Positions 1 through 64,000 of a DNA stretch of 64,000 nucleotides are shown piece by piece. A program made the translations under genes and the position numbers. Each line of letters begins with the position of its first letter. The first letter of the stretch is position 1. The notes under the pieces are model-generated. The model was given only the letters and a program-made list of their open reading frames with translations, did no database searches and was not told the origin of the DNA. The stretch comes from Macrostomum lignano (taxonomy: Eukaryota): positions 124,001 through 188,000 of the forward strand of contig NIVC01001481.1 of assembly GCA_002269645.1 (NCBI GenBank). The letters are read 5' to 3'.

Positions 1-1216
1 AGTTCACTGATTTGTTTTGCAAAAAATAATATCATCAAATATTATCACTATTAAAGTTCAAAGTTTACGGGTGATTGTTAGCCCGTAGTTTGCGCCAGAG
101 GGAGTTTGCATCAGATTTTTTATCGTTAGTCTCTTTTTACGTTTTCACTTTTCTAATGTATGCAATATAAAGTATTTAAATTGCAATCATGCAACAATAT
201 TTTTGCAATTTTGGTACGTTTCACCACTTTTTAATTATGATGGCAAAATCTATCGTAAAATACTCAACTGATATCAAAAGAATGAAGACGATAAGAACGA
301 ACCAACAGCGAAATAAAATGAACGATCGTATATGCTTTGCGCATTTCTGAGAGCTGCCCCAGTCAACCTCTTAATTACGCTCGTAAATTATAACCTTGTA
401 AATCTTTTATCATTGTCAATGCCAATAAATTTGATAAGGGAGTGACCTCAATAAAGTAAAATATCACGAAAGCAATATATATATATCTTGGTTCAATCAG
501 ACAAATTTAATTTACAGTAAAATAATACTACTGAAAATTCTAAAGCACTAAATACCCGTTCAATGAGAAAGCACATAATTTTATTATAGAATTTCCTTAA
601 TTTTCACATGTTCGTTTGAACGGTTACACAAACCAAAGCCACTCAAAGTCACAAGAATACATAAGCGGAAAATTGAAACAAAAGCAAAAATAATAAAGGC
701 ACAACTTAACCACAGTGCATAAAGAGATCGTGTTAAGGATTAAACTCAATATATAATTAGTTCGATCGGTTGCCATGCTAACAACGTACACTGAAGTACC
801 TTTAATTTTTTATGATGGTCTTTGAGGGTTGCGTACACGGAGTGTGTAGGTCGGCACACACGTAAGACTCGTTCACACTACGCCAGTTCTGCATGTCACA
901 CTGATAGTGCGTGGTTTTTTTGTTAAATATAAGATGGAGCATGCACTTTTCTTATTTAGTCGAGTGATTAAACTTGATGGCTCAATTCGATCGTGGTGCA
1001 AACAAGCCTTTGATCTAAACACTATGAGAATACTGCTGCACACACAGTACTAATTTCTTTGCTTTAAAAAACGCAGCTACAAAAAATTTCGATAACCCTG
1101 CTAGAATAATAGTCATTTGCTTAAGGTACCAGGTTCATACCACACCATAATTGTTAGTATAAATTTGGTAGCAAGAGAAAACAAGAAACTTGAAACCTAA
1201 TTGCCTGCTTAAGGTT

Positions 1217-2005
1217 TCAAAAATGAACCTTCATTCGCTTGGTGCGAATAGCGAACGCAACGTTAGCCAGCATGCTGGACACATCGACGTTGGCACTTTC
1301 CCACAGCGTTCCGCTTGTGACGATAACCCAGAATAGAGCAGAAAACAGAGAGTGGCCCATGTTGCCAGTGCGGCCTCCTCCGAGAATGGCACAGGGTTGC
1401 CCGTCTTCGACTCGTAGATCTCCTTGAATGTCCTGTAGAACTCCTTGGGATCTTGTCCACGTGTTCCTGCATCGCCTCGGTCGACAAGCTAGAAATCATC
1501 AACAAGCCGAGGTCGAGGCCGAAAACACTGACGTCCCAGAACTGCCAGTCAAATAGTCGACAAATCATGCTGCCTCCATCGCCCTTGAACATGAAGTTCG
1601 AGAACCAGAGGTCGCCATGCGATATTCCGACGGCTCATCTGTGAACGCTGGAACCCCTTTCATTGGATCTGCGACTAAAGTTGCGATAAGCTTCTTCACA
1701 AGCTCTTGGATCAGCTCACGATCCGAATGTGACGGCACATGCTTGTGCAAGTTCTCAAAGAAGTACTTCGTGTTTTGTTCCAAAATTTCTTTGAGGTCAA
1801 CACCACTCTTCCGAATTCCATCACTAAATGGCGACTCGCGGCCGAACAGCACGGAGTCCAGTGAGTAGTTGAAGTTCACCCGAGCGATCCAGAACGCGGC
1901 CTGCAGTCGGGCAAGGGTCCTCACTACGCAGTAAGCCTGCTCGATGCCGAATGACTTCCGATCGACAAGGCTGAAGCCTTGCTTCGTCATGTCCTCCATA
2001 ACGAG
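1217..2005 (-). pseudogene. 5'-truncated, frameshifted ecdysteroid-kinase-like (EcKinase/CHK) gene copy, nearly identical to the 3' two-thirds of the gene at 9827-10966
   Basis: Aligns by eye to about 9855-10625 with roughly ten substitutions and three 1-nt deletions (near 1365, 1447, 1632). Similarity stops abruptly at 2005 (codons for LVMEDM), so the N-terminal ~115 codons are absent. Ends AIRTKRMKVHF*, stop TGA at 1219-1217. Confidence 0.88.
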
Positions 2006-2641
2006 TTTGCATCTGAGTTTGTATCATCAGTTTCCTTAAGACTCATTTGTAATTGCATCATCACCTTTTCCACGCTCGTACTTTTATTTACGTGTAGGTA
2101 CTGGCCCAATACAATTATTTTAAACAATCATTCAACAATACATTTGGTGCTTCTTACAACTCTTTAGTCGATGATTGCGGAACCTAATGTAAAATAATCA
2201 TCTGATATCAAGAGAATAAAGACGATAAGAATGAACTAACAACGTTAATAACATGCAATGAACTCGTATATTTTGCCATGTACATACATTTCGTGTAAAT
2301 TGTTGTATTTTTCCTGAGAGTTTCTGCCCTTTAGTCAGCCTTGTAATTAACTAAGTAACTGAATATCTTTTATCATCGTCATTCAAAGACTTCAAGGTCT
2401 TTGATGAGGTTGACCTAAATAAAGTAATAATATAAATCGCGAAAACAATACGAGTATATCTTGGTTTAAACAGACAAGTTTAATTTACAGTTACAATAAT
2501 ACTTACGAGTAAAATCATAAAGCACTAAACACGATCTACAATGATAACGCCCATAGTTTTATTATAGAATTTCCGTAATTTTTACATTTAAAATTTTTAC
2601 ATTTAATTTTTATGTTCTAAAGGGTTACGCAATTACCAAAG

Positions 2642-3211
2642 TCACTCGCAGTAGATCCAGAATGCAGCCGCACAAGCTTTAAAGGTTGGTCTATCTAGGA
2701 AGCCAGTTACAAAGTCGTCAGTAGCTGTGTTAATCACAGACCGGGATGCTAGTAGCAGAACCTGCTCGGACTTTTGCGCGATCGTCACGTGAACAATAAT
2801 CTTGTAACGAGGACAGTTGAAGTTGTTCTTCATCCTACGCTTCACGTCCTCGGAGACCATTTTTGTCAGCTTGGGAGCCGCCTTTGGGTCGTACTTGGAC
2901 TCTCCAAGAAAGAATGTCAGACTGTTGTTGACGATCTGTTGCACCTCGGCTGGCGGAAACTTCTTGGCAACATCTGGCTCCAGATGGTAGGTGTTCTCCA
3001 TCTTCTTCACTGGTCGGTTGCGTCGGTGCCTCGCTCGGATGTCGCCGATTCGCTTCTTGAGCATCATGAGGGTCGCCAGACTCGGCTGTTTCGGCCGAGT
3101 CGCTGCTGCTCCCTCCTGACCGTCAGGTGATCCCTTGACGACGTTAGAAGGCTTTAGCTGGCTTGGAGCCGGAGCCGACACTGTGGAGATGCGCTTCTTG
3201 TCGTTGCTCAT
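2642..3211 (-). CDS. Tctex1-domain dynein light chain (TCTEX1D/DYNLT family), 189 aa, intronless
   Basis: ORF has the MENTYHLEP motif followed by a Tctex-1 fold signature (KYDPKAAPKLTKMVSEDVKRRMK, PRYKIIVHVTI, SRSVINTATDDF) and ends in the typical ..IYCE*. Confidence 0.9.
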   Translation of the reverse strand: MSNDKKRISTVSAPAPSQLKPSNVVKGSPDGQEGAAATRPKQPSLATLMMLKKRIGDIRARHRRNRPVKKMENTYHLEPDVAKKFPPAEVQQIVNNSLTFFLGESKYDPKAAPKLTKMVSEDVKRRMKNNFNCPRYKIIVHVTIAQKSEQVLLLASRSVINTATDDFVTGFLDRPTFKACAAAFWIYCE

Positions 3212-3812
3212 GCCTGAATTTTCTCTGAGGCACTCTCTCGGAGATTGCTATTGAATGGTTTTCTATGAAGCTAACGGTGAATATTTCAGTTTTTCTGGTC
3301 TTATCAGATTCACCTCTAATCGCTCACACAGGTACCGCACCATTTTGCTTATTGTGTGCTCGAAAAATACCCTAGCAACCAACAACTCTTATCTCCATGT
3401 ATAGTGGACTGAAGGGTGAAATTGATTGCATTTCCAAAAAGAAAGCTGAAAGCAATAAAAGAACTTATTATCGCTACACACGGCTGACAGCCCTCACAAT
3501 TCTAAACTTTTAGAAATTTTAGCCTTCATGTAGATAGACTCAAAAATGTTGACCAAACGTTTTCCATGGGCAAACTTGGTACTAAGGACGGAAACTACAG
3601 TAAAAGAGGCATGACTTTTAGAGCGCGGAAAGAATGGTCAAATATCAGAATTTAGAATGATTTAAACGTATTTTTTTCGTAAATTTTTGCAATTGCTTCA
3701 TCAAATTCTTCGTCGGGTTTTAAGCTACGCATTTTTCAAATGTCTGATGGGACTTTTAGTAAATGAAATGATTCGTTAGTAGGGTTGATATCACCGCTCT
3801 CCGGCAACACCG

Positions 3813-4952
3813 TCAGTCGGCAGGCATAGCCAAACGGTTTGAACGAAGAACAAAGGCCAAATTGTTCAGCAAACTGGGCACGTCCAGGTAGTCAGTCTCC
3901 CACAGCACACTGCTGGACGTCACTACCCAGAAAAAAGCCCAAAAGAATGCATTCTTCATATTAACAAGTGCGGCCTCCTCAGAGAACGGTGCCGGGCTGC
4001 CCGTCTTCGACTCGTAGATCTCCTTGAATGTCCTGTAGAACTCCTTGGGGATCTTGTCCACGTGTCCCTGCATCGCTTCAGTCGACAAGCTGGAAATCAT
4101 CAGCAAGCCGAGGTCGAAGCCGAAAAGCCCAACATCCCAGAACTGCCAGTCAAACAAGCGGCAGATCATTCTGTCTCCGTCGCCCTTAAACATGAAGTTC
4201 GAGAACCAGAGGTCGCCATGAATGAGACCCATTGCTCGATCCTTGCCACTGGGCATAGCGCTAGCTGTGTTCCGTACCGTCTTCTCGACGAATTCGTCTA
4301 GGCGAGACAAAATTATTTTCTGATCGTCAACTGACTTGACTCGCTTGCCCAGATTAGCGCGAAAGTATTCAGCGTTGCGCTCGATCATCGGACGAAAATC
4401 AATGCGACTCTGTCGGATCGAGTTGGTAAATGAAGTTTTTGGGCCGAACAGCACAGAGTCCAGTGAGTAGTTGAAGTTCACCCGAGCGATCCAGAACGCG
4501 GCCTGCAGTCGGGCAAGGGTCCTTACTACGCAGTAGACCTGCTCGATGCCGAATGATTTCCGATCGACAAGGCTGAAGCCTTGCTTCGTCATGTCCTCCA
4601 TAACGAGAATCGTGCCCTTGTCGCTGATCTTCTGACCGAAGGCTCTCGGGAACACCCGCTCAATGTTGTACTGCTCCATGACCCGCTCCAGCACTGGGCC
4701 CGTCAAACCATAGAACACGACCTCGGTACGACAGAAGTGCGTGCTCACCTGCTGGAGCTGTTCTAATTCGGTCCGAGTTGCATCGCTCCATTTAATAAAG
4801 ATGTGCAGCGGCTGATCGGAACCCTCTCTCGTGATCGTAACCGCCCTTCGAAAGCTGAGGTAGCCGCCTTGGCCCACAACCTCGCTTGCCTTGGAGAGTT
4901 TGTTGGAGGATTGAAAGTTGAATAGTCGAGCCAGCTCTGCTTCAATGTTCAT
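3813..4952 (-). CDS. Ecdysteroid-kinase-like / choline-kinase-like (EcKinase, CHK; APH-fold) small-molecule kinase, 379 aa, intronless
   Basis: Motifs GQGGYLSFRR (N-lobe), IFIK (ATP Lys), EVVFY, LVMEDM..GF...DR, catalytic HGDLWFSN, LFDWQ (Mg-binding) and DLGLLMISS. Confidence 0.9.
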   Translation of the reverse strand: MNIEAELARLFNFQSSNKLSKASEVVGQGGYLSFRRAVTITREGSDQPLHIFIKWSDATRTELEQLQQVSTHFCRTEVVFYGLTGPVLERVMEQYNIERVFPRAFGQKISDKGTILVMEDMTKQGFSLVDRKSFGIEQVYCVVRTLARLQAAFWIARVNFNYSLDSVLFGPKTSFTNSIRQSRIDFRPMIERNAEYFRANLGKRVKSVDDQKIILSRLDEFVEKTVRNTASAMPSGKDRAMGLIHGDLWFSNFMFKGDGDRMICRLFDWQFWDVGLFGFDLGLLMISSLSTEAMQGHVDKIPKEFYRTFKEIYESKTGSPAPFSEEAALVNMKNAFFWAFFWVVTSSSVLWETDYLDVPSLLNNLAFVLRSNRLAMPAD

Positions 4953-5723
4953 TGTTTACGATCGCCCAGCTTAATTAAGAGATTGTAAAGGCTGCACGAC
5001 TGTACGTTGTTTACTACAGAGCTAAAGCAAATTTGCAACACTATTTTCTCGTAGTTAAGTTTGCCTGTATTGCGCTATCTTGGAGCTGAGGTGGTATGCT
5101 ACTCGTATGATGAGTTTAGCGAACACAAAGCATGCAGTTCTGCAGTTATGCAAGCAAAGGATTTCTGCTTGGCCTTATCTGACTGGCAATTTTACTCGGG
5201 TGTAGAGGTTTCAGCAAATTGCTATGTTAAGTAAGTTAACTTTACTGCACACATTAATGGATGTTCGGGCTCCCAAACTTTCAAATTTCAAATTTAATTG
5301 AATACCCGATAAGAGCATATGAGAGCTTGCAGTAGTACTAAACCCCACATTGCGACAAATAGAAGCTAATTAGAATTGCACTCTTTAATCATCCAGTGGT
5401 TGCATGATATGCCAATCAGAACAGAGTGGATCCAAGTCTTATCTGTACCAATATTCCAACCCGAAGCTATTCGCTTGCTTTGGAAAGACGTGCAAAGAAG
5501 TTAACTCTAAAGAAGATCAGACTTGAGGTCTCTGACGCGTAAGTGGACGAATGGACTTTTTTAGAGTTAATTGCTCGCGTGATGCTCTTATCAATGGTAA
5601 ATGTTAAATTATAAAGTGTGCAGACTCAAGCCCAGGGTTATTTACGAAAACTCAGAAATTAGAGAGAAGTTGATAGAGTTATTAAATACATTCTAGCTAG
5701 ACTCAAACGCTACTATAGATACT

Positions 5724-6857
5724 ATGGACATTGTTGAGGAGCTAAAGCTTCTGCTTAAACTGAAGTCTGATAGTGAGATCGAACAGAGCGATGAGATGTT
5801 CCGTAAAGGTGGCTACCTCAGCTTCCGCCGCGCAGTGACTATCAGGAGGGACCGTGAGCCGCCGATGCACATATTCGTTAAATCTAGCGACGTTACGCGC
5901 CCGGAGTTGGATCAGCAGCAGTTTATTAGCTTCCATGCCTGTCAAAAGGAAGTCATCTTCTACGGACTGATGGGTCCCGTGCTCGAGCGGGTCATGGAGC
6001 AGTACAACATTAAGCGGGTGTTTCCCAAAACGCTTGGACAGAAAATCAAAGACAAGGGCACCATTCTGGTGATGGAGGACATGACGAAGCAGGGGTTCAG
6101 TCCTGTAGACAGGATGTCATTTGGTATCGAGCAGGCCTACTGCGTAGTGAGGTCCCTTGCCCGAATGCAGGCCGCGTTCTGGATCGCTCGGGTGAACTTC
6201 AACTACTCGCTGGACTCCGTGCTGTTCGGTAAAGAGTCACCATTCAGTGACAGTGTACGGAAAAGCGGCATGGATTTCAAGCCAATGATTGAGCGAAATT
6301 CTGCGTACTTCTTTGACAATTATGAAAAGCATGTAAAATACCCGGAGGACGCACAAGTGATTCGCGAGTACGTGACCAAGTTCATCAAGACACTTTTGGA
6401 CGATCCAATGAAAGGCATGCCCTGTCTCACTGACGAGCCACTTGGACTTTCGCACGGCGACCTCTGGTTCTCGAATTTCATGTTCAAGGGCGACGGAGAC
6501 AACATGATTTGTCGACTGTTTGACTTGCAATTTTGGGACATCAGCATCTTCGGCTTCGACCTCGGATTGATGATGGTGACCAGTTTGTCGAATGAGTCAA
6601 TGCAGGAACACGTGGACAAGATTCCGAAGGAGTTCTACAGGACATTCAAGGAGATCTACGAGTCGAAGACGGGCAGCCCTGTGCCCTTCTCAGAGGAAGC
6701 TGCACTGGGCAACATGGGCCAGTCGATGTTCTACGCCATGTTCTGGGTGATCGGCACCTGCGACCTGCTGTGGGAGAGCGACAATATTGACGTGACCAAC
6801 ATGCTTTCCAATGTTGCTTTCGCTATTCGCACCAATCGCATCAAGTTGCCGTTTTAG
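5724..6857 (+). CDS. Ecdysteroid-kinase-like (EcKinase/CHK) kinase paralog, 377 aa, intronless
   Basis: Same motif set (KGGYLSFRR, IFVK, KEVIFY, HGDLWFSN, LFDLQ). Divergently oriented with 3813-4952 across a 771-bp spacer. Confidence 0.9.
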   Translation: MDIVEELKLLLKLKSDSEIEQSDEMFRKGGYLSFRRAVTIRRDREPPMHIFVKSSDVTRPELDQQQFISFHACQKEVIFYGLMGPVLERVMEQYNIKRVFPKTLGQKIKDKGTILVMEDMTKQGFSPVDRMSFGIEQAYCVVRSLARMQAAFWIARVNFNYSLDSVLFGKESPFSDSVRKSGMDFKPMIERNSAYFFDNYEKHVKYPEDAQVIREYVTKFIKTLLDDPMKGMPCLTDEPLGLSHGDLWFSNFMFKGDGDNMICRLFDLQFWDISIFGFDLGLMMVTSLSNESMQEHVDKIPKEFYRTFKEIYESKTGSPVPFSEEAALGNMGQSMFYAMFWVIGTCDLLWESDNIDVTNMLSNVAFAIRTNRIKLPF

Positions 6858-7861
6858 TTAACGAAGAAACATTTCATTGTGACCACAATCTGATTTAAGA
6901 ATTTAGTGTACACTAGTTTAAAATAAAACGTCTCATATATACACTGTAGCTGAAAGTTTACTTGCAGATTTGTGCGTTTGACACCATGTGCTTAGATGAG
7001 AATTGTTAACTAATTTCACTCCTATTGACAGTAGTGTATGAGAAAACATTTTTCTATTTTCCCTTCAATTTCTGGCTGGCTTTTTAATCTCTGTGCAAAT
7101 TAAAGTACACAAGAGCGATTTTCACCCACTGAAATACAAAGATCAAAGTACACAAAAGATTATAAGAAAGAAATAATGCTAAACATACAAAACAAAATTA
7201 GTTTCCTCAAAGTGTTTGCAAGAAAAAGTACATTGAATTTACAATATTTGCTCCGAAATTACTACTGGGCACATCCTATTCAATTACTGCAATAAGTACA
7301 ATCGTTCTGTAAGTAACGAAATTTCAATTTGTCCTAAAGGCCTGGATGGATGCAAGAAAACTGATTAATTGCGCCAGGCAGGAAACTGACTGACGATCTA
7401 ATTAGGCTAGAATTGACCCCGGTTAGGCACAACTAATGCATGCAGAACTCGTGCACCCTGACACTATTGCTACAATAGTCCGAAAGCAATTATCAGCACA
7501 CAGCCAGTTAGTTAGATATAGGAAGCTACAGGCACAGCACATGTTCTACATGTAGCTTCCTTCTTGTGGGCCTGGGGCCACGATTCCGCAGTGTCTCTTG
7601 CTACTTTTCTACACAAAGCCATGAACATTTCCGACGCATTGCACAGTTGCTTTTTCATTATCAGCGCTTCCGAGTCAGTAAATCGAACCTCTCTCTGGTA
7701 GGTCTTCGCTCTCAGAACTAAAAACTGTATATACTGATTGATAATCTTTTCTTTGTGAATTCTTGAACTCTATAAGCCGCGAAGAAACTGAATAGTTCTA
7801 TTTGTTTGAGCTAACATAGATTTTCTGTAATAACTTAGGCCATTGACACGAAGCATCAGAT

Positions 7862-9022
7862 ATGGATATAACAAAAGAGCTCATTAGACTTTTCGGCCCA
7901 AATTCTGACAAAGACATCACTCTAGAAGAAGAAATTTTTGGCCAGGGCGGTTACCTTAGTTTTCGCCGGCAAGCCACCGTCAACAAGGAAGAACGAACGC
8001 TGCACATATTCGTAAAATCGAGTGATCTAACTCGCTCTGAGCTGGATCAGGCAGTGCAGCAGTTATGCAACCACTTTTGCCGAATAGAGTGCATATTTTA
8101 TGGCCTGGTTGGACCCGTGCTGGAGCGGGTCATGGAGCAGTACAACATTGAGCGGGTGTTCCCGAGAGCCTTCGGTCAGAAGATCAGCGACAAGGGCACG
8201 ATTCTCGTTATGGAGGACATGACGAAGCAAGGCTTCAGCCTTGTCGATCGGAAGTCATTCGGCATCGAGCAGGCTTACTGCGTAGTGAGGACCCTTGCCC
8301 GAATGCAGGCCGCGTTCTGGATCGCTCGGGTAAACTTCAACTACTCGCTGGACTCCGTGCTGTTCGGCCGCGAGTCGCCATTCACTGATTGCATTAAAAG
8401 AAGTGGCGTTGATTTCAGGCCATTTGTCGAGCAAAGCTCAAAGTACTTTCTTAAACACATAGGAAAGCACGCTTCTCTAGAAGACGCTTCGCTCATTCGA
8501 GATACCGTGTTAAAATTCATCGATAATCTGATGGAGGATCCGATGAAGGGGATGCCTTGCCTCAATGACGAGCCACTTGGACTTTCGCATGGCGATCTCT
8601 GGTTTTCTAACATTCTGTTTAAAGGCGATCAGAAAGACGGCACAACTTGCTGCTTACTGGACTGGCAGTTCTGGGACCTCAACGTCTTTGGCTTCGACCT
8701 TGGCCAGTTGATGTTTACAAGTTTATCCTTCGAAGCGATGCAGGAACACGTGGACAAGATCCCAAAGGAGTTCTATAGAATGTTCAAGGAGATCTACGAG
8801 TCGAAGACGGGCAGCCCTGTGCCGTTTCCAGAGGAAGCTGCACTTGGTAACATGAGGAAGTCCTTGTTCTACGCTATGTATTGGGTTGTTCGCTCTAGCA
8901 TCCTGATTTGGGAAAGTGGCAACATTGATGTGGCCAACATGCTGGCTAATATGGCCTTCGCAATTCGTCTGGTTTCCATTTTGAGCAACGCTGTTCACCC
9001 AGTCGAGAACAATAACGCTTAA
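7862..9022 (+). CDS. Ecdysteroid-kinase-like (EcKinase/CHK) kinase paralog, 386 aa, intronless
   Basis: Motifs GQGGYLSFRR, IFVK, ECIFY, HGDLWFSN, LLDWQ. Convergent with 9827-10966. Confidence 0.9.
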   Translation: MDITKELIRLFGPNSDKDITLEEEIFGQGGYLSFRRQATVNKEERTLHIFVKSSDLTRSELDQAVQQLCNHFCRIECIFYGLVGPVLERVMEQYNIERVFPRAFGQKISDKGTILVMEDMTKQGFSLVDRKSFGIEQAYCVVRTLARMQAAFWIARVNFNYSLDSVLFGRESPFTDCIKRSGVDFRPFVEQSSKYFLKHIGKHASLEDASLIRDTVLKFIDNLMEDPMKGMPCLNDEPLGLSHGDLWFSNILFKGDQKDGTTCCLLDWQFWDLNVFGFDLGQLMFTSLSFEAMQEHVDKIPKEFYRMFKEIYESKTGSPVPFPEEAALGNMRKSLFYAMYWVVRSSILIWESGNIDVANMLANMAFAIRLVSILSNAVHPVENNNA

Positions 9023-9056
9023 TCCTTTATGCTGACGAATAAATTAGTTCTATTTT

Positions 9057-9165
9057 CCCTTTATACGTCGTAGACTTTCCTGACCCTTTATATGTTCGTA
9101 GACTTTCCTGACCCTTTATACGTTCGTAGACTTTCCTGACCCTTTATACGTTCGTATACTTTTCC
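9057..9165 (+). repeat. 28-bp tandem repeat, about 4 copies (ccctttatacgttcgtagactttcctga)
   Basis: Directly visible just downstream of the stop codon of 7862-9022. Confidence 0.9.
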
Positions 9166-9826
9166 GACTGAGGAAATCAAAGACAGCTAGCCTCATATTG
9201 ATTATAATTTACTTGCTCTGGGTTTCTATGCAAACTGACTTTAAAAAGTTCGTTGTTTTTTGCTACGAGTACTTCCAATAGGATGACTTGTTCCTGCTGA
9301 AGTTCGAATATACCGTTCCATTAGCACTACACTTAACCCCCTAATGAGTCAAATAAAAAGACAAGCTGAAAATAAAAATAAAAAACAAAAAGAAAGGCGC
9401 AACGACAGCGCTTATATATAGTCGAATTATAACTAAAGCGAAGAAAAGCTTCACCGAGTCGAGTTTAGACTACAACTAGCCCACGTTCACCTCGAATTGG
9501 TAAAGTAATATATCGGTACACTTACGAATCGTTCACCACGCCGTTTTTGCACTATCGCACTGACAGTAATAAAGCGTGTGCATTTACATAAGGTGTTTAG
9601 AGGCTTGTTTACACCGCCATCAAATGAAATTACTAGACTAAATAGGAAGTGCTTTGACTTCACGAAAAAACCCTGTACTTATTTCGTTGCCTTGAAAAGG
9701 GAAAATTAAGTCAGTTACAATACGAATTCTGATAATTCTGCTAGTAAAAAATTCATTTGTTTAAGTACCAGGTGAAAGCCAAAACATAATTGTTAGTAAA
9801 AAATGGTAACACAAGAGAGGCAAGCC

Positions 9827-10966
9827 TTAGAATTCAAAAGGAAACATAATGCGCTTGGTGCGAATAGCGAACGCAACGTTAGCCAGCATGCTGGACACAT
9901 CAACGTTGGCACTTTCCCACAGCGTGCCGCTTGTGACAATAACCCAGAATAAAGCAGAAAACAGAGAGTGGCCCATGTTGCCCAGTGCGGCCTCCTCCGA
10001 GAATGGCACAGGGTTGCCCGTCTTCGACTCGTAGATCTCCTTGAATGTCCTGTAGAACTCCTTGGGGATCTTGTCCACGTGTTCCTGCATCGCCTCGGTC
10101 GACAAGCTAGAAATCATCAACAAGCCGAGGTCGAGGCCGAAAACACTGACGTCCCAGAACTGCCAATCAAATAGTCGACAAATCATGCTGCCTCCATCGC
10201 CCTTGAACATGAAGTTCGAGAACCAGAGGTCGCCATGCGATATTCCGACGGGCTCATCTGTGAACGCTGGAACCCCTTTCATTGGATCTGCGACTAAAGT
10301 TGCGATAAGCTTCTTCACAAGCTCTTGGATCAGCTCACGATCCGAATGTGACGGCACATGCTTGTGCAAGTTCTCAAAGAAGTACTTCGTGTTTTGTTCC
10401 AAAATTTCCTTGAGGTCAACGCCACTCTTCCGAATTCCATCACTAAATGGCGACTCGCGGCCGAACAGCACAGAGTCCAGCGAGTAGTTGAAGTTCACCC
10501 GAGCGATCCAGAACGCGGCCTGCAGTCGGGCAAGGGTCCTCACTACGCAGTAGGCCTGCTCGATGCCGAATGACTTCCGATCGACAAGGCTGAAGCCTTG
10601 CTTCGTCATGTCCTCCATAACGAGAATCGTGCCCTTGTCGCTGATCTTCTGACCGAAGGCTCTCGGGAACACCCGCTCAATGTTGTACTGCTCCATGACC
10701 CGCTCCAGCACTGGGCCCGTCAAACCATAGAACACGACCTCGGTACGACAGAAGTGGTTGCTGACCAACTGCAGCGCATTTAGGTCAGAACGAGACACAT
10801 CGCTAGATTTGACGAAGATATAGATAGGTACTTCGTTGTCTCTTGTAATTTTAACAGGCTTGCGGAAGCTGAGGTAACCACCTTGTCCAAACACCTCTTC
10901 TCCCTGAGTGATTTGCTTCTCAGAGTTCAGATCAAACAAGTGAACAAGTTCTGCTGCTATGTCCAT
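9827..10966 (-). CDS. Ecdysteroid-kinase-like (EcKinase/CHK) kinase paralog, 379 aa, intronless
   Basis: Motifs GQGGYLSFRK, IFVK, EVVFY, HGDLWFSN, LFDWQ. Confidence 0.9.
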   Translation of the reverse strand: MDIAAELVHLFDLNSEKQITQGEEVFGQGGYLSFRKPVKITRDNEVPIYIFVKSSDVSRSDLNALQLVSNHFCRTEVVFYGLTGPVLERVMEQYNIERVFPRAFGQKISDKGTILVMEDMTKQGFSLVDRKSFGIEQAYCVVRTLARLQAAFWIARVNFNYSLDSVLFGRESPFSDGIRKSGVDLKEILEQNTKYFFENLHKHVPSHSDRELIQELVKKLIATLVADPMKGVPAFTDEPVGISHGDLWFSNFMFKGDGGSMICRLFDWQFWDVSVFGLDLGLLMISSLSTEAMQEHVDKIPKEFYRTFKEIYESKTGNPVPFSEEAALGNMGHSLFSALFWVIVTSGTLWESANVDVSSMLANVAFAIRTKRIMFPFEF

Positions 10967-11919
10967 GGCTGAACGGGGCTTTTGTGAGTTGAATGAGAAA
11001 TATTTTTTAATTTGGCTTTCATTCGATAATGTAAGTCATTTAAATCATTCACACAATGGAAAGTTGCTTTAAGGTTAGATAAGGAGTTGTCTGTTGACGA
11101 CAAACATTTCGGCGCTTAATGCTGCCAGAGCGAACAACTCAACTCGACTCACTCAATTGGAGTTCTGATTGGTCTGCTCTCGGCACGAAAAATAGACCAG
11201 ACTTTAGCAGAGGTCAAAGATAGCTATGATAAAATCCAAATTTCAAGTGTTTTGCAACTAAGTGCACGTGATTGTGCTCGTGACAGAGGTAAAAATTTTA
11301 GCCTTGTAAATACTTTAAAGAGCAACGGGTTTTTCAATTTATGCGTTCTCTAAGAAAAACCCTGCTAAAAGTACAAGTACTTCATATTAGTCTGGTAGTC
11401 AGGACTTTTTACGATCCGTTAACCGGACTAATACAGACAATATAACTTTGAAAACCGAGATTTACTATAGTGCCAAAGAACAAAAGCAATTCATTTATAT
11501 TTTACAAGCTTTGTTTAAGAAGGTAAAAATATTGCTTAAGGCACTTGGACACGTATCCTAAATTATTCTCTATTCTTTACAAAGGGGCATTATTCATAAG
11601 TTCTTATCCAACTCCTTGCTAAGCGCAAACGGAGAACTCAAAAAGGCGAATGCTAGTAGTCTAATGCTAGTAGTCTCTTATCAGTTTAGTAGCTAAAATA
11701 CGACTAGAATTTCCATAGCAGCGACACACACACGAACTTAAAAAATCAGAACAGCTCACTAGACTGTTTGAATTCCAGTAAGTCACTCAGAAAAAAAGAG
11801 GGGCAGTCAGTCAGGGTGGCCATAGCAATGAACGGTGCGTACAATAAGTACGTAGTGAGCAGTCAGTTGTGACAAGTTGTAAGCGAAATGATGCTGTTAA
11901 GAACATCAGATTGAGCTAA

Positions 11920-12800
11920 TAACCTCCCAGTTGCATCACCGACTTTCCAGGACGTCAGATTGCGCTAACACGAGTAATCTCTCAAATGTGTCACCGGACT
12001 CCCAGTACCTCACATTGCGCCAATAATCGCCCAAACGTCTCACAGCACTCCCAGAACCTCACATTGCGCCAATAATCTCCCAAACGTCTCACAGCACTCC
12101 CAGAACCTCACATTGCGACAATAATCTCCCAAACGTCTCACAGCACTCCCAGAACCTCACATTGCGCCAATAATCTCCCAAACGTCTCACAGCACTCCCA
12201 GTACCTCACATTGCGCCAATAATCTCCCAAACGTCTCACAGCACTCCCAGAACCTCACATTGCGCCAATAATCTCCCAAACGTCTCACCGCACTCCCAGA
12301 ACCTCACATTGCGCCAATAATCTCCCAAACGTCTCACAGCACTCCCAGTACCTCACATTGCGCCAATAATCTCCCAAACGTCTCACAGCACTCCCAGTAC
12401 CTCACATTGCGCCAAAAATCTCCCAAACGTCTCACAGCACTCCCAGAACCTCACATTGCGCCAATAATCTCCCAAACGTCTCACAGCACTCCCAGTACCT
12501 CACATTGCGCCAATAATCTCCCAAACGTCTCACAGCACTCCCAGAACCTCACATTGCGCCAATAATCTCCCAAACGTCTCACAGCACTCCCAGAACCTCA
12601 CATTGCGCCAATAATCTCCCAAACGTCTCACAGCACTCCCAGAACCTCACATTGCGCGAATAATCTCCCAAGTGTCACCGCACTCCCAGAACCTCAGACT
12701 ACACTAATAATCTCGCAAATGAGTCACCACACTCCCAGAGCCTCAGACTACACTAATAATCTCCCAAATGTGTCACCGGACTCCCAAAACCTCAGCCCTA
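11920..12800 (+). repeat. 49-bp minisatellite (ctcccagaacctcacattgcgccaataatctcccaaacgtctcacagca), about 14 near-perfect copies with degenerate copies at both ends
   Basis: Period measured between unit starts at 11999 and 12048. The homogeneous core runs about 11999-12670. Confidence 0.95.
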
Positions 12801-14215
12801 GTCAGCTAACAAAAAATAAACTATTAAACTAAAATACTATAAAATCTATAAAAATGAATCAGAATTCAATTCGAGTGATAGAGCGCTTAATTAATTTCTC
12901 TCTAGTGAGCGAATCAATGTTGTTGTATTTAAATTACAGCTACCATGAATAAATAACTGTATATAACTCATAATCTGCCCACAAACTGCTTTTAATAATT
13001 GGAATTCAAGAATTGGACACTTTCTGCAAAAAAACAGAGTATACATAATTTCATAATCAATAATGAAGTCCAAATTTGCATCAGAGAGAATCTTATTGAA
13101 AAGGAAATTGTCTACCAGATAGATATCACGCAACAAAACAGACAGTTTATAGTAGAATTTCAAACATTAAAAATTAATTAATATTTTTGGTTTGACAAAA
13201 CAAGAATGTAGAAAAGCGCCATCCAACCACCTGCACATCAGGAATGAACTGTAGATTTTACTATCATACAAACGAAAATCTGAATAAACATTGCATTATT
13301 TTCCAAAATCGATCAAGATCACAATTTACACCGTAGTACCGTACAAAGCTGAAATTAATTCCACAAATTAAGGGAGGGCTAAACTGACACCCAGTTTTTC
13401 ACCAGCTGAAAAACATTTTCATTTAAAGCATCAAAATTCTATAATCATTGGGATTATTGGCATTACAAGACTGTCTATCAATCGTCAAATTTGAATAAGC
13501 TGTAAACATGTAGTCTGCAGACTTGAGCAACTTCTTTGGGTCAGATTGTAAAGGCCTGGGTAGGGATGTTGCTATGTTATTCGATTTTGAACTCTTTTTC
13601 ATTCACTGACGAAAGATGCGACGTCAATTCCGGCTTTCAATGTGGCATCCTGAATGCACCCTGGCAACCAGCTTGTAACATTTCGGGGAGGCTTGATAAA
13701 TAAAGTTTACTAAATATCATGCATTAATTAGTATTGTCAGTTTGAAGCGATAGTACACACACGGTGAGTGGGCACCAACAATTCTTTACAATATTAGAAC
13801 ACATCGCAACCATACTACTATTTAGTAGGAAACATAGAATATTAATTTCTTCAATGACAAACTGAACTCTGGATTCAAGACAACGCTACAAGAAAATACA
13901 GCGATATGGAAACTGTGGAGATATAACGAAGGATTATAATTAATAAACACAATAGCCAAGTATAAAAATATTGTGTACTGCAGTTTTTTGCGCAGAAATT
14001 AAAATTGAAAGTGTGACACAATCGCTTATCTTTTTTGTTTAAAACAACGACGAGACAAACGGGAAAAGAGCAAAGACTGGAAGCACATGCAACTGGGACA
14101 GATTTCATTTTTCTCGATAACAGAGCTCGTTAATATACAGTGACTGCATAGTCTGCTTATTATGTAATCAACAGCTATAGTAGCCTTGGCGTGAGACAAC
14201 GGACAGACAGCTAGA

Positions 14216-15549
14216 CTAGCAGCACTTCTTCTTAGACGACTGTCCAGGACTGACTCGGGTGATTCTCACGCCTCCGCCTGTGCCGCCACCGTCGGATGCG
14301 GCGCTCTGCGCACCCTTGGTCTTCAGAATCTCCGACGTTATTGTGCGAAACATCTGCAAATAACCATACGTACGGGGATTTATGACTGACTGGCTGACTG
14401 ACTGACTGGCTGACTGACTGACTGACTGACTGGCTGACTGACTGACTGAGTTACTGATTGACTGACTGACTGACTGGCTGACTGATTGACTGACTGATTG
14501 ACTGACTGACTGACTGAATGATTGACTGACTGACTGACTGACTGAATGATTGACTGACTGACTGACTGACTGACTGACTGACTGACTGACTGACTGACTG
14601 ACTGACTGACTGACTGATTGACTGACTGACTGACTGAATGACTGACTGATTGACTGACTGACTGACTGACTGACTGATTGACTGACTGACTGACTGATTG
14701 ACTGACTGAATGACTGACTGACTGACTGACTGACTGACTGACTGAATGACTGACTGACTGACTGACTGACTGACTGACTGACTGACTGACTGACTGACTG
14801 ACTGATTGACTGACTGACTGACTGAATGACTGACTGATCTATTAAGTTGCAATCGACAATGCAGAAGTTCCGAAGCCTTACCAAGTCAACATTAACATTG
14901 TCCTTAGCCGAGGTTTCAATACTCGGCACTCCGTATTCGTTAGCAACTGTTTTCAAATCCGAGGTTGCCACCGCTTTAGTCTCGGGACTGTCGTTCTTGT
15001 TGCCAACTAATTGGGTTTAAAAATAGAGATGCAGTTTTAAGATTTTATTTTTATAATTAGAAAAACATGAAAAGCTACTTTTAGTAGAATGAATGGCTAT
15101 CCTTAGCTCATCCACAGCCTAACTGAAATTATTACTGTTATTATTATTATTATTATGGTTATTCTTACCTAGCAGCTTAGACACATTCGATGGACAATTA
15201 TGGTTAATCTCCTCGAACCAGCGTTTAACGTTGGCAAAAGTGGGGCCAGAATTGACATCGTAAACCACAATGATACCGTGCGCACCTCGATAATATGTGG
15301 CAGTGATTGTGCGAAATCGTTCCTGACCTGCATTGCAGAGAAATTCAAAGTTAGTCATGGTTAACTAAGAAACTGCAAATTTCACAAATCTCCATCAGAA
15401 CTAACCAGCCGTGTCCCAAATCTGCAGTTTCACTCTGACTCCATCAATGTCGAGCGTTTTTATTTTGAAGTCAACACCGATGGTAGTGATGTAGTTGCTT
15501 GAAAATGTGTCATCAGTGTAGCGCAGGAGAAGAGCACTCTTGCCCACTC
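14216..15549 (-). CDS. RAB35: Rab35-like small GTPase, exons 2-5 (15549-15406, 15327-15169, 15006-14882, 14353-14216); exon 1 is at 31165-31111
   Basis: All junctions are GT-AG with matching phases. The spliced CDS is 621 nt = 206 aa: ..[100 protein letters not shown] and the basic CC prenylation tail are Rab35-type. Confidence 0.9.
14383..14837 (+). repeat. (GACT)n tetranucleotide microsatellite filling Rab35 intron 4
   Basis: About 450 bp of gact with occasional gatt/gaat/ggct variants. Confidence 0.97.
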
Positions 15550-18500
15550 CTACAGATGGATAAAAAGAGTTGCATTGCCTCAACAGTAGCTGTCACAAAC
15601 ACTACATGGACTGTTGGACTTCTTTGAGTATGGTGCTTTACAGAATTTAGAAAGCTCAAGACTATAACAGTATAACAATATGAGAGAAAAATTTTTTTGG
15701 TTATTACAATATGTACTTAGAAACCTTTGAGATTATTTAGAGCAAAAATAGTTTCCTGGAATTATAGGATACTGATAAAATGGAATATTTTTGACATAAA
15801 CTTTATATTTAATAGGTGTCTAATTATGATCTAAGAAAAAATTAGATAATTTATTATTGATAATAATTAATAATCTCTATTTGAAGTGTCCTAAGGTGAA
15901 GTATTCTAAAGTATCATTTTCTGTATAGTTTGTCCAATATATTACTTAGTATCCTTGGCTAAGATCCTTGCTTATATTTATGCAAAGATATAATACTAGC
16001 TTTCAATAAAAAAGAACATACTTTCTATATATTCTTTATAATAAAACAACTGACTAAGTGTGGTAGTGCAAACTCCCACTGAAGTTTTATTATTTTAAAT
16101 TTTCTAATAACATATTACAGACTGATGGTGGACTTTCCCATTTTGCTATCAACCCGTTTGTGGCCCTATCTGCCCACCTTGTGGCGCAGTTCTATGACCT
16201 ATTTTTGGTCCCCATTCTGGCCTACCCGCCCTTTTTCTGGCCTTGCATGTCCCTTGTTCTGTTTTTATTCTTTTCCCCTCTGTATTTTCTGCGGACACTT
16301 TTGCTCGCCAAGTTCTGGACCCCAGTGTCCATGCCCTGTCCCCATTCTCTGAACCACTTTGCCCACCTTCTGCTCCCCCTTTTTGTATTTATTTGGCCTC
16401 ATTTGGCCCAATTCTGTAAAGTTCTTCTTCCTCCTCTTCCTGCTCTCCTCAACTATTTTCTCGAATTTTTGCTTAACTAGTGCTCCATGGAATAGACCCT
16501 AATACATTAATTGCGACTAGCTAATTTCTTTGCTTAGACTCATCCAATCTTTAATTTAGAGCCTCACACTATGGCTCCCCTGGCATCATTTATTGTCAAG
16601 TCAACCTGAACATTAATACTTTGCCAGCCTACTAATAATAATAAAACAAACATCAACCTACTTAATATCTTTTGCTTAATACTTAATTGAGAGCCGTAGC
16701 CTATCTTAAGTCATTTGCCCATGGGCATAAAATAACCAAGTTCTCAACTTAAGGAGAGCCCTGAGACTTCAACATTCCATAATACATGAGAAATTTTGCT
16801 GAGATTTGTCTGAGTGATTTTCTGGATTTAATTTGTCTTCGCTGGCAGTAATTCAAAAGTCAGAACTGCCCCAATTTGGTGTCAAACCAGGCAACAAATT
16901 TTCATTTCTCCACCCCACCTCAAAAGCTTGCTTTATATGTACATGGAGCATGTGTATTTTGCAGAGTAGAAAAGGCGGAGCACAGAGCAGGGATACAAAG
17001 AGCCTTATAGTAGGCCAGAGTGATGAGTCTTTGTCCCCTAGCCTTCAGACACGCAGATTCCCTAGAGGGTGAACCAGCCAATTGGGGCTAGGCCCACGCT
17101 GCAAAGAGAGGCAAGTGACACATCCTTGCCAAGACAGTGCATGAGACACCAAGGACAATAGACTGCCTAGGGGCAGAGTGCACTCTCTGCTACAATAATA
17201 TATTTTGACTTAATTTTCTTGTTTTTTAATCTTCTTTTATATTCAATAAAAATTCTTCTTTATTGGTATTTTTTCTGGTATTTGTATTTCTTCTTTATTC
17301 TTCTTCTTCTTTATAGGTATCAATAAATCAATAACTTTCTAGAGCAAAAGAACTAATTCAATATTATAGACAATTTATCTTCAAGCATTTTTGTCCAGGC
17401 CTCTTTATCTAATTTTAACAAGGTAATTTCATTTAAAATACAAGACAATGTCCAAAAATTAGGATAGTTTTTGAAAATTCTGTTGCTTTTAAGTTGTGTC
17501 AGACAAAGTGCCTATCAAACCCTGTCTATAAAATTACCACATTAATTATTTAATATTAATATTATGACCTTGTTAATAGGCTATGCATTGAAATAATACT
17601 TTGCTTATTGATCATGATAATATTGTGGTAGGTGGGTGCCTCCCACTGAACTGTTTGAATTTTGTCTTGTTTTTGATCGTTAATTTGTCATTTGTCCTGG
17701 GTTTGGCCCTCCTATGTCCACCTTAAGGTGCTGCCCTAATGTCACCCTCCCATCATCTCCCGCTCCCTGGTTCTGGCCCCCGCCCCCCAGTTCTGGCCTT
17801 TGTATCCCTTTAACTGTTTATTGTTAATTTTGCCTATCTTCTCTGTCTTAATTTTTGTTTGGCTGTAATTATGTCTGCAATGTCCATTTTAATTAACATT
17901 TATCCTTTTTATGTTTGTTATGTGCCACTGTATGTACTGTTCTATAGTATTTATAGCTCGATGTGAGCACCATCGAAATAGTTTGTCTTTCGTTTGTTTA
18001 GGTTTTGTTTGTTGCTATTCCTCCTTTACCTTTGAACCATTAACTTCTCATACCTTAATACTTGGTTACCCAATTACTTGGAAGTTAATCAACAACTAAT
18101 AGTGTCTAATTTATAGTCGCCTTTGCGGCACCACCTCGCATCTCGTAATATTTGTCACATTAGTAATAATTATCTACAACTTATCTTACTTTCATTAATA
18201 AACTTATTCAACTTATTACTTGTTGCTTATTTAAGACTATAGCTTATCTTGAGTCATTTGCCCATGGGAGTAAAATCTTGAGGCATAAAATAACCCAGTC
18301 TTATCTCAAAGAATCACTTTAGAGAAGGTGGCATGGTGGCTCAGCCATTGCTTCAGGTATCTGCCAAGGTGCTTGGCATCTCAGCCAATTGATGGCTAAT
18401 GGAAATCAAAACCCATTGCTGAACTATCGCTTTACTTCTGCTGGCTTTGCTGTTTTAATTACAACGCTATTAAACAAACATTTTTCGGAAGTCCTGTATT

Positions 18501-20123
18501 CTCAAATGCTTTTTAAATTAGGCAGCCAAACTAACTGTTTATTGATAAAAAATCCTTGTTGCACGCCATTTTCCGTTACAATGAAAGTTTTTATTCTTTG
18601 GAAATTTCCATGAACATGCTTAATAAACCTTTGCACACCTCCCATGTGAGTTCATGTCTAAAGTGAATGTATCTTGTCTATCTTGAATGTTGGTTGACTA
18701 AAGTGAAATGGAGATTCAGCAGCTTAGACCAGACTGTTTAAGGAGAAGTGGTGTTTGTTGAAAGTGAAAGGGAGTTTTGCCTAGATCTGGATGTGCATTT
18801 CCTTACTTGCTTATGTAAATAGATAGAAGTGTAGCACCACAAAGCTTAGCTGTCAATACTAAAACAGAGTTTGTCAATAGTGAATATAGATTCGGGGCTC
18901 CAGTCTAAAAGTGTCTAAACTGAAGTTCCGATTGTCTAAAGTAAAACGGAGTTTGTTCAAAAGCAAAAGTAAAATGGTGTATTAAGACAACAATATTTTG
19001 CATTAAGCTTTTTAGTATTTTGCATATAGCCTTTTTATAAATGTGCTTATTCTGCTATTATCTTATATGAAACATTTGATATAAAAATGTTTTATTCTTC
19101 TACCATTAATCTCCCCTTAAAAACACCCATGCCTTATGCTCATTATATATTGCACAAAGTGATTATTTGTAAAACTTTATATACTTATATAACTAGCTAT
19201 CCTAAATATAATTGTCATTTATTATTCACTGTTCATAATGGTTATTTTGATAATAAAAATTGTTTTAATATATACACCATTTTTACTAAACCCACTATAA
19301 ATATGAGTCCAAAGCATGAATTGGGAGGTAAGAGCAACTTGTATTCCCTTGTCTTAGCGACAAGCACTTTGTCCAAAAATTGCTCCCTGTCTTTGCTGAA
19401 CAAATGTTCTAAAAATAGCTTAGTTGTCACTGTTTGTTATTTGAAGGCATTTAGCCTTCCTTCCCCAAGAGCAATTAGATATGTATAATCCATCCTTACC
19501 TCCCTCTTCTCAGGATATATAGTCCCTCGCCATTCTTCCAAGATGGTATAATTGCTTCCTTGGCAACCCCACATCATTTTTCTCTCCTATTAGAACAGGC
19601 ATATTGCTTCCCCTACTCTCCTTCTAGACATTCTGCCTAACCTAGCATTCTATTAACTCCCCAATCCCAACTCACTGTTTGCTCAGGCCCTTGCTTATTC
19701 TTAAACACTCTCCTAATTATTAGGTATCCTTTACTTTTTCACCCAATTAAACACTCTATCCTCTATGCTAGCATTCTCTATTAGTTATTGAAATTCCCCA
19801 TTAGTGTCTCCCATTTCCCAGGCAACTATGATCTACCACATAGCCTTTCCCTTCTTCCTATTTCCTTCCTTGGACTGATTAGACAGTTTTTTTGCTACTT
19901 GGACACTTAGGCCCTCAAAGGAATCTCTAATGCATACTTTTTAGAGTAGTATTATTTAAATATTTTCCCCAATTCCAAGAAATTCCCAAGTAAACCTTAT
20001 CTTTGAGACCCAATTATTGCATAATAAAACTAGAAGCACTAAGCCCAACAAATTCTTAAACCTAGAACCTGTATGACACTATTTGCCTATCACATTATTT
20101 AACTTGGCTACATGTGTACCATA

Positions 20124-21445
20124 CAAGGGGTGATCAAAAAAGTTCTGCAACCTTTTGTTATAGCTTTTAGTTATAGAATTGGCAAAAGCCAAAAACTTAC
20201 ACATATGCGGCTATATCTGTTTGCTATATTTATATGCATTTTTGGCTTCCAAATGTACCCCAGTAAAATTTCACAGCCATATATTTTCTATGTGTTTTCA
20301 GTAGCTGATGGAAACATCAAAAGACAGTGTTTGCTTCTATATCTTTATGTGCATGCAACTTGGTTGCAAAGTGACTGAGATTCACACCAATCTGGTGAAT
20401 GTTTTAGCTGACTCTGCTCTATCATTGACACGGTTGCCCACTGGCTGTACCATTTCTTAGAAGGCTGGGACAGCTTCAACAATAAACCGAGGTCTGGCCA
20501 ACCCCAGACATCCGTGACCCAAGATGTCGTGGCTCATGCCAATGCAATAATTCGTGAGGATTGGAGCATTATGCTGTGATTCATTGCCTATGAGCTTGGT
20601 TTCAGCTCTGGAAGTGCTCATAAAATCATGCATGAGCAACTAGGCTGCACAAAGACCTGCGCTTGGTGGGTACCCCATCTTCTCACTCTGGAGCAGCAAG
20701 CAGAGGGTGCACATCTGTCACTTGTGGGTGCAAATGTTTGAGCCCCATAGCCCACGACGCCTGTTGGATGTCATCATAGAATATGAATGTTGGATCTCTT
20801 TCTTTTACCATGAAGGATAAGCAGTCCAACATGGTCTGGCTGGCAGAAGATGAGCCAAGGCCTGAGGTGCTGAAGACCGGATTCCACAGTCAGAAGCAGA
20901 TGTTCAACATTTTTTTCAACTCCCAGGGTGTTGTAGCAGTGAAAATCCTTCCAGCGGGTGCCACAGTGACTGCCAGGTACTACACAGACACTGTTTTGCC
21001 AGGCGTGCTGCAGGAGCGGCAGAAACGTGTGCTAACCAGGCATGGACCTTGACTCCTGCTGCACCATGACAATTAATGCGGCACCGCACAGAGCGGCCTA
21101 AACTATGGAGTACCCAGAGCAGCAGGGGGTCCGGCTGCTGCCCCATCCACCCTATTCTCCAGACCTAGCACTGTGCAACTTTTGGCTATTCTTGAGGATC
21201 AAATCTGTCATTTCTAGGAGGCCATTTTCACGCATGCAAGACCTTGCCCAAGCGGTACATTCAGCTCTACAGGGTATACCAACTTTGGAGTACCATGACT
21301 GCTTTCAGACATGGTGCACACGTATGCGACAGTGCATAGATAGTGGTGGAAAGTACTTTGAGGGAATGTGACACTGATTAGACGCCTTGGCTTCTGTAGC
21401 ACTGAGTTGTGAGGTCACTTGCAGAACCTTTTTGATCACCCCTTG
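20124..21445 (+). mobile_element. Full-length but decayed mariner (Tc1/mariner, DD34D-type) DNA transposon, 1322 bp
   Basis: 27-bp TIRs CAAGGGGTGATCAAAAA(A/G)GTTCTGCAA with one mismatch; TA duplications at 20122-20123 and 21446-21447. Broken transposase retains WVPHLL, HHDN and HPPYSPDLA motifs, with stops and frameshifts. Confidence 0.95.
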
Positions 21446-24189
21446 TATGTTAAAACATTCTTTTTTGATAATTGGTATTGCCTAAAGATTTATAATTATA
21501 TAATTAACAAGAAAAAAACATATAATCCTTTTATATTAAGAATACTAATAATAAAAATTATATTAAGTATATAATATATATTAAAATTGTATTTAATATC
21601 ATGATTTTGCATAAAAACATGTTTCTTAGAAAAAATCAAATATGAAACAATAATATGTTTACAATAGTCACAGTTAATAAATTTCTTGCAAAAATAGTGT
21701 AACTTGTCTTCAATTTAACTTTTGTAAAATTGTCTAATTGGTCTAAGTTTTATCTTATTTTAAAACATTTGTATTGCACTTTAAATAAATTGACTCATTT
21801 TTTTGTATTTTATATAACATAACTTTTTTCTTTATAAGTAGCACTATTTCAGTCATATTTGCTTTTTTATTTGTGCTAAAAATTTTAAATCTTACTATCT
21901 AAAGTCTTTATAAAAGTAATATAAAAATATTTAAAGTATATATGCCATTCAAAAATAAGACTTTATGTTGTTTAAAAAGTAGTAAAAGTTTTATAAAACA
22001 ACATTATTATTAGTCATTAACATGTATTCTTCTACTGATTAAAATTATATAAAATATCATATAGAATTAATATCCCATAGCCCTTAGGAAAAGGCCTGAA
22101 AAAACCAAGCCAAAGGAAAAGGAGACCAAGCAAATTTTTGCCAAAGATAAAGCCAGACCATCTATCTAGCCCCCCCCCTCCCATAGTCTGGATCATACTA
22201 GGTGAATGCCCAAAAATTGAATGGCTTTTTATGTTTTATTAGAATGTAAGATTTTAAGTTATTCTTAAAATTGTAAGGGAATTATAATGAATGCCAAATT
22301 TTTAAGTACATGCCCACTTTCAAATCTATGCTGGTGTTTTAACAATAAATGACCTTTTATGTTGCAACAATAAATGACCTTTTTGAATTGGTAAGGGACC
22401 TACTCTGGCTAATAATTTGGTTGCTTTTTTGCATGTACTATTTGTGTGAAAATGAATGCCCTGTTAAAAGTTTTAAAAATCTTGAAAGCTTGAAATTTAT
22501 GCTTAAAAATTAACTTTATCTTTTCTCTCTTTTTATCATTCATATATTTTCCACTGAACACTAAGTTTTCTCTGCATGATTCTATAAAGTGCATGCCAGG
22601 TGTGCACACACTATTTTCTAAGGAATGATACATGCATGCCAACTGTGCAAGCCTAGCTTTTGATATGCAAAGCCAATGAATACCCAAATTTTTAGGCAGG
22701 CATATAGACTACTTGATATAGAGTGTGGTACTCATAATAGTCATATTAAGCTATATGCAGTGTTAGGCATTATACTCAAAAAGTATTGATGAAAACCAAT
22801 ATTCCAATACCCTTTCTGAAAAAAGTATTGCCAATACCTGAAAGTCCAATACCCAAATTTGAGTATCAATGATACCCTAATTTTGATACTCTATTGCGAT
22901 ACCTAGTTTTTGCAAAAAGAATGCTTAACAAATATAGATGCATATAATTTAAGTCTTTCAGACCTTCTCCTAGATTTTTAAGGGGAATAAAGCAAGCTTA
23001 GCATTGTTTTAAATCTCAAAGCCTTCAATAAAACAAAAAAATAAAAGTAACAAATGAAAACCAATAGTTGCCACTGTAGTTGATCATTAACTATTTATTA
23101 ACCTTTGTAGTCATTCTTTTTTACACCTATTAGCATTGTAATTGTTTTAGTATAGTATGGCAGCCTGTCAGTCTACAATTGGTATACCTGTATGCTTAAT
23201 AGCTTAGCCTTGTTTTGTGGGTTGAGTACACTTATATGTGTACATGTACTCAGCCAGCCAGACCAAATGCTTTAAGCCAAGGTAGAGACTTTAAAGCCTT
23301 ACCTCTGATTAGGCAACATCTTGCCCTTCCACTCTCTATACATGGTTATCTAATTGCATCACTTTTCTTCCCTTTACTCAACTTGGCCTTCCAATATATG
23401 CTTCCAAAATAGTGGATTTATTTATTCATTGCTGTATGCATGTACACATGCATGTATGTTTGCATATGTATGAATCGTTCACTAAATTGCTTGTGTTACT
23501 AGTGTAGCACTAGTGTATTTGCTTATTATAGAATTTGTAGAATTGATCAACAATCAGTAACTGACAATGTTGCAGAACTTGCAACATGATAATTGACTAA
23601 AGTATTTATAGGCGTAGGCTATTTTAAAAAATTCTAAAAACTTGCTTTAAGATCAAAAGTGTTAATTATTTCAGCTTTATTGGTGTAAGACCAAGATGGC
23701 TACAACATTGAATATATTATATCTATTCTCTTAACCATTAAATAGCAACTTAATAGCTGTTATTATATTAATTATTATATTTAATCAATCATTCAACTAT
23801 TGGTAATGTAGTAATAATAGTATGAAAAGAGGATAAATACACCAAAAAAGTATTTTGTGCTATGCTACTTATTAGAGCTGTCAAAATTAGAGATTTTATT
23901 ATTCGAGACAAGATTTGAGACGAGAAAGGCTTATAAGTCGAGAAATTTGAGACGAGATGAGACAAAGTAAATCTTAAAAAATATATTTCAGAATTGCATC
24001 TTGTCTTGCTCTTGTCTTGTTTTATCTTGTCCTAAATTTCTTGACAAGATACAATTCTAAAATCTATTTTTTAGATTTTTTAGAATACTTTTTTAATTCT
24101 AGTTTTAATTCTTTGCTTTTATTCATAAGCATTTATGCTTGTAGCATATGGGCCCTACTATTACTAATTGTAATTAGACCTGCAAGGCC

Positions 24190-24220
<31 letters not shown>

Positions 24221-26277
24221 TATATGATATTGTATTAAGTTTATGTTAGTCTATAGATTATATAGTTTATTAACTAAGCCAAAGAAATTGCAACAAAGTA
24301 AATATACTATAAATAAAATTATTGGCTTTATATTGCAAGGTAGACTAAATCTAAGGAAATCTAAAGAAAGTAGAAATCTTAGTAGAAGATAATGTTCTAG
24401 ATGTTTATCTATAAATATATATATTTAGCTACTTCTATTATCTATTAATGACTTATTTTTTTGTAGTAAGTATTAGTAAGTACTTGGAATTAATACAATA
24501 ATAGCTTATAAAACTTATTTGATCAATAATTTTTTTCTTTTTTAATAATTAATTATAAAACAAAAATCGAAAAATCAAAGGTCAAACTAAAGTCAAACTA
24601 ATCAAAGTTTTATAGCTAGCTAGCTGTTATAAATTTGTTTTACTTTGATACTTAGAAATCTAGAAATTAAATATTTATTAATATTTGGCTAGTTACTTAA
24701 CTTTGTCATAGCTATTAGCTAGCTATATAGTTAGTTATAGTTGCCCAGGTGTCTCAATTCCACTGTGTTCCCTGTTCGCCTAGGTGTCTCAATTCCCCTG
24801 TGTTCCCTGTTCACCCAAGTGTCCCAATTTTCCTGTGTTCATAGACAATCACAGTGTTCCCTGTTTGCCCACCTGTGGCTAGTTCTAGCCAACTATAAGT
24901 GTAGTAGGTATGTAGGTGAGGTGTAGATTGATAGATATATTAGATAGGTATGTAGGCTCCTAATACTAGGCCTAATATGCTAATTTGTGAGTATCAAAAT
25001 CAAGAAATAAACTATAGCATTCAAGAGTCAATCTCCTATGGCTATCTTCTAGTCAAGAAATATTCTATTTCTCTATTAACTTTTATAAATCTTCCTGATT
25101 ATTTCAGTTCAAATTGATATTAGATTTGATAAATATTCATTAGAATCAGCCTACAATTATATAATAACTAGATAGAACCTGTTTGCCTACATGATTATGG
25201 ACAATCCAATCTGGAAACATTTTAACTGAGTTCCTGTTAAAGAAGCTACAATCTGCCTCTCATGCAAGGCAGAATTAAAAACAAAAAGCTCTTTAACTAC
25301 TGGACTTTGGAGACATCTTCAGAACAAACACGTTGGTCTGTACAAGATGTTAAAAAATGAAGAAAAGGCTAAGGCAGCACGAGTACCTTTTTCTGTATCG
25401 ACTACAAGCAATCAGAATGCTAGTGCTGCAAGCAGCCATAATTCAAGTAGCAACAAGGACAATGATTCATCATACATGCAATCTTGTCCTCCTCCATTGA
25501 AGCAAGCAAAAATTGACTCATGCCATGGGATAAAAATAACCCATCAAGTTGTGCTATTGATAGGCTGATTGTCCAAATGATTGCAGTGGACAGTTAGCCT
25601 GTCTCTATTGTAGAGGATCTAGGCTTCCAATGCTTAGTTGCTGGTTTGGAGCCTTGATATGAACTGAAATCAAGAAATTATTACCAGAAGCTTATAGAAA
25701 AAGAGTACGAGTTGGCCAAGCAAACAGTCAAACAGCAGCTGCCTGATGATGTTGAGGTGGCAGTCACTTCTGACTGCTAGTCATCTGCTAATCAGGCCAT
25801 TGCTTTACTCAGTGTGACAAGGCACTTTGTCACTCCAGACTTGGAGCAAAAAAATTTAGTCTTAGCTGCTACACCAATTGAGTCTACTCACATTGGGGAG
25901 GCCCTCTCTAACATCCTCCTGAATGTTATTGAAGAGTTTCAGCTTAATAACCATGTGACCCTGCTCCTGCGTGATGGGGGCAGCAACATTCGAATGACAG
26001 CATCTCTTCTTCAAGTTCCGGATGCCTCTTGTGCCTGCCATGTTCTGCAGCTCTGTGTCAAAGAGCCCCTGAAGGAAGGAGTCTTGATGCAGACCATCAT
26101 AAAAAAGTCAAGGGCCTTGTAGGCCACTTTGACCAGTCACATCCAGCACAAAAGCAGCTACAGAATTTCCAGGGGGGCTTTAGGTCTGCCCAAAAACCGA
26201 CTGATTCAAAATGTGGAAACTCGGTAGAATTCTTCTCTGCATATGCTCCGTCGCTACAATGAACAACATGCTGCTGT

Positions 26278-27149
26278 GTGTGTGTCTTCGGCGAGAAAAC
26301 CATTCAGCTGAGCCACCGAGGGTGGGCCAGCTGAAGGAATTTTAAAACCTTGGGCTCGTCTTGAAGCGATCTTATTCCTTCCACTCCACACCGAATCCTG
26401 ATCTACTACACGTCATCCAGTGGTCTTTTGATTCTTCTTCGTCGCAAAAAGAGCAGTTTCTGGCTGGGTCCAGGCCCACCTTCTGCCTCCAGTAGCTGGT
26501 GTGCTTGCAGTGCCCACAACGCAGTTGAGCCATCAACACCTCTGTTTTACGGTTTACCGAGCATAGCACCCTCTTTTCACCAAACACGGCCTCCAATCTC
26601 TTGTTTTCACAGGACAAGCTGGCATCTCTCTTGAGGATCTGCCTCTTGATGCAACTCCAGTCCATGACCGTGTGATCCTGGCACATCCCTCCAGCTGCCT
26701 TTGCCTCCTGGTCAGCCTCTTCGTTTCCTTGGATACCGATATGACTCGGGATCCACTGTAGCCGGATCCCTGTCCTCTGGCTGGCACAGCGCAGCCTCCC
26801 GATGATGTTGTACATTCTGGCCGACAGGGGTGTCTTTTCGTCTCTGAGTTTAAGCAGCGCGGACTTGCTGTCCGTGCAGATAAGAGCACTGCGGGGCTTT
26901 TTTTCCTCGATAATATCCAGCGCTAAAACCACTGCCACTTCTTCCGCCACCAGTGAACTGCAGAACTTACCCACCACCACTCTACGGACTTCTTGGGCAT
27001 TATCCGTGAAGGCCACACACGCCGCTCCTCCATTTTTCTGCCCCTCGCCCACAGAACCATCAGTGAACAGCCACATTTCGAAGACACCGCAAGCCTCGAT
27101 GGTAGCTTCTGCTTCTTCCAAGAGGTTTTCATCCCCCTTCTTACCCCAG
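26278..27149 (-). mobile_element. 5'-truncated non-LTR retrotransposon (I-group/Ingi-like) 3' end encoding RNase H and a C-terminal zinc knuckle
   Basis: FTDGS, AEEVAV, TDSKSAL, WIPSHIGIQGNEEAD (RNase H), then QLRCGHC and C-x2-C-x8-H-x3-C. 14-bp TSD CAACATGCTGCTGT at 26264-26277 and 27150-27163. (CA)n tail at the 3' end. Confidence 0.93.
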
Positions 27150-27454
27150 CAACATGCTGCTGTTGCTGCTGTGCTTAGTGCTTCTTCTAGAACAACACTC
27201 CAGGCATTGACTGAGAATGAGCTTGATATCTCTGCTAGGCTAGTAACTCTACTTGAGCCACTTGATGAAGCCACTGAGCAGTTGAGTTGGGATGCTGAGT
27301 CAACATCTGTTCTGATTCCTATCATTTGAATGCTGCTACGTCAACTCTGCCAAAATCAGCAGTGTGCATCGGTCATTGATTAATGGAATCAAGAGCAGGT
27401 TCGAGTGCTTCCTGACAAATGAGTTCTATCAGGCTTTTACTGCCTTAGATGGCC

Positions 27455-27629
27455 ACACACATGCGCAACCTTGGGAATCACCCGGCCATTTCTATTGGCA
27501 ACACACACATGTAAGTCGCTATTGGCTGAGAGCAGTCACGTGACAAATATTCCATCCAATAGTGACTTACATGTGTGTGTGTGTTGCCAATAGAAACGGC
27601 CGGGTGAATCCCAAGGTTGCGCATAAGCA
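27455..27629. mobile_element. Palindromic MITE (about 65-bp arms starting ATGCGCAACC) inserted in the hAT transposase
   Basis: Arms about 27461-27525 and 27556-27624 are inverted copies. 9-bp duplication TAGATGGCC at 27446-27454 and 27630-27638. Removing the insert restores the hAT LDxxFK motif (ALDGPFK). Confidence 0.85.
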
Positions 27630-28739
27630 TAGATGGCCCCTTCAAATTGGCTTACTTTGATAGCTCTTAGCATGAAGCAATCAAGGACTACATTCTCCAA
27701 GAGCTTGGATCGTGTGCTCCACGTACCTTGTCTGTGGCTATAGCAGCAGGTTAGGTGGTAAAAAATTACAATGTTCATGTCCTTGGGCTTTACATGTATG
27801 TACCCCAATGCTCTTTACATTTCACAAACTATCTATTCCCTAACACAGGCAACGAGGAGTCGAACTACTATGCCAACAAAGAGCTCTTTAGAGCTCTTGG
27901 CTCTAAAGACGACAGCCATGAAACAATCAGTGCTGTTGCTGAATCTGAGGACCAAACTGCTAGAGCCGGCAAAACTAAATGTTTGTTGTTTTTGGAGGAG
28001 TTTCATGGCATCATTTAATCATCTCAGGCCCAAGGTCCTATGCCTGCTGGGAAAGCAGTGAAGGGTACTTCATAACTATTTTGCCAATCTAGAACTTCTG
28101 CCAATGAGTTCTGATCCTCTAGATCATTGGCGAAATAAATTGCGTTCAGACAACCTTCCATCAGACTTGAAGTCTCTCATTTGGCGCTATCTTGGTGCCC
28201 CACCAATGTTGGTGCCAAGTGAACTATTGTTTTCAAAGGCTAGCCAAATCTACGAACTAAGAAGATGAAATCTGAAGGGAGAAAATATCAAGCGCCTGCT
28301 GTTTTGGCCAGCAACATGCCGCAGCTGATTTGATGTAGTAACTCAACTGTTTTTTTGTGATTGACTATACTGAGAATAGTGACTAAATTTCACATTAATT
28401 CAAGATTGAGTCCTAGAAAGTTTAAGATTTTAGATTTGAAACTCTTAGATCGTTTTATATGTATGGTTGAGCTTATAGAAACATGGTTTTATTTGTTTGT
28501 TTTAGCCATTTAGCATTCTGCAGCTTGAGCACTTTTGATAGGAAATTTGAAACTATAACTTACGCAGGTACATTATTTAAAAAATTAAACTTTGATTCGA
28601 AATCATGCAGAAAAACAAAAGCATACTTATTTACTCATACTCAATCATTTGTGTATGTGCCATAAGCTGCCAAGCGGATACTCAGTGTTTATATCTATTA
28701 TATTATCTACTAAGCACTTATACAATGTGCAAGCATTTA

Positions 28740-29035
28740 CATACATGCGCAACCTCCAAAATTCGGTCGGCCGTGCGACTTAGTTTTAACAAAAATGCGA
28801 CGTAGTTTTTGGCCAAAAATGCGACTTACATGTAAAAAACCCAAAGCAAAATTAACGCAACTTTGGGTAAACGGCAGGAGTAACTATAACTGTCTTAGTA
28901 AGCCAAAATGCCTCGTCAGCTACTTAGTACTACTACTTAGGTGTTTTTTCGGGTGGGCATTTTTGCGACTTTCTTGGTTGGCCGTCAAATCGGTCGGCCG
29001 GATCGGCCGACTCGGCTGACTGTTGTGCATGTATG
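28740..29035. mobile_element. MITE with 14-bp TIR CATACATGCGCAAC and 9-bp TSD
   Basis: Left end catacatgcgcaac, right end gttgtgcatgtatg (one mismatch). TSD AAGCATTTA at 28731-28739 and 29036-29044. Confidence 0.85.
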
Positions 29036-31110
29036 AAGCATTTACATAAATGTTTTTATAACTATGCTTCACATGTTTACCATCAGGTTTGTTGTTTGCT
29101 CTCTTTCACCATCTTCGTGTAGTTTGTTACATGTTTTTATACATAATCAGTAGGTATAATTTTACCTTTTTATATTTTCCATGTGCTACATACTGTACTC
29201 ATGTACCTGTGCAATAACATGATCACTAGTTTAAACATTGTTAAAGCCAATTAAAGGCAATAATTATGTGCCTACATGACTGATGCCAAAGCAGGCACCT
29301 TGCATATACAGCAGCAGTTTTTACAACTTTAAATAAATAAAATATGCCTGCCATCAGAAAGAAAGAAATGATGAACCAGTAAGACAAAATGTTATAGCTA
29401 TATTTTCAATGTTTAAAAAATTGCTTTATGCATTAATATATTAATTAAAGGTTACTTACGAGTATAAAGTCAGGTTTGACTAATTTGTCAAAAGACCTGT
29501 ATAGATTGTTTTTGAGTCTGCTGTGATACACCTTGCTGCAGAACTGAAATGATAACTAAAAGAGTGCATATGCAATGCAAACTCATATATAACAATGTTT
29601 GTTAATTAAATAACTAAAACTGCTTGACATTGGCTAGATTTTACCATTTGAAAATTGCCCTATCAAGCGTGTTACAACAAACAGTTGTATTTATATGAAA
29701 ATTTGCTCTCTTTTTTTATATCTTATCACTTAAAAGTTTTTTAAAAAAGGTAGGCCTATCAGAAAAATTCTTAAATCTTGTCTTGAATTTCTTGACAAAA
29801 TTCAAGATTTCTCAAGATGAGAAAAAATTTCAAGATCTTGTCTTGAATCTTGTCTCATTGAGATCTTGTGACAGCTCTACTACTTATTTCATCTAATTAG
29901 TAAATAAATATCTATAGATAGGACATCATAAATAAGGCTATAATAAAAGCTAAAGCATGCAGATGCAACATATAATACCTACCTCCTTAAGACTTAAAGA
30001 TCTACAATTAATATAAATGACTACCAATAGAAAATGATGAAATAAACAGACCTAGTCTTATAATTATCTATTTCGACATTTAGAGCTATGACCTAAAAGT
30101 GAAGTATTTATTATTACTTTCTATAAAATTATGCAACTATTTCATTCATTTTACCAAAATTTTGACTGTTTGCATAGGGCCTACTCAAAATTTTCAACTC
30201 AAAACTCTCAACTCAAAATTGAGAAAAATTGAAAATTGTATTGGAAGTTACCAAAGTCCCATAGTCAGGATGATGTACATTATGCTGGAAATTTCCAGCA
30301 TACAATTGAAAATTTTACTTTTCTTGGCATACAATTGGCGTAAAAAAATGAGGCAAAATATATTTGGCATACCTTTTGGCATGACGCCGTGGCATAAATA
30401 GGCCAAGCAGCATATGCCAATTCCAACCTTCACGCCAAAGTTAATATTAACAATTGTTGGCATAATGCCATAACCTCAGAATCTTATTATAAAATCATAA
30501 AAACCGTAAAACTAGTAAGCAAAGATGAAAGTTCATAACTATTTGTGATTTATAAAAATTTAAAATTCCATGCAAACTAATCGTGTTGATTTTCTAAAAA
30601 AACTTAAACAAAAAATTGATTTTTGTTGGCATTATCTGTAAGCCAATTTACTTTAAAGAAGGAAAACCACACATTTGTTAAATTTTTATTGTTAAAAAAT
30701 GTGTAACACGCAAAAAAGGTCATTTATGGTCACAAAGCCTAGAAAACCTAGCATAAGTCCCTTGGACCTTGGCGTAGGTTTCAGTATGAAGTGGCGTAGA
30801 TTTTTTTAGGGGACTTTTTATTCCAGCGTATACCATGACATGATCTTGACTATGGCCAAAGTCCAATATCATCAAAAAAAGTATCAACTTCTGATACTTT
30901 AATACCCAAAAGGTATCATTGATAGTATTGGAGTATTGGAATATCACAATTGTGCCAACACTGGCTATATCTATGTGGCTAGATAATAATATATAATAAA
31001 AATTTTATAAACTTCCTAGTTAAATTAGGCCTATACAAAAAATTAACAGACAATACATTATATAGAGAATAAATAGCTATGAGAAGCAAAAAGCTAGAAG
31101 GTAGACTTAC

Positions 31111-31165
31111 CACTATCACCAATAATCAACAATTTAAAAAGAAAGTGGTAGTCTGGTGAGCTCAT
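31111..31165 (-). CDS. RAB35: Rab35-like gene, coding exon 1 (MSSPDYHFLFKLLIIGDS-G)
   Basis: ATG at 31165-31163; phase-1 donor G|gtaagt at 31110 matches the phase-1 acceptor at 15550. It supplies the missing N-terminus and the start of the G1 box. Confidence 0.88.
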
Positions 31166-31903
31166 CACTGAGATACAATAGCAATTTTTTTATTCTGAGT
31201 GAAACAGCTAAACTATACAAGTTGCAGAATACTAAATACTGTGAATAATAGACTTTATAATTTATAGTGCCTAGCCTTGAGCAAAACTTAATTTAACACA
31301 TTAGACTCAAAACGTTTTATAGTAAATATACTATTATACAAAAGTCTGAATGGATTATGTAATGTTAATGTAAACCTTTTGCTGACAGGTGCGTCACAGC
31401 CAAAGCAATCAGAAACAAAAATGTATGTAAGCTATAATAAGTAGATAGATGAGGCTATGTTTATCGATGGTGAATGTTAGCTAAGTTGCGTTACGTTGCC
31501 CTGCACTGCACATTAAACGGTATTAAACCGATCAGGGGCCGTACACATTGGCTCGTGTTATACGATAGCAAATTTAAATTTTTACAGATAGATCATTGAT
31601 TATAACATTACAGGTGAGCTAAATACTAAAGTTTTTATGCACCTAATGCTGTTTATAGATAAAAAATAAAAACTTTTGCAAAATTCGCAGTGAATATTTT
31701 TTATCGGAGCTTACAGCACAGTCCCTGATCATTACTCCTTTGTTTGTTGCAATTAAAGGTACATGTACATGTTTTATATGTACATGTAAGGTTTAGCGAC
31801 AAAAACGAAAGATTTTTGGGGTTATATTCATCATTTTCATTCTTAAATAAATAATTCTGGCAGTGTATTCCCGTTTCTTTCGACTTATTTTCTGCTGTTT
31901 TTA

Positions 31904-32158
31904 ACAGTTTCGATTTGCAAGCATTTGTGATCAGATGTTTATAATTTCCCTGATATCTGTATGCACAGTGTACGAGCTAAATGTATATATTTATAGCTTC
32001 CATAGTTCTTTATTCCTCCTTCCACAGTTTCGAAACTTCCACAGTTTCGATTTGCAAGCATTTGTGATCAGATGTTTATAATTTCCCTGATATCTGTATG
32101 CACAGTGTACGAGCTAAATGTATATATTTATAGCTTCCATAGTTCTTTATTCCTCCTT
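31904..32158 (+). repeat. Exact 118-bp tandem duplication (31904-32021 and 32041-32158) with a 19-bp linker
   Basis: The two copies read identical by eye; the linker ccacagtttcgaaacttcc re-uses the unit start. Confidence 0.9.
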
Positions 32159-34489
32159 AATTGGTAAAAATTGCGTAGCTTATTTATATTTGCATGTGTT
32201 ATGCACAGTAATTTGCATGTACGCGAACACGATTCCATCCGGTCAATTCGTCAGACAAGCCTGAGTATGTCTATACTCAGATCTAGAGGAAAAGCTCAAT
32301 ACAACAAAGGTACACCTCACGTGACAGAAGGGAGGGTGGCAGAACGTACGCCTTTGGCCGCGCTCCTCAAAAAGTCAGCCCCCCGTTGCAGGTCAGAAAA
32401 ACGGGGCTCGCGCATTGCCCAGAAGCAGCTCGGGGCCGGTAGCGCTTTGGGTATAATCATGCTAAAACAGCTCTCCGCGATTAAACAGCTTCGCTGAACA
32501 TGAGGGACATGAGGGAGATCCCCCGACGCTCTTTCTTTCCGTGTAGTGCCTGGGCTTCGTCGGGATTGCGACAATGTGCGTTGTCATCCACTCAAAGGGA
32601 ACAGCCCCTTCTAGCATTAAGGACGTAGTTTATACCACTCAATCCCCCTCAGTGGCGACTCTCTGTATTCACACAGCGCTTCGACGGGTACCTCGTCCGG
32701 GCCGGTGGCGCAGCCAGCACAATGCGAGCAAACCGTACTACGTTGGTGCTGCCACTACGTTTTGGTTTTGGTGGCCAAAAATACATTGGCCAAAATCGTC
32801 TTGCGACGGAAGTACCGTCTCCCGGTCTCCAGTGGCAGTGGCAGATTTTATGGCAGTGTCGATACCGGCGAAGAAGTCACGCAGCTAATTTCTGGTGGGT
32901 TTTGCCGGCCAGATTCAGCGCCGTCTTCTTTATTTTTCGTCCAGTGCGAGCATTAATAGCGGGCCGGACAAGCTAATTCCTGTGGTCCATTCCTGCGAAG
33001 TTGACGCACCTGATATCATTGACGGCAACCTAGCTATTGGCGCTTCGCGTAGGTCTCTGCCAGGGATTTCTCGGCCTCGGAAGTCGGCTGTCTGATCCGT
33101 TGCAGCCAATGTCCGCCTCGCCTCCTTCACTTCCTTGTCAGAAGCCCAGACTGGGAGATTGCGCGCTGCCGGCTGCATTAAAGGCAACGTCTTGCATTAG
33201 CAGCGGCTATCGATCGGGTGGGTACGGGTGGGTCGCAGAACTACATGTATACAGGGCATACTACTCCTGAGGTGAAAGTGACTTGCGAGTAGTGTTCAGA
33301 GTACATGTATATAGCTTGTGTTTCCATGGACGCGCATCAATAAAGACGTGTGTCCTTGGTGACCATAAAAGATTTAAGTTTAAAACCAAGAGTGTTTTCT
33401 GCACGGTTTATGCTCTCAAGTTTCTACACTTGCATGTACACCATACCATCATCGGTTGCTATCGGGTTAGTTATACCTCAAATGCTTGATTATCATGCCA
33501 GCAGTCAGCATCGTATGTTGGATGCAAATCATTTTGTGCGAACAGCAAAGCTATATAAGACTAAACGTGTTGATATAAGGTTTGTTTCGAGCAAAAACAA
33601 CCAACTTTGGTTGGCAATTGCTTCATGGTTGACAGAACAAGGTTGCAAGGGTATGAGAGTGAAACATGAAACATCAGTGTAACTTGATGCAACGCTGGTG
33701 CCGTGAATTTTGATAGTTATAATTTTCTGCTAGCTTAGCCTGGCCTGACACTCGTCAACGAACAGTGCAATTGCTTGCCTACGTTTCTGTATATTGAAGC
33801 AACTTTTTTGCTTCTGGGGCTAACCACCCGAAAATACATGACATGTAGAAGGGAATGTTGTCGGCGCACATGTTACTCTTGTCCGAAGCGAATTAAGATT
33901 TCAAAGAGGATTCCGAAGAGTCTCAAGTAAGCCTGGACAAAATGTATGAGATTTCAAGCACTTCACAGCTACATCGATGACTTTGGTAGCTCTTATACCT
34001 ATTTGAAGTCAACGACCGAACTCGAAGTGTCTCGCTTCCTTATTTGACTAAGAAAAGAGCTGAGTGTTTAAAAAACCGAAATCTATTGAACCCGAAATAG
34101 CTCGAGTGTCCTTGTAACACCTTTCTTAGTTGGTTCCTATAGCTACCTATTGAAGCTTTGCTGTGCCACTTTGGCTTGATGAAATACAGAGACATCGACG
34201 AGGGCTTTTGTGTTGGAATTTTTCAGCCCAGTCGAATTGCTTCGCATGGATGTTCTCTTAACATTTCGCTTCCTCGTTGCTTCGACTTGCTGCCGTCAAA
34301 AATTTCCTAAATTAATTTTTTTCTAGAAAAAGAAGCTGAAACTCTATTTTTGGAAAATGAAAATGAAATCGTACTTTTGGATGCACAATAATGTTAAAAT
34401 ATGCACTCAGGACACCAAGGAGAGACTGACAGACAATCGGTTCCCAGAAAATATGAGTATGAATGTATGTATATGAATACGTGATTAGA

Positions 34490-34665
34490 AGTGTGCGACT
34501 GAAGACATTGAAGTATGACAGAAGACATTGAAGTGTGACAGAAGACATAAGTGTGTGACTGAAGAGACTGAAGTATGACAGAAGAAGTATGACAGAAAAC
34601 ATAAGTGTGTGACTGAAGAGACTGAAGTATAACAGAAGACATTGAAGTGCGGGACTGAAGACAGG
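34490..34665 (+). repeat. Degenerate short tandem repeat (gaagacattgaagtatgaca-like, about 18-20-bp period)
   Basis: Repeated gaaga(c/g)a(t/c)tgaagt(a/g)tgac motif. Confidence 0.7.
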
Positions 34666-35054
34666 AAAACATTGGATATGCAGAAGCACACTTCACTGGA
34701 AGACAGCAAAATAACCGACTCTGATTTAAAAATTCCACGAGTTACAAAAAATGTATTTAAAGATTCAAAGCTGGCATCATATGTGAGCTAGTGAATTTAT
34801 AACCATGTAGTACTAATAGGGTTCCATAAAGAATTCTGCGGCCCTACAAAACTGCAGTAGATGTGACGAGCAATAAAAGAATGAGAAAAATCTCCTGCTA
34901 TAGGAAAAATCCTTAGCCACAGGATAAGCCTGCTAATCAGCATCAGCGTGATAGCACAGCATACCGTATCCCGTACAGCAATCTGGCGTTGGTGACAGAT
35001 ATGTACTTTTACATTGCACCGACGTTCAGCCGACGTATGACATACGACGTATGA

Positions 35055-35290
35055 TTCAACGCTTCCACGCAGTTTTTCTTCGAGTTTTCTCCTATTCGTT
35101 ATGCATCCTGCGGGTCTCAAGATCTCCCTGACTGTCCCGGCCAGAGATTCCACCGCCGCGATATGAGAAGATCTATGAGAGCGATCAAAGCATCCTTTCA
35201 CCCGCCCCCTCCGCAGAGCAGACATGACCGGATGGATTTGGAATCCGAGTAATTGGTAGGCAATTGGTATGACTTCATCATCCCTCGATG
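35055..35290 (+). repeat. Diverged direct repeat, copy 1 (partner at about 37615-37835)
   Basis: Shared blocks ttcttcgagttt, ctcctattcgtt, tgcatcctgcgggtctcaa, gatctccctgactgtccc, cgccgcgatatg, ccggatggatttggaatccgag, aattggtagg. Confidence 0.85.
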
Positions 35291-37614
35291 TACAATGTAC
35301 TCGTAAAAAGGTACGCATTTTTCCTAGCTGTATGGATATGTACATGTACAAGACTTCAAGAAGTTGAGCGGCTTGAGCGGGCAAGAAAGAACGCAATCTT
35401 GAGCGGCTTCTGATGCACACAACTATAAGCCAGTCTGTACCGTATTATAGCCAGGACAGTTTTCAGCCATATGCCTCCACCCAGTCCTGAGTGCAAAGCA
35501 TGCATAAATAAACATGCGTGGGAAGCGTTGACAACTTTTCACTGTCCACTCCCGCAGCCCTTCATCCCCTGTGTCCGACCTCGCCGAAGCAGAGCGGAGT
35601 GCTGACTGTCGAGCTCCGCCTAACCCTCCCCCACCAACCCCGCTTCGGCGGCCCCCGCGGAGCATGCAGCATCAGCATTTCATTCAATTGGATTTTTCCG
35701 CACGGATGCTTTGCACTAGTCAAGCTTGAAGCCGCCGCCGCCGCCGCCGCCGCGCCCCTTTAGCTCTGTTTTACCATCCTAACCCTCACATTTCACCCCC
35801 TCCATCATTCCCCCTCAGGCAGCCCTAGAGCCGGCCCGTGCAGCAGCTACAAAATTCTAAATTCCAGTCCCGCAAGCAGTCCAGCCCAGCAGCCTGCAGC
35901 CACTCGTCGTTCCCCTTTTTTATAAAAAAATTCTTTCGTGCGCCGAACGCCGTCCTGCACTGAATCGAATCTGCGTCGCTCCATTTCGCAGCCACTCAGC
36001 TACCAGAGTGTGACGGCTGCCCAATGGCTATCCATACTAAGCATGTGGCCAAATATATTTGAAATACGCTTCCCAATGCTGCACTAACAGCCTCTAGCAG
36101 CTCGTCTCTTTCTCTCTCTCGTTCACTGTCTCTGTCTCACTCACTCTCACTCTCCATGGCGCTTTCCTGCTGCGCTCCTCTACTCACAGATTTTAACGCG
36201 TCTCGTTGCCCTTAGGGCCCCCGAAAACTCTCTCATGCCTCCTTCCCTATTCTCGTTCAGCCCCACCGCCATGGAAGAGTCTCGATTTCCCCCTCTCTCT
36301 TTCTCTTTGCTGTCTCAGACATTCCGTCTTCCCTGCCAAGTTAAATAAGCAGACTTGGTCGCTGATTACTTATAGCCCCCCTCCCCGCACCCCAACCCCT
36401 ACAGCAGCTAGCGGAGCACGCATTGGGCCGTGGAAGTGAGAGAGAAATGAAAATGAAGGAGACGGGATAAAGCCTTGGGAGAACGGCACTGGCATTGCAT
36501 TCCCATGCATAATCCCCCCTCGCTATAGCCTCATTCCGCTGCCCTCTAAAGCTGATCCTTCAGTGCAGCTACCGCCTAAATCCTACCCCCCCCCCTAACT
36601 GCGGCTCTCCCTCTCTCCCTCATCCGCTGCCTCCCTCCTGTCTCTACTCGCCTCCTCGTCAAAGACCCAACCATAGCCGCAGAGAGCGAGAGGCAGCCAG
36701 ACAGTGCGCTGTAACTCCCGCATAAAGTCCGCGCTCCAACCTCCGCCCCGTGGGCTGCCTGTCTTGAGCCATGCCGTGAGGACTGCACGGGCTCAAACCA
36801 GAGCTTGTGTTGTGTGTGCGCGCGTGTGTGAGAGAGAGCTGAATTCTCAAACCCTTTCAGACGCTTTCCCTTCCTCATTCCCTGGACTCTCCCTTTCCTG
36901 AATGCTTGTATCCGTCTAAACTCACTCCTCCCCTCCCTCTCTATCATTTCATTTCCCTTCTTCCATTTTGCTCGCCCAATCCTTCGCTCGGTCGCCAGTT
37001 GGACAAGAAGCAAAAAAGCGACGCTGCCCTCCTCCTCTTCCTCCACGCCATCCCCCAGCTCCCCTTTCGTCTTCCCCTCCTTTTCAAGCAGTTTCCTGCC
37101 GAGGCCAGCGCGGTCAGACAGACAGACAGACGCAGTCACACTCACATGCATATAGGCAATAGAATTCGCCCACCTCATCCTACTCTCTCTCCGATTAGCC
37201 CGCTTAGACATTCACCGCTGCACCTTCATCCCTCGCCTCCCCTCTTGCCTCCATCCCGCCTAGCAGTTCCCACTTTCCTTCACCTTTGGGACTTTCGAAA
37301 TCGCTCCTATGCAACCTCCTGCAGTCGCCCAGTCCCGCATTTTTGTCCGTTGCTGCTTTTGTCCCTTGGAGAATAATTCGCTCGCTTTTTGCCGTGTCTC
37401 CCACGAGTAAAAAAAACTACGGAACTTTCTCCTCTCTCTACAGAAGGTGATTGGTAGTGGCAGAAAAAATAAGAGATCAGTTATAACATCCTTGATCGTA
37501 AGTGGAACAATTGACTTGCATTCTATTGCCGATGTGCCAGCACTAGCGATTCCCCCCAGCAAAACAGTTTTGTCAATTTGTTACCCAACATAAGCCATAA
37601 CGCATCCTCCACGA

Positions 37615-37835
37615 TTTAACGCGTCCACACAGTCTTTCTTCGAGTTTGCTCCTATTCGTTTTGCATCCTGCGGGTCTCAAGCGGATAGATCTCCCTGACT
37701 GTCCCAGCCCTCTAAGGCCAGAGATCCCATCGCCGCGATATGGTAAGATCTACGAGCGTATGAGCGAGAAAAGCGAGCGTCTTTTCAAAGCCCGGATGGA
37801 TTTGGAATCCGAGGAATTGGTAGGACAAGAGTCGG
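37615..37835 (+). repeat. Diverged direct repeat, copy 2 (partner at about 35055-35290)
   Basis: Same conserved blocks in the same order, separated by small indels. Confidence 0.85.
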
Positions 37836-38437
37836 GGGAGAAGAGGTCGAATGCAAATTTTTTCCTTCTTGATTCCCAGTCGGGCGCCCCCGCGGCCCCT
37901 CTCAGTCGTCTCCTTCTATTCCATAATTTCCCGACGCGGTCCCGACAAGCCGCATGGGAGGAGGGATCTAAGGCCTTCCGGCGCGATAGCAGTTCGTTCG
38001 TTGCCAATAAACGAGCCTGAAATCAGTATTGGTATAACGCACACAGGCCCGAGTGCCGCACTGCATAAGACTGGACGCCCAAATGCACAAAAAACCTCTC
38101 TGGTACTGAAGACCTTTGGCCGACTGCCAGAGGGTGCCCATCCTGCGAAGTGACTCTCTCTCTTTCTCTCTCTCCCCAACCTCCCGCTTCCACTCTTCTC
38201 TTTCTTATTGGCTGGACAAGTGCGAGGAGAGAGGGAAAGGGATTATGAGGCTAGGATATAGAGGAATACGCAGCCACTGTCCGTTTCTATCGCAGGAGGC
38301 CCGAGGCGCTGGTAGCAGATCCGTTATTCACTTGTCCGCTTTGTCCCCACCTCTCCTTGTTCAGCGCAGTCGCCGAGCCCCTTCCGCGATCGCGAAACGC
38401 CTATCCATAGCCAGGAAGATTCTTTTGGCTCGGGCAA

Positions 38438-39916
38438 ATGATTGCCGAGGAGCACAGAACACAGGAGACTTCGGTCGGGTCGTTGCTTAGCAACATCAAC
38501 AGCGACGGCGACGGCGTCGGAGTCCCGGCTGATCCCGGTGAAGTCGGTTTAGCGGATGCGCCACCGAATGGCGCCGCGGCGTGCTTCAGCGCCACAGAGG
38601 AGGAGGACGCAACCGACGCTACGGATGCGGCCGCCGCCGCAGCAGTCGAGGAGGCGGTGGCGATCGCCGAAGCTGCCGCTGCGGCGGCGGCGGAAGAGGC
38701 AGAAGCCGCCGCCAAGGCCGCTGAAGCAGCTGAGGCTGCATCAAGCTCGGATCCGCCTAATATGAAGCGGCGACACGCCATCTACGAGATCATCGACTCG
38801 GAGGAGAGCTACGTTAACAAGCTGCGCTTTATAGCTGAAAAGTACATTCCACTGAAAGACGACCCGGATGTTACTCTGCCGCCGGACCTCGAGGAGAAGT
38901 GGAGCATCATCTGGGGCAACTGGTGGCGCCTGTTGGAAGGCCACGAGGAGATCCTAGCCAAGCTGAAGCAGGCCTTCGAGATCGATCTGGACACTGTGGC
39001 AAACGTGTTTATAGCCAAGGAGCGTCACATGACCAGCTGGTACTCGAAGTACTGCGAGAATCACCGCAAAGCGCAGCATATCGCCTGCGACCAGTACCGG
39101 GACTTCTTTGAGCAAGTGCGTCAAACTCTACGTGACAAAGAGGACATGAACTCGCACCTGATGAACCCAGTGCAGCGCTGCATGCGGTACAGCCTGCTGG
39201 TGGGTACAGTGATTGAAAAGGCTCGCAAAGACGGACTCCAGGGACCCGGCATGGCCGGCTGGGAGCGCATGCTGGAGATCATGCGCGAGCTGCCAATGAA
39301 GACCGAAAGCATTATGGAGGCCTCCAGGATCGACAACCTGGAGACTGGCATCCGGGTGACCTCCTTAGGACAGGTGCGCATCAAAGGCGTCCTTCGTCTC
39401 AGTGTGATCAACGGACCCTACGATCCGAGCTCGAATCCTGCCCCGTCCCAGTTGAAATTTGAGCAGAGAAAAATTTTCCTATTCGATCAGATGATGCTCG
39501 TGACAGAGGTGAAACGCTCCGGCAAGGTGAAAGCTGGCGACCAGTTCAGCAGCATGCAGACAATCTACATCTACCGCAGCAAGGTGAAGATGAACAACAT
39601 GCGCTATTTCTCCTCGTACAAGTATTCAGCGGCCACAAGCAGCAACCCGGCCGACGAGGAAGACGAGCTACTATTCTGCGTGGTCGACACCACACCCGGA
39701 GCCAACGTTGTGTACGTTTTTGACCCCGTTGACACGACCACCAGGACACAGTGGGTGGTGGAGCTGCGCCAGATGGAGAAACAGCAGATGGACTTCTTGA
39801 AGATTCTACAGAACCCCGTGGCTGGCGCGTCCGATCATCTTGGGGTGCCGGCCGAGACGACTAAGAAGAGTGCGAAGGACAAGGATAAGGGCCGATCAGA
39901 CAGCAGGAAAAAGTGA
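38438..39916 (+). CDS. Dbl-family RhoGEF (DH-PH tandem, Trio/Kalirin/Dbs-like), 492 aa, intronless, with an Ala/Glu-rich N-terminus
   Basis: DH motifs KRRHAIYEIIDSEESYVNKL, IIWGN, YSKYCEN, PVQRCMRYSLL; PH motif RKIFLFDQMMLV..W. The exact start codon is uncertain. Confidence 0.9.
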   Translation: MIAEEHRTQETSVGSLLSNINSDGDGVGVPADPGEVGLADAPPNGAAACFSATEEEDATDATDAAAAAAVEEAVAIAEAAAAAAAEEAEAAAKAAEAAEAASSSDPPNMKRRHAIYEIIDSEESYVNKLRFIAEKYIPLKDDPDVTLPPDLEEKWSIIWGNWWRLLEGHEEILAKLKQAFEIDLDTVANVFIAKERHMTSWYSKYCENHRKAQHIACDQYRDFFEQVRQTLRDKEDMNSHLMNPVQRCMRYSLLVGTVIEKARKDGLQGPGMAGWERMLEIMRELPMKTESIMEASRIDNLETGIRVTSLGQVRIKGVLRLSVINGPYDPSSNPAPSQLKFEQRKIFLFDQMMLVTEVKRSGKVKAGDQFSSMQTIYIYRSKVKMNNMRYFSSYKYSAATSSNPADEEDELLFCVVDTTPGANVVYVFDPVDTTTRTQWVVELRQMEKQQMDFLKILQNPVAGASDHLGVPAETTKKSAKDKDKGRSDSRKK

Positions 39917-40082
39917 GTTGGATGGATGATTGCACGTGAGATCTGCGTTTCAATGCAAGTGACACGTGCCGCTCGCATTAGGAGGACGTTATTTTATATT
40001 TTTAAGTCTAGTTTGCCAAAACTGCTGTCTATTTTGATCGCGATAAAGTGTCACTTTACTTTCTTCAACGCCTGCCAGTTCA

Positions 40083-40114
<32 letters not shown>

Positions 40115-42217
40115 GGCACCAGCTTGAGTCATAGGCAAAAGCATTAAAAACTCCATTGAATTGTGCTAAAACTACATTTTACTTCTGTAGTGCACCTAAA
40201 CAAAAAATTATGTTAAAATGCATTTAAAAAAGGTGATAGGAGTTTTACCACCCAAGGTTGCATTTTGATTATGTGATTATGTCAATGACGGCTACAGACC
40301 ACTTGTTCCTTTTAACTGTATTGACCGGTTTCGTTGACGCATCAATCTTCTTGACGGAATCAAGATATAAGCGTGTCATGATTAGCAGCTCGTAGATGGC
40401 AAATCTTCAACGGGTCTTGCTTATCCGGCCCACTTTCCAGCAAGTCTAATTTCCCATTTTCTTGTTCAAATGATAACAATGTAATACTAGCGTGTTTTGT
40501 TACAGAAAAATCGATGGTTCAAACCCATACCTCCTTCACCAGTGCTTCAAATTTTATAGTCTATGGTAAAATCCTAAAAATACCGCAAGGCTCCGCCTCG
40601 ACAGCAGACCCCTTGACCCCGCTGTGCAGTGCCATAGACAGAATTGCATTTCTGAAATTTTGTTGGCTCCCCGACGAAACTGCAACCCTTCCTATATATA
40701 GAACGCATTTCTGCACACACAAAAACAAGCAGACGTCTTGCATGCTTTCTAAGCTAGATTTTGTTTAAGCCTGGACCACCAACATCCGAGGCGTGATAAA
40801 TCAATTCTGTGCGGCTAAGGCCCCCCGGTTGTGTAGTGTGGTGGCTGGGAAAGAGGAGGTATAGAGCTGTACCGACCGCATCATGAAGACAGCCCTGGTG
40901 CAGGCGAACTAAATGGTAACTGTGCGATCTGTCAAGCAACTGACACGCATTGCATGCTGTGTTGCAGCGGTGCAAATTTGCGAAAAATTTTAACGCAATT
41001 GATTCATCACTGCTCTGCAATGTCGCTGATTTCCATTGGACGCGTTTAAAAGCAACAGTGTGTAGACTAGCTGATAAAATCACTGGTCAAAGGCTAAGGA
41101 AAACTAAGGAAGGTCCAATTTTTCACAATCTGAAGAGAAAGTCAAGAAGTGACCAAGCCGGTTCTTGAGAGACACTGACTGCTCAGACAGAATGGGTGAG
41201 CAAGTGTACAGGACGCTTCCATCGTCACGGGATCGAGGAGTCCAGATGAGGCCTTGCAGAGCGGAGGGGGCAGCAGTTGCTAATGAGCAGAATGGACTGC
41301 CAGCCGTTAGCAGAGCACTGGATGGATTTCGCTGGCTTTCTGCATAATCCCACGCATGCAGTGGTGTCCGTGTACAAGCGTAAAAGTACATCCGTCAGTC
41401 CAAGCCATTAAACAGCTTATGCATATAGTTTATCTAGCTGAGGCTTGAGTGGGTAAAACTGTTTAGAAATGCAAAAATTGGGTCGCATAGGAAACTGCAG
41501 TAGGCAGCATAATCCTTCTTTCCCAGGGAAAGCCCCAGCATGGTATAAAATATTGGAGCCCAAATTGATATTTGTTCAAACCTAGACCTCCTCTCCTCCC
41601 AGATCCCTGGATCCCCCGCTCAGTCAATCTGAGGGGTAGCAGTCTTCCCTCTCTGTACTCTCTGCCAAGCTTCCTTAATTCCCAATTCTGGTCCACAATC
41701 TCCATCCCTATCTCCATCCCCAAGCCTCTTCTTATTCTCCCTATGCTATTAGTGCTGATTGCTTTTTGACTAGCAGATGGTCCCGCCTGAGACCGTCGGT
41801 TTACAATAAATCTCTAGCTGTCAGAATCCGGACAGATGTCATTAATTCAAATAGTCATTCTTCTTTCTTGTTACTTGCATTGAGGAAATGTTGCTCAGTT
41901 CCATATTTATCTACATGATTATTTAATTGTCGATCTTGCATATCATTGCAATCTGCGTAGATCAAGGATTTTTCGCGAAATCTGCAAATCTTTTTATATG
42001 ATTTTTTATTAAAGAGAGATGGAGTCGCCCTGCTCATGGCTGAAGATGAGTGATGACAGATTAAACGGATTTACGGAATAAGACAGTGCGTGGGTGTGAC
42101 AGGATGGGGTGGGAAGAGGAAGATTCTGATATTAATTAATTTCTGTGCTTTTGAAATGCGTTTGGTTTGATTTGTTACTTTGAAGCAATGGATTAACCGC
42201 CCTTCCCTTTGGTGAAT

Positions 42218-42985
42218 GACCCCTGACAAACTGAATAATTCCCCTTGACGAATGAGCAATACCCCTGACAAACTGAATAATTCCCCTTGACGAATAAGCA
42301 TTACCCCTGACAAACAATAATTCTCATTGACGAATGAGTATTACCCCTGACAAACTGAATAATTCCCCTTGACGAATAAGCATTACCCCTGACAAACTGA
42401 ATAATTCCCCTTGACGAATAAGTATTACCCCTGACAAACTGAATAATTCCCCTTGACGAATAAGCATTACCCTGACAAACTGAATAATTCCCCTTGACGA
42501 ATAAGTGTTACCCCTGACAAACTGAATAATTCCCCTTGACGAATAAGCATTACCCCTGACAAACAATAATTCTCATTGACGAATGAGTATTACCCTGACA
42601 AACGGAATAATTCCCCTTGACTAATAAGCATTACCCTGACAAACTGAATAATTCCCCTTGACTAATAAGCATTACCCCTGACAAACTGAATAATTCCCCT
42701 TGACGAATAAGTATTACCCCTGACAAACTGAATAATTCCTTTTGATGAATAAGTATTACCCTTGAAAAACTGAATAATTCCCCTTGACGAATAAGTATTA
42801 CCCTTGACAAACGCAATAATTCCCATGGACGAATGAGTATTACCCCTGACAAACTGAATAATTCCCCTTGACGAATGAGCATTACCCCTGACAAACTGAA
42901 TAATTCCCCTTGACCAATGAGTAATACCCCTGACAAACTGAATAATTCCCCTTGACCAATGAAATGTCACCCCTGAAAAACTCAG
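42218..42985 (+). repeat. 42-bp minisatellite (acccctgacaaactgaataattccccttgacgaataagcatt), about 18 copies
   Basis: Direct reading; the 14-aa periodic translation in the ORF track confirms the period. Confidence 0.95.
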
Positions 42986-43619
42986 TAATTCAATAATTGA
43001 AATTCTTCAATAATGGAAGCAATTTTATACAAGACAACGAGCAAGCCATCGTTAGTCGCTTCAGGGGAGAAGGGAGAGGGGAGGCCAAATGATAAAAAGC
43101 CAGATCCCATCGCCTGGAGGTTTCGCTGCACATTCTCTCATCTCTCCCTCTTGCCGCCGCCATTCACATTATAACAGCTTGCTTGCCCAGGCTTTGCTGC
43201 TTCTGCTTTGCTGCTTCTGCTCTTCCATCCCAGCAATCCGCCTGTCTGACTGCGCACTCTTCCCGACTTGGTACCCCCCACTCCGACTGCCCGTCCCTCG
43301 CGTTTCCGATCTCCCTCTCTCATTTCTCCCATGCCAATCCCGGGCGCCAATATTTGTACTTCTTCTTCTGCAACCGAGCGCCTAACGCGCAATCCTACTT
43401 CTAAAAGAAGAAAAGCGAACCGTTGGCCCCTCTGTTCTTGGTCCGGTTTAGCATCGACCTGCGCAAAGTATTGTGTTGCTGGTGGTCGGGCAGGGACAAA
43501 ACATGCAATATTTTAGGGATTTTTTCCTCTGCTTGGAGGCCGCATCCCACTAGGTTCGCGGCCTCTGCCTAACAAAATGGAAACCAAGGAATGCCAGGTC
43601 CCTGTGTCTGTACTTCTCC

Positions 43620-43920
43620 CTTCCACTCTTGCCAGTCTGTTCTCTCTGCATTTTCTCTCCGTATCTTCCTCTCTCCCTCTCTACCCCTCTCCCCCTCTCC
43701 CTCTCTGCCTCTCTCACCCTCTCCCGCTCTCCCTCTCTCCCTCTCTCACCCTCTCTCTCTCTCCCTCTCGCTCTCTACTTTTCTCTCTCTCCATCTCTGT
43801 CTCTCTCCCTCTCTACCTCTCTACTTCTCTCCCTCTCTACTTCTCTCCCTCTCTTCCTCTCTCCCTCTATCCATATTCCTCTCAAATTTTCTCCTCCTCT
43901 CTCCCCCTCTCTCCCTCTCA
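43620..43920 (+). repeat. CT-rich polypyrimidine low-complexity tract (a similar tract lies at about 46650-46835)
   Basis: Almost purely C/T on the + strand. Confidence 0.85.
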
Positions 43921-43980
43921 ATTTTCAAATAATTGCAAACCACTGAAATAATCCAAGCCTCAAAAAATTCCCATTGTCAG

Positions 43981-44158
43981 AGGCAAGCTCAGCTTTGTCA
44001 CTGGGAAGTCGCGAAAGTCCCGAGCGGAGACGGAGGCGCTGCCCCGGCCGCAGTCCTCCAGAGAGCGCAAGAACTCTTGCCCGGACGCCGAGGCAGCGGC
44101 AGCGGCAGCAGCTGCAGCGGGAGGAACGGGAGACGATGCACTGGACCGGTCAAATAAG
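43981..44158 (+). CDS. Putative internal exon of an uncharacterised gene (GKLSFVTGKSRK..EAAAAAAAAAGGTGDDALDRSNK)
   Basis: Acceptor ttgtcag at 43980 after a pyrimidine tract; donor AAG|gttagc at 44159; GC3-rich open frame with poly-Ala; phase-compatible with 46366-46542. Confidence 0.5.
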
Positions 44159-44189
44159 GTTAGCGGCGCTGTAACTGTATAGTCTATGG

Positions 44190-45722
44190 CCTAAGCCAGC
44201 TATGACCGTAGCCTACTATGATCCTAAGCCAGCTATGACCGTAGCCTACTATGATCCTAAGTCAGCTATGACCGTAGCCTACTATGATCCTAAGCCAGCT
44301 ATGACCGTAGCCTACTATGATCCTAAGCCAGCTATGACCGTAGCCTACTATGATCCTAAGCCAGCTATGACCGTAGCCTACTATAACCCTAAGCCAGCTA
44401 TGACCGTAGCCTACTAACCCTAAGCCAGCTATGACCGTAGCCTACTAACCCTAAGCCAGCTATGACCGTAGCCTACTATGATCCTAAGTCAGCTATGACC
44501 GTAGCCTACTATGATCCTAAGCCAGCTATGACCGTAGCCTACTATAACCCTAAGCCAGCTATGACCGTAGCCTACTATGATCTTAACACAGCTATGACCT
44601 TAGCCTACTATGATCCTAAGACAGCTATGACCGTAGCCTACTATGATCCTAAGACAGCTATGACTGTAGCCTACTATGATCCTAAGACAGCTATGACTGT
44701 AGCCTACTATGATCCTAAGACAGCTATGACTGTAGCCTACTATGACCCTAAGACAGCTATGACTGTAGCCTACTATGATCCTAAGTCAGCTATGACCGTA
44801 GCCTACTATGATCCTAAGCCAGCTATGACCGTAGCCTACTATAACCCTAAGCCAGCTATGACTGTAGCCTACTATGATCCTAAGCCAGCTATGACCGTAG
44901 CCAACTATGATCCTAAGCCAGCTATGACCGTAGCCTACTATGATCCTAAGCCAGCTATGACCGTAGCCTACTAACCCTAAGCCAGCTATGACCGTAGCCT
45001 ACTAACCCTAAGCCAGCTATGACCGTAGCCTACTATGATCCTAAGTCAGCTATGACCGTAGCCTACTATGATCCTAAGCCAGCTATGACCGTAGCCTACT
45101 ATAACCCTAAGCCAGCTATGACCGTAGCCTACTATGATCCTAACACAGCTATGACCTTAGCCTACTATGATCTTAACACAGCTATGACCTTAGCCTACTA
45201 TGATCCTAAGACAGCTATGACCGTAGCCTACTATGATCCTAAGACAGCTATGACTGTAGCCTACTATGATCCTAAGACAGCTATGACTGTAGCCTACTAT
45301 GATCCTAAGACAGCTATGACTGTAGCCTACTATGACCCTAAGACAGCTATGACTGTAGCCTACTATGATCCTAAGCCAGCTATGACCGTAGCCTACTATG
45401 ATCCTAACACAGCTATGACCTTAGCCTACTATGATCTTAACACAGCTATGACCTTAGCCTACTATGATCCTAAGACAGCTATGACCGTAGCCTACTATGA
45501 TCCTAAGACAGCTATGACCGTAGCCTACTATGATCCTAAGACAGCTATGACTGTAGCCTACTATGATCCTAAGACAGCTATGACTGTAGCCTACTATGAC
45601 CCTAAGACAGCTATGAATGTAGCCTACTATGATCCTAAGACAGCTATGACTGTAGCCTACTATGACCCTAAGCCAGCTATGACCGTAGCCTACTATGATC
45701 CTAAGAATGACTGTAGCCTACT
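44190..45722 (+). repeat. 33-bp minisatellite (cctaagccagctatgaccgtagcctactatgat), about 46 copies with higher-order structure
   Basis: 11-aa periodic translation (MTVAYYDPKPA); variant units recur in blocks. Confidence 0.96.
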
Positions 45723-46106
45723 ATGGCAGTGCTACTTTCGGTATTCAAATTTACATTATTCAGAAAGACAGCAAAACAGCTGTCAATAAGAAATCAGAGA
45801 AAACCTCCCATTCATTATTTTTCCTCCTACTGGCACTTGTTCGCATCCCTAATCTATAAAAAACCTTTGCTTGGCATCTTCTTTCAGCGTCTCTGCTCAG
45901 TCAGTCTCAATCTCTTCTTCTTCACAGCAATTCGAACAACGCTGTTAATATCGATCTGTTGCTCAGGACTTGACTGTGCCAGTCGCTTTCACCAAATGAG
46001 GGGAATAGGAGCCTGAAAGACAGATCAGAAATCAAGAAATAGGAGCTGAAAGCTGAATGGAAAGGAGTTGGGAAGGAAACACCGTATAAGAAGACAGCCT
46101 ACTTAA

Positions 46107-46310
46107 AGGTAGGCAGGTAGACAGTGAGGTGGAGTCTCATAGGTAGGCAGGTAGACAGTGAGGTGGAGTCTCACAGGTAGGCAGGTAGACAGTGAGGTGG
46201 AGTCTCACAGGTAGGCAGGTAGACAGTGAGGTGGAGTCTCATAGGTAGGCAGGTAGACAGTGAGGTGGAGTCTCACAGGTAGGCAGGTAGACAGTGAGGT
46301 GGAGTCTCAC
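46107..46310 (+). repeat. 34-bp tandem repeat x6 (aggtaggcaggtagacagtgaggtggagtctca[c/t])
   Basis: Units start at 46107, 46141, 46175, 46209, 46243 and 46277. Confidence 0.96.
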
Positions 46311-46365
46311 ATGTGCAGGGCACACTGCAAGGTCACTGAGGTTCGCACACCGCCGCCACCCGCAG

Positions 46366-46542
46366 GAGCTGAAGAAAGTGCACTCAGAGATGGCCTCCAG
46401 CTGCAATTATGATCAAGAAAGCGGCGCAGGCGGTGGCGTCGGCATCACTAAGAAGAAGTCCGGCCTGAACTTCAGCCTGCAGAGCATATTCAGCACGAAG
46501 AAGAGCAAGAGCCGGTCAGACTCGAAACTCAATCCCACCTGA
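46366..46542 (+). CDS. Putative terminal exon of the same uncharacterised gene (ELKKVHSEMASS..LNFSLQSIFSTKKSKSRSDSKLNPT*)
   Basis: Acceptor cccgcag at 46365; phase 0; coding-like codon usage up to TGA. Confidence 0.5.
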   Translation, partial: ELKKVHSEMASSCNYDQESGAGGGVGITKKKSGLNFSLQSIFSTKKSKSRSDSKLNPT

Positions 46543-47068
46543 TCGGTGCAGCGCCAACTCCCCTTATCTCCCCCGACCGGCGGCCTCTTCGCTGGCTTCC
46601 TGTCTCGTCTCCTTTTTGTCTCCTTGTTAGGCTTTTCTCACAGGTAGTGATCTTTCTCTCTTTCCCTCTCTCTCCCTCTCTCACTCTCCTCTCTCTTTCT
46701 CTCTCTCGCTCTCTCTCCCTCTCTCTCTCTCCCTCTCTCCCTCTCTCCTCCCTCTCCCCATCTCACTCTCTCCCCCTCTCCCTCTCTCACTCTCCTTCTC
46801 TCTCTCCCTCCCTCTCCTCCTCTCCTTCTCTCTGACCTTTACCTGTCTCACTGGCTTAAACTTCGACTTGCTGCTTGCTGCTGCTTCTATGCGTATGTTC
46901 TCATCATAGCTTGTATGTTAAGTCTGCTTTAGGGTCCCTTTTCAAATTCTAGATTTCGTTTGGGAGCTGTACAGCATTTTGATCATTTGGGAGTTGAATT
47001 TTGAGGCCAAAATGATGACAAGGTTACTAAAAGTTCAAGTATTCAAAAGGTAAGAATGGAGCTCAAAT

Positions 47069-48008
47069 GAGGGGAGATTCTACTGAGGTAAGATTCTACT
47101 GAGGGGGGATTCTACTGAGGGGGATTCTACTGAGGGGGGATTCTACTGAGGGGGATTCTACTGAGGGGAGATTCTACTGAGGGGAGATTCTACTGAGGGA
47201 AGATTCTACTGAGGGGAGATTCTACTGGGGGGAGATTCTACTAAGGGAAGATTCTACTAAGAGGAGATTCTACTGAGGGGATTCTACTGAGGGGAGATTC
47301 TACTGAGGGGAGATTCTACTGAGGGAAGATTCTACTGAGGGGAGATTCTACTGAGGGGAGATTCTACTGAGGGAAGATTCTACTGAGGGAAGATTCTACT
47401 CTTAGAATCTTAGAGGGGAGATTAGAGGGGAGATCTCTCTTAGAGGGGAGATTCTACTGAGGGAAGATTCTACTGAGGGAAGATTCTACTGAGGGAAGAT
47501 TCTACTGAGGGAAGATTCTACTAAGAGGAGATTCTACTGAGGGGATTCTACTGAGGGGAGATTCTACTGAGGGGAGATTCTACTGGGGGGAGATTCTACT
47601 GAGGGAAGATTCTACTGAGGGGAGATTCTACTGAGGGGGGATTCTACTGAGGGAAGATTCTACTAAGAGGAGATTCTACTGAGGGGATTCTACTGAGGGG
47701 AGATTCTACTGAGGGGAGATTCTACTGAGGGGGGATTCTACTGAGGGAAGATTCTACTAAGAGGAGATTCTACTGAGGGGATTCTACTGAGGGGAGATTC
47801 TACTGAGGGGAGATTCTACTGAGGGAAGATTCTACTGAGGGGAGATTCTACTGGGGGAGATTCTACTGAGGGAAGATTCTACTGAGGGGAGATTCTACTG
47901 GGGGAGATTCTACTGAGGGAAGATTCTACTGAGGGGAGATTCTACTGGGGGAGATTCTACTGAGGGAAGATTCTACTGAGGGGAGATTCTACTGGGGGAG
48001 ATTCTACT
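47069..48008 (+). repeat. 16-bp minisatellite (gaggggagattctact), about 58 copies
   Basis: Direct reading, with G-run length variants. Confidence 0.96.
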
Positions 48009-48489
48009 GCTGTACGAGCCGATTGTTTGAAAATTAAACTTAATTACAATCACAAAGTATTATGAATTTAATATCGTACGAGTGTATTACAATGTATTGT
48101 ATCCATGGGGAAAATAGAGGAATTTTCAGAATCTATGCTATTCATATCCGCTTGCTTTTTTTCTATTTTTGTCTGTTGAGTCTGCTTAAAGTATTTGGTT
48201 CTCTATCTCTCTATTTGCCCGCCTCTCTTTTGCGTCCTCTTTGTCGCAGAGCTGGTTCGTTACGCATATATGAGTACAGATAATTATTGTCTAGTTTATT
48301 TTTGTCAGTTCTGCTACACAGCACAAGTCAGAGACCACTTCGAATAAACAGAGCTCCCGAGCACAGCCCATCAATTGTCTGCTTATATCATTTATAAATA
48401 CAGCCTACAGTACCACTGCATTCTGCTATTAAATATCGAAGACGTTACTTGAACTACTTTTATCATATTTCATTTTTAAAGCTGTTAAA

Positions 48490-48492
48490 GAC

Positions 48493-48566
<74 letters not shown>

Positions 48567-48607
48567 AAGACAGACAGAAAGACAGACAGACAGACAGACA
48601 GACAGAA

Positions 48608-48668
<61 letters not shown>

Positions 48669-48695
48669 GGCAGACACACAGACAGACAGACACTA

Positions 48696-48748
<53 letters not shown>

Positions 48749-48751
48749 CTA

Positions 48752-48782
<31 letters not shown>

Positions 48783-48845
48783 TAGACAGACAGACAGACA
48801 GACAGACACACAGACAGACAGACACTAAGACAGACAGACAGACAC

Positions 48846-48912
<67 letters not shown>

Positions 48913-48983
48913 CTAAGACAGACAGACAGACAGACAGACAGACAGGCAGGCAGACAGGCAGACAGACAGACAGACAGACACTA

Positions 48984-49064
<81 letters not shown>

Positions 49065-49155
49065 GGCAGACAGACAGACAGACAGACAGACGGACAGACG
49101 GATAGACAGACAGGCAGACAGACAGACAGACAGACAGACACTAAGACAGACACTA

Positions 49156-49239
<84 letters not shown>

Positions 49240-49247
49240 GGACAGAC
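48490..49247 (+). repeat. (GACA)n microsatellite with recurring cactaa / ggca interruptions
   Basis: Direct reading. Confidence 0.97.
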
Positions 49248-49749
49248 CGGCAGTGCTCCATAAAACAGAATTCTCAATTTTTTTTACCGGCGCAGCTGAA
49301 AATGGCAAAAACTGACCAATTAATCGATCGAAGAAAATCTGGGCTATCTACAGACGACACACACAGGAGAATTTTTCAAGCGCACAGCGATTTCAAACCG
49401 GTTCCGACTAGAAAAATGCTTGCAGAAAATTTTTCGAAATGATTTTTGAGGGCGGCTCAAGCAATTAGCCATACAGGGGTTTGGCTGTGGATTTGCCACG
49501 CCTAAACACGATTTCTAAAGGGGCAGCTGCATGGCCTTCACATGACGTCTTGCAGCCTCACTTCGCAAGTTATATTTTATAATAACTCCACCATCTCTAG
49601 AAACTCGATTGACATTTAAAAAAACGGTATAAATGAAAAAATATTCTCCTGACTGGCTACTGTCAGTGGCAGTTGATGGTTATTTTTAACTATTTTAAAG
49701 CAGAAAATTCTACTTTCGCCAAATATTTCACATCCTATGCGAATATAGC

Positions 49750-50655
49750 TAACTAACTAACTAACGAACTACTTCTTGACTTAGCTGCAGGGCGGTCCGA
49801 AGACGCAGCGGGGAGGCGAGCGTCGCCCATTCCGCAAATCCCTGAGAAGCCCGCATAGGCAAGAGCGCGGGGCCGGTCAGGGAGGTCTTTGACTTAGCTG
49901 CAGGGGGCTCCGTGCATCCGGATGCAGCGAGGAGGCGCTGCTGCCCATTTGGCTAATCCCTGGCGACCAGGAGGGAGTTCAGGAGAGTCCAGGAGGTGGA
50001 TGGTCGCTCGCCCGGTAGCCCTTAGGTAGCGGACGAGCTGGCATAGTTTCTTGGGTCTGAAAACGTCGGAGAGGTCCGGGTTTGGTCCGAGATAGGTGAG
50101 CCTGTCCTGAGTAAAGGCGGGGCATTCACAGATGAAGGGGCATAAAGGGGACAGATAGAGGGCCATGGTCACTGCCCTGATGTCCCTGCGGTTGAGTCCA
50201 AGCAGGGCGGTGAGGGGGGGTCTGCCGGGCCTGTCTGCAGCGTGGTCTTCGGTAGGGAAGACGGAGGATCGTTTGGTAGCCCGGAGAAACCGGCTCAGCC
50301 GTGGGATTTTTTTGGGCCTGCAAACGTCGTCCCAAGGGACGGGTTGGGCCCGAGGTAGTGTAGCCGGTCACGGTTCAAGGCCGGGCAGTAGCAGACGAAG
50401 TGCTTGGCGTCTTCGTTCTCGAGGTTGCAGAGGAGGCAGAGTTCGCTCCGGCGGACGCCTCGGAGGAAGCAGTGCCTGGCAAAGCAACCGTGACCTGTGA
50501 ATGTCATAGTGAGAGCGCGGATATCTTTTCGATTTTGGTTCAGAAGGGTTCTCCGCAACTTGAGGGACGGATTGGGCACTGCCGCTCGGGATTGGCGGCA
50601 GTCGGGAATGCCGTATCGTACATGGGTTTCCTGATCAATTGGTGGATACATTCAA
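49750..50655 (-). mobile_element. Stacked 3' fragments of LOA/Lian-like non-LTR retrotransposons with a (TTAG)n tail
   Basis: Copy A (about 50655-50255): [28 protein letters not shown]-x2-C..H..C.CPAL..YLGPNP..RPKK..RFLRAT. Copy B (about 50255-49885) repeats the same motifs with internal deletions. A third piece (49884-49778) is 3' UTR only. Tail ctaactaactaactaac at about 49750-49767. Confidence 0.82.
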
Positions 50656-51000
50656 GCCACACGATTTAGTGATTTTCAGGGCGAGGTTGCGAAACAACGT
50701 ACTTCCACGGCCATTGACTTTATCTGTGCCAAAATTTGTTCGACTCTGTGGATCCTGAGGCAAGAAAAAGGAGTTTATCGACGAGTTATCTGTTTAAGCC
50801 GAAACGTTAGGGATCGTAGCGCCGTTGAACATTTGGGTCGGCAGATGTACTCGCGGGCTAGTAGATTTCTGGTAAAGGCTTATGACGATGCCACAAGGGA
50901 TAAGGCCTCCAGCCATCTCTTGATAGACTTACACCAGGAAACGCCGGATATGATGAGACTATCAAGAGGGAGGATATTACGAGCTAGAAGCAAATTTTGA
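50655..51000 (+). mobile_element. Polinton/Maverick (adintovirus-like) A32/FtsK-type packaging ATPase, C-terminal relic
   Basis: From 50721: YLCQNLFDSVDPEARKRSLSTSYL, then a frameshift near 50790 to LSRNVRDRSAVEHLGRQMYSRASRFLVKAYDDATRDKASSHLLIDLHQETPDMMRL..F* (TGA 50998-51000). This matches the Polinton ATPase pattern TQNLF..R.ISLN..F.NPRD..I..L.RQ.YP...FL..AY.DAT..Y.YLLID....TP...RL as I recall it. Confidence 0.78.
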
Positions 51001-52312
51001 GAAACTGACTAAAGCGTATTAGTTTTTTGTGTTTTTTCATCGAATTATCGTACTTATCCAACCAATTCAGGACTATTAGGGACTAGGGACTATTATGTAA
51101 ACTTAAGCTCATAAGGTTGAATTCCTATTTGTCCCCTTGCTTGTTCTCTCCTATTTTCAGGTCCAATTTTTGTAACTTTTCTTGCCAAATCCAGCTTCCT
51201 CGCGTCACTGTGAGCAGAATGACCCATCATTTGTGTACACAGGTTACTCGGGCTCCACTTTATGAGCTCACACGCCTTCAGTTGACAGGCCCTTTGTCTC
51301 CACTCTGTTATCATTTGTCAAATTATTAAACAAAGGTTACGATATTAGGCCCGTCCTAGAAAAAATCGAAATAAAACTAGTATATGCGTTTTATTAAATA
51401 ACAATTAAATATTAATCAAAACAAAGACTACAGACTAATAAATTGGACAGTGACTGATTGCTATTGGAATAAAGCGTACTGCAGAAAAAACATAATTCGA
51501 GCGGTACAGGTTAATTTCAGAATTTGAATCAGGTAAAATATTGCATTGAAGTATTGCAAAAAAATACTCTATTTTCCTTCAACAAGCAAAAAAATTTCAT
51601 GAGGAAGAACTGACTGATTACAAGATAAATATATAAATTATATAAATATTATACATTGCAATTCGATTTTATTATAATTGCTATTGCCAGTATAGTATCA
51701 GACACGACACGAGTGTTTTATCATTCTACCGCTGTAAAAATCTGAAGTTTCCTCCCACAATCACTAGATGGGACAATCGGCACATTTGCGTGTAAGCTAC
51801 TAACAATTCAGTAGATGGTTCAGTATGAAGCATTTTACTGTGTTTTAGGACAAGACTAATTTTTCTTCACAAAATCTCGACCCACGCCCCGCCTCTCAAT
51901 TTTTATTGCCTTCCTCGGTGTTCCGCCTAAAGCTAGCATGATTATATAGACTCGTTTATTGCCCTCTAATTGGCCCCCTGGCCGCTACTTTCCACAAAAT
52001 CTCTACCCCCGCGCCCGCCTCTTATTGGCCCTCCGGCCGCGACTTGAGTTCCTGTCTAAAGCTGCCTGTCATGTACATTTTCAATAATGCTGGCTAATGT
52101 ACATTACGGTTGATCTCATAGCGAGTTGTTTACGTCTGCAAAACTCCAAACTGATTTTCTGTTCATAAAATAGCTTATGCATTCTTCCTTGCTACTGAAC
52201 TGAAAGTAGAGAAACACACTTTTTCGAGCCAATGTTACACAGACGGCCCATCTAGTTTGTGAATAGCTTCTGAAATATTCGTCTCTCATTTCTGTAAATT
52301 GTGCTGTGCAGT

Positions 52313-53818
52313 TCACGTTAGTGGTGGCAGTTGCTTCACAGCCGCCGTCCTCTTGATGGGGCCTCGCTTCGGGTCGATGACACGCTGATCTGGTGGAATA
52401 TTTCTGTAAAGTGAAAAGTCAAGAGAAAAAATACACTAAAAGGATAGGAACAATTGAAATTTCGCCGGAACTTTGCCTTGTCTCTGTATGTTGGCAGAGA
52501 TCATGATTACATCAGAAAAAGCTTGATAAAACTTGTGAATGCACCTCAAAATAAAACACATCCTAGTTGTTGCCTCATTGGAAATACTGAAGTCCTGAAA
52601 GTAGAGTCGTGGTAAGGTACATCGAGATCGAGATCTTTTGAATGAATCCCAGGATGCTTTGATCAAGATCAAGGGTAATCGTCGCTGCACTTACTTGAGC
52701 GAAATACCGTGCCTCTTTCCCTGGTGAGCCGATTCGCGATTGACCAAGTCAGCCGAAAAGTTCGCAGCGTCTGCTGGCTGCACGGACAGTCGCAGGGCGT
52801 TGAGCTGCGCGCTTACAGAGCTGGCGTTCTGTTGAACCGCCTTTCGCTCCTCGTTGGCCTTGTGATATGCCTGATAGTAGCATGTAGCGGGTTTTGGTAG
52901 AATTAATGTACTTTATGGACGTTTCAAGATTTTTGGACAAATTCAAATCGAAGGGCTGGAATTGAGAGCCAATTGACATTTAAGAATGCAATTAGATTTC
53001 GAGAGACGGGACTTACAAGTATATACAGTAGTTGTATGTAAATATAGCTTTGTAGCTTTTTTCTAGAGTGTTATAAATTTTTACCTTGGCTTCTTGTTCG
53101 ATCCGCAGCTCAATGTCAAACAACTGATTCATCAAAGCTCGCTTCTCAGCCTCCAAAGCGGAAAGAAGGCCGCTTGAAGCGTCATCGCCGAACTCCCCTG
53201 GTGGCGCGTTTGCTTTCGAGCTTTTCTTATCTAGAAAGTCGGGGAAAGCTTGCTTAATTTTATTGGCTTCAGTTTATTTGCTTAAGTTTATTCGATTTAA
53301 ACTATCCTCACATGACTGCGACTTGCTTGCTGCAGTGGCCACCTTGACTTGTAGCGTAGCCGCCTGCTTTCTTAGTTGTTCATTCATTTCCTGCTGAATT
53401 TCGTAGCGCGTCTTCCATTCGCTGTCTGCAAATCGAGTTGAATAAGTACGAACATAAAGCAATCATTAAAAAGTAAAAGTAAACCATATTTACTCCACTT
53501 TGAACTTCGAGGCTTACTTTGCTCATCACTATTTTGCCTTTGCTCTTCTAGCTCGGATATCGCAATATCAAGCTCGTCGCAGTAATTTTCAAGAGTGTCT
53601 CTGCAATTTTTGTGCACAAAAATTATCGTTGGGCTGTTTTTATGAAAAATGCCTGGATTGTCGAGGAGGTTTCTGTTCCGTAGACTGTAGCCATTGATTT
53701 TGCATTTGATACAGGACACAAATGGATTACACAGGCGAAAAATGCAAACTTACTTGTACTTTCTTTCTTGGGAAACAATAGACCGCAATTGATCTATTTC
53801 AAAATGTTCCGAAAACAT
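52313..53818 (-). CDS. CCDC169: CCDC169-like coiled-coil protein, 6 exons (53818-53754, 53684-53518, 53425-53312, 53230-53085, 52870-52695, 52403-52313), 252 aa
   Basis: All introns are GT-AG and phase-consistent (759 nt). Peptides LDIAISELE, SEWKTRYEIQQEMNEQL, LEAEKRALMNQL..RIEQEAKAYHKANEER and NIPPDQRVIDPKRGPIKRTAAVKQLP match the CCDC169 family pattern as recalled. Confidence 0.82.
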
Positions 53819-55469
53819 AGCGCATTCCCAGTACGTCAAGTTAAAACTAATACCAAACCAAAGTAGCTAGCTTTAAAAAGAATATTTACCATCAAGTTGA
53901 TTTTATGCACCACTCTATAAAATCAACTTTAAATTCCACTTTTTAAATATAAAATCTTTCTTATATGTTTTACGCAGCAGTTTTTTGACAAAACTCAGCT
54001 ACAAACTAGTCTACTTAAATAATAAAATTTAAACTTTTGATTTAGTACGTAAAATTTTTTAAACTCGTTGAATCTTCCGCGAAATATACAAGAAACCAAA
54101 CTGAAACTCCTTTAAATCCTCCTGTTTCGTATGCTGAAGTTTAATATGATATATATATTCTACAATTACACAAATTTTTACAAATACATTACCGTGTCTA
54201 ATATTCTTCAATGTGGTTAATCATTCTTTTTTCAAATTACTTAGTTTATTCATAGGATTTTCATTATACACTCTATTTCATTTTGTTAAATAAATAATTA
54301 TTATTCAAACAACCATTTACTAGATGAAAACTATACGTGCGTATGGATTCCGGTTTTTTTTTTTACTGTCCTAATACTTCTCTAAATTTTGAAAGAAATT
54401 AAACCCGGATTTCTGATGTAGGGATAAAATTTAATTTAATAATAGCATCTAGCGATATATTTATGGGTGTGGACCTGGGTGGGGGGGGGGGTCAAGGAGG
54501 CTATGGCTCCCCCCAGCCCCAGCTAGTGGCCAAAAATGGGCCATACTTTTTTATAACTATGCATCTTACATATAGATTTTCTAATATTTTCTTGTAGTTG
54601 CTTGATATAGCTTGCTTTTTAAAAATTATGACTATTTAGATTTCTATTAATATTACTATTGTATTAGAATAATAGGGCATAATATATGCTAATATTAAAA
54701 ATTATCAGATGGGATACTTTATTTTCTAAGTAAATATTTTATATATGCTATAAAATATAAAATATTTTTAATACCACTTATAAACTTATTATTATAAAGT
54801 AAAAATATACAGTTTTAGTACTAAAATTTATTGAAAACTTACCTTTTAAATTTAGTTATCCTTAGTATTTAAGTCTAGGTTAATATAAAAATTAGAAATC
54901 TTTTTAAGTTTTTTAATATCAATGACTCTAGCTAATAGTAATAGGTTATATCATCTAAGCAAAATTGTTTTCCTTGCAGCTAATACAAGAAGTACTACTG
55001 TTAATGTTATATAAGTACCTTATTAATAGGGATATGTATGTACTTGGCATTTTGTTGATTGCTTTTTGCTGATACCAGCACTTTGGACATTGCTAGCAGT
55101 GGTTTACATTTGTGTCTAGACCTTGTGTACCTCTTTTGACATGCTTGACTAGCTAATAATATAATTTGTTGTTATTGATTGTTATTAAAATAAAGAATTT
55201 TTGTTTAGATTTAACTTGATACATAATTTATGTTAAAAGTAAATTAATGTTTACTCATATGCATCATATTATTATTCTAGATTTGAGCAACTTTCCTAAA
55301 TATCATATTGTTACATTACTGCTTTAGTCTTGGCATACCTAGCTAAGAAAGTTTTATATAATATTTAATAACAAAAGACAAAGAATCTTATGCCAATGTA
55401 GCTTTAAACATTCAAAGCATTTTTGTTTTAATTTTTTTAAAAGCATCTAAACATTTTACCCAACTATCT

Positions 55470-56072
55470 ATGATGCTGAGTAGCAGCATCACCAGTGTGT
55501 GCGTGGCATCCTCTGATTTGCCCGCCTGCCAAGCAATCGGCCAATGGGACGCCAAAGTCATCATGGCTGTCTGCAGGCCACACCACCAACTACAGCAGCC
55601 TCGCCATCTCCTTCTGGTCGCCTTTGATCAGCACGCGGTGCACGAGCGCGTGCTCCTGGAGCACCTCGCCAAGCGTTGGTCTCGACATCCGCGCCGGCGC
55701 CAGTGCAGTCGCGCCAGGCTGCAGAGCGCCAGCTGCCGCGCCGCCATCCGATTCGGCGACATTCTTCGCCGTCGAGAATGCGCCGAACTGCTCAGCTTGC
55801 TGCGCCACTGCTCGGCGCCATTTCAGTGCGCGCACGGTAGGCAGGCTGTCTGGCCGATTGCCCGGCTCAACCCGTTGATCGATGAGGGAAAGGGCGACGC
55901 GGCTGACTACATTTTGGAGGCGTTGCGCTCTGCCGTCCCGACGCCCGCGCCCATTTCCGATTCAGTTTCGGGTCCGTCATCTGAGCAGCGCGCATTTTCG
56001 TCAACATTTCTATCTGACAGAGAGTTGCCATCGTTGGCTGTTGATTTCAAAGTTTGCTCGGACATTTTTTAA
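55470..56072 (+). CDS. MLH3: MLH3-like MutL C-terminal endonuclease/dimerisation module, 200 aa, with no ATPase domain and no regulatory subdomain
   Basis: GQWDAKVI (cf. GQVDxKFI), DQHAVHERVLLE (DQHA-x2-E-x4-E), SCRAAIRFGD (ACR motif) and CSAPFQCAHGR (the FQCAHGRP form is MLH3-type). GC/CpG-rich coding signature inside AT-rich flanks. The start codon, or terminal-exon status, is uncertain. Confidence 0.8.
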   Translation: MMLSSSITSVCVASSDLPACQAIGQWDAKVIMAVCRPHHQLQQPRHLLLVAFDQHAVHERVLLEHLAKRWSRHPRRRQCSRARLQSASCRAAIRFGDILRRRECAELLSLLRHCSAPFQCAHGRQAVWPIARLNPLIDEGKGDAADYILEALRSAVPTPAPISDSVSGPSSEQRAFSSTFLSDRELPSLAVDFKVCSDIF

Positions 56073-56562
56073 ATTGATTTAAGACATTTTTATTAGTTGG
56101 ATTTTTTAGATTAAAATTGGAATTAGAGCATTGTCTTGTTCTTTGTTGTCCTGCTAATTTTGACTATCTAGTGTATCTTAGATATGGAACTTTTTGTTGC
56201 CTTTCAAACTAATTTTAGAAGTTTTGAGTTAGTTTTTGATTAGACTGTTTGCCTTTGTGTCTCAATTTACTGACTACTGTTTACTGGAAAAACAAATCAG
56301 AACAACAAGCAGCTGAGCCATTTTTTAACCTCTTCAACTGGAGAGGCTGAGAATTATTTATTTTTTTACTTTCCTTTTTTGAAGCAATAGAAAATTAATT
56401 AAGTGAATGATCTATTGAATGAGCTTTCGTTTTAGAGCTAGTGGCATTTGTTTGTTACTTCTATTGTGGATAGTCTCTGACTCTTACTATAGGTTCCCAA
56501 ACGAATGAAATTTATAAAGACAGTTCAAGAAGCTTATACAGTCTTTCGTCAAGTAGATCTCC

Positions 56563-58137
56563 TTAATCAACAATGCTAGGGTTCGAGCAGGCGACATCTT
56601 CCGAGTTGGGATAGCCGTGATAGAAGATGTTCCACAGTATGCCGAACAGAATGAGCACAGAGGCGGCCACGATGGCTACGATGGACACCACGCCCTCCCA
56701 GGGCTTCTTGTCGATGTTGCGTAGCACAGGTGTGCCAACCAGCAGTCCAGCCAGCATGCCGCCAACATGAGCTGAGACGCTCATCGGCACCTTGAGCGTC
56801 AGAGCGTAGCGTCTGTAGGCTGCTACGCCAAAGTCTACGCCAACAAATAGTGTCAGGTAGACTAGCGTCATAACTCCGCTGAGCAGGAATTTCAACGGGT
56901 TGCTGCGGCACTTCAGCCAGTCGCTTTGCAGTTCCTCCCAGTTCATCAGCACCGTGGCGTAGTGAGCACCAATCAGAGAGTAGACTCCGCCAGATGCGCC
57001 AACCATAGCCGTCTTGGGATCGATGATGCTGCTGGCCAGGGCGCCGGCGAATACGCCGATTAAGAATACCGGGCCAACGCGCCAGATTTTGTGCACAGTC
57101 TCCAGTGGTACACCGAGAATGAGGCCGAGAACAGTGTTGAATACGATGTGATGGTAGCCGTCGTGCAGCAACATGTAGCTGATAAAGCGCCAAGCCTGCT
57201 GACGGACGCTTGGGCAGAACACTAACGGACTGTAGTAGGGCAGGCCACTCTCCCAGCTGACGTGGTTCCAGTCTGGTCCGCGGTTCAGCTCTACAGCGTA
57301 GATGATGAAGAAGATCCAGATGATCACGAACAGCAGAGGCATGAATATAGGCGGCGGTCTGCAGTTGTAGGCCTCCAGGTAGGACTCCTCCGGGATTGGC
57401 TCGCCTTCGTTTGCCGCTTCCTTCTTTGTTTCGCGAACCTTTCGCTTAGCGGCGGGCGTCAGCTTCTTAATGACCTTGTTAACTACTTTTTCGCTTTTTT
57501 TCACCTCGGTCTTTTTTGTATACTTCATGCCGTTGTAGAATTCGTTCCAGGACACCCGGCGATTGCCGTCCTTGTCCAGCTGTTTAAATAGGCATTTCAG
57601 CTTGTACTTGCGACCGAGCTCGTTCTCGTACTGTTTGATCAGGGCATCAAAATCTTCGATTAGCATGCCGCCCTGCGGTTCAAATGGTTCGAAGTGATGC
57701 TTGAAGGTTACTGTTAGCCATGCCCGGTAGCTCTCTTCGTCTACTCCACTTTGCTGCTGCTGTTCCTGCAGCTGCACGTAGGGGGGACCGCCGCCGCGGG
57801 AGCTGCCACCGCCCGGCTTGCGACTGCCGCCGCTGCCGCTTCCAGTGGTGCTGATTGTGACGCTGGCTGCTGGCGCGCGGCGTTGCGGCTGCTGCTGCTG
57901 TTGCTCCATCGGGATGTCCATGCCCGGATCAAAGGTGCCGTACTGTTGCTGCTGCTGCATCATGTCGGATTCTTCTTCTTTCTGCTGCTGCTGCTGCCGC
58001 TGGGGCTGCTGTCGTTGGGGCTGCTGTGGCTGCTGTTGCACCTGCTGCGTCATGTCGGGTTCCTCCTGCTGCTGTTCCTGGCCATAGTCGAAAGTGGCTC
58101 GGGCTCGACTAGGCTGTTGCTGTCGCTGCTGTTCCAT
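56563..58137 (-). CDS. Rhomboid intramembrane serine protease with an N-terminal poly-Gln region and an EF-hand (RHBDL/rhomboid-4-like), 524 aa, intronless
   Basis: EF-hand loop DKDGNRRVSWNE; QAWRFISYMLLH (WR motif); HIVFN; catalytic GASGG; AHVGG (catalytic His); multiple hydrophobic segments. Confidence 0.93.
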   Translation of the reverse strand: MEQQRQQQPSRARATFDYGQEQQQEEPDMTQQVQQQPQQPQRQQPQRQQQQQKEEESDMMQQQQQYGTFDPGMDIPMEQQQQQPQRRAPAASVTISTTGSGSGGSRKPGGGSSRGGGPPYVQLQEQQQQSGVDEESYRAWLTVTFKHHFEPFEPQGGMLIEDFDALIKQYENELGRKYKLKCLFKQLDKDGNRRVSWNEFYNGMKYTKKTEVKKSEKVVNKVIKKLTPAAKRKVRETKKEAANEGEPIPEESYLEAYNCRPPPIFMPLLFVIIWIFFIIYAVELNRGPDWNHVSWESGLPYYSPLVFCPSVRQQAWRFISYMLLHDGYHHIVFNTVLGLILGVPLETVHKIWRVGPVFLIGVFAGALASSIIDPKTAMVGASGGVYSLIGAHYATVLMNWEELQSDWLKCRSNPLKFLLSGVMTLVYLTLFVGVDFGVAAYRRYALTLKVPMSVSAHVGGMLAGLLVGTPVLRNIDKKPWEGVVSIVAIVAASVLILFGILWNIFYHGYPNSEDVACSNPSIVD

Positions 58138-59273
58138 TTAGTTGCAACTTGTCTTCACGACAATGCTACCGCGTTGCTTGGCCTTGTAGTTTGAATGTTT
58201 GGCTCAATCTGGTTGGGTATTATTATTGTATTTGGGCTCCGCTGTGAAAGCGACCGAAACGGGAATGAAGAGGAGTGGAGAGAGACTCGCAAAATTTTGG
58301 CTGCTACTTTCTTTATACCTCTCTTTTATTCATTCTTTAAGGGCGCGCACTCTGCATTCTGAGCTGCCTCTGCGGCGTGTTCCGCGTGTTCGATGGCCGA
58401 TGCTTGGGTTGGCTTGGAGCCTGAGAAGGATTGGGGCGGGTCGAGCTAATGTACGTTTGTATTGTGGTAGCAATGAATTCATTCTCTCTCTCTCTCCACA
58501 TTGTTGCGACTTGGCTATTGTTGTTATTGTCCATTTGAAGCTGCACCGCTGCCACCTCCATTTTCGAGTTAGCTGGCTAATTTTCGTGATTGAGCACAGC
58601 TTTGTGCCTGGGGCACAAAACATTGATGCGGGTAAAGTAGGGCATTACCTCAGGGTAGAGTAGAGACTAAATTTTACAACACTATCCAAAAGCAAAATGG
58701 ATTGATGCGCGTGTCTTGCGCCACTGCAGCACGTGTTTTGTTGACTGTCCTACTTTTCAATTTTGCACCGACTGCTTATGGCTTATAGTCACAAACAGAA
58801 GTGTTCTATTCTGATGCTTTGAGTGAGCCTGCTCTATAGGCTCTATGAGAATGTTCATATAAATTTTTAGTGTGCTTTATATAATGTAATGACAAGCAAT
58901 ACGTTAAGCCAGCATATAAATTTTTTAATTTTATTGAAAAATTCGAGCATTCAGTTTATAACTTTATGACGCAGCCAATCAGATTCAACCAATTCTGCTT
59001 TCGTCTATGGTGAAAACACCGCCTAAGATCTGTGGCACAGGCAGAGCATTGAATTCAAGACACGGAGCAGTTCAATTCAGACAAGTCATGCCCGCCAGAG
59101 CTGGAGAGGCCACCAGACAAAATCAATCTACAGGATTGGCGTTCCATGACAATGCAGAGAATCGCTGAGTCAGGCGCGGCTGTCATCACGGTTGACAAAA
59201 GTGCAGCAGCTGATTTACTCACACACTGCGCTTCCTGCTCCACTGTTTGGCCCGTGAAAACATCTGGTTGAGC

Positions 59274-59844
59274 CAGGGGCGTAGCCAGGAATTTTGATTG
59301 GGGGGGGCCGTGAGTTAGGGGGCGCCAGCTTCTTATAGGGGGGGGCGCCAGCTTCTTATAGGGGGGCGCCAGTTTCTTTTAGGGGGCGCAATTTTTAGGA
59401 GGGGATGGCGCCAGTTTTTTTTAGGGGGCGCCAGTTTTTTTAGGGGGCGCCAGTTTTAGGAGGGGGGGGCGCCAGTTTTAGGAGAGGAGGGCGCCAGTTT
59501 TAGGAGGGGGCGCCAGTTTCTTTTAGGGGGGGGGCGCCAGTTTTTTTTAGGGGGCGGCAGTTTTTTTAGGGGGCGCCAGTTTTAGGAGGGGGGCGCCAGT
59601 TTTAGGAGGGGGGGCGCCAGTTTCTTATAGGAGGAGGGCGCCAGTTTCTTTTAGTGGGGGGGCGCCAGTTTCTTTTAGTGGGGGGCGCCAGTTTCTTTTA
59701 GGAGATGGGCGCCTGTTTCTTTTAGTGGGAGGCGCCAGTTTCTTATAGGGGCGCCAGTTTCTTTTAGGGGGGGGGCGCCAAGGCCAGAGTTGGTGATTGG
59801 GGGGGGGCCACGGCCCCCTTGCCCCCCCTCTGGCTACGCCCCTG
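59274..59844. mobile_element. hAT-type MITE containing an internal G-rich tandem array
   Basis: 15-bp TIR CAGGGGCGTAGCCAG / CTGGCTACGCCCCTG; perfect 8-bp TSD GGTTGAGC (59266-59273, 59845-59852); interior is made of ggggcgccagttt(c)tt(t)a(g) units. Confidence 0.93.
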
Positions 59845-59980
59845 GGTTGAGCACACATGTCGTCTGACAGTTTAGTCACATTTGCAGTTGCAGACTTGTT
59901 TGCTTTCTGCCAACAGAATCCATAATTTTTGTCTAATAACTTTAATTTCAAAATCTGAGCTCAACTACTTCGACGTCTAA

Positions 59981-60460
59981 AATTCAATGCTCTCCCGATA
60001 CAGGATTTTGGCCATAGAAAATCGTCGAAGCACGGGTTGAATATGGTTGGCCGTGTCTTGAATTCAATGCTCTCCCCTTGTACGGTTTTGGCCATAGACA
60101 ATCGTCGAAGCACGGGTTGAATATGGTTGGCCGTGTCTTGAATTCAATGCTCTCCCCTTGTACGGTTTTGGCCATAGACAATCGTCGAAGTACGGGTTGA
60201 ATATGGTTGGCCGTGTCTTGAATTCAATGCTCTCCCCTTGTACGGTTTTGGCCATAGACAATCGTCGAAGTACGGGTTGAATATGGTTGGCCGTGTCTTG
60301 AATTCAATGCTCTCCCCTTGTACGGTTTTGGCCATAGACAATCGTCGAAGTACGGGTTGAATATGGTTGGCCGTGTCTTGAATTCAATGCTCTCCCCTTG
60401 TACGGTTTTGGCCATAGACAATCGTCGAAGTACGGGTTGAATATGGTTGGCCGTGTCTTA
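59981..60460 (+). repeat. 80-bp tandem repeat x6
   Basis: Units start at 59981, 60061, 60141, 60221, 60301 and 60381. The first is diverged; the rest are near-identical. Confidence 0.96.
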
Positions 60461-60633
60461 TATTAGGTGCTCAACTTCCTAAATAAAATTGATAATTCTG
60501 TTTTCCTAGTTTTGACAGCTATAAAGAACAGTGTACTCAGAAGTGCTTTGAGATCTTTAATCTGTTTGTTATGTCACAATGCTTCGAGTCTCAGATGGAC
60601 CCCTTCTTAATAAGTTCCTATTTCGTAAGAAAT

Positions 60634-60890
60634 CAGGATCGCTAATGGTTGGGAGGGGGGGGGGCAAAGCCAAGAGTTCTGCATGTACATGTACGTATTT
60701 TTAGAATCGGTGTTGTCAGCGCTCATTTTGGCGCCATAGGCGCTATATTTTGTCGCCCTGAAGCAAAATTATTGATTTCCATAACGGGTCACCAGGTTGG
60801 GTGTGGGGGACAAAGCATTGGCATGTCCCCCCATAGCTTCACTGCGGGGGGGGTATGCCCCCCTGCCCCCCCCCGGTGGCGACGCGCCTG
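60634..60890. mobile_element. Small decayed hAT-type MITE
   Basis: Perfect 8-bp TSD TAAGAAAT (60626-60633, 60891-60898). Right end ggtggcgacgcgcctg; left end caggatcgctaatgg is degenerate. Poly-G/poly-C subtermini. Confidence 0.72.
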
Positions 60891-61659
60891 TAAGAAATAG
60901 TTTTGTTGTTAGTCTTGAATACATAGTCACTAGTGTTGTATTGCCAGTCACTCCATTCATATTCTTTACATTAAAGCTTAAGTTTTTGTCCAATAACACA
61001 TTTTCATGTTAGTATTGCTTCAGCTTTTTAATAATTCCTGAATCTCCTATAGTGTCTACTAGTAGCATATAGTAGCATTTATCGCGTTGTGCGCTATAAA
61101 TTTATCTATTTTAGTTTATTAGGTATTTCTATTTTTCTTGTGTCTGCAAGCACGCCCACAGAATCTCAAGCTTTTCTGTTCTGCCTGTCCTTCTTGAATT
61201 CGAAAACTCGCAGAATGCGAATGCATGCGAGATAGGGGGGGGGGGAGGTGGTGGTGGAAGAGGCTGCATGGTCGAACTCAATTGATGATGCTGTGCAGTT
61301 GAATGAGTTTGAGTTATTCGTCTTTTATCTGCATTGTTTAGTTTAGCTCACGCACTGCTTCTCTGTCCCAATCTCTATTCTATTCTCGTCTCATCTCATC
61401 ACCCTGGCCAGGCTCGCCGCACACTGGCGCGGGGCACACCCTGTCCTCCATTGTGCGCGAAAATATTTACTTGCCGCCGACGTAAGGGGCCAACGCCCCA
61501 AAAGGTACCAGCAGTCTTTTTATTAGCCTTCCATCTTTATCTAAATCCGTATTTTACAGGCTTTGGGCTTAACTTCAACCAGTATTTAAAGTTTTTTTTA
61601 ACTAAAATAATTATTAATTGTTGAATTACTTCAGCGCGCCAGGAAGCAAATTTGTTTCA

Positions 61660-62613
61660 ATGCTAAACGGCAAAGCCAGAATGCAGGCCGGCGGAATGGC
61701 CGATCCCTACCATCGCCAGCTTCAGTATCCTCGCCAGCCTCAGCAACATCAGCAGCCTCAGCAGTATCAGCAGCCTCAGCAGCCTCAGCAGTATCAGCAG
61801 CCTCAGCAGTATCAGCAGCCTCAGCAGCATCAGCAGCCTCAGCAGTATCAGCAGCCTCAGCAGCATCAGCAACATCAGCAGCATCAGCAGCCTCAGCAAC
61901 ATCACCAGCATCAGATGCAGCGTCAGTCCCAGCCTCACCAGCAGAGGCCGTTGCGCGAGTACGACGTGCTTCATCTGGCCAGCTTCACGGCCGGTCGGGC
62001 CAGACGCCTCAGCCCCGAGGAGGGCCTCCACAAGCTGCAGCAGATGGAGTCCAGCACAGGCCTGTGGGAGATGCAGTGCTGGCTGCAGCTCACCCAATCC
62101 GCTCTGCACATTGTTGATCGGCGCAACGGCGAACTGATGGAGCAGTTCGCTTTGGCTCGGATCCGACAGCCCGTGGCATTCGAAGGCGGCGGACCTCGCG
62201 GCTACGACAGTATCCTGCTGTTCAGCATCGAGGAGCCGACCGGCTCGTGGGAGATGCATATCTTCAACTGTCCGCTGGCCGCTAATTCGGCATCGCGCAT
62301 TGCCAAGGAGATTCACCAGCTGCTGCAGGGCGAGCGCCTGCCAACGGCTGGTGAGCAGCCAGTCAGCGCCCTCGGAGGAGGTGGCCGCCAGCAGCGTCAG
62401 CAGCCGCCGCATCAGCACAACCTGCAGCCTGGGAGAAATTTCGCTCCGATTGCAGAATCCCGTCTGGCACCGTTGGGAGAGGGCGGCGGGCAGCAGCAGC
62501 AGCAGCAGCAGGACTCGGAGCGGCTAGTGCACATTCTGAACCGCTGCTTCGACGAGATTGAAGCCTTCGTTGGACGAGTTGGGGAAGCAGGTCGAGCTCG
62601 CCAGATGCTTCAG
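61660..62613 (+). CDS. EPS8: EPS8-like adaptor, first coding exon (poly-Gln, PTB domain, start of the EGFR-binding region); the gene continues beyond this exon
   Basis: YDVLHLASF..EEGLHKLQQM..GLWEM..ELMEQFAL..YDSILLF..MHIFNC (EPS8-type PTB) and LVHILNRCFDEIEAFV (cf. EPS8 ILNHILDDIEFF). Donor CAG|gtgcgt at 62614. The start ATG (61660, 61681 or 61696) is uncertain. Confidence 0.85.
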
Positions 62614-62650
62614 GTGCGTCCTAAGTTGATGCAGCTTATTTGAACTCTTT

Positions 62651-63693
62651 GAACTCAGAGGTCCCGAATCTGAAATCATGGATACCGAATCTAAAATCAG
62701 AGATCCCGAATCTGAAATCAGAGATCTCGAATCTGAAATCAGAGATCCCGAATCTGAAATCAGAGATCCCGAATCTGAACACAGAGATCCCGAATCTGAA
62801 GTCAGAGATCCCGAATCTGAAATCAGAGATACCGAATCTGAAATCAGAGATCCCGAATCTGAACTCAGAGATCCCGAATCTGAACTCAGAGATCCCGAAT
62901 CTGAAATCAGAGATACCGAATCTGAAATCAGAGATCCCGAATCTGAAATCAGAGATACCGAATCTGAAATCAGAGATCCCGAATCTGAACTCAGAGATCC
63001 CGAATCTGAACTCAGAGATCCCGAATCTGAAATCAGAGATACCGAATCTAAAATCAGAGATCCCGAATCTGGACTCAGAGATCCCGAATCTGAAATCAGG
63101 GATACCGAATCTGAAATCAGCGATCCCGAATCTGAACTCAGAGATCCCGAATCTGAACACAGAGATCCCGAATCTGAAATCAGCGATCCCGAATCTGAAA
63201 TCAGAGATCCCGAATCTGAAATCAGAGATCCCGAATCTGAACTCAGAGATCCCGAATCTGAACTCAGAGATCCCGAATCTGAACTCAGAGATCCCGAATC
63301 TGAACACAGAGATCCCGAATCTGAACACAGAGATCCCGAATCTAAACACAGAGATCCCGAATCTGAAATCAGCGATCCCGAATCTGAAATCAGCGATCCC
63401 GAATCTGAACTCAGAGATCCCGAATCTGAACTCAGCGATCCCGAATCTGAACACAGAGATCCCGAATCTGAGCTCAGAGATCCCGAATCTGAACTCAGAG
63501 ATCCCGAATCTGAACACAGAGATCCCGAATCAGAACTCAGAGATCCCGAATCTGAACTCAGAGATCCCGAATCTGAACACAGAGATCCCAAATCTGAACT
63601 CAGAGATTCCGAATTTGAACTCAGAGATCCCGAATCTGAACACAGAGATCCCGAATCTGAACTCAGAGATCCCGAATCTAAACACAGAGATCC
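62651..63693 (+). repeat. 21-bp minisatellite (gaatctgaaatcagagatccc), about 50 copies, in the EPS8-like intron
   Basis: Direct reading; 7-aa periodic translations in five frames. Confidence 0.96.
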
Positions 63694-64000
63694 TATTATA
63701 TTATTATACTATACTATTATTAAATGATTATATAAATGCTCATGTAATCGCAATCCTTCAAGCTTGCCAAGTTACCTATCCAAACTCTAACCTTTTTCAG
63801 TCGGGTCAACCGCAGGTAAATAAGATAGAGCAACAGCTCGCCAAATATAGCTTTGTATGTTTAGTTTTGCTTTTCCTGTAGTTAGAAATTTCACCTTTTT
63901 TGAAGATAGATTGACTCAATGAATTTTAATTACGATTATGGATGATGACCTGAATAAGCTTTTTGTTCTGATATGTGTCGACAGGTTCTTTTACGCTTGT

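What the first reader, a model, noticed from the sequence alone, without database searches (positions are those of the whole stretch)
55470..56072. Stripped-down MLH3-type endonuclease: all catalytic motifs kept, ATPase and regulatory subdomain gone
Seen: an uninterrupted, GC/CpG-rich 200-codon ORF carries GQWD.K, DQHAVHERVLLE, SCRAAIRFGD and FQCAHGR in order, with only 23 residues between the DQHA-x2-E-x4-E motif and the ACR-type motif. Established: in MutL, PMS2 and MLH3 this interval is more than 100 residues and forms the regulatory subdomain, which in MutL/PMS2 carries the sliding-clamp-binding motif; the GHKL ATPase is N-terminal. Seen: only 1.65 kb of AT-rich DNA separates the ORF from the oppositely oriented CCDC169 start, and I found no GHKL motifs in the window. 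Inference: this may be a stand-alone minimal MutL-gamma nuclease/dimerisation module uncoupled from ATP and clamp control (for example a meiotic crossover factor or a dominant regulator of MLH1), or one half of a split gene.
Basis: partly seen in the sequence, partly recalled or inferred. Interest (0 to 1): 0.72.

Follow-up and report, generated by a model that had tools for sequence, protein, structure and literature searches.

The report
Stand-alone minimal MLH3 nuclease domain gene
The flatworm Macrostomum lignano carries a small transcribed gene that encodes only the metal-binding dimerisation core of the crossover nuclease MLH3, without its ATPase half or regulatory lobe. Similar mini-genes turn up in glass sponges and a few other eukaryotes, which suggests this nuclease core can work, or be regulated, on its own.

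Summary
Window 55470-56072(+) is an uninterrupted 200-codon ORF in Macrostomum lignano (contig NIVC01001481.1; GenBank gene BOX15_Mlig028803). It carries GQWDAK, DQHAVHERVLLE, SCRAAIRFGD and FQCAHGR in order. Only 23 residues sit where yeast Mlh3 has about 128.

The short interval is not an assembly artefact, because three loci share it, including a diverged homeolog. AlphaFold2 with Foldseek gives a confident MutL dimerisation-subdomain fold. Its best full-coverage match is the Aquifex MutL endonuclease domain, which naturally lacks the regulatory subdomain.

tblastn with ten full-length MLH3 proteins found no ATPase or transducer exon anywhere in the 64 kb. The neighbour 1.65 kb upstream is a divergently oriented DUF4600/CCDC169 gene. 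The ORF differs from its homeolog as little as the adjacent rhomboid CDS does, and about ten-fold less than the flanks.

The same architecture exists in glass sponges as a syntenic single-exon gene (dN/dS 0.18), in a microsporidian, and in unnamed eukaryotes.

Three things remain unresolved:
- the true N-terminus, because the annotated CDS is 5'-partial and starts after a CAG acceptor;
- whether M. lignano also has a full-length MLH3 or a separate ATPase gene;
- activity and partner.

Verdict: a new variant of a known family, of moderately high interest.

The parts
55470..56072 (+). mini-MLH3 ORF, 200 codons plus TAA; GenBank gene BOX15_Mlig028803 (5'-partial CDS from 55497)
   Evidence: window is 100% identical to NIVC01001481.1
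55470..55475 (+). two adjacent candidate start codons (ATG ATG). The first is TGC in homeolog L001; the second (55473) is kept in all copies.
55493..55495 (+). CAG directly before the first base of the annotated 5'-partial CDS. Putative SL trans-splice (or cis) acceptor; inferred, not shown.
   Evidence: CDS starts at 55497; annotation method; SL sequence and acceptor motif
55530..55574 (+). beta strands 1-2 of the dimerisation subdomain, including the GQWDAK motif (55539-55556)
   Evidence: AF2 strands 21-26 and 30-35; Q25, D27, K29 invariant among short forms
55626..55661 (+). DQHAVHERVLLE, i.e. the DQHA(X)2E(X)4E endonuclease motif, at the start of helix 54-71
55662..55730 (+). 23-residue basic linker (HLAKRWSRHPRRRQCSRARLQSA). 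It replaces the regulatory subdomain, which is about 100-130 residues in other MLH3s.
55731..55760 (+). SCRAAIRFGD, i.e. the ACR-type metal-ligand motif, in helix 81-91
55821..55841 (+). FQCAHGR, the MLH3-type C(P/N/A)HGRP motif; here followed by Q rather than P
55875..56069 (+). lineage-specific C-terminal tail (residues 136-200). One predicted helix at 144-155; residues 169-200 have pLDDT below 50.
   Evidence: no homolog alignment beyond about residue 135
53819..55469 (.). AT-rich (18-41% GC) non-coding spacer shared with the divergently oriented DUF4600 gene. It has no MLH3-like coding sequence.
52313..53818 (-). upstream neighbour, the DUF4600/CCDC169-type gene (224-aa product, spliced)
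56563..58137 (-). downstream convergent neighbour, a single-exon EF-hand rhomboid protease gene. Used here as the coding-divergence yardstick.

Best explanation
This is a genuine, transcribed, intronless M. lignano gene. Its product is a minimal MLH3: only the dimerisation subdomain of the MutL C-terminal endonuclease domain, a four-stranded sheet plus the helices carrying DQHA(X)2E(X)4E, SCR and CAHGR. A 23-residue linker replaces the regulatory subdomain. There is no GHKL ATPase/transducer half, and a disordered 65-residue tail follows.

Inferred mechanism: the protein pairs through its beta-sheet face with the C-terminal domain of MLH1, or less likely with itself as bacterial MutL does. The conserved His/Glu/Cys/Cys/His ligands and the Arg of CAHGR bind two Zn/Mn ions and nick DNA. 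The result would be a MutL-gamma-like nuclease with only MLH1's ATPase and no MLH3 regulatory lobe.

Shown: sequence, fold, copy conservation, absence of N-terminal exons in cis, and existence of equivalent conserved genes in other lineages.

Inferred: partner, catalysis and biological role (meiotic crossover resolution and/or mismatch repair).
For: Homology:
- Yeast Mlh3 CTD matches at E=1.4e-15, with the split match described above.
- The exhaustive search gave 2345 hits at E<=1e-3, and the named ones are MLH3.

Fold:
- The AF2 model has pLDDT of about 90 over residues 11-130.
- Foldseek finds Pms1 and Mlh3 CTDs at E about 5e-7, and the Aquifex MutL endonuclease domain with TM 0.76-0.79 normalised to the target.
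- All ligand positions are invariant across 27 short and normal sequences: D53 Q54 H55 A56 E59 R60 E64 C89 C120 H122 G123 R124.

Stand-alone status:
- There is no MLH3 N-terminal match in the 64 kb, and the method's positive control worked.
- The upstream neighbour is on the opposite strand.
- The three upstream bases that differ between homeologs fall right at the first ATG, while the 600 bp after it differ at only 2.

Real gene:
- It is annotated from RNA-only evidence.
- GC3 is 0.69, like the neighbour.
- Divergence from homeolog L001 is 2/600 in the ORF and 4/1575 in the rhomboid CDS, against 17/440 and 10/489 in the adjacent non-coding DNA. Fisher p=1.5e-4.

A viable architecture:
- Glass-sponge genes of about 240 aa have the same deletion. 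They are syntenic in three assemblies and form a single-exon NCBI gene model in Oopsacas minuta.
- Their dN/dS is 0.18 (0.14 in the CTD), and dS is saturated between more distant pairs while the catalytic motifs stay intact.
- Bacterial CTDs without a regulatory subdomain are active endonucleases (PMC10366529).
Against: - Both substitutions between the homeologs are non-synonymous (A28T, H38R) and none is synonymous. So selection on the protein is not demonstrated in M. lignano itself.
- The GenBank CDS is 5'-partial and starts at 55497, right after a CAG. If the mRNA is SL-trans-spliced there, both ATGs are lost. The SL's own ATG is out of frame (stop after 6 codons). The next in-frame ATG is M32, which would delete strand 1 and most of strand 2.
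- CAHGR is followed by Q rather than the canonical P.
- The Pfam MutL_C score is 15.2, below the 25-bit threshold.
- No partner, activity or expression pattern was testable.
- In yeast, Mlh3 ATPase mutants are defective (my knowledge). An N-terminus-less subunit may therefore not be sufficient.
- Whether a full-length MLH3 exists elsewhere in the genome is unknown.
Confidence: 0.5

Rival explanations
1. Relict fragment. The ORF is a 5'-truncated, internally deleted leftover or retrocopy of MLH3. It is transcribed at a low level but no longer makes a functional protein. Crossover resolution relies on a full-length MLH3 elsewhere or on other nucleases.
For: - The only two differences between homeologs are non-synonymous.
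- The annotated CDS is partial, and the transcript appears to start downstream of the ATGs.
- The first ATG is destroyed in L001.
- The tail is long, disordered and lineage-specific.
- The gene is intronless, as expected for a retrocopy.
Against: - The ORF is intact in all three loci.
- It is ten-fold less diverged than the flanking DNA.
- Every catalytic and structural motif is retained, including the N-terminal GQxDxK strand.
- A 47%-identical ORF with the same deletion and the same AT-rich/GC-rich layout exists in another organism (L005).
- The same architecture is under purifying selection in sponges.
Confidence: 0.2
2. Non-catalytic MLH1 binder. The module keeps the dimerisation face and titrates or scaffolds MLH1. 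It would compete with PMS2 or full-length MLH3, acting as a regulator rather than a nuclease.
For: - The dimerisation subdomain is the part retained.
- DNA-binding and ATPase functions of the N-terminal half are missing.
- The P-to-Q change in CAHGRP.
Against: A pure binder has no need for the metal ligands and the catalytic Arg. Yet these are invariant in every short form from flatworm, sponges, microsporidian and unnamed taxa.
Confidence: 0.15
3. Split gene. The MLH3 N-terminal ATPase/transducer half is encoded by a separate gene. It would rejoin the module non-covalently or by RNA trans-splicing.
For: - The CDS start coincides with a splice acceptor.
- Trans-splicing is pervasive in M. lignano.
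- Sponge short forms keep the WW-like linker motif that in full-length MLH3 lies between the two halves.
Against: - No N-terminal half lies within 55 kb upstream or 8 kb downstream.
- Known M. lignano trans-splicing adds only the 35-nt leader.
- In Oopsacas the upstream gene, 106 bp away, is a complete P5-ATPase.
- The split would still not explain the missing regulatory subdomain.
Confidence: 0.1
4. Assembly or annotation artefact: a collapsed or mis-joined region that removed 300-400 bp from a normal MLH3 exon.
For: None found.
Against: - The interval is identical in three separate contigs of the PacBio-based assembly, one of them a homeolog 2-4% diverged in its flanks.
- The reading frame is preserved.
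- The same 22-31-residue interval occurs in independent assemblies of other taxa.
Confidence: 0.02

Closest known systems
Eukaryotic MLH3, the endonuclease subunit of MutL-gamma (yeast Mlh1-Mlh3 CTD structures 6SHX/6SNS/6RMN)
   Same: Best sequence match (E=1.4e-15). It has the MLH3-type signatures GQxDxK, DQHAxHER, ACR-type and FQCAHGR. The predicted fold matches the Mlh3/Pms1 dimerisation subdomain.
   Different: It lacks the N-terminal half: GHKL ATPase, transducer and long linker. It also lacks the regulatory subdomain of about 128 residues. It has Q instead of P after CAHGR and a novel 65-residue tail.
Aquifex aeolicus MutL C-terminal endonuclease domain (5B42, 5Z42, 8H1G)
   Same: It is a natural MutL endonuclease domain without a regulatory subdomain (PMC10366529). 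It is the best full-coverage structural match (TM 0.74-0.79 on the target, 126 columns). The metal-ligand motifs are the same.
   Different: Aquifex MutL is bacterial and homodimeric, has CPHGRP, and is still fused to an N-terminal ATPase domain. Sequence identity is only about 21%. The loss is independent.
Glass-sponge short MLH3 genes (Oopsacas minuta LOD99_13526, 244 aa, plus seven ENA sponge-assembly orthologs); annotated only as hypothetical proteins
   Same: They are stand-alone, single-exon, have no ATPase, and show the same clean excision of the regulatory subdomain (interval 24-29 residues). All catalytic motifs are kept, and they are under purifying selection.
   Different: They carry about 100 extra N-terminal residues with a WW-like GREVVIDPLTGNSYY motif from the MLH3 linker. 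The genomic neighbourhood differs (P5-ATPase upstream). They share 32-37% identity with the flatworm protein and do not group with it in a tree.
PMS2/Pms1 (MutL-alpha endonuclease subunit; 4E4W, 4FMO)
   Same: Same domain family and metal site; Foldseek E about 5e-7.
   Different: The sequence match is much weaker (E=0.02). PMS2 uses CPHGRP and carries the clamp-binding motif in the regulatory subdomain that is absent here.
Microsporidian MutL-like protein (Hamiltosporidium tvaerminnensis, 323 aa, P0206)
   Same: It has a short 24-residue interval, no recognisable GHKL domain, and intact motifs.
   Different: It has about 230 unrelated N-terminal residues. It comes from a lineage known for extreme protein reduction.

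Membership tests
MutL-family endonuclease C-terminal domain | DQHA(X)2E(X)4E motif | tested here: met
   D53-QHAVHERVLL-E64, invariant positions in the 27-sequence alignment
MutL-family endonuclease C-terminal domain | ACR/SCK cysteine motif | tested here: met
   S88-C89-R90; aligned to yeast Mlh3 and B. subtilis MutL
MutL-family endonuclease C-terminal domain | C(P/N/A)HGRP motif with catalytic Arg | tested here: met
   C120-A-H122-G-R124. The residue after R is Q, not P; the same Q occurs in normal-length relatives P0002 and P0003.
MutL-family endonuclease C-terminal domain | dimerisation-subdomain fold (four-stranded sheet plus motif helices) | tested here: met
   AF2 pLDDT about 90 for residues 11-130; Foldseek probability 1.00 to Pms1, Mlh3, Aquifex and B. 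subtilis MutL CTDs
MutL-family endonuclease C-terminal domain | regulatory (external) subdomain between helix A and the ACR helix | tested here: not met
   23 residues instead of about 100-130. Not universal in the family, since it is absent in Aquifex MutL.
MutL-family endonuclease C-terminal domain | Pfam MutL_C (PF08676) above gathering score | tested here: not met
   15.2 bits against a cut-off of 25. Only model positions 17-42 of 142 match, because the model is largely regulatory subdomain.
MutL-family endonuclease C-terminal domain | metal-dependent DNA nicking | not testable with these tools
   Needs recombinant protein and a plasmid-nicking assay.
MLH3 orthologue (MutL-gamma subunit) | closer to MLH3 than to PMS2/PMS1/MLH1 | tested here: met
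   Mlh3 E=1.4e-15 against Pms1 E=0.023; FQCAHGR signature; named database hits are MLH3
MLH3 orthologue (MutL-gamma subunit) | N-terminal GHKL ATPase and transducer domain in the same polypeptide | tested here: not met
   No tblastn hit at E<1 in the 64 kb with ten full-length MLH3 queries. The control fragment in L009 was detected.
MLH3 orthologue (MutL-gamma subunit) | heterodimer with MLH1 through the C-terminal domains | not testable with these tools
MLH3 orthologue (MutL-gamma subunit) | is the only MLH3-type gene of the genome (true orthologue rather than an extra paralogue) | not tested
   The M. lignano genome could not be searched. The last protein search returned nothing informative.
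Aquifex-type minimal MutL | endonuclease domain without regulatory subdomain | tested here: met
Aquifex-type minimal MutL | bacterial homodimeric MutL with fused ATPase domain | tested here: not met
   Eukaryotic, MLH3-type sequence, no ATPase in cis. It resembles this type; it is not a member.

The most novel reading that the evidence does not exclude
Mini-MLH3 is a functional, recurrently evolved stand-alone nuclease subunit, found in flatworm, glass sponges and reduced fungi. With MLH1 it would form a single-ATPase MutL-gamma lacking any MLH3 regulatory lobe. In these lineages it would be the only MLH3, so crossover-specific nicking would not require the MLH3 ATPase or regulatory subdomain.
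Probability: 0.25. Interest if true: 0.8.

Novelty: new variant of a known kind. Interest (0 to 1): 0.6.

Why it matters
MutL-gamma (MLH1-MLH3) makes the biased nicks that turn double Holliday junctions into meiotic crossovers. It also drives triplet-repeat expansion. How its nuclease is licensed is an open question; the candidates are the two ATPase domains, the regulatory subdomain, PCNA, MSH4-MSH5 and EXO1.

A natural MLH3 reduced to the metal-binding dimerisation core is an evolutionary deletion experiment. If it is active, the MLH3 N-terminal half and regulatory lobe are dispensable in some animals, or are replaced by other factors. If it is a regulator, it is a new kind of MLH1 modulator.

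M. lignano has RNAi, transgenesis and transparent gonads, so the question can be tested directly.

There is also a practical point. These proteins fall below the Pfam MutL_C threshold and are labelled 'hypothetical'. Meiotic-toolkit surveys would therefore score MLH3 as absent, or would miss that it is truncated.

Tried and rejected
- Exact-product look-ups of the 200-aa and 199-aa forms, in the hope of finding RNA-derived Logan contigs that would fix the 5' end. Neither is on record.
- A search for a full-length M. lignano MLH3 through the N-terminal part of the closest normal-length relative, P0152. It returned only its own cluster. The question stays open, and all three protein searches are spent.
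- Literature. No paper links M. lignano, flatworms, sponges or microsporidia to a truncated MLH3, and none mentions Mlig028803. The supplements of two M. lignano papers contain no MLH3, MLH1 or PMS2 entry. The run accession of L005 could not be traced.
- Single origin of the short forms. A neighbour-joining tree on 120 shared columns gives support only to the sponge clade. The flatworm protein sits without support near two normal-length metagenomic sequences that share VAFDQHAVHERVLLE and CAHGRQ. I therefore do not claim either one ancient paralogue or convergence, though scattered taxa and different N-termini favour repeated loss.
- An intron at CAHG|GTAGGC. Rejected, because the read-through RQAVWPIARL aligns with RPSIVPLADL of other MLH3s.
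- An upstream coding exon in the 54400-54600 GC blip. Rejected: it is a G-run low-complexity piece next to an indel between homeologs and has no MLH3 similarity.
- The bacterial promoter/terminator scan is uninformative for a eukaryote.
- For normal-length sponge-like ORFs of about 400 aa that also start at the WW-like motif (L012), no N-terminal exon lies within 10 kb. With larger introns possible there, I draw no conclusion.
Full report
**Observation**

Window 55470-56072(+) is an uninterrupted ORF of 200 codons. It is about 62% GC and sits in DNA of 18-30% GC. It contains, in order:
- GQWDAK (residues 24-29)
- DQHAVHERVLLE (53-64)
- SCRAAIRFGD (88-97)
- FQCAHGR (118-124)

Exactly 23 residues lie between E64 and S88.

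phmmer against all PDB sequences gives yeast Mlh3 CTD as the best hit (6shx_B, E=1.4e-15). The alignment is in two pieces, ORF 6-66 to chain 3-60 and ORF 84-133 to chain 189-238. So 17 residues stand where Mlh3 has 128. B. subtilis MutL (8e-4), Aquifex MutL (0.011) and yeast Pms1 (0.023) follow. Pfam MutL_C matches only model positions 17-42 of 142, at 15.2 bits, below the 25-bit cut-off.

225 fall at 70-220 residues and a separate class falls at 22-31. This ORF is in the short class.

**Source and copies**

The protein is 99% identical to GenBank PAA83126.1, 'hypothetical protein BOX15_Mlig028803g2, partial [Macrostomum lignano]'. The window is 100% identical over 18.5 kb to NIVC01001481.1 of assembly GCA_002269645.1.

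Two further loci carry the gene in the same order: RhoGEF, DUF4600(-), mini-MLH3(+), rhomboid(-).
- NIVC01002395.1 is identical across the ORF and its flanks.
- NIVC01000432.1 (L001) is a diverged homeolog.

All have the same short interval, so an assembly collapse is excluded.

**Is it stand-alone?**

tblastn of ten full-length MLH3 proteins (chytrid, spiders, tick, oyster, limpet, bryozoan, insects, shrimp) against the whole window at E<1 hits only the two CTD pieces inside the ORF. The same queries do detect a diverged N-terminal fragment in control locus L009.

The nearest upstream gene, DUF4600/CCDC169-type, is on the opposite strand. Its start lies 1652 bp from the ATG. The DNA between them is AT-rich and non-coding. 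Between the homeologs, substitutions are frequent up to and including the first ATG (ATG to TGC in L001) and then almost stop. That fits a coding start at the second ATG (55473).

The GenBank annotation of this assembly was derived only from RNA evidence. The pipeline used StringTie/TACO transcripts, cut transcripts at mapped spliced-leader sites, and called ORFs with TransDecoder (PMC5730564). So the locus is transcribed.

However, the annotated CDS is 5'-partial and starts at 55497, directly after CAG 55493-95. This implies a transcript model that begins there, most simply at an SL trans-splice acceptor. The published acceptor motif is [T/C]TNCAG, and the SL is CGGTCTCTTACTGCGAAGACTCAATTTATTGCATG (PMC8629364).

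On such an mRNA the SL's ATG is out of frame and meets a stop after six codons. The first in-frame ATG would then be M32. That would remove strand 1 and most of strand 2 of the fold. This conflicts with the conservation of the GQxDxK strand. It is the main unresolved point about the gene model.

**Fold**

AlphaFold2 on a 27-sequence alignment gives pLDDT of about 90 for residues 11-130. The predicted elements are strands 21-26, 30-35, 48-53 and 127-132, and helices 54-71, 81-91 and 101-111. Residues 169-200 are disordered.

Foldseek against the PDB returns only MutL-family CTDs as significant hits: Pms1 (5e-7), Mlh3 (6e-7), Aquifex MutL (3e-5, TM 0.74-0.79 on the 102-residue target) and B. subtilis MutL. 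The Aquifex domain is the documented natural case of a MutL endonuclease without a regulatory subdomain (PMC10366529). The product is therefore the dimerisation subdomain alone, with the complete metal site.

**Constraint**

Against homeolog L001, divergence is as follows:

| Region | Differences |
|---|---|
| mini-MLH3 ORF | 2/600 sites |
| rhomboid CDS | 4/1575 |
| upstream flank | 17/440 |
| intergenic spacer | 10/489 |
| beyond the rhomboid | 13/1133 |

The ORF is significantly less diverged than its adjacent flanks (Fisher p=1.5e-4). GC3 is 0.69, against 0.70 in the rhomboid. The ORF does not evolve like the surrounding non-coding DNA.

Both of its differences are non-synonymous (A28T, H38R), at positions that vary among homologues. 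The rhomboid's four differences are all synonymous. Protein-level purifying selection is therefore not demonstrated within M. lignano.

**Relatives with the same architecture**

The exhaustive phmmer search found three hits that cover both motif blocks in a single stretch: P0005, P0006 and P0015. A profile of these and the ORF then recovered a family.

- *Glass sponges.* Eight proteins of 237-287 aa, one of them Oopsacas minuta LOD99_13526. They start with a WW-like GREVVIDPLTGNSYY motif, which in full-length MLH3 lies in the linker, and continue into a CTD with a 24-29-residue interval. In three assemblies the gene is a single ORF 106-709 bp downstream of a complete P5-ATPase gene, with conserved neighbours. 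In Oopsacas it is a separate NCBI gene model. dN/dS between two species is 0.18 (0.14 in the CTD). dS is saturated against Oopsacas while the motifs stay intact.
- *L005.* A 147-aa ORF on Logan contig L005 has 47% identity over the aligned region. It shows the same pattern of GC-rich ORF in AT-rich DNA, and a polypyrimidine-AG three bases before its ATG.
- *An unnamed compact-genome eukaryote.* ORFs of 135 and 132 aa. The 135-aa one lies 183 bp from a divergent COX6B gene.
- *A microsporidian.* Hamiltosporidium tvaerminnensis, 323 aa, with no recognisable GHKL domain.

All keep D, Q, H, E, E, C, C, H, G and R of the active site. A neighbour-joining tree on the 120 shared columns supports only the sponge clade. 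The short forms cannot be shown to share one origin. Their scattered taxa and different N-termini favour repeated loss of a lobe that is inserted between two adjacent helices.

**Most likely mechanism**

I infer that the protein dimerises through its sheet with the MLH1 C-terminal domain, as MLH3 and PMS2 do, or with itself as bacterial MutL does. It would then use the conserved ligands and Arg124 for two-metal nicking. The invariance of catalytic residues in every short form argues for a nuclease rather than a mere MLH1 binder.

The protein would lack:
- the MLH3 ATPase;
- the DNA-binding N-terminal half;
- the lobe that carries the clamp-binding motif in MutL-alpha.

Licensing would therefore have to come through MLH1 or other partners.

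My confidence that this is a real gene for a minimal MLH3 module is about 0.75. My confidence that it is an active MLH1-partnered nuclease is about 0.4. The rivals are a decaying fragment (0.2), a non-catalytic MLH1 regulator (0.15), a split gene (0.1) and an artefact (0.02).

**Comparison and novelty**

By sequence the ORF belongs to the MLH3 branch of the MutL family. It fails two features of a canonical MLH3, the N-terminal ATPase and the regulatory subdomain, and it falls below the Pfam threshold. It resembles the Aquifex minimal endonuclease domain but is not a member of that bacterial group.

I found no description of stand-alone, regulatory-subdomain-less MLH3 genes in eukaryotes in the searchable literature. 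I rate it a new variant of a known kind. It is more interesting than a lone truncated paralogue, because equivalent genes are conserved under selection in glass sponges.

**Limits**

I could not search the M. lignano genome for a full-length MLH3, an orphan ATPase or MLH1. I had no access to RNA reads and could not model a heterodimer. These are the decisive next steps.

Noticed in passing
window 3813-10966: Four single-exon paralogues of the ecdysteroid-kinase-like (EcKL, PF02958) family, 377-386 aa each, lie in alternating orientation within 7 kb. This is a local tandem expansion.
   Followed up: partly
window 11975-12794, 42219-42991, 44190-45706, 47068-48009, 59981-60459, 62650-63693: Many long tandem arrays with periods of 49, 42, 33, 16/94, 80 and 21 bp. 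The 33-bp array reads as a long 'MTVAYYDPKPA' ORF, and several arrays create spurious ORFs. Long (AGAC)n and (TGAC)n tracts lie at 48489-49247 and 14383-14837.
   Followed up: partly
window 56563-58137 (-): A single-exon 524-aa rhomboid protease with an EF-hand pair and a glutamine-rich N-terminus. It is convergent with the mini-MLH3 gene, with a 490-bp spacer. All four differences from the homeolog are synonymous.
   Followed up: partly
window 26372-27325 (-) and 27455-27634: An ORF with an RNase H domain, probably a retroelement. Next to it is a repeat of about 170 bp. A copy of that repeat is inserted 455 bp upstream of the mini-MLH3 ATG in homeolog L001 only.
   Followed up: partly
L004, L010, L011 (sponge short forms); P0011, P0014, P0016, P0017, P0012: MLH3 proteins carry a conserved WW-like motif (for example W..K D..TG+..YIN..TGNS) and a W.NP.F motif in the linker just before the C-terminal domain. 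Pfam WW matches the Ciona fragment weakly (E=0.009). Glass-sponge mini-MLH3 proteins begin exactly at this motif.
   Followed up: partly
L012 (ENA ERZ25066847) and proteins P0053, P0126, P0176, P0181, P0184, P0186, P0095: ORFs of about 380-420 aa from other sponge-like assemblies also start just upstream of the WW-like motif, but they keep a full regulatory subdomain. No MLH3 N-terminal exon lies within 10 kb upstream in L012. An ATPase-less MLH3 may therefore be wider among sponges, or the introns there are simply long.
   Followed up: partly
L008, L009 (JGI metagenome contigs; P0002, P0003, P0152): Normal-length MLH3 C-terminal domains from unidentified eukaryotes share the flatworm's unusual VAFDQHAVHERVLLE and CAHGRQ signatures. 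P0152 joins part of the transducer domain to the CTD through a very short linker, which makes it a compact full-length MLH3.
   Followed up: partly
window 55182-55317: A 136-bp stretch of the AT-rich upstream spacer has no difference between the homeologs, while the DNA on either side has many. It is possibly a promoter or regulatory element of the divergent gene pair, or chance.
   Followed up: no
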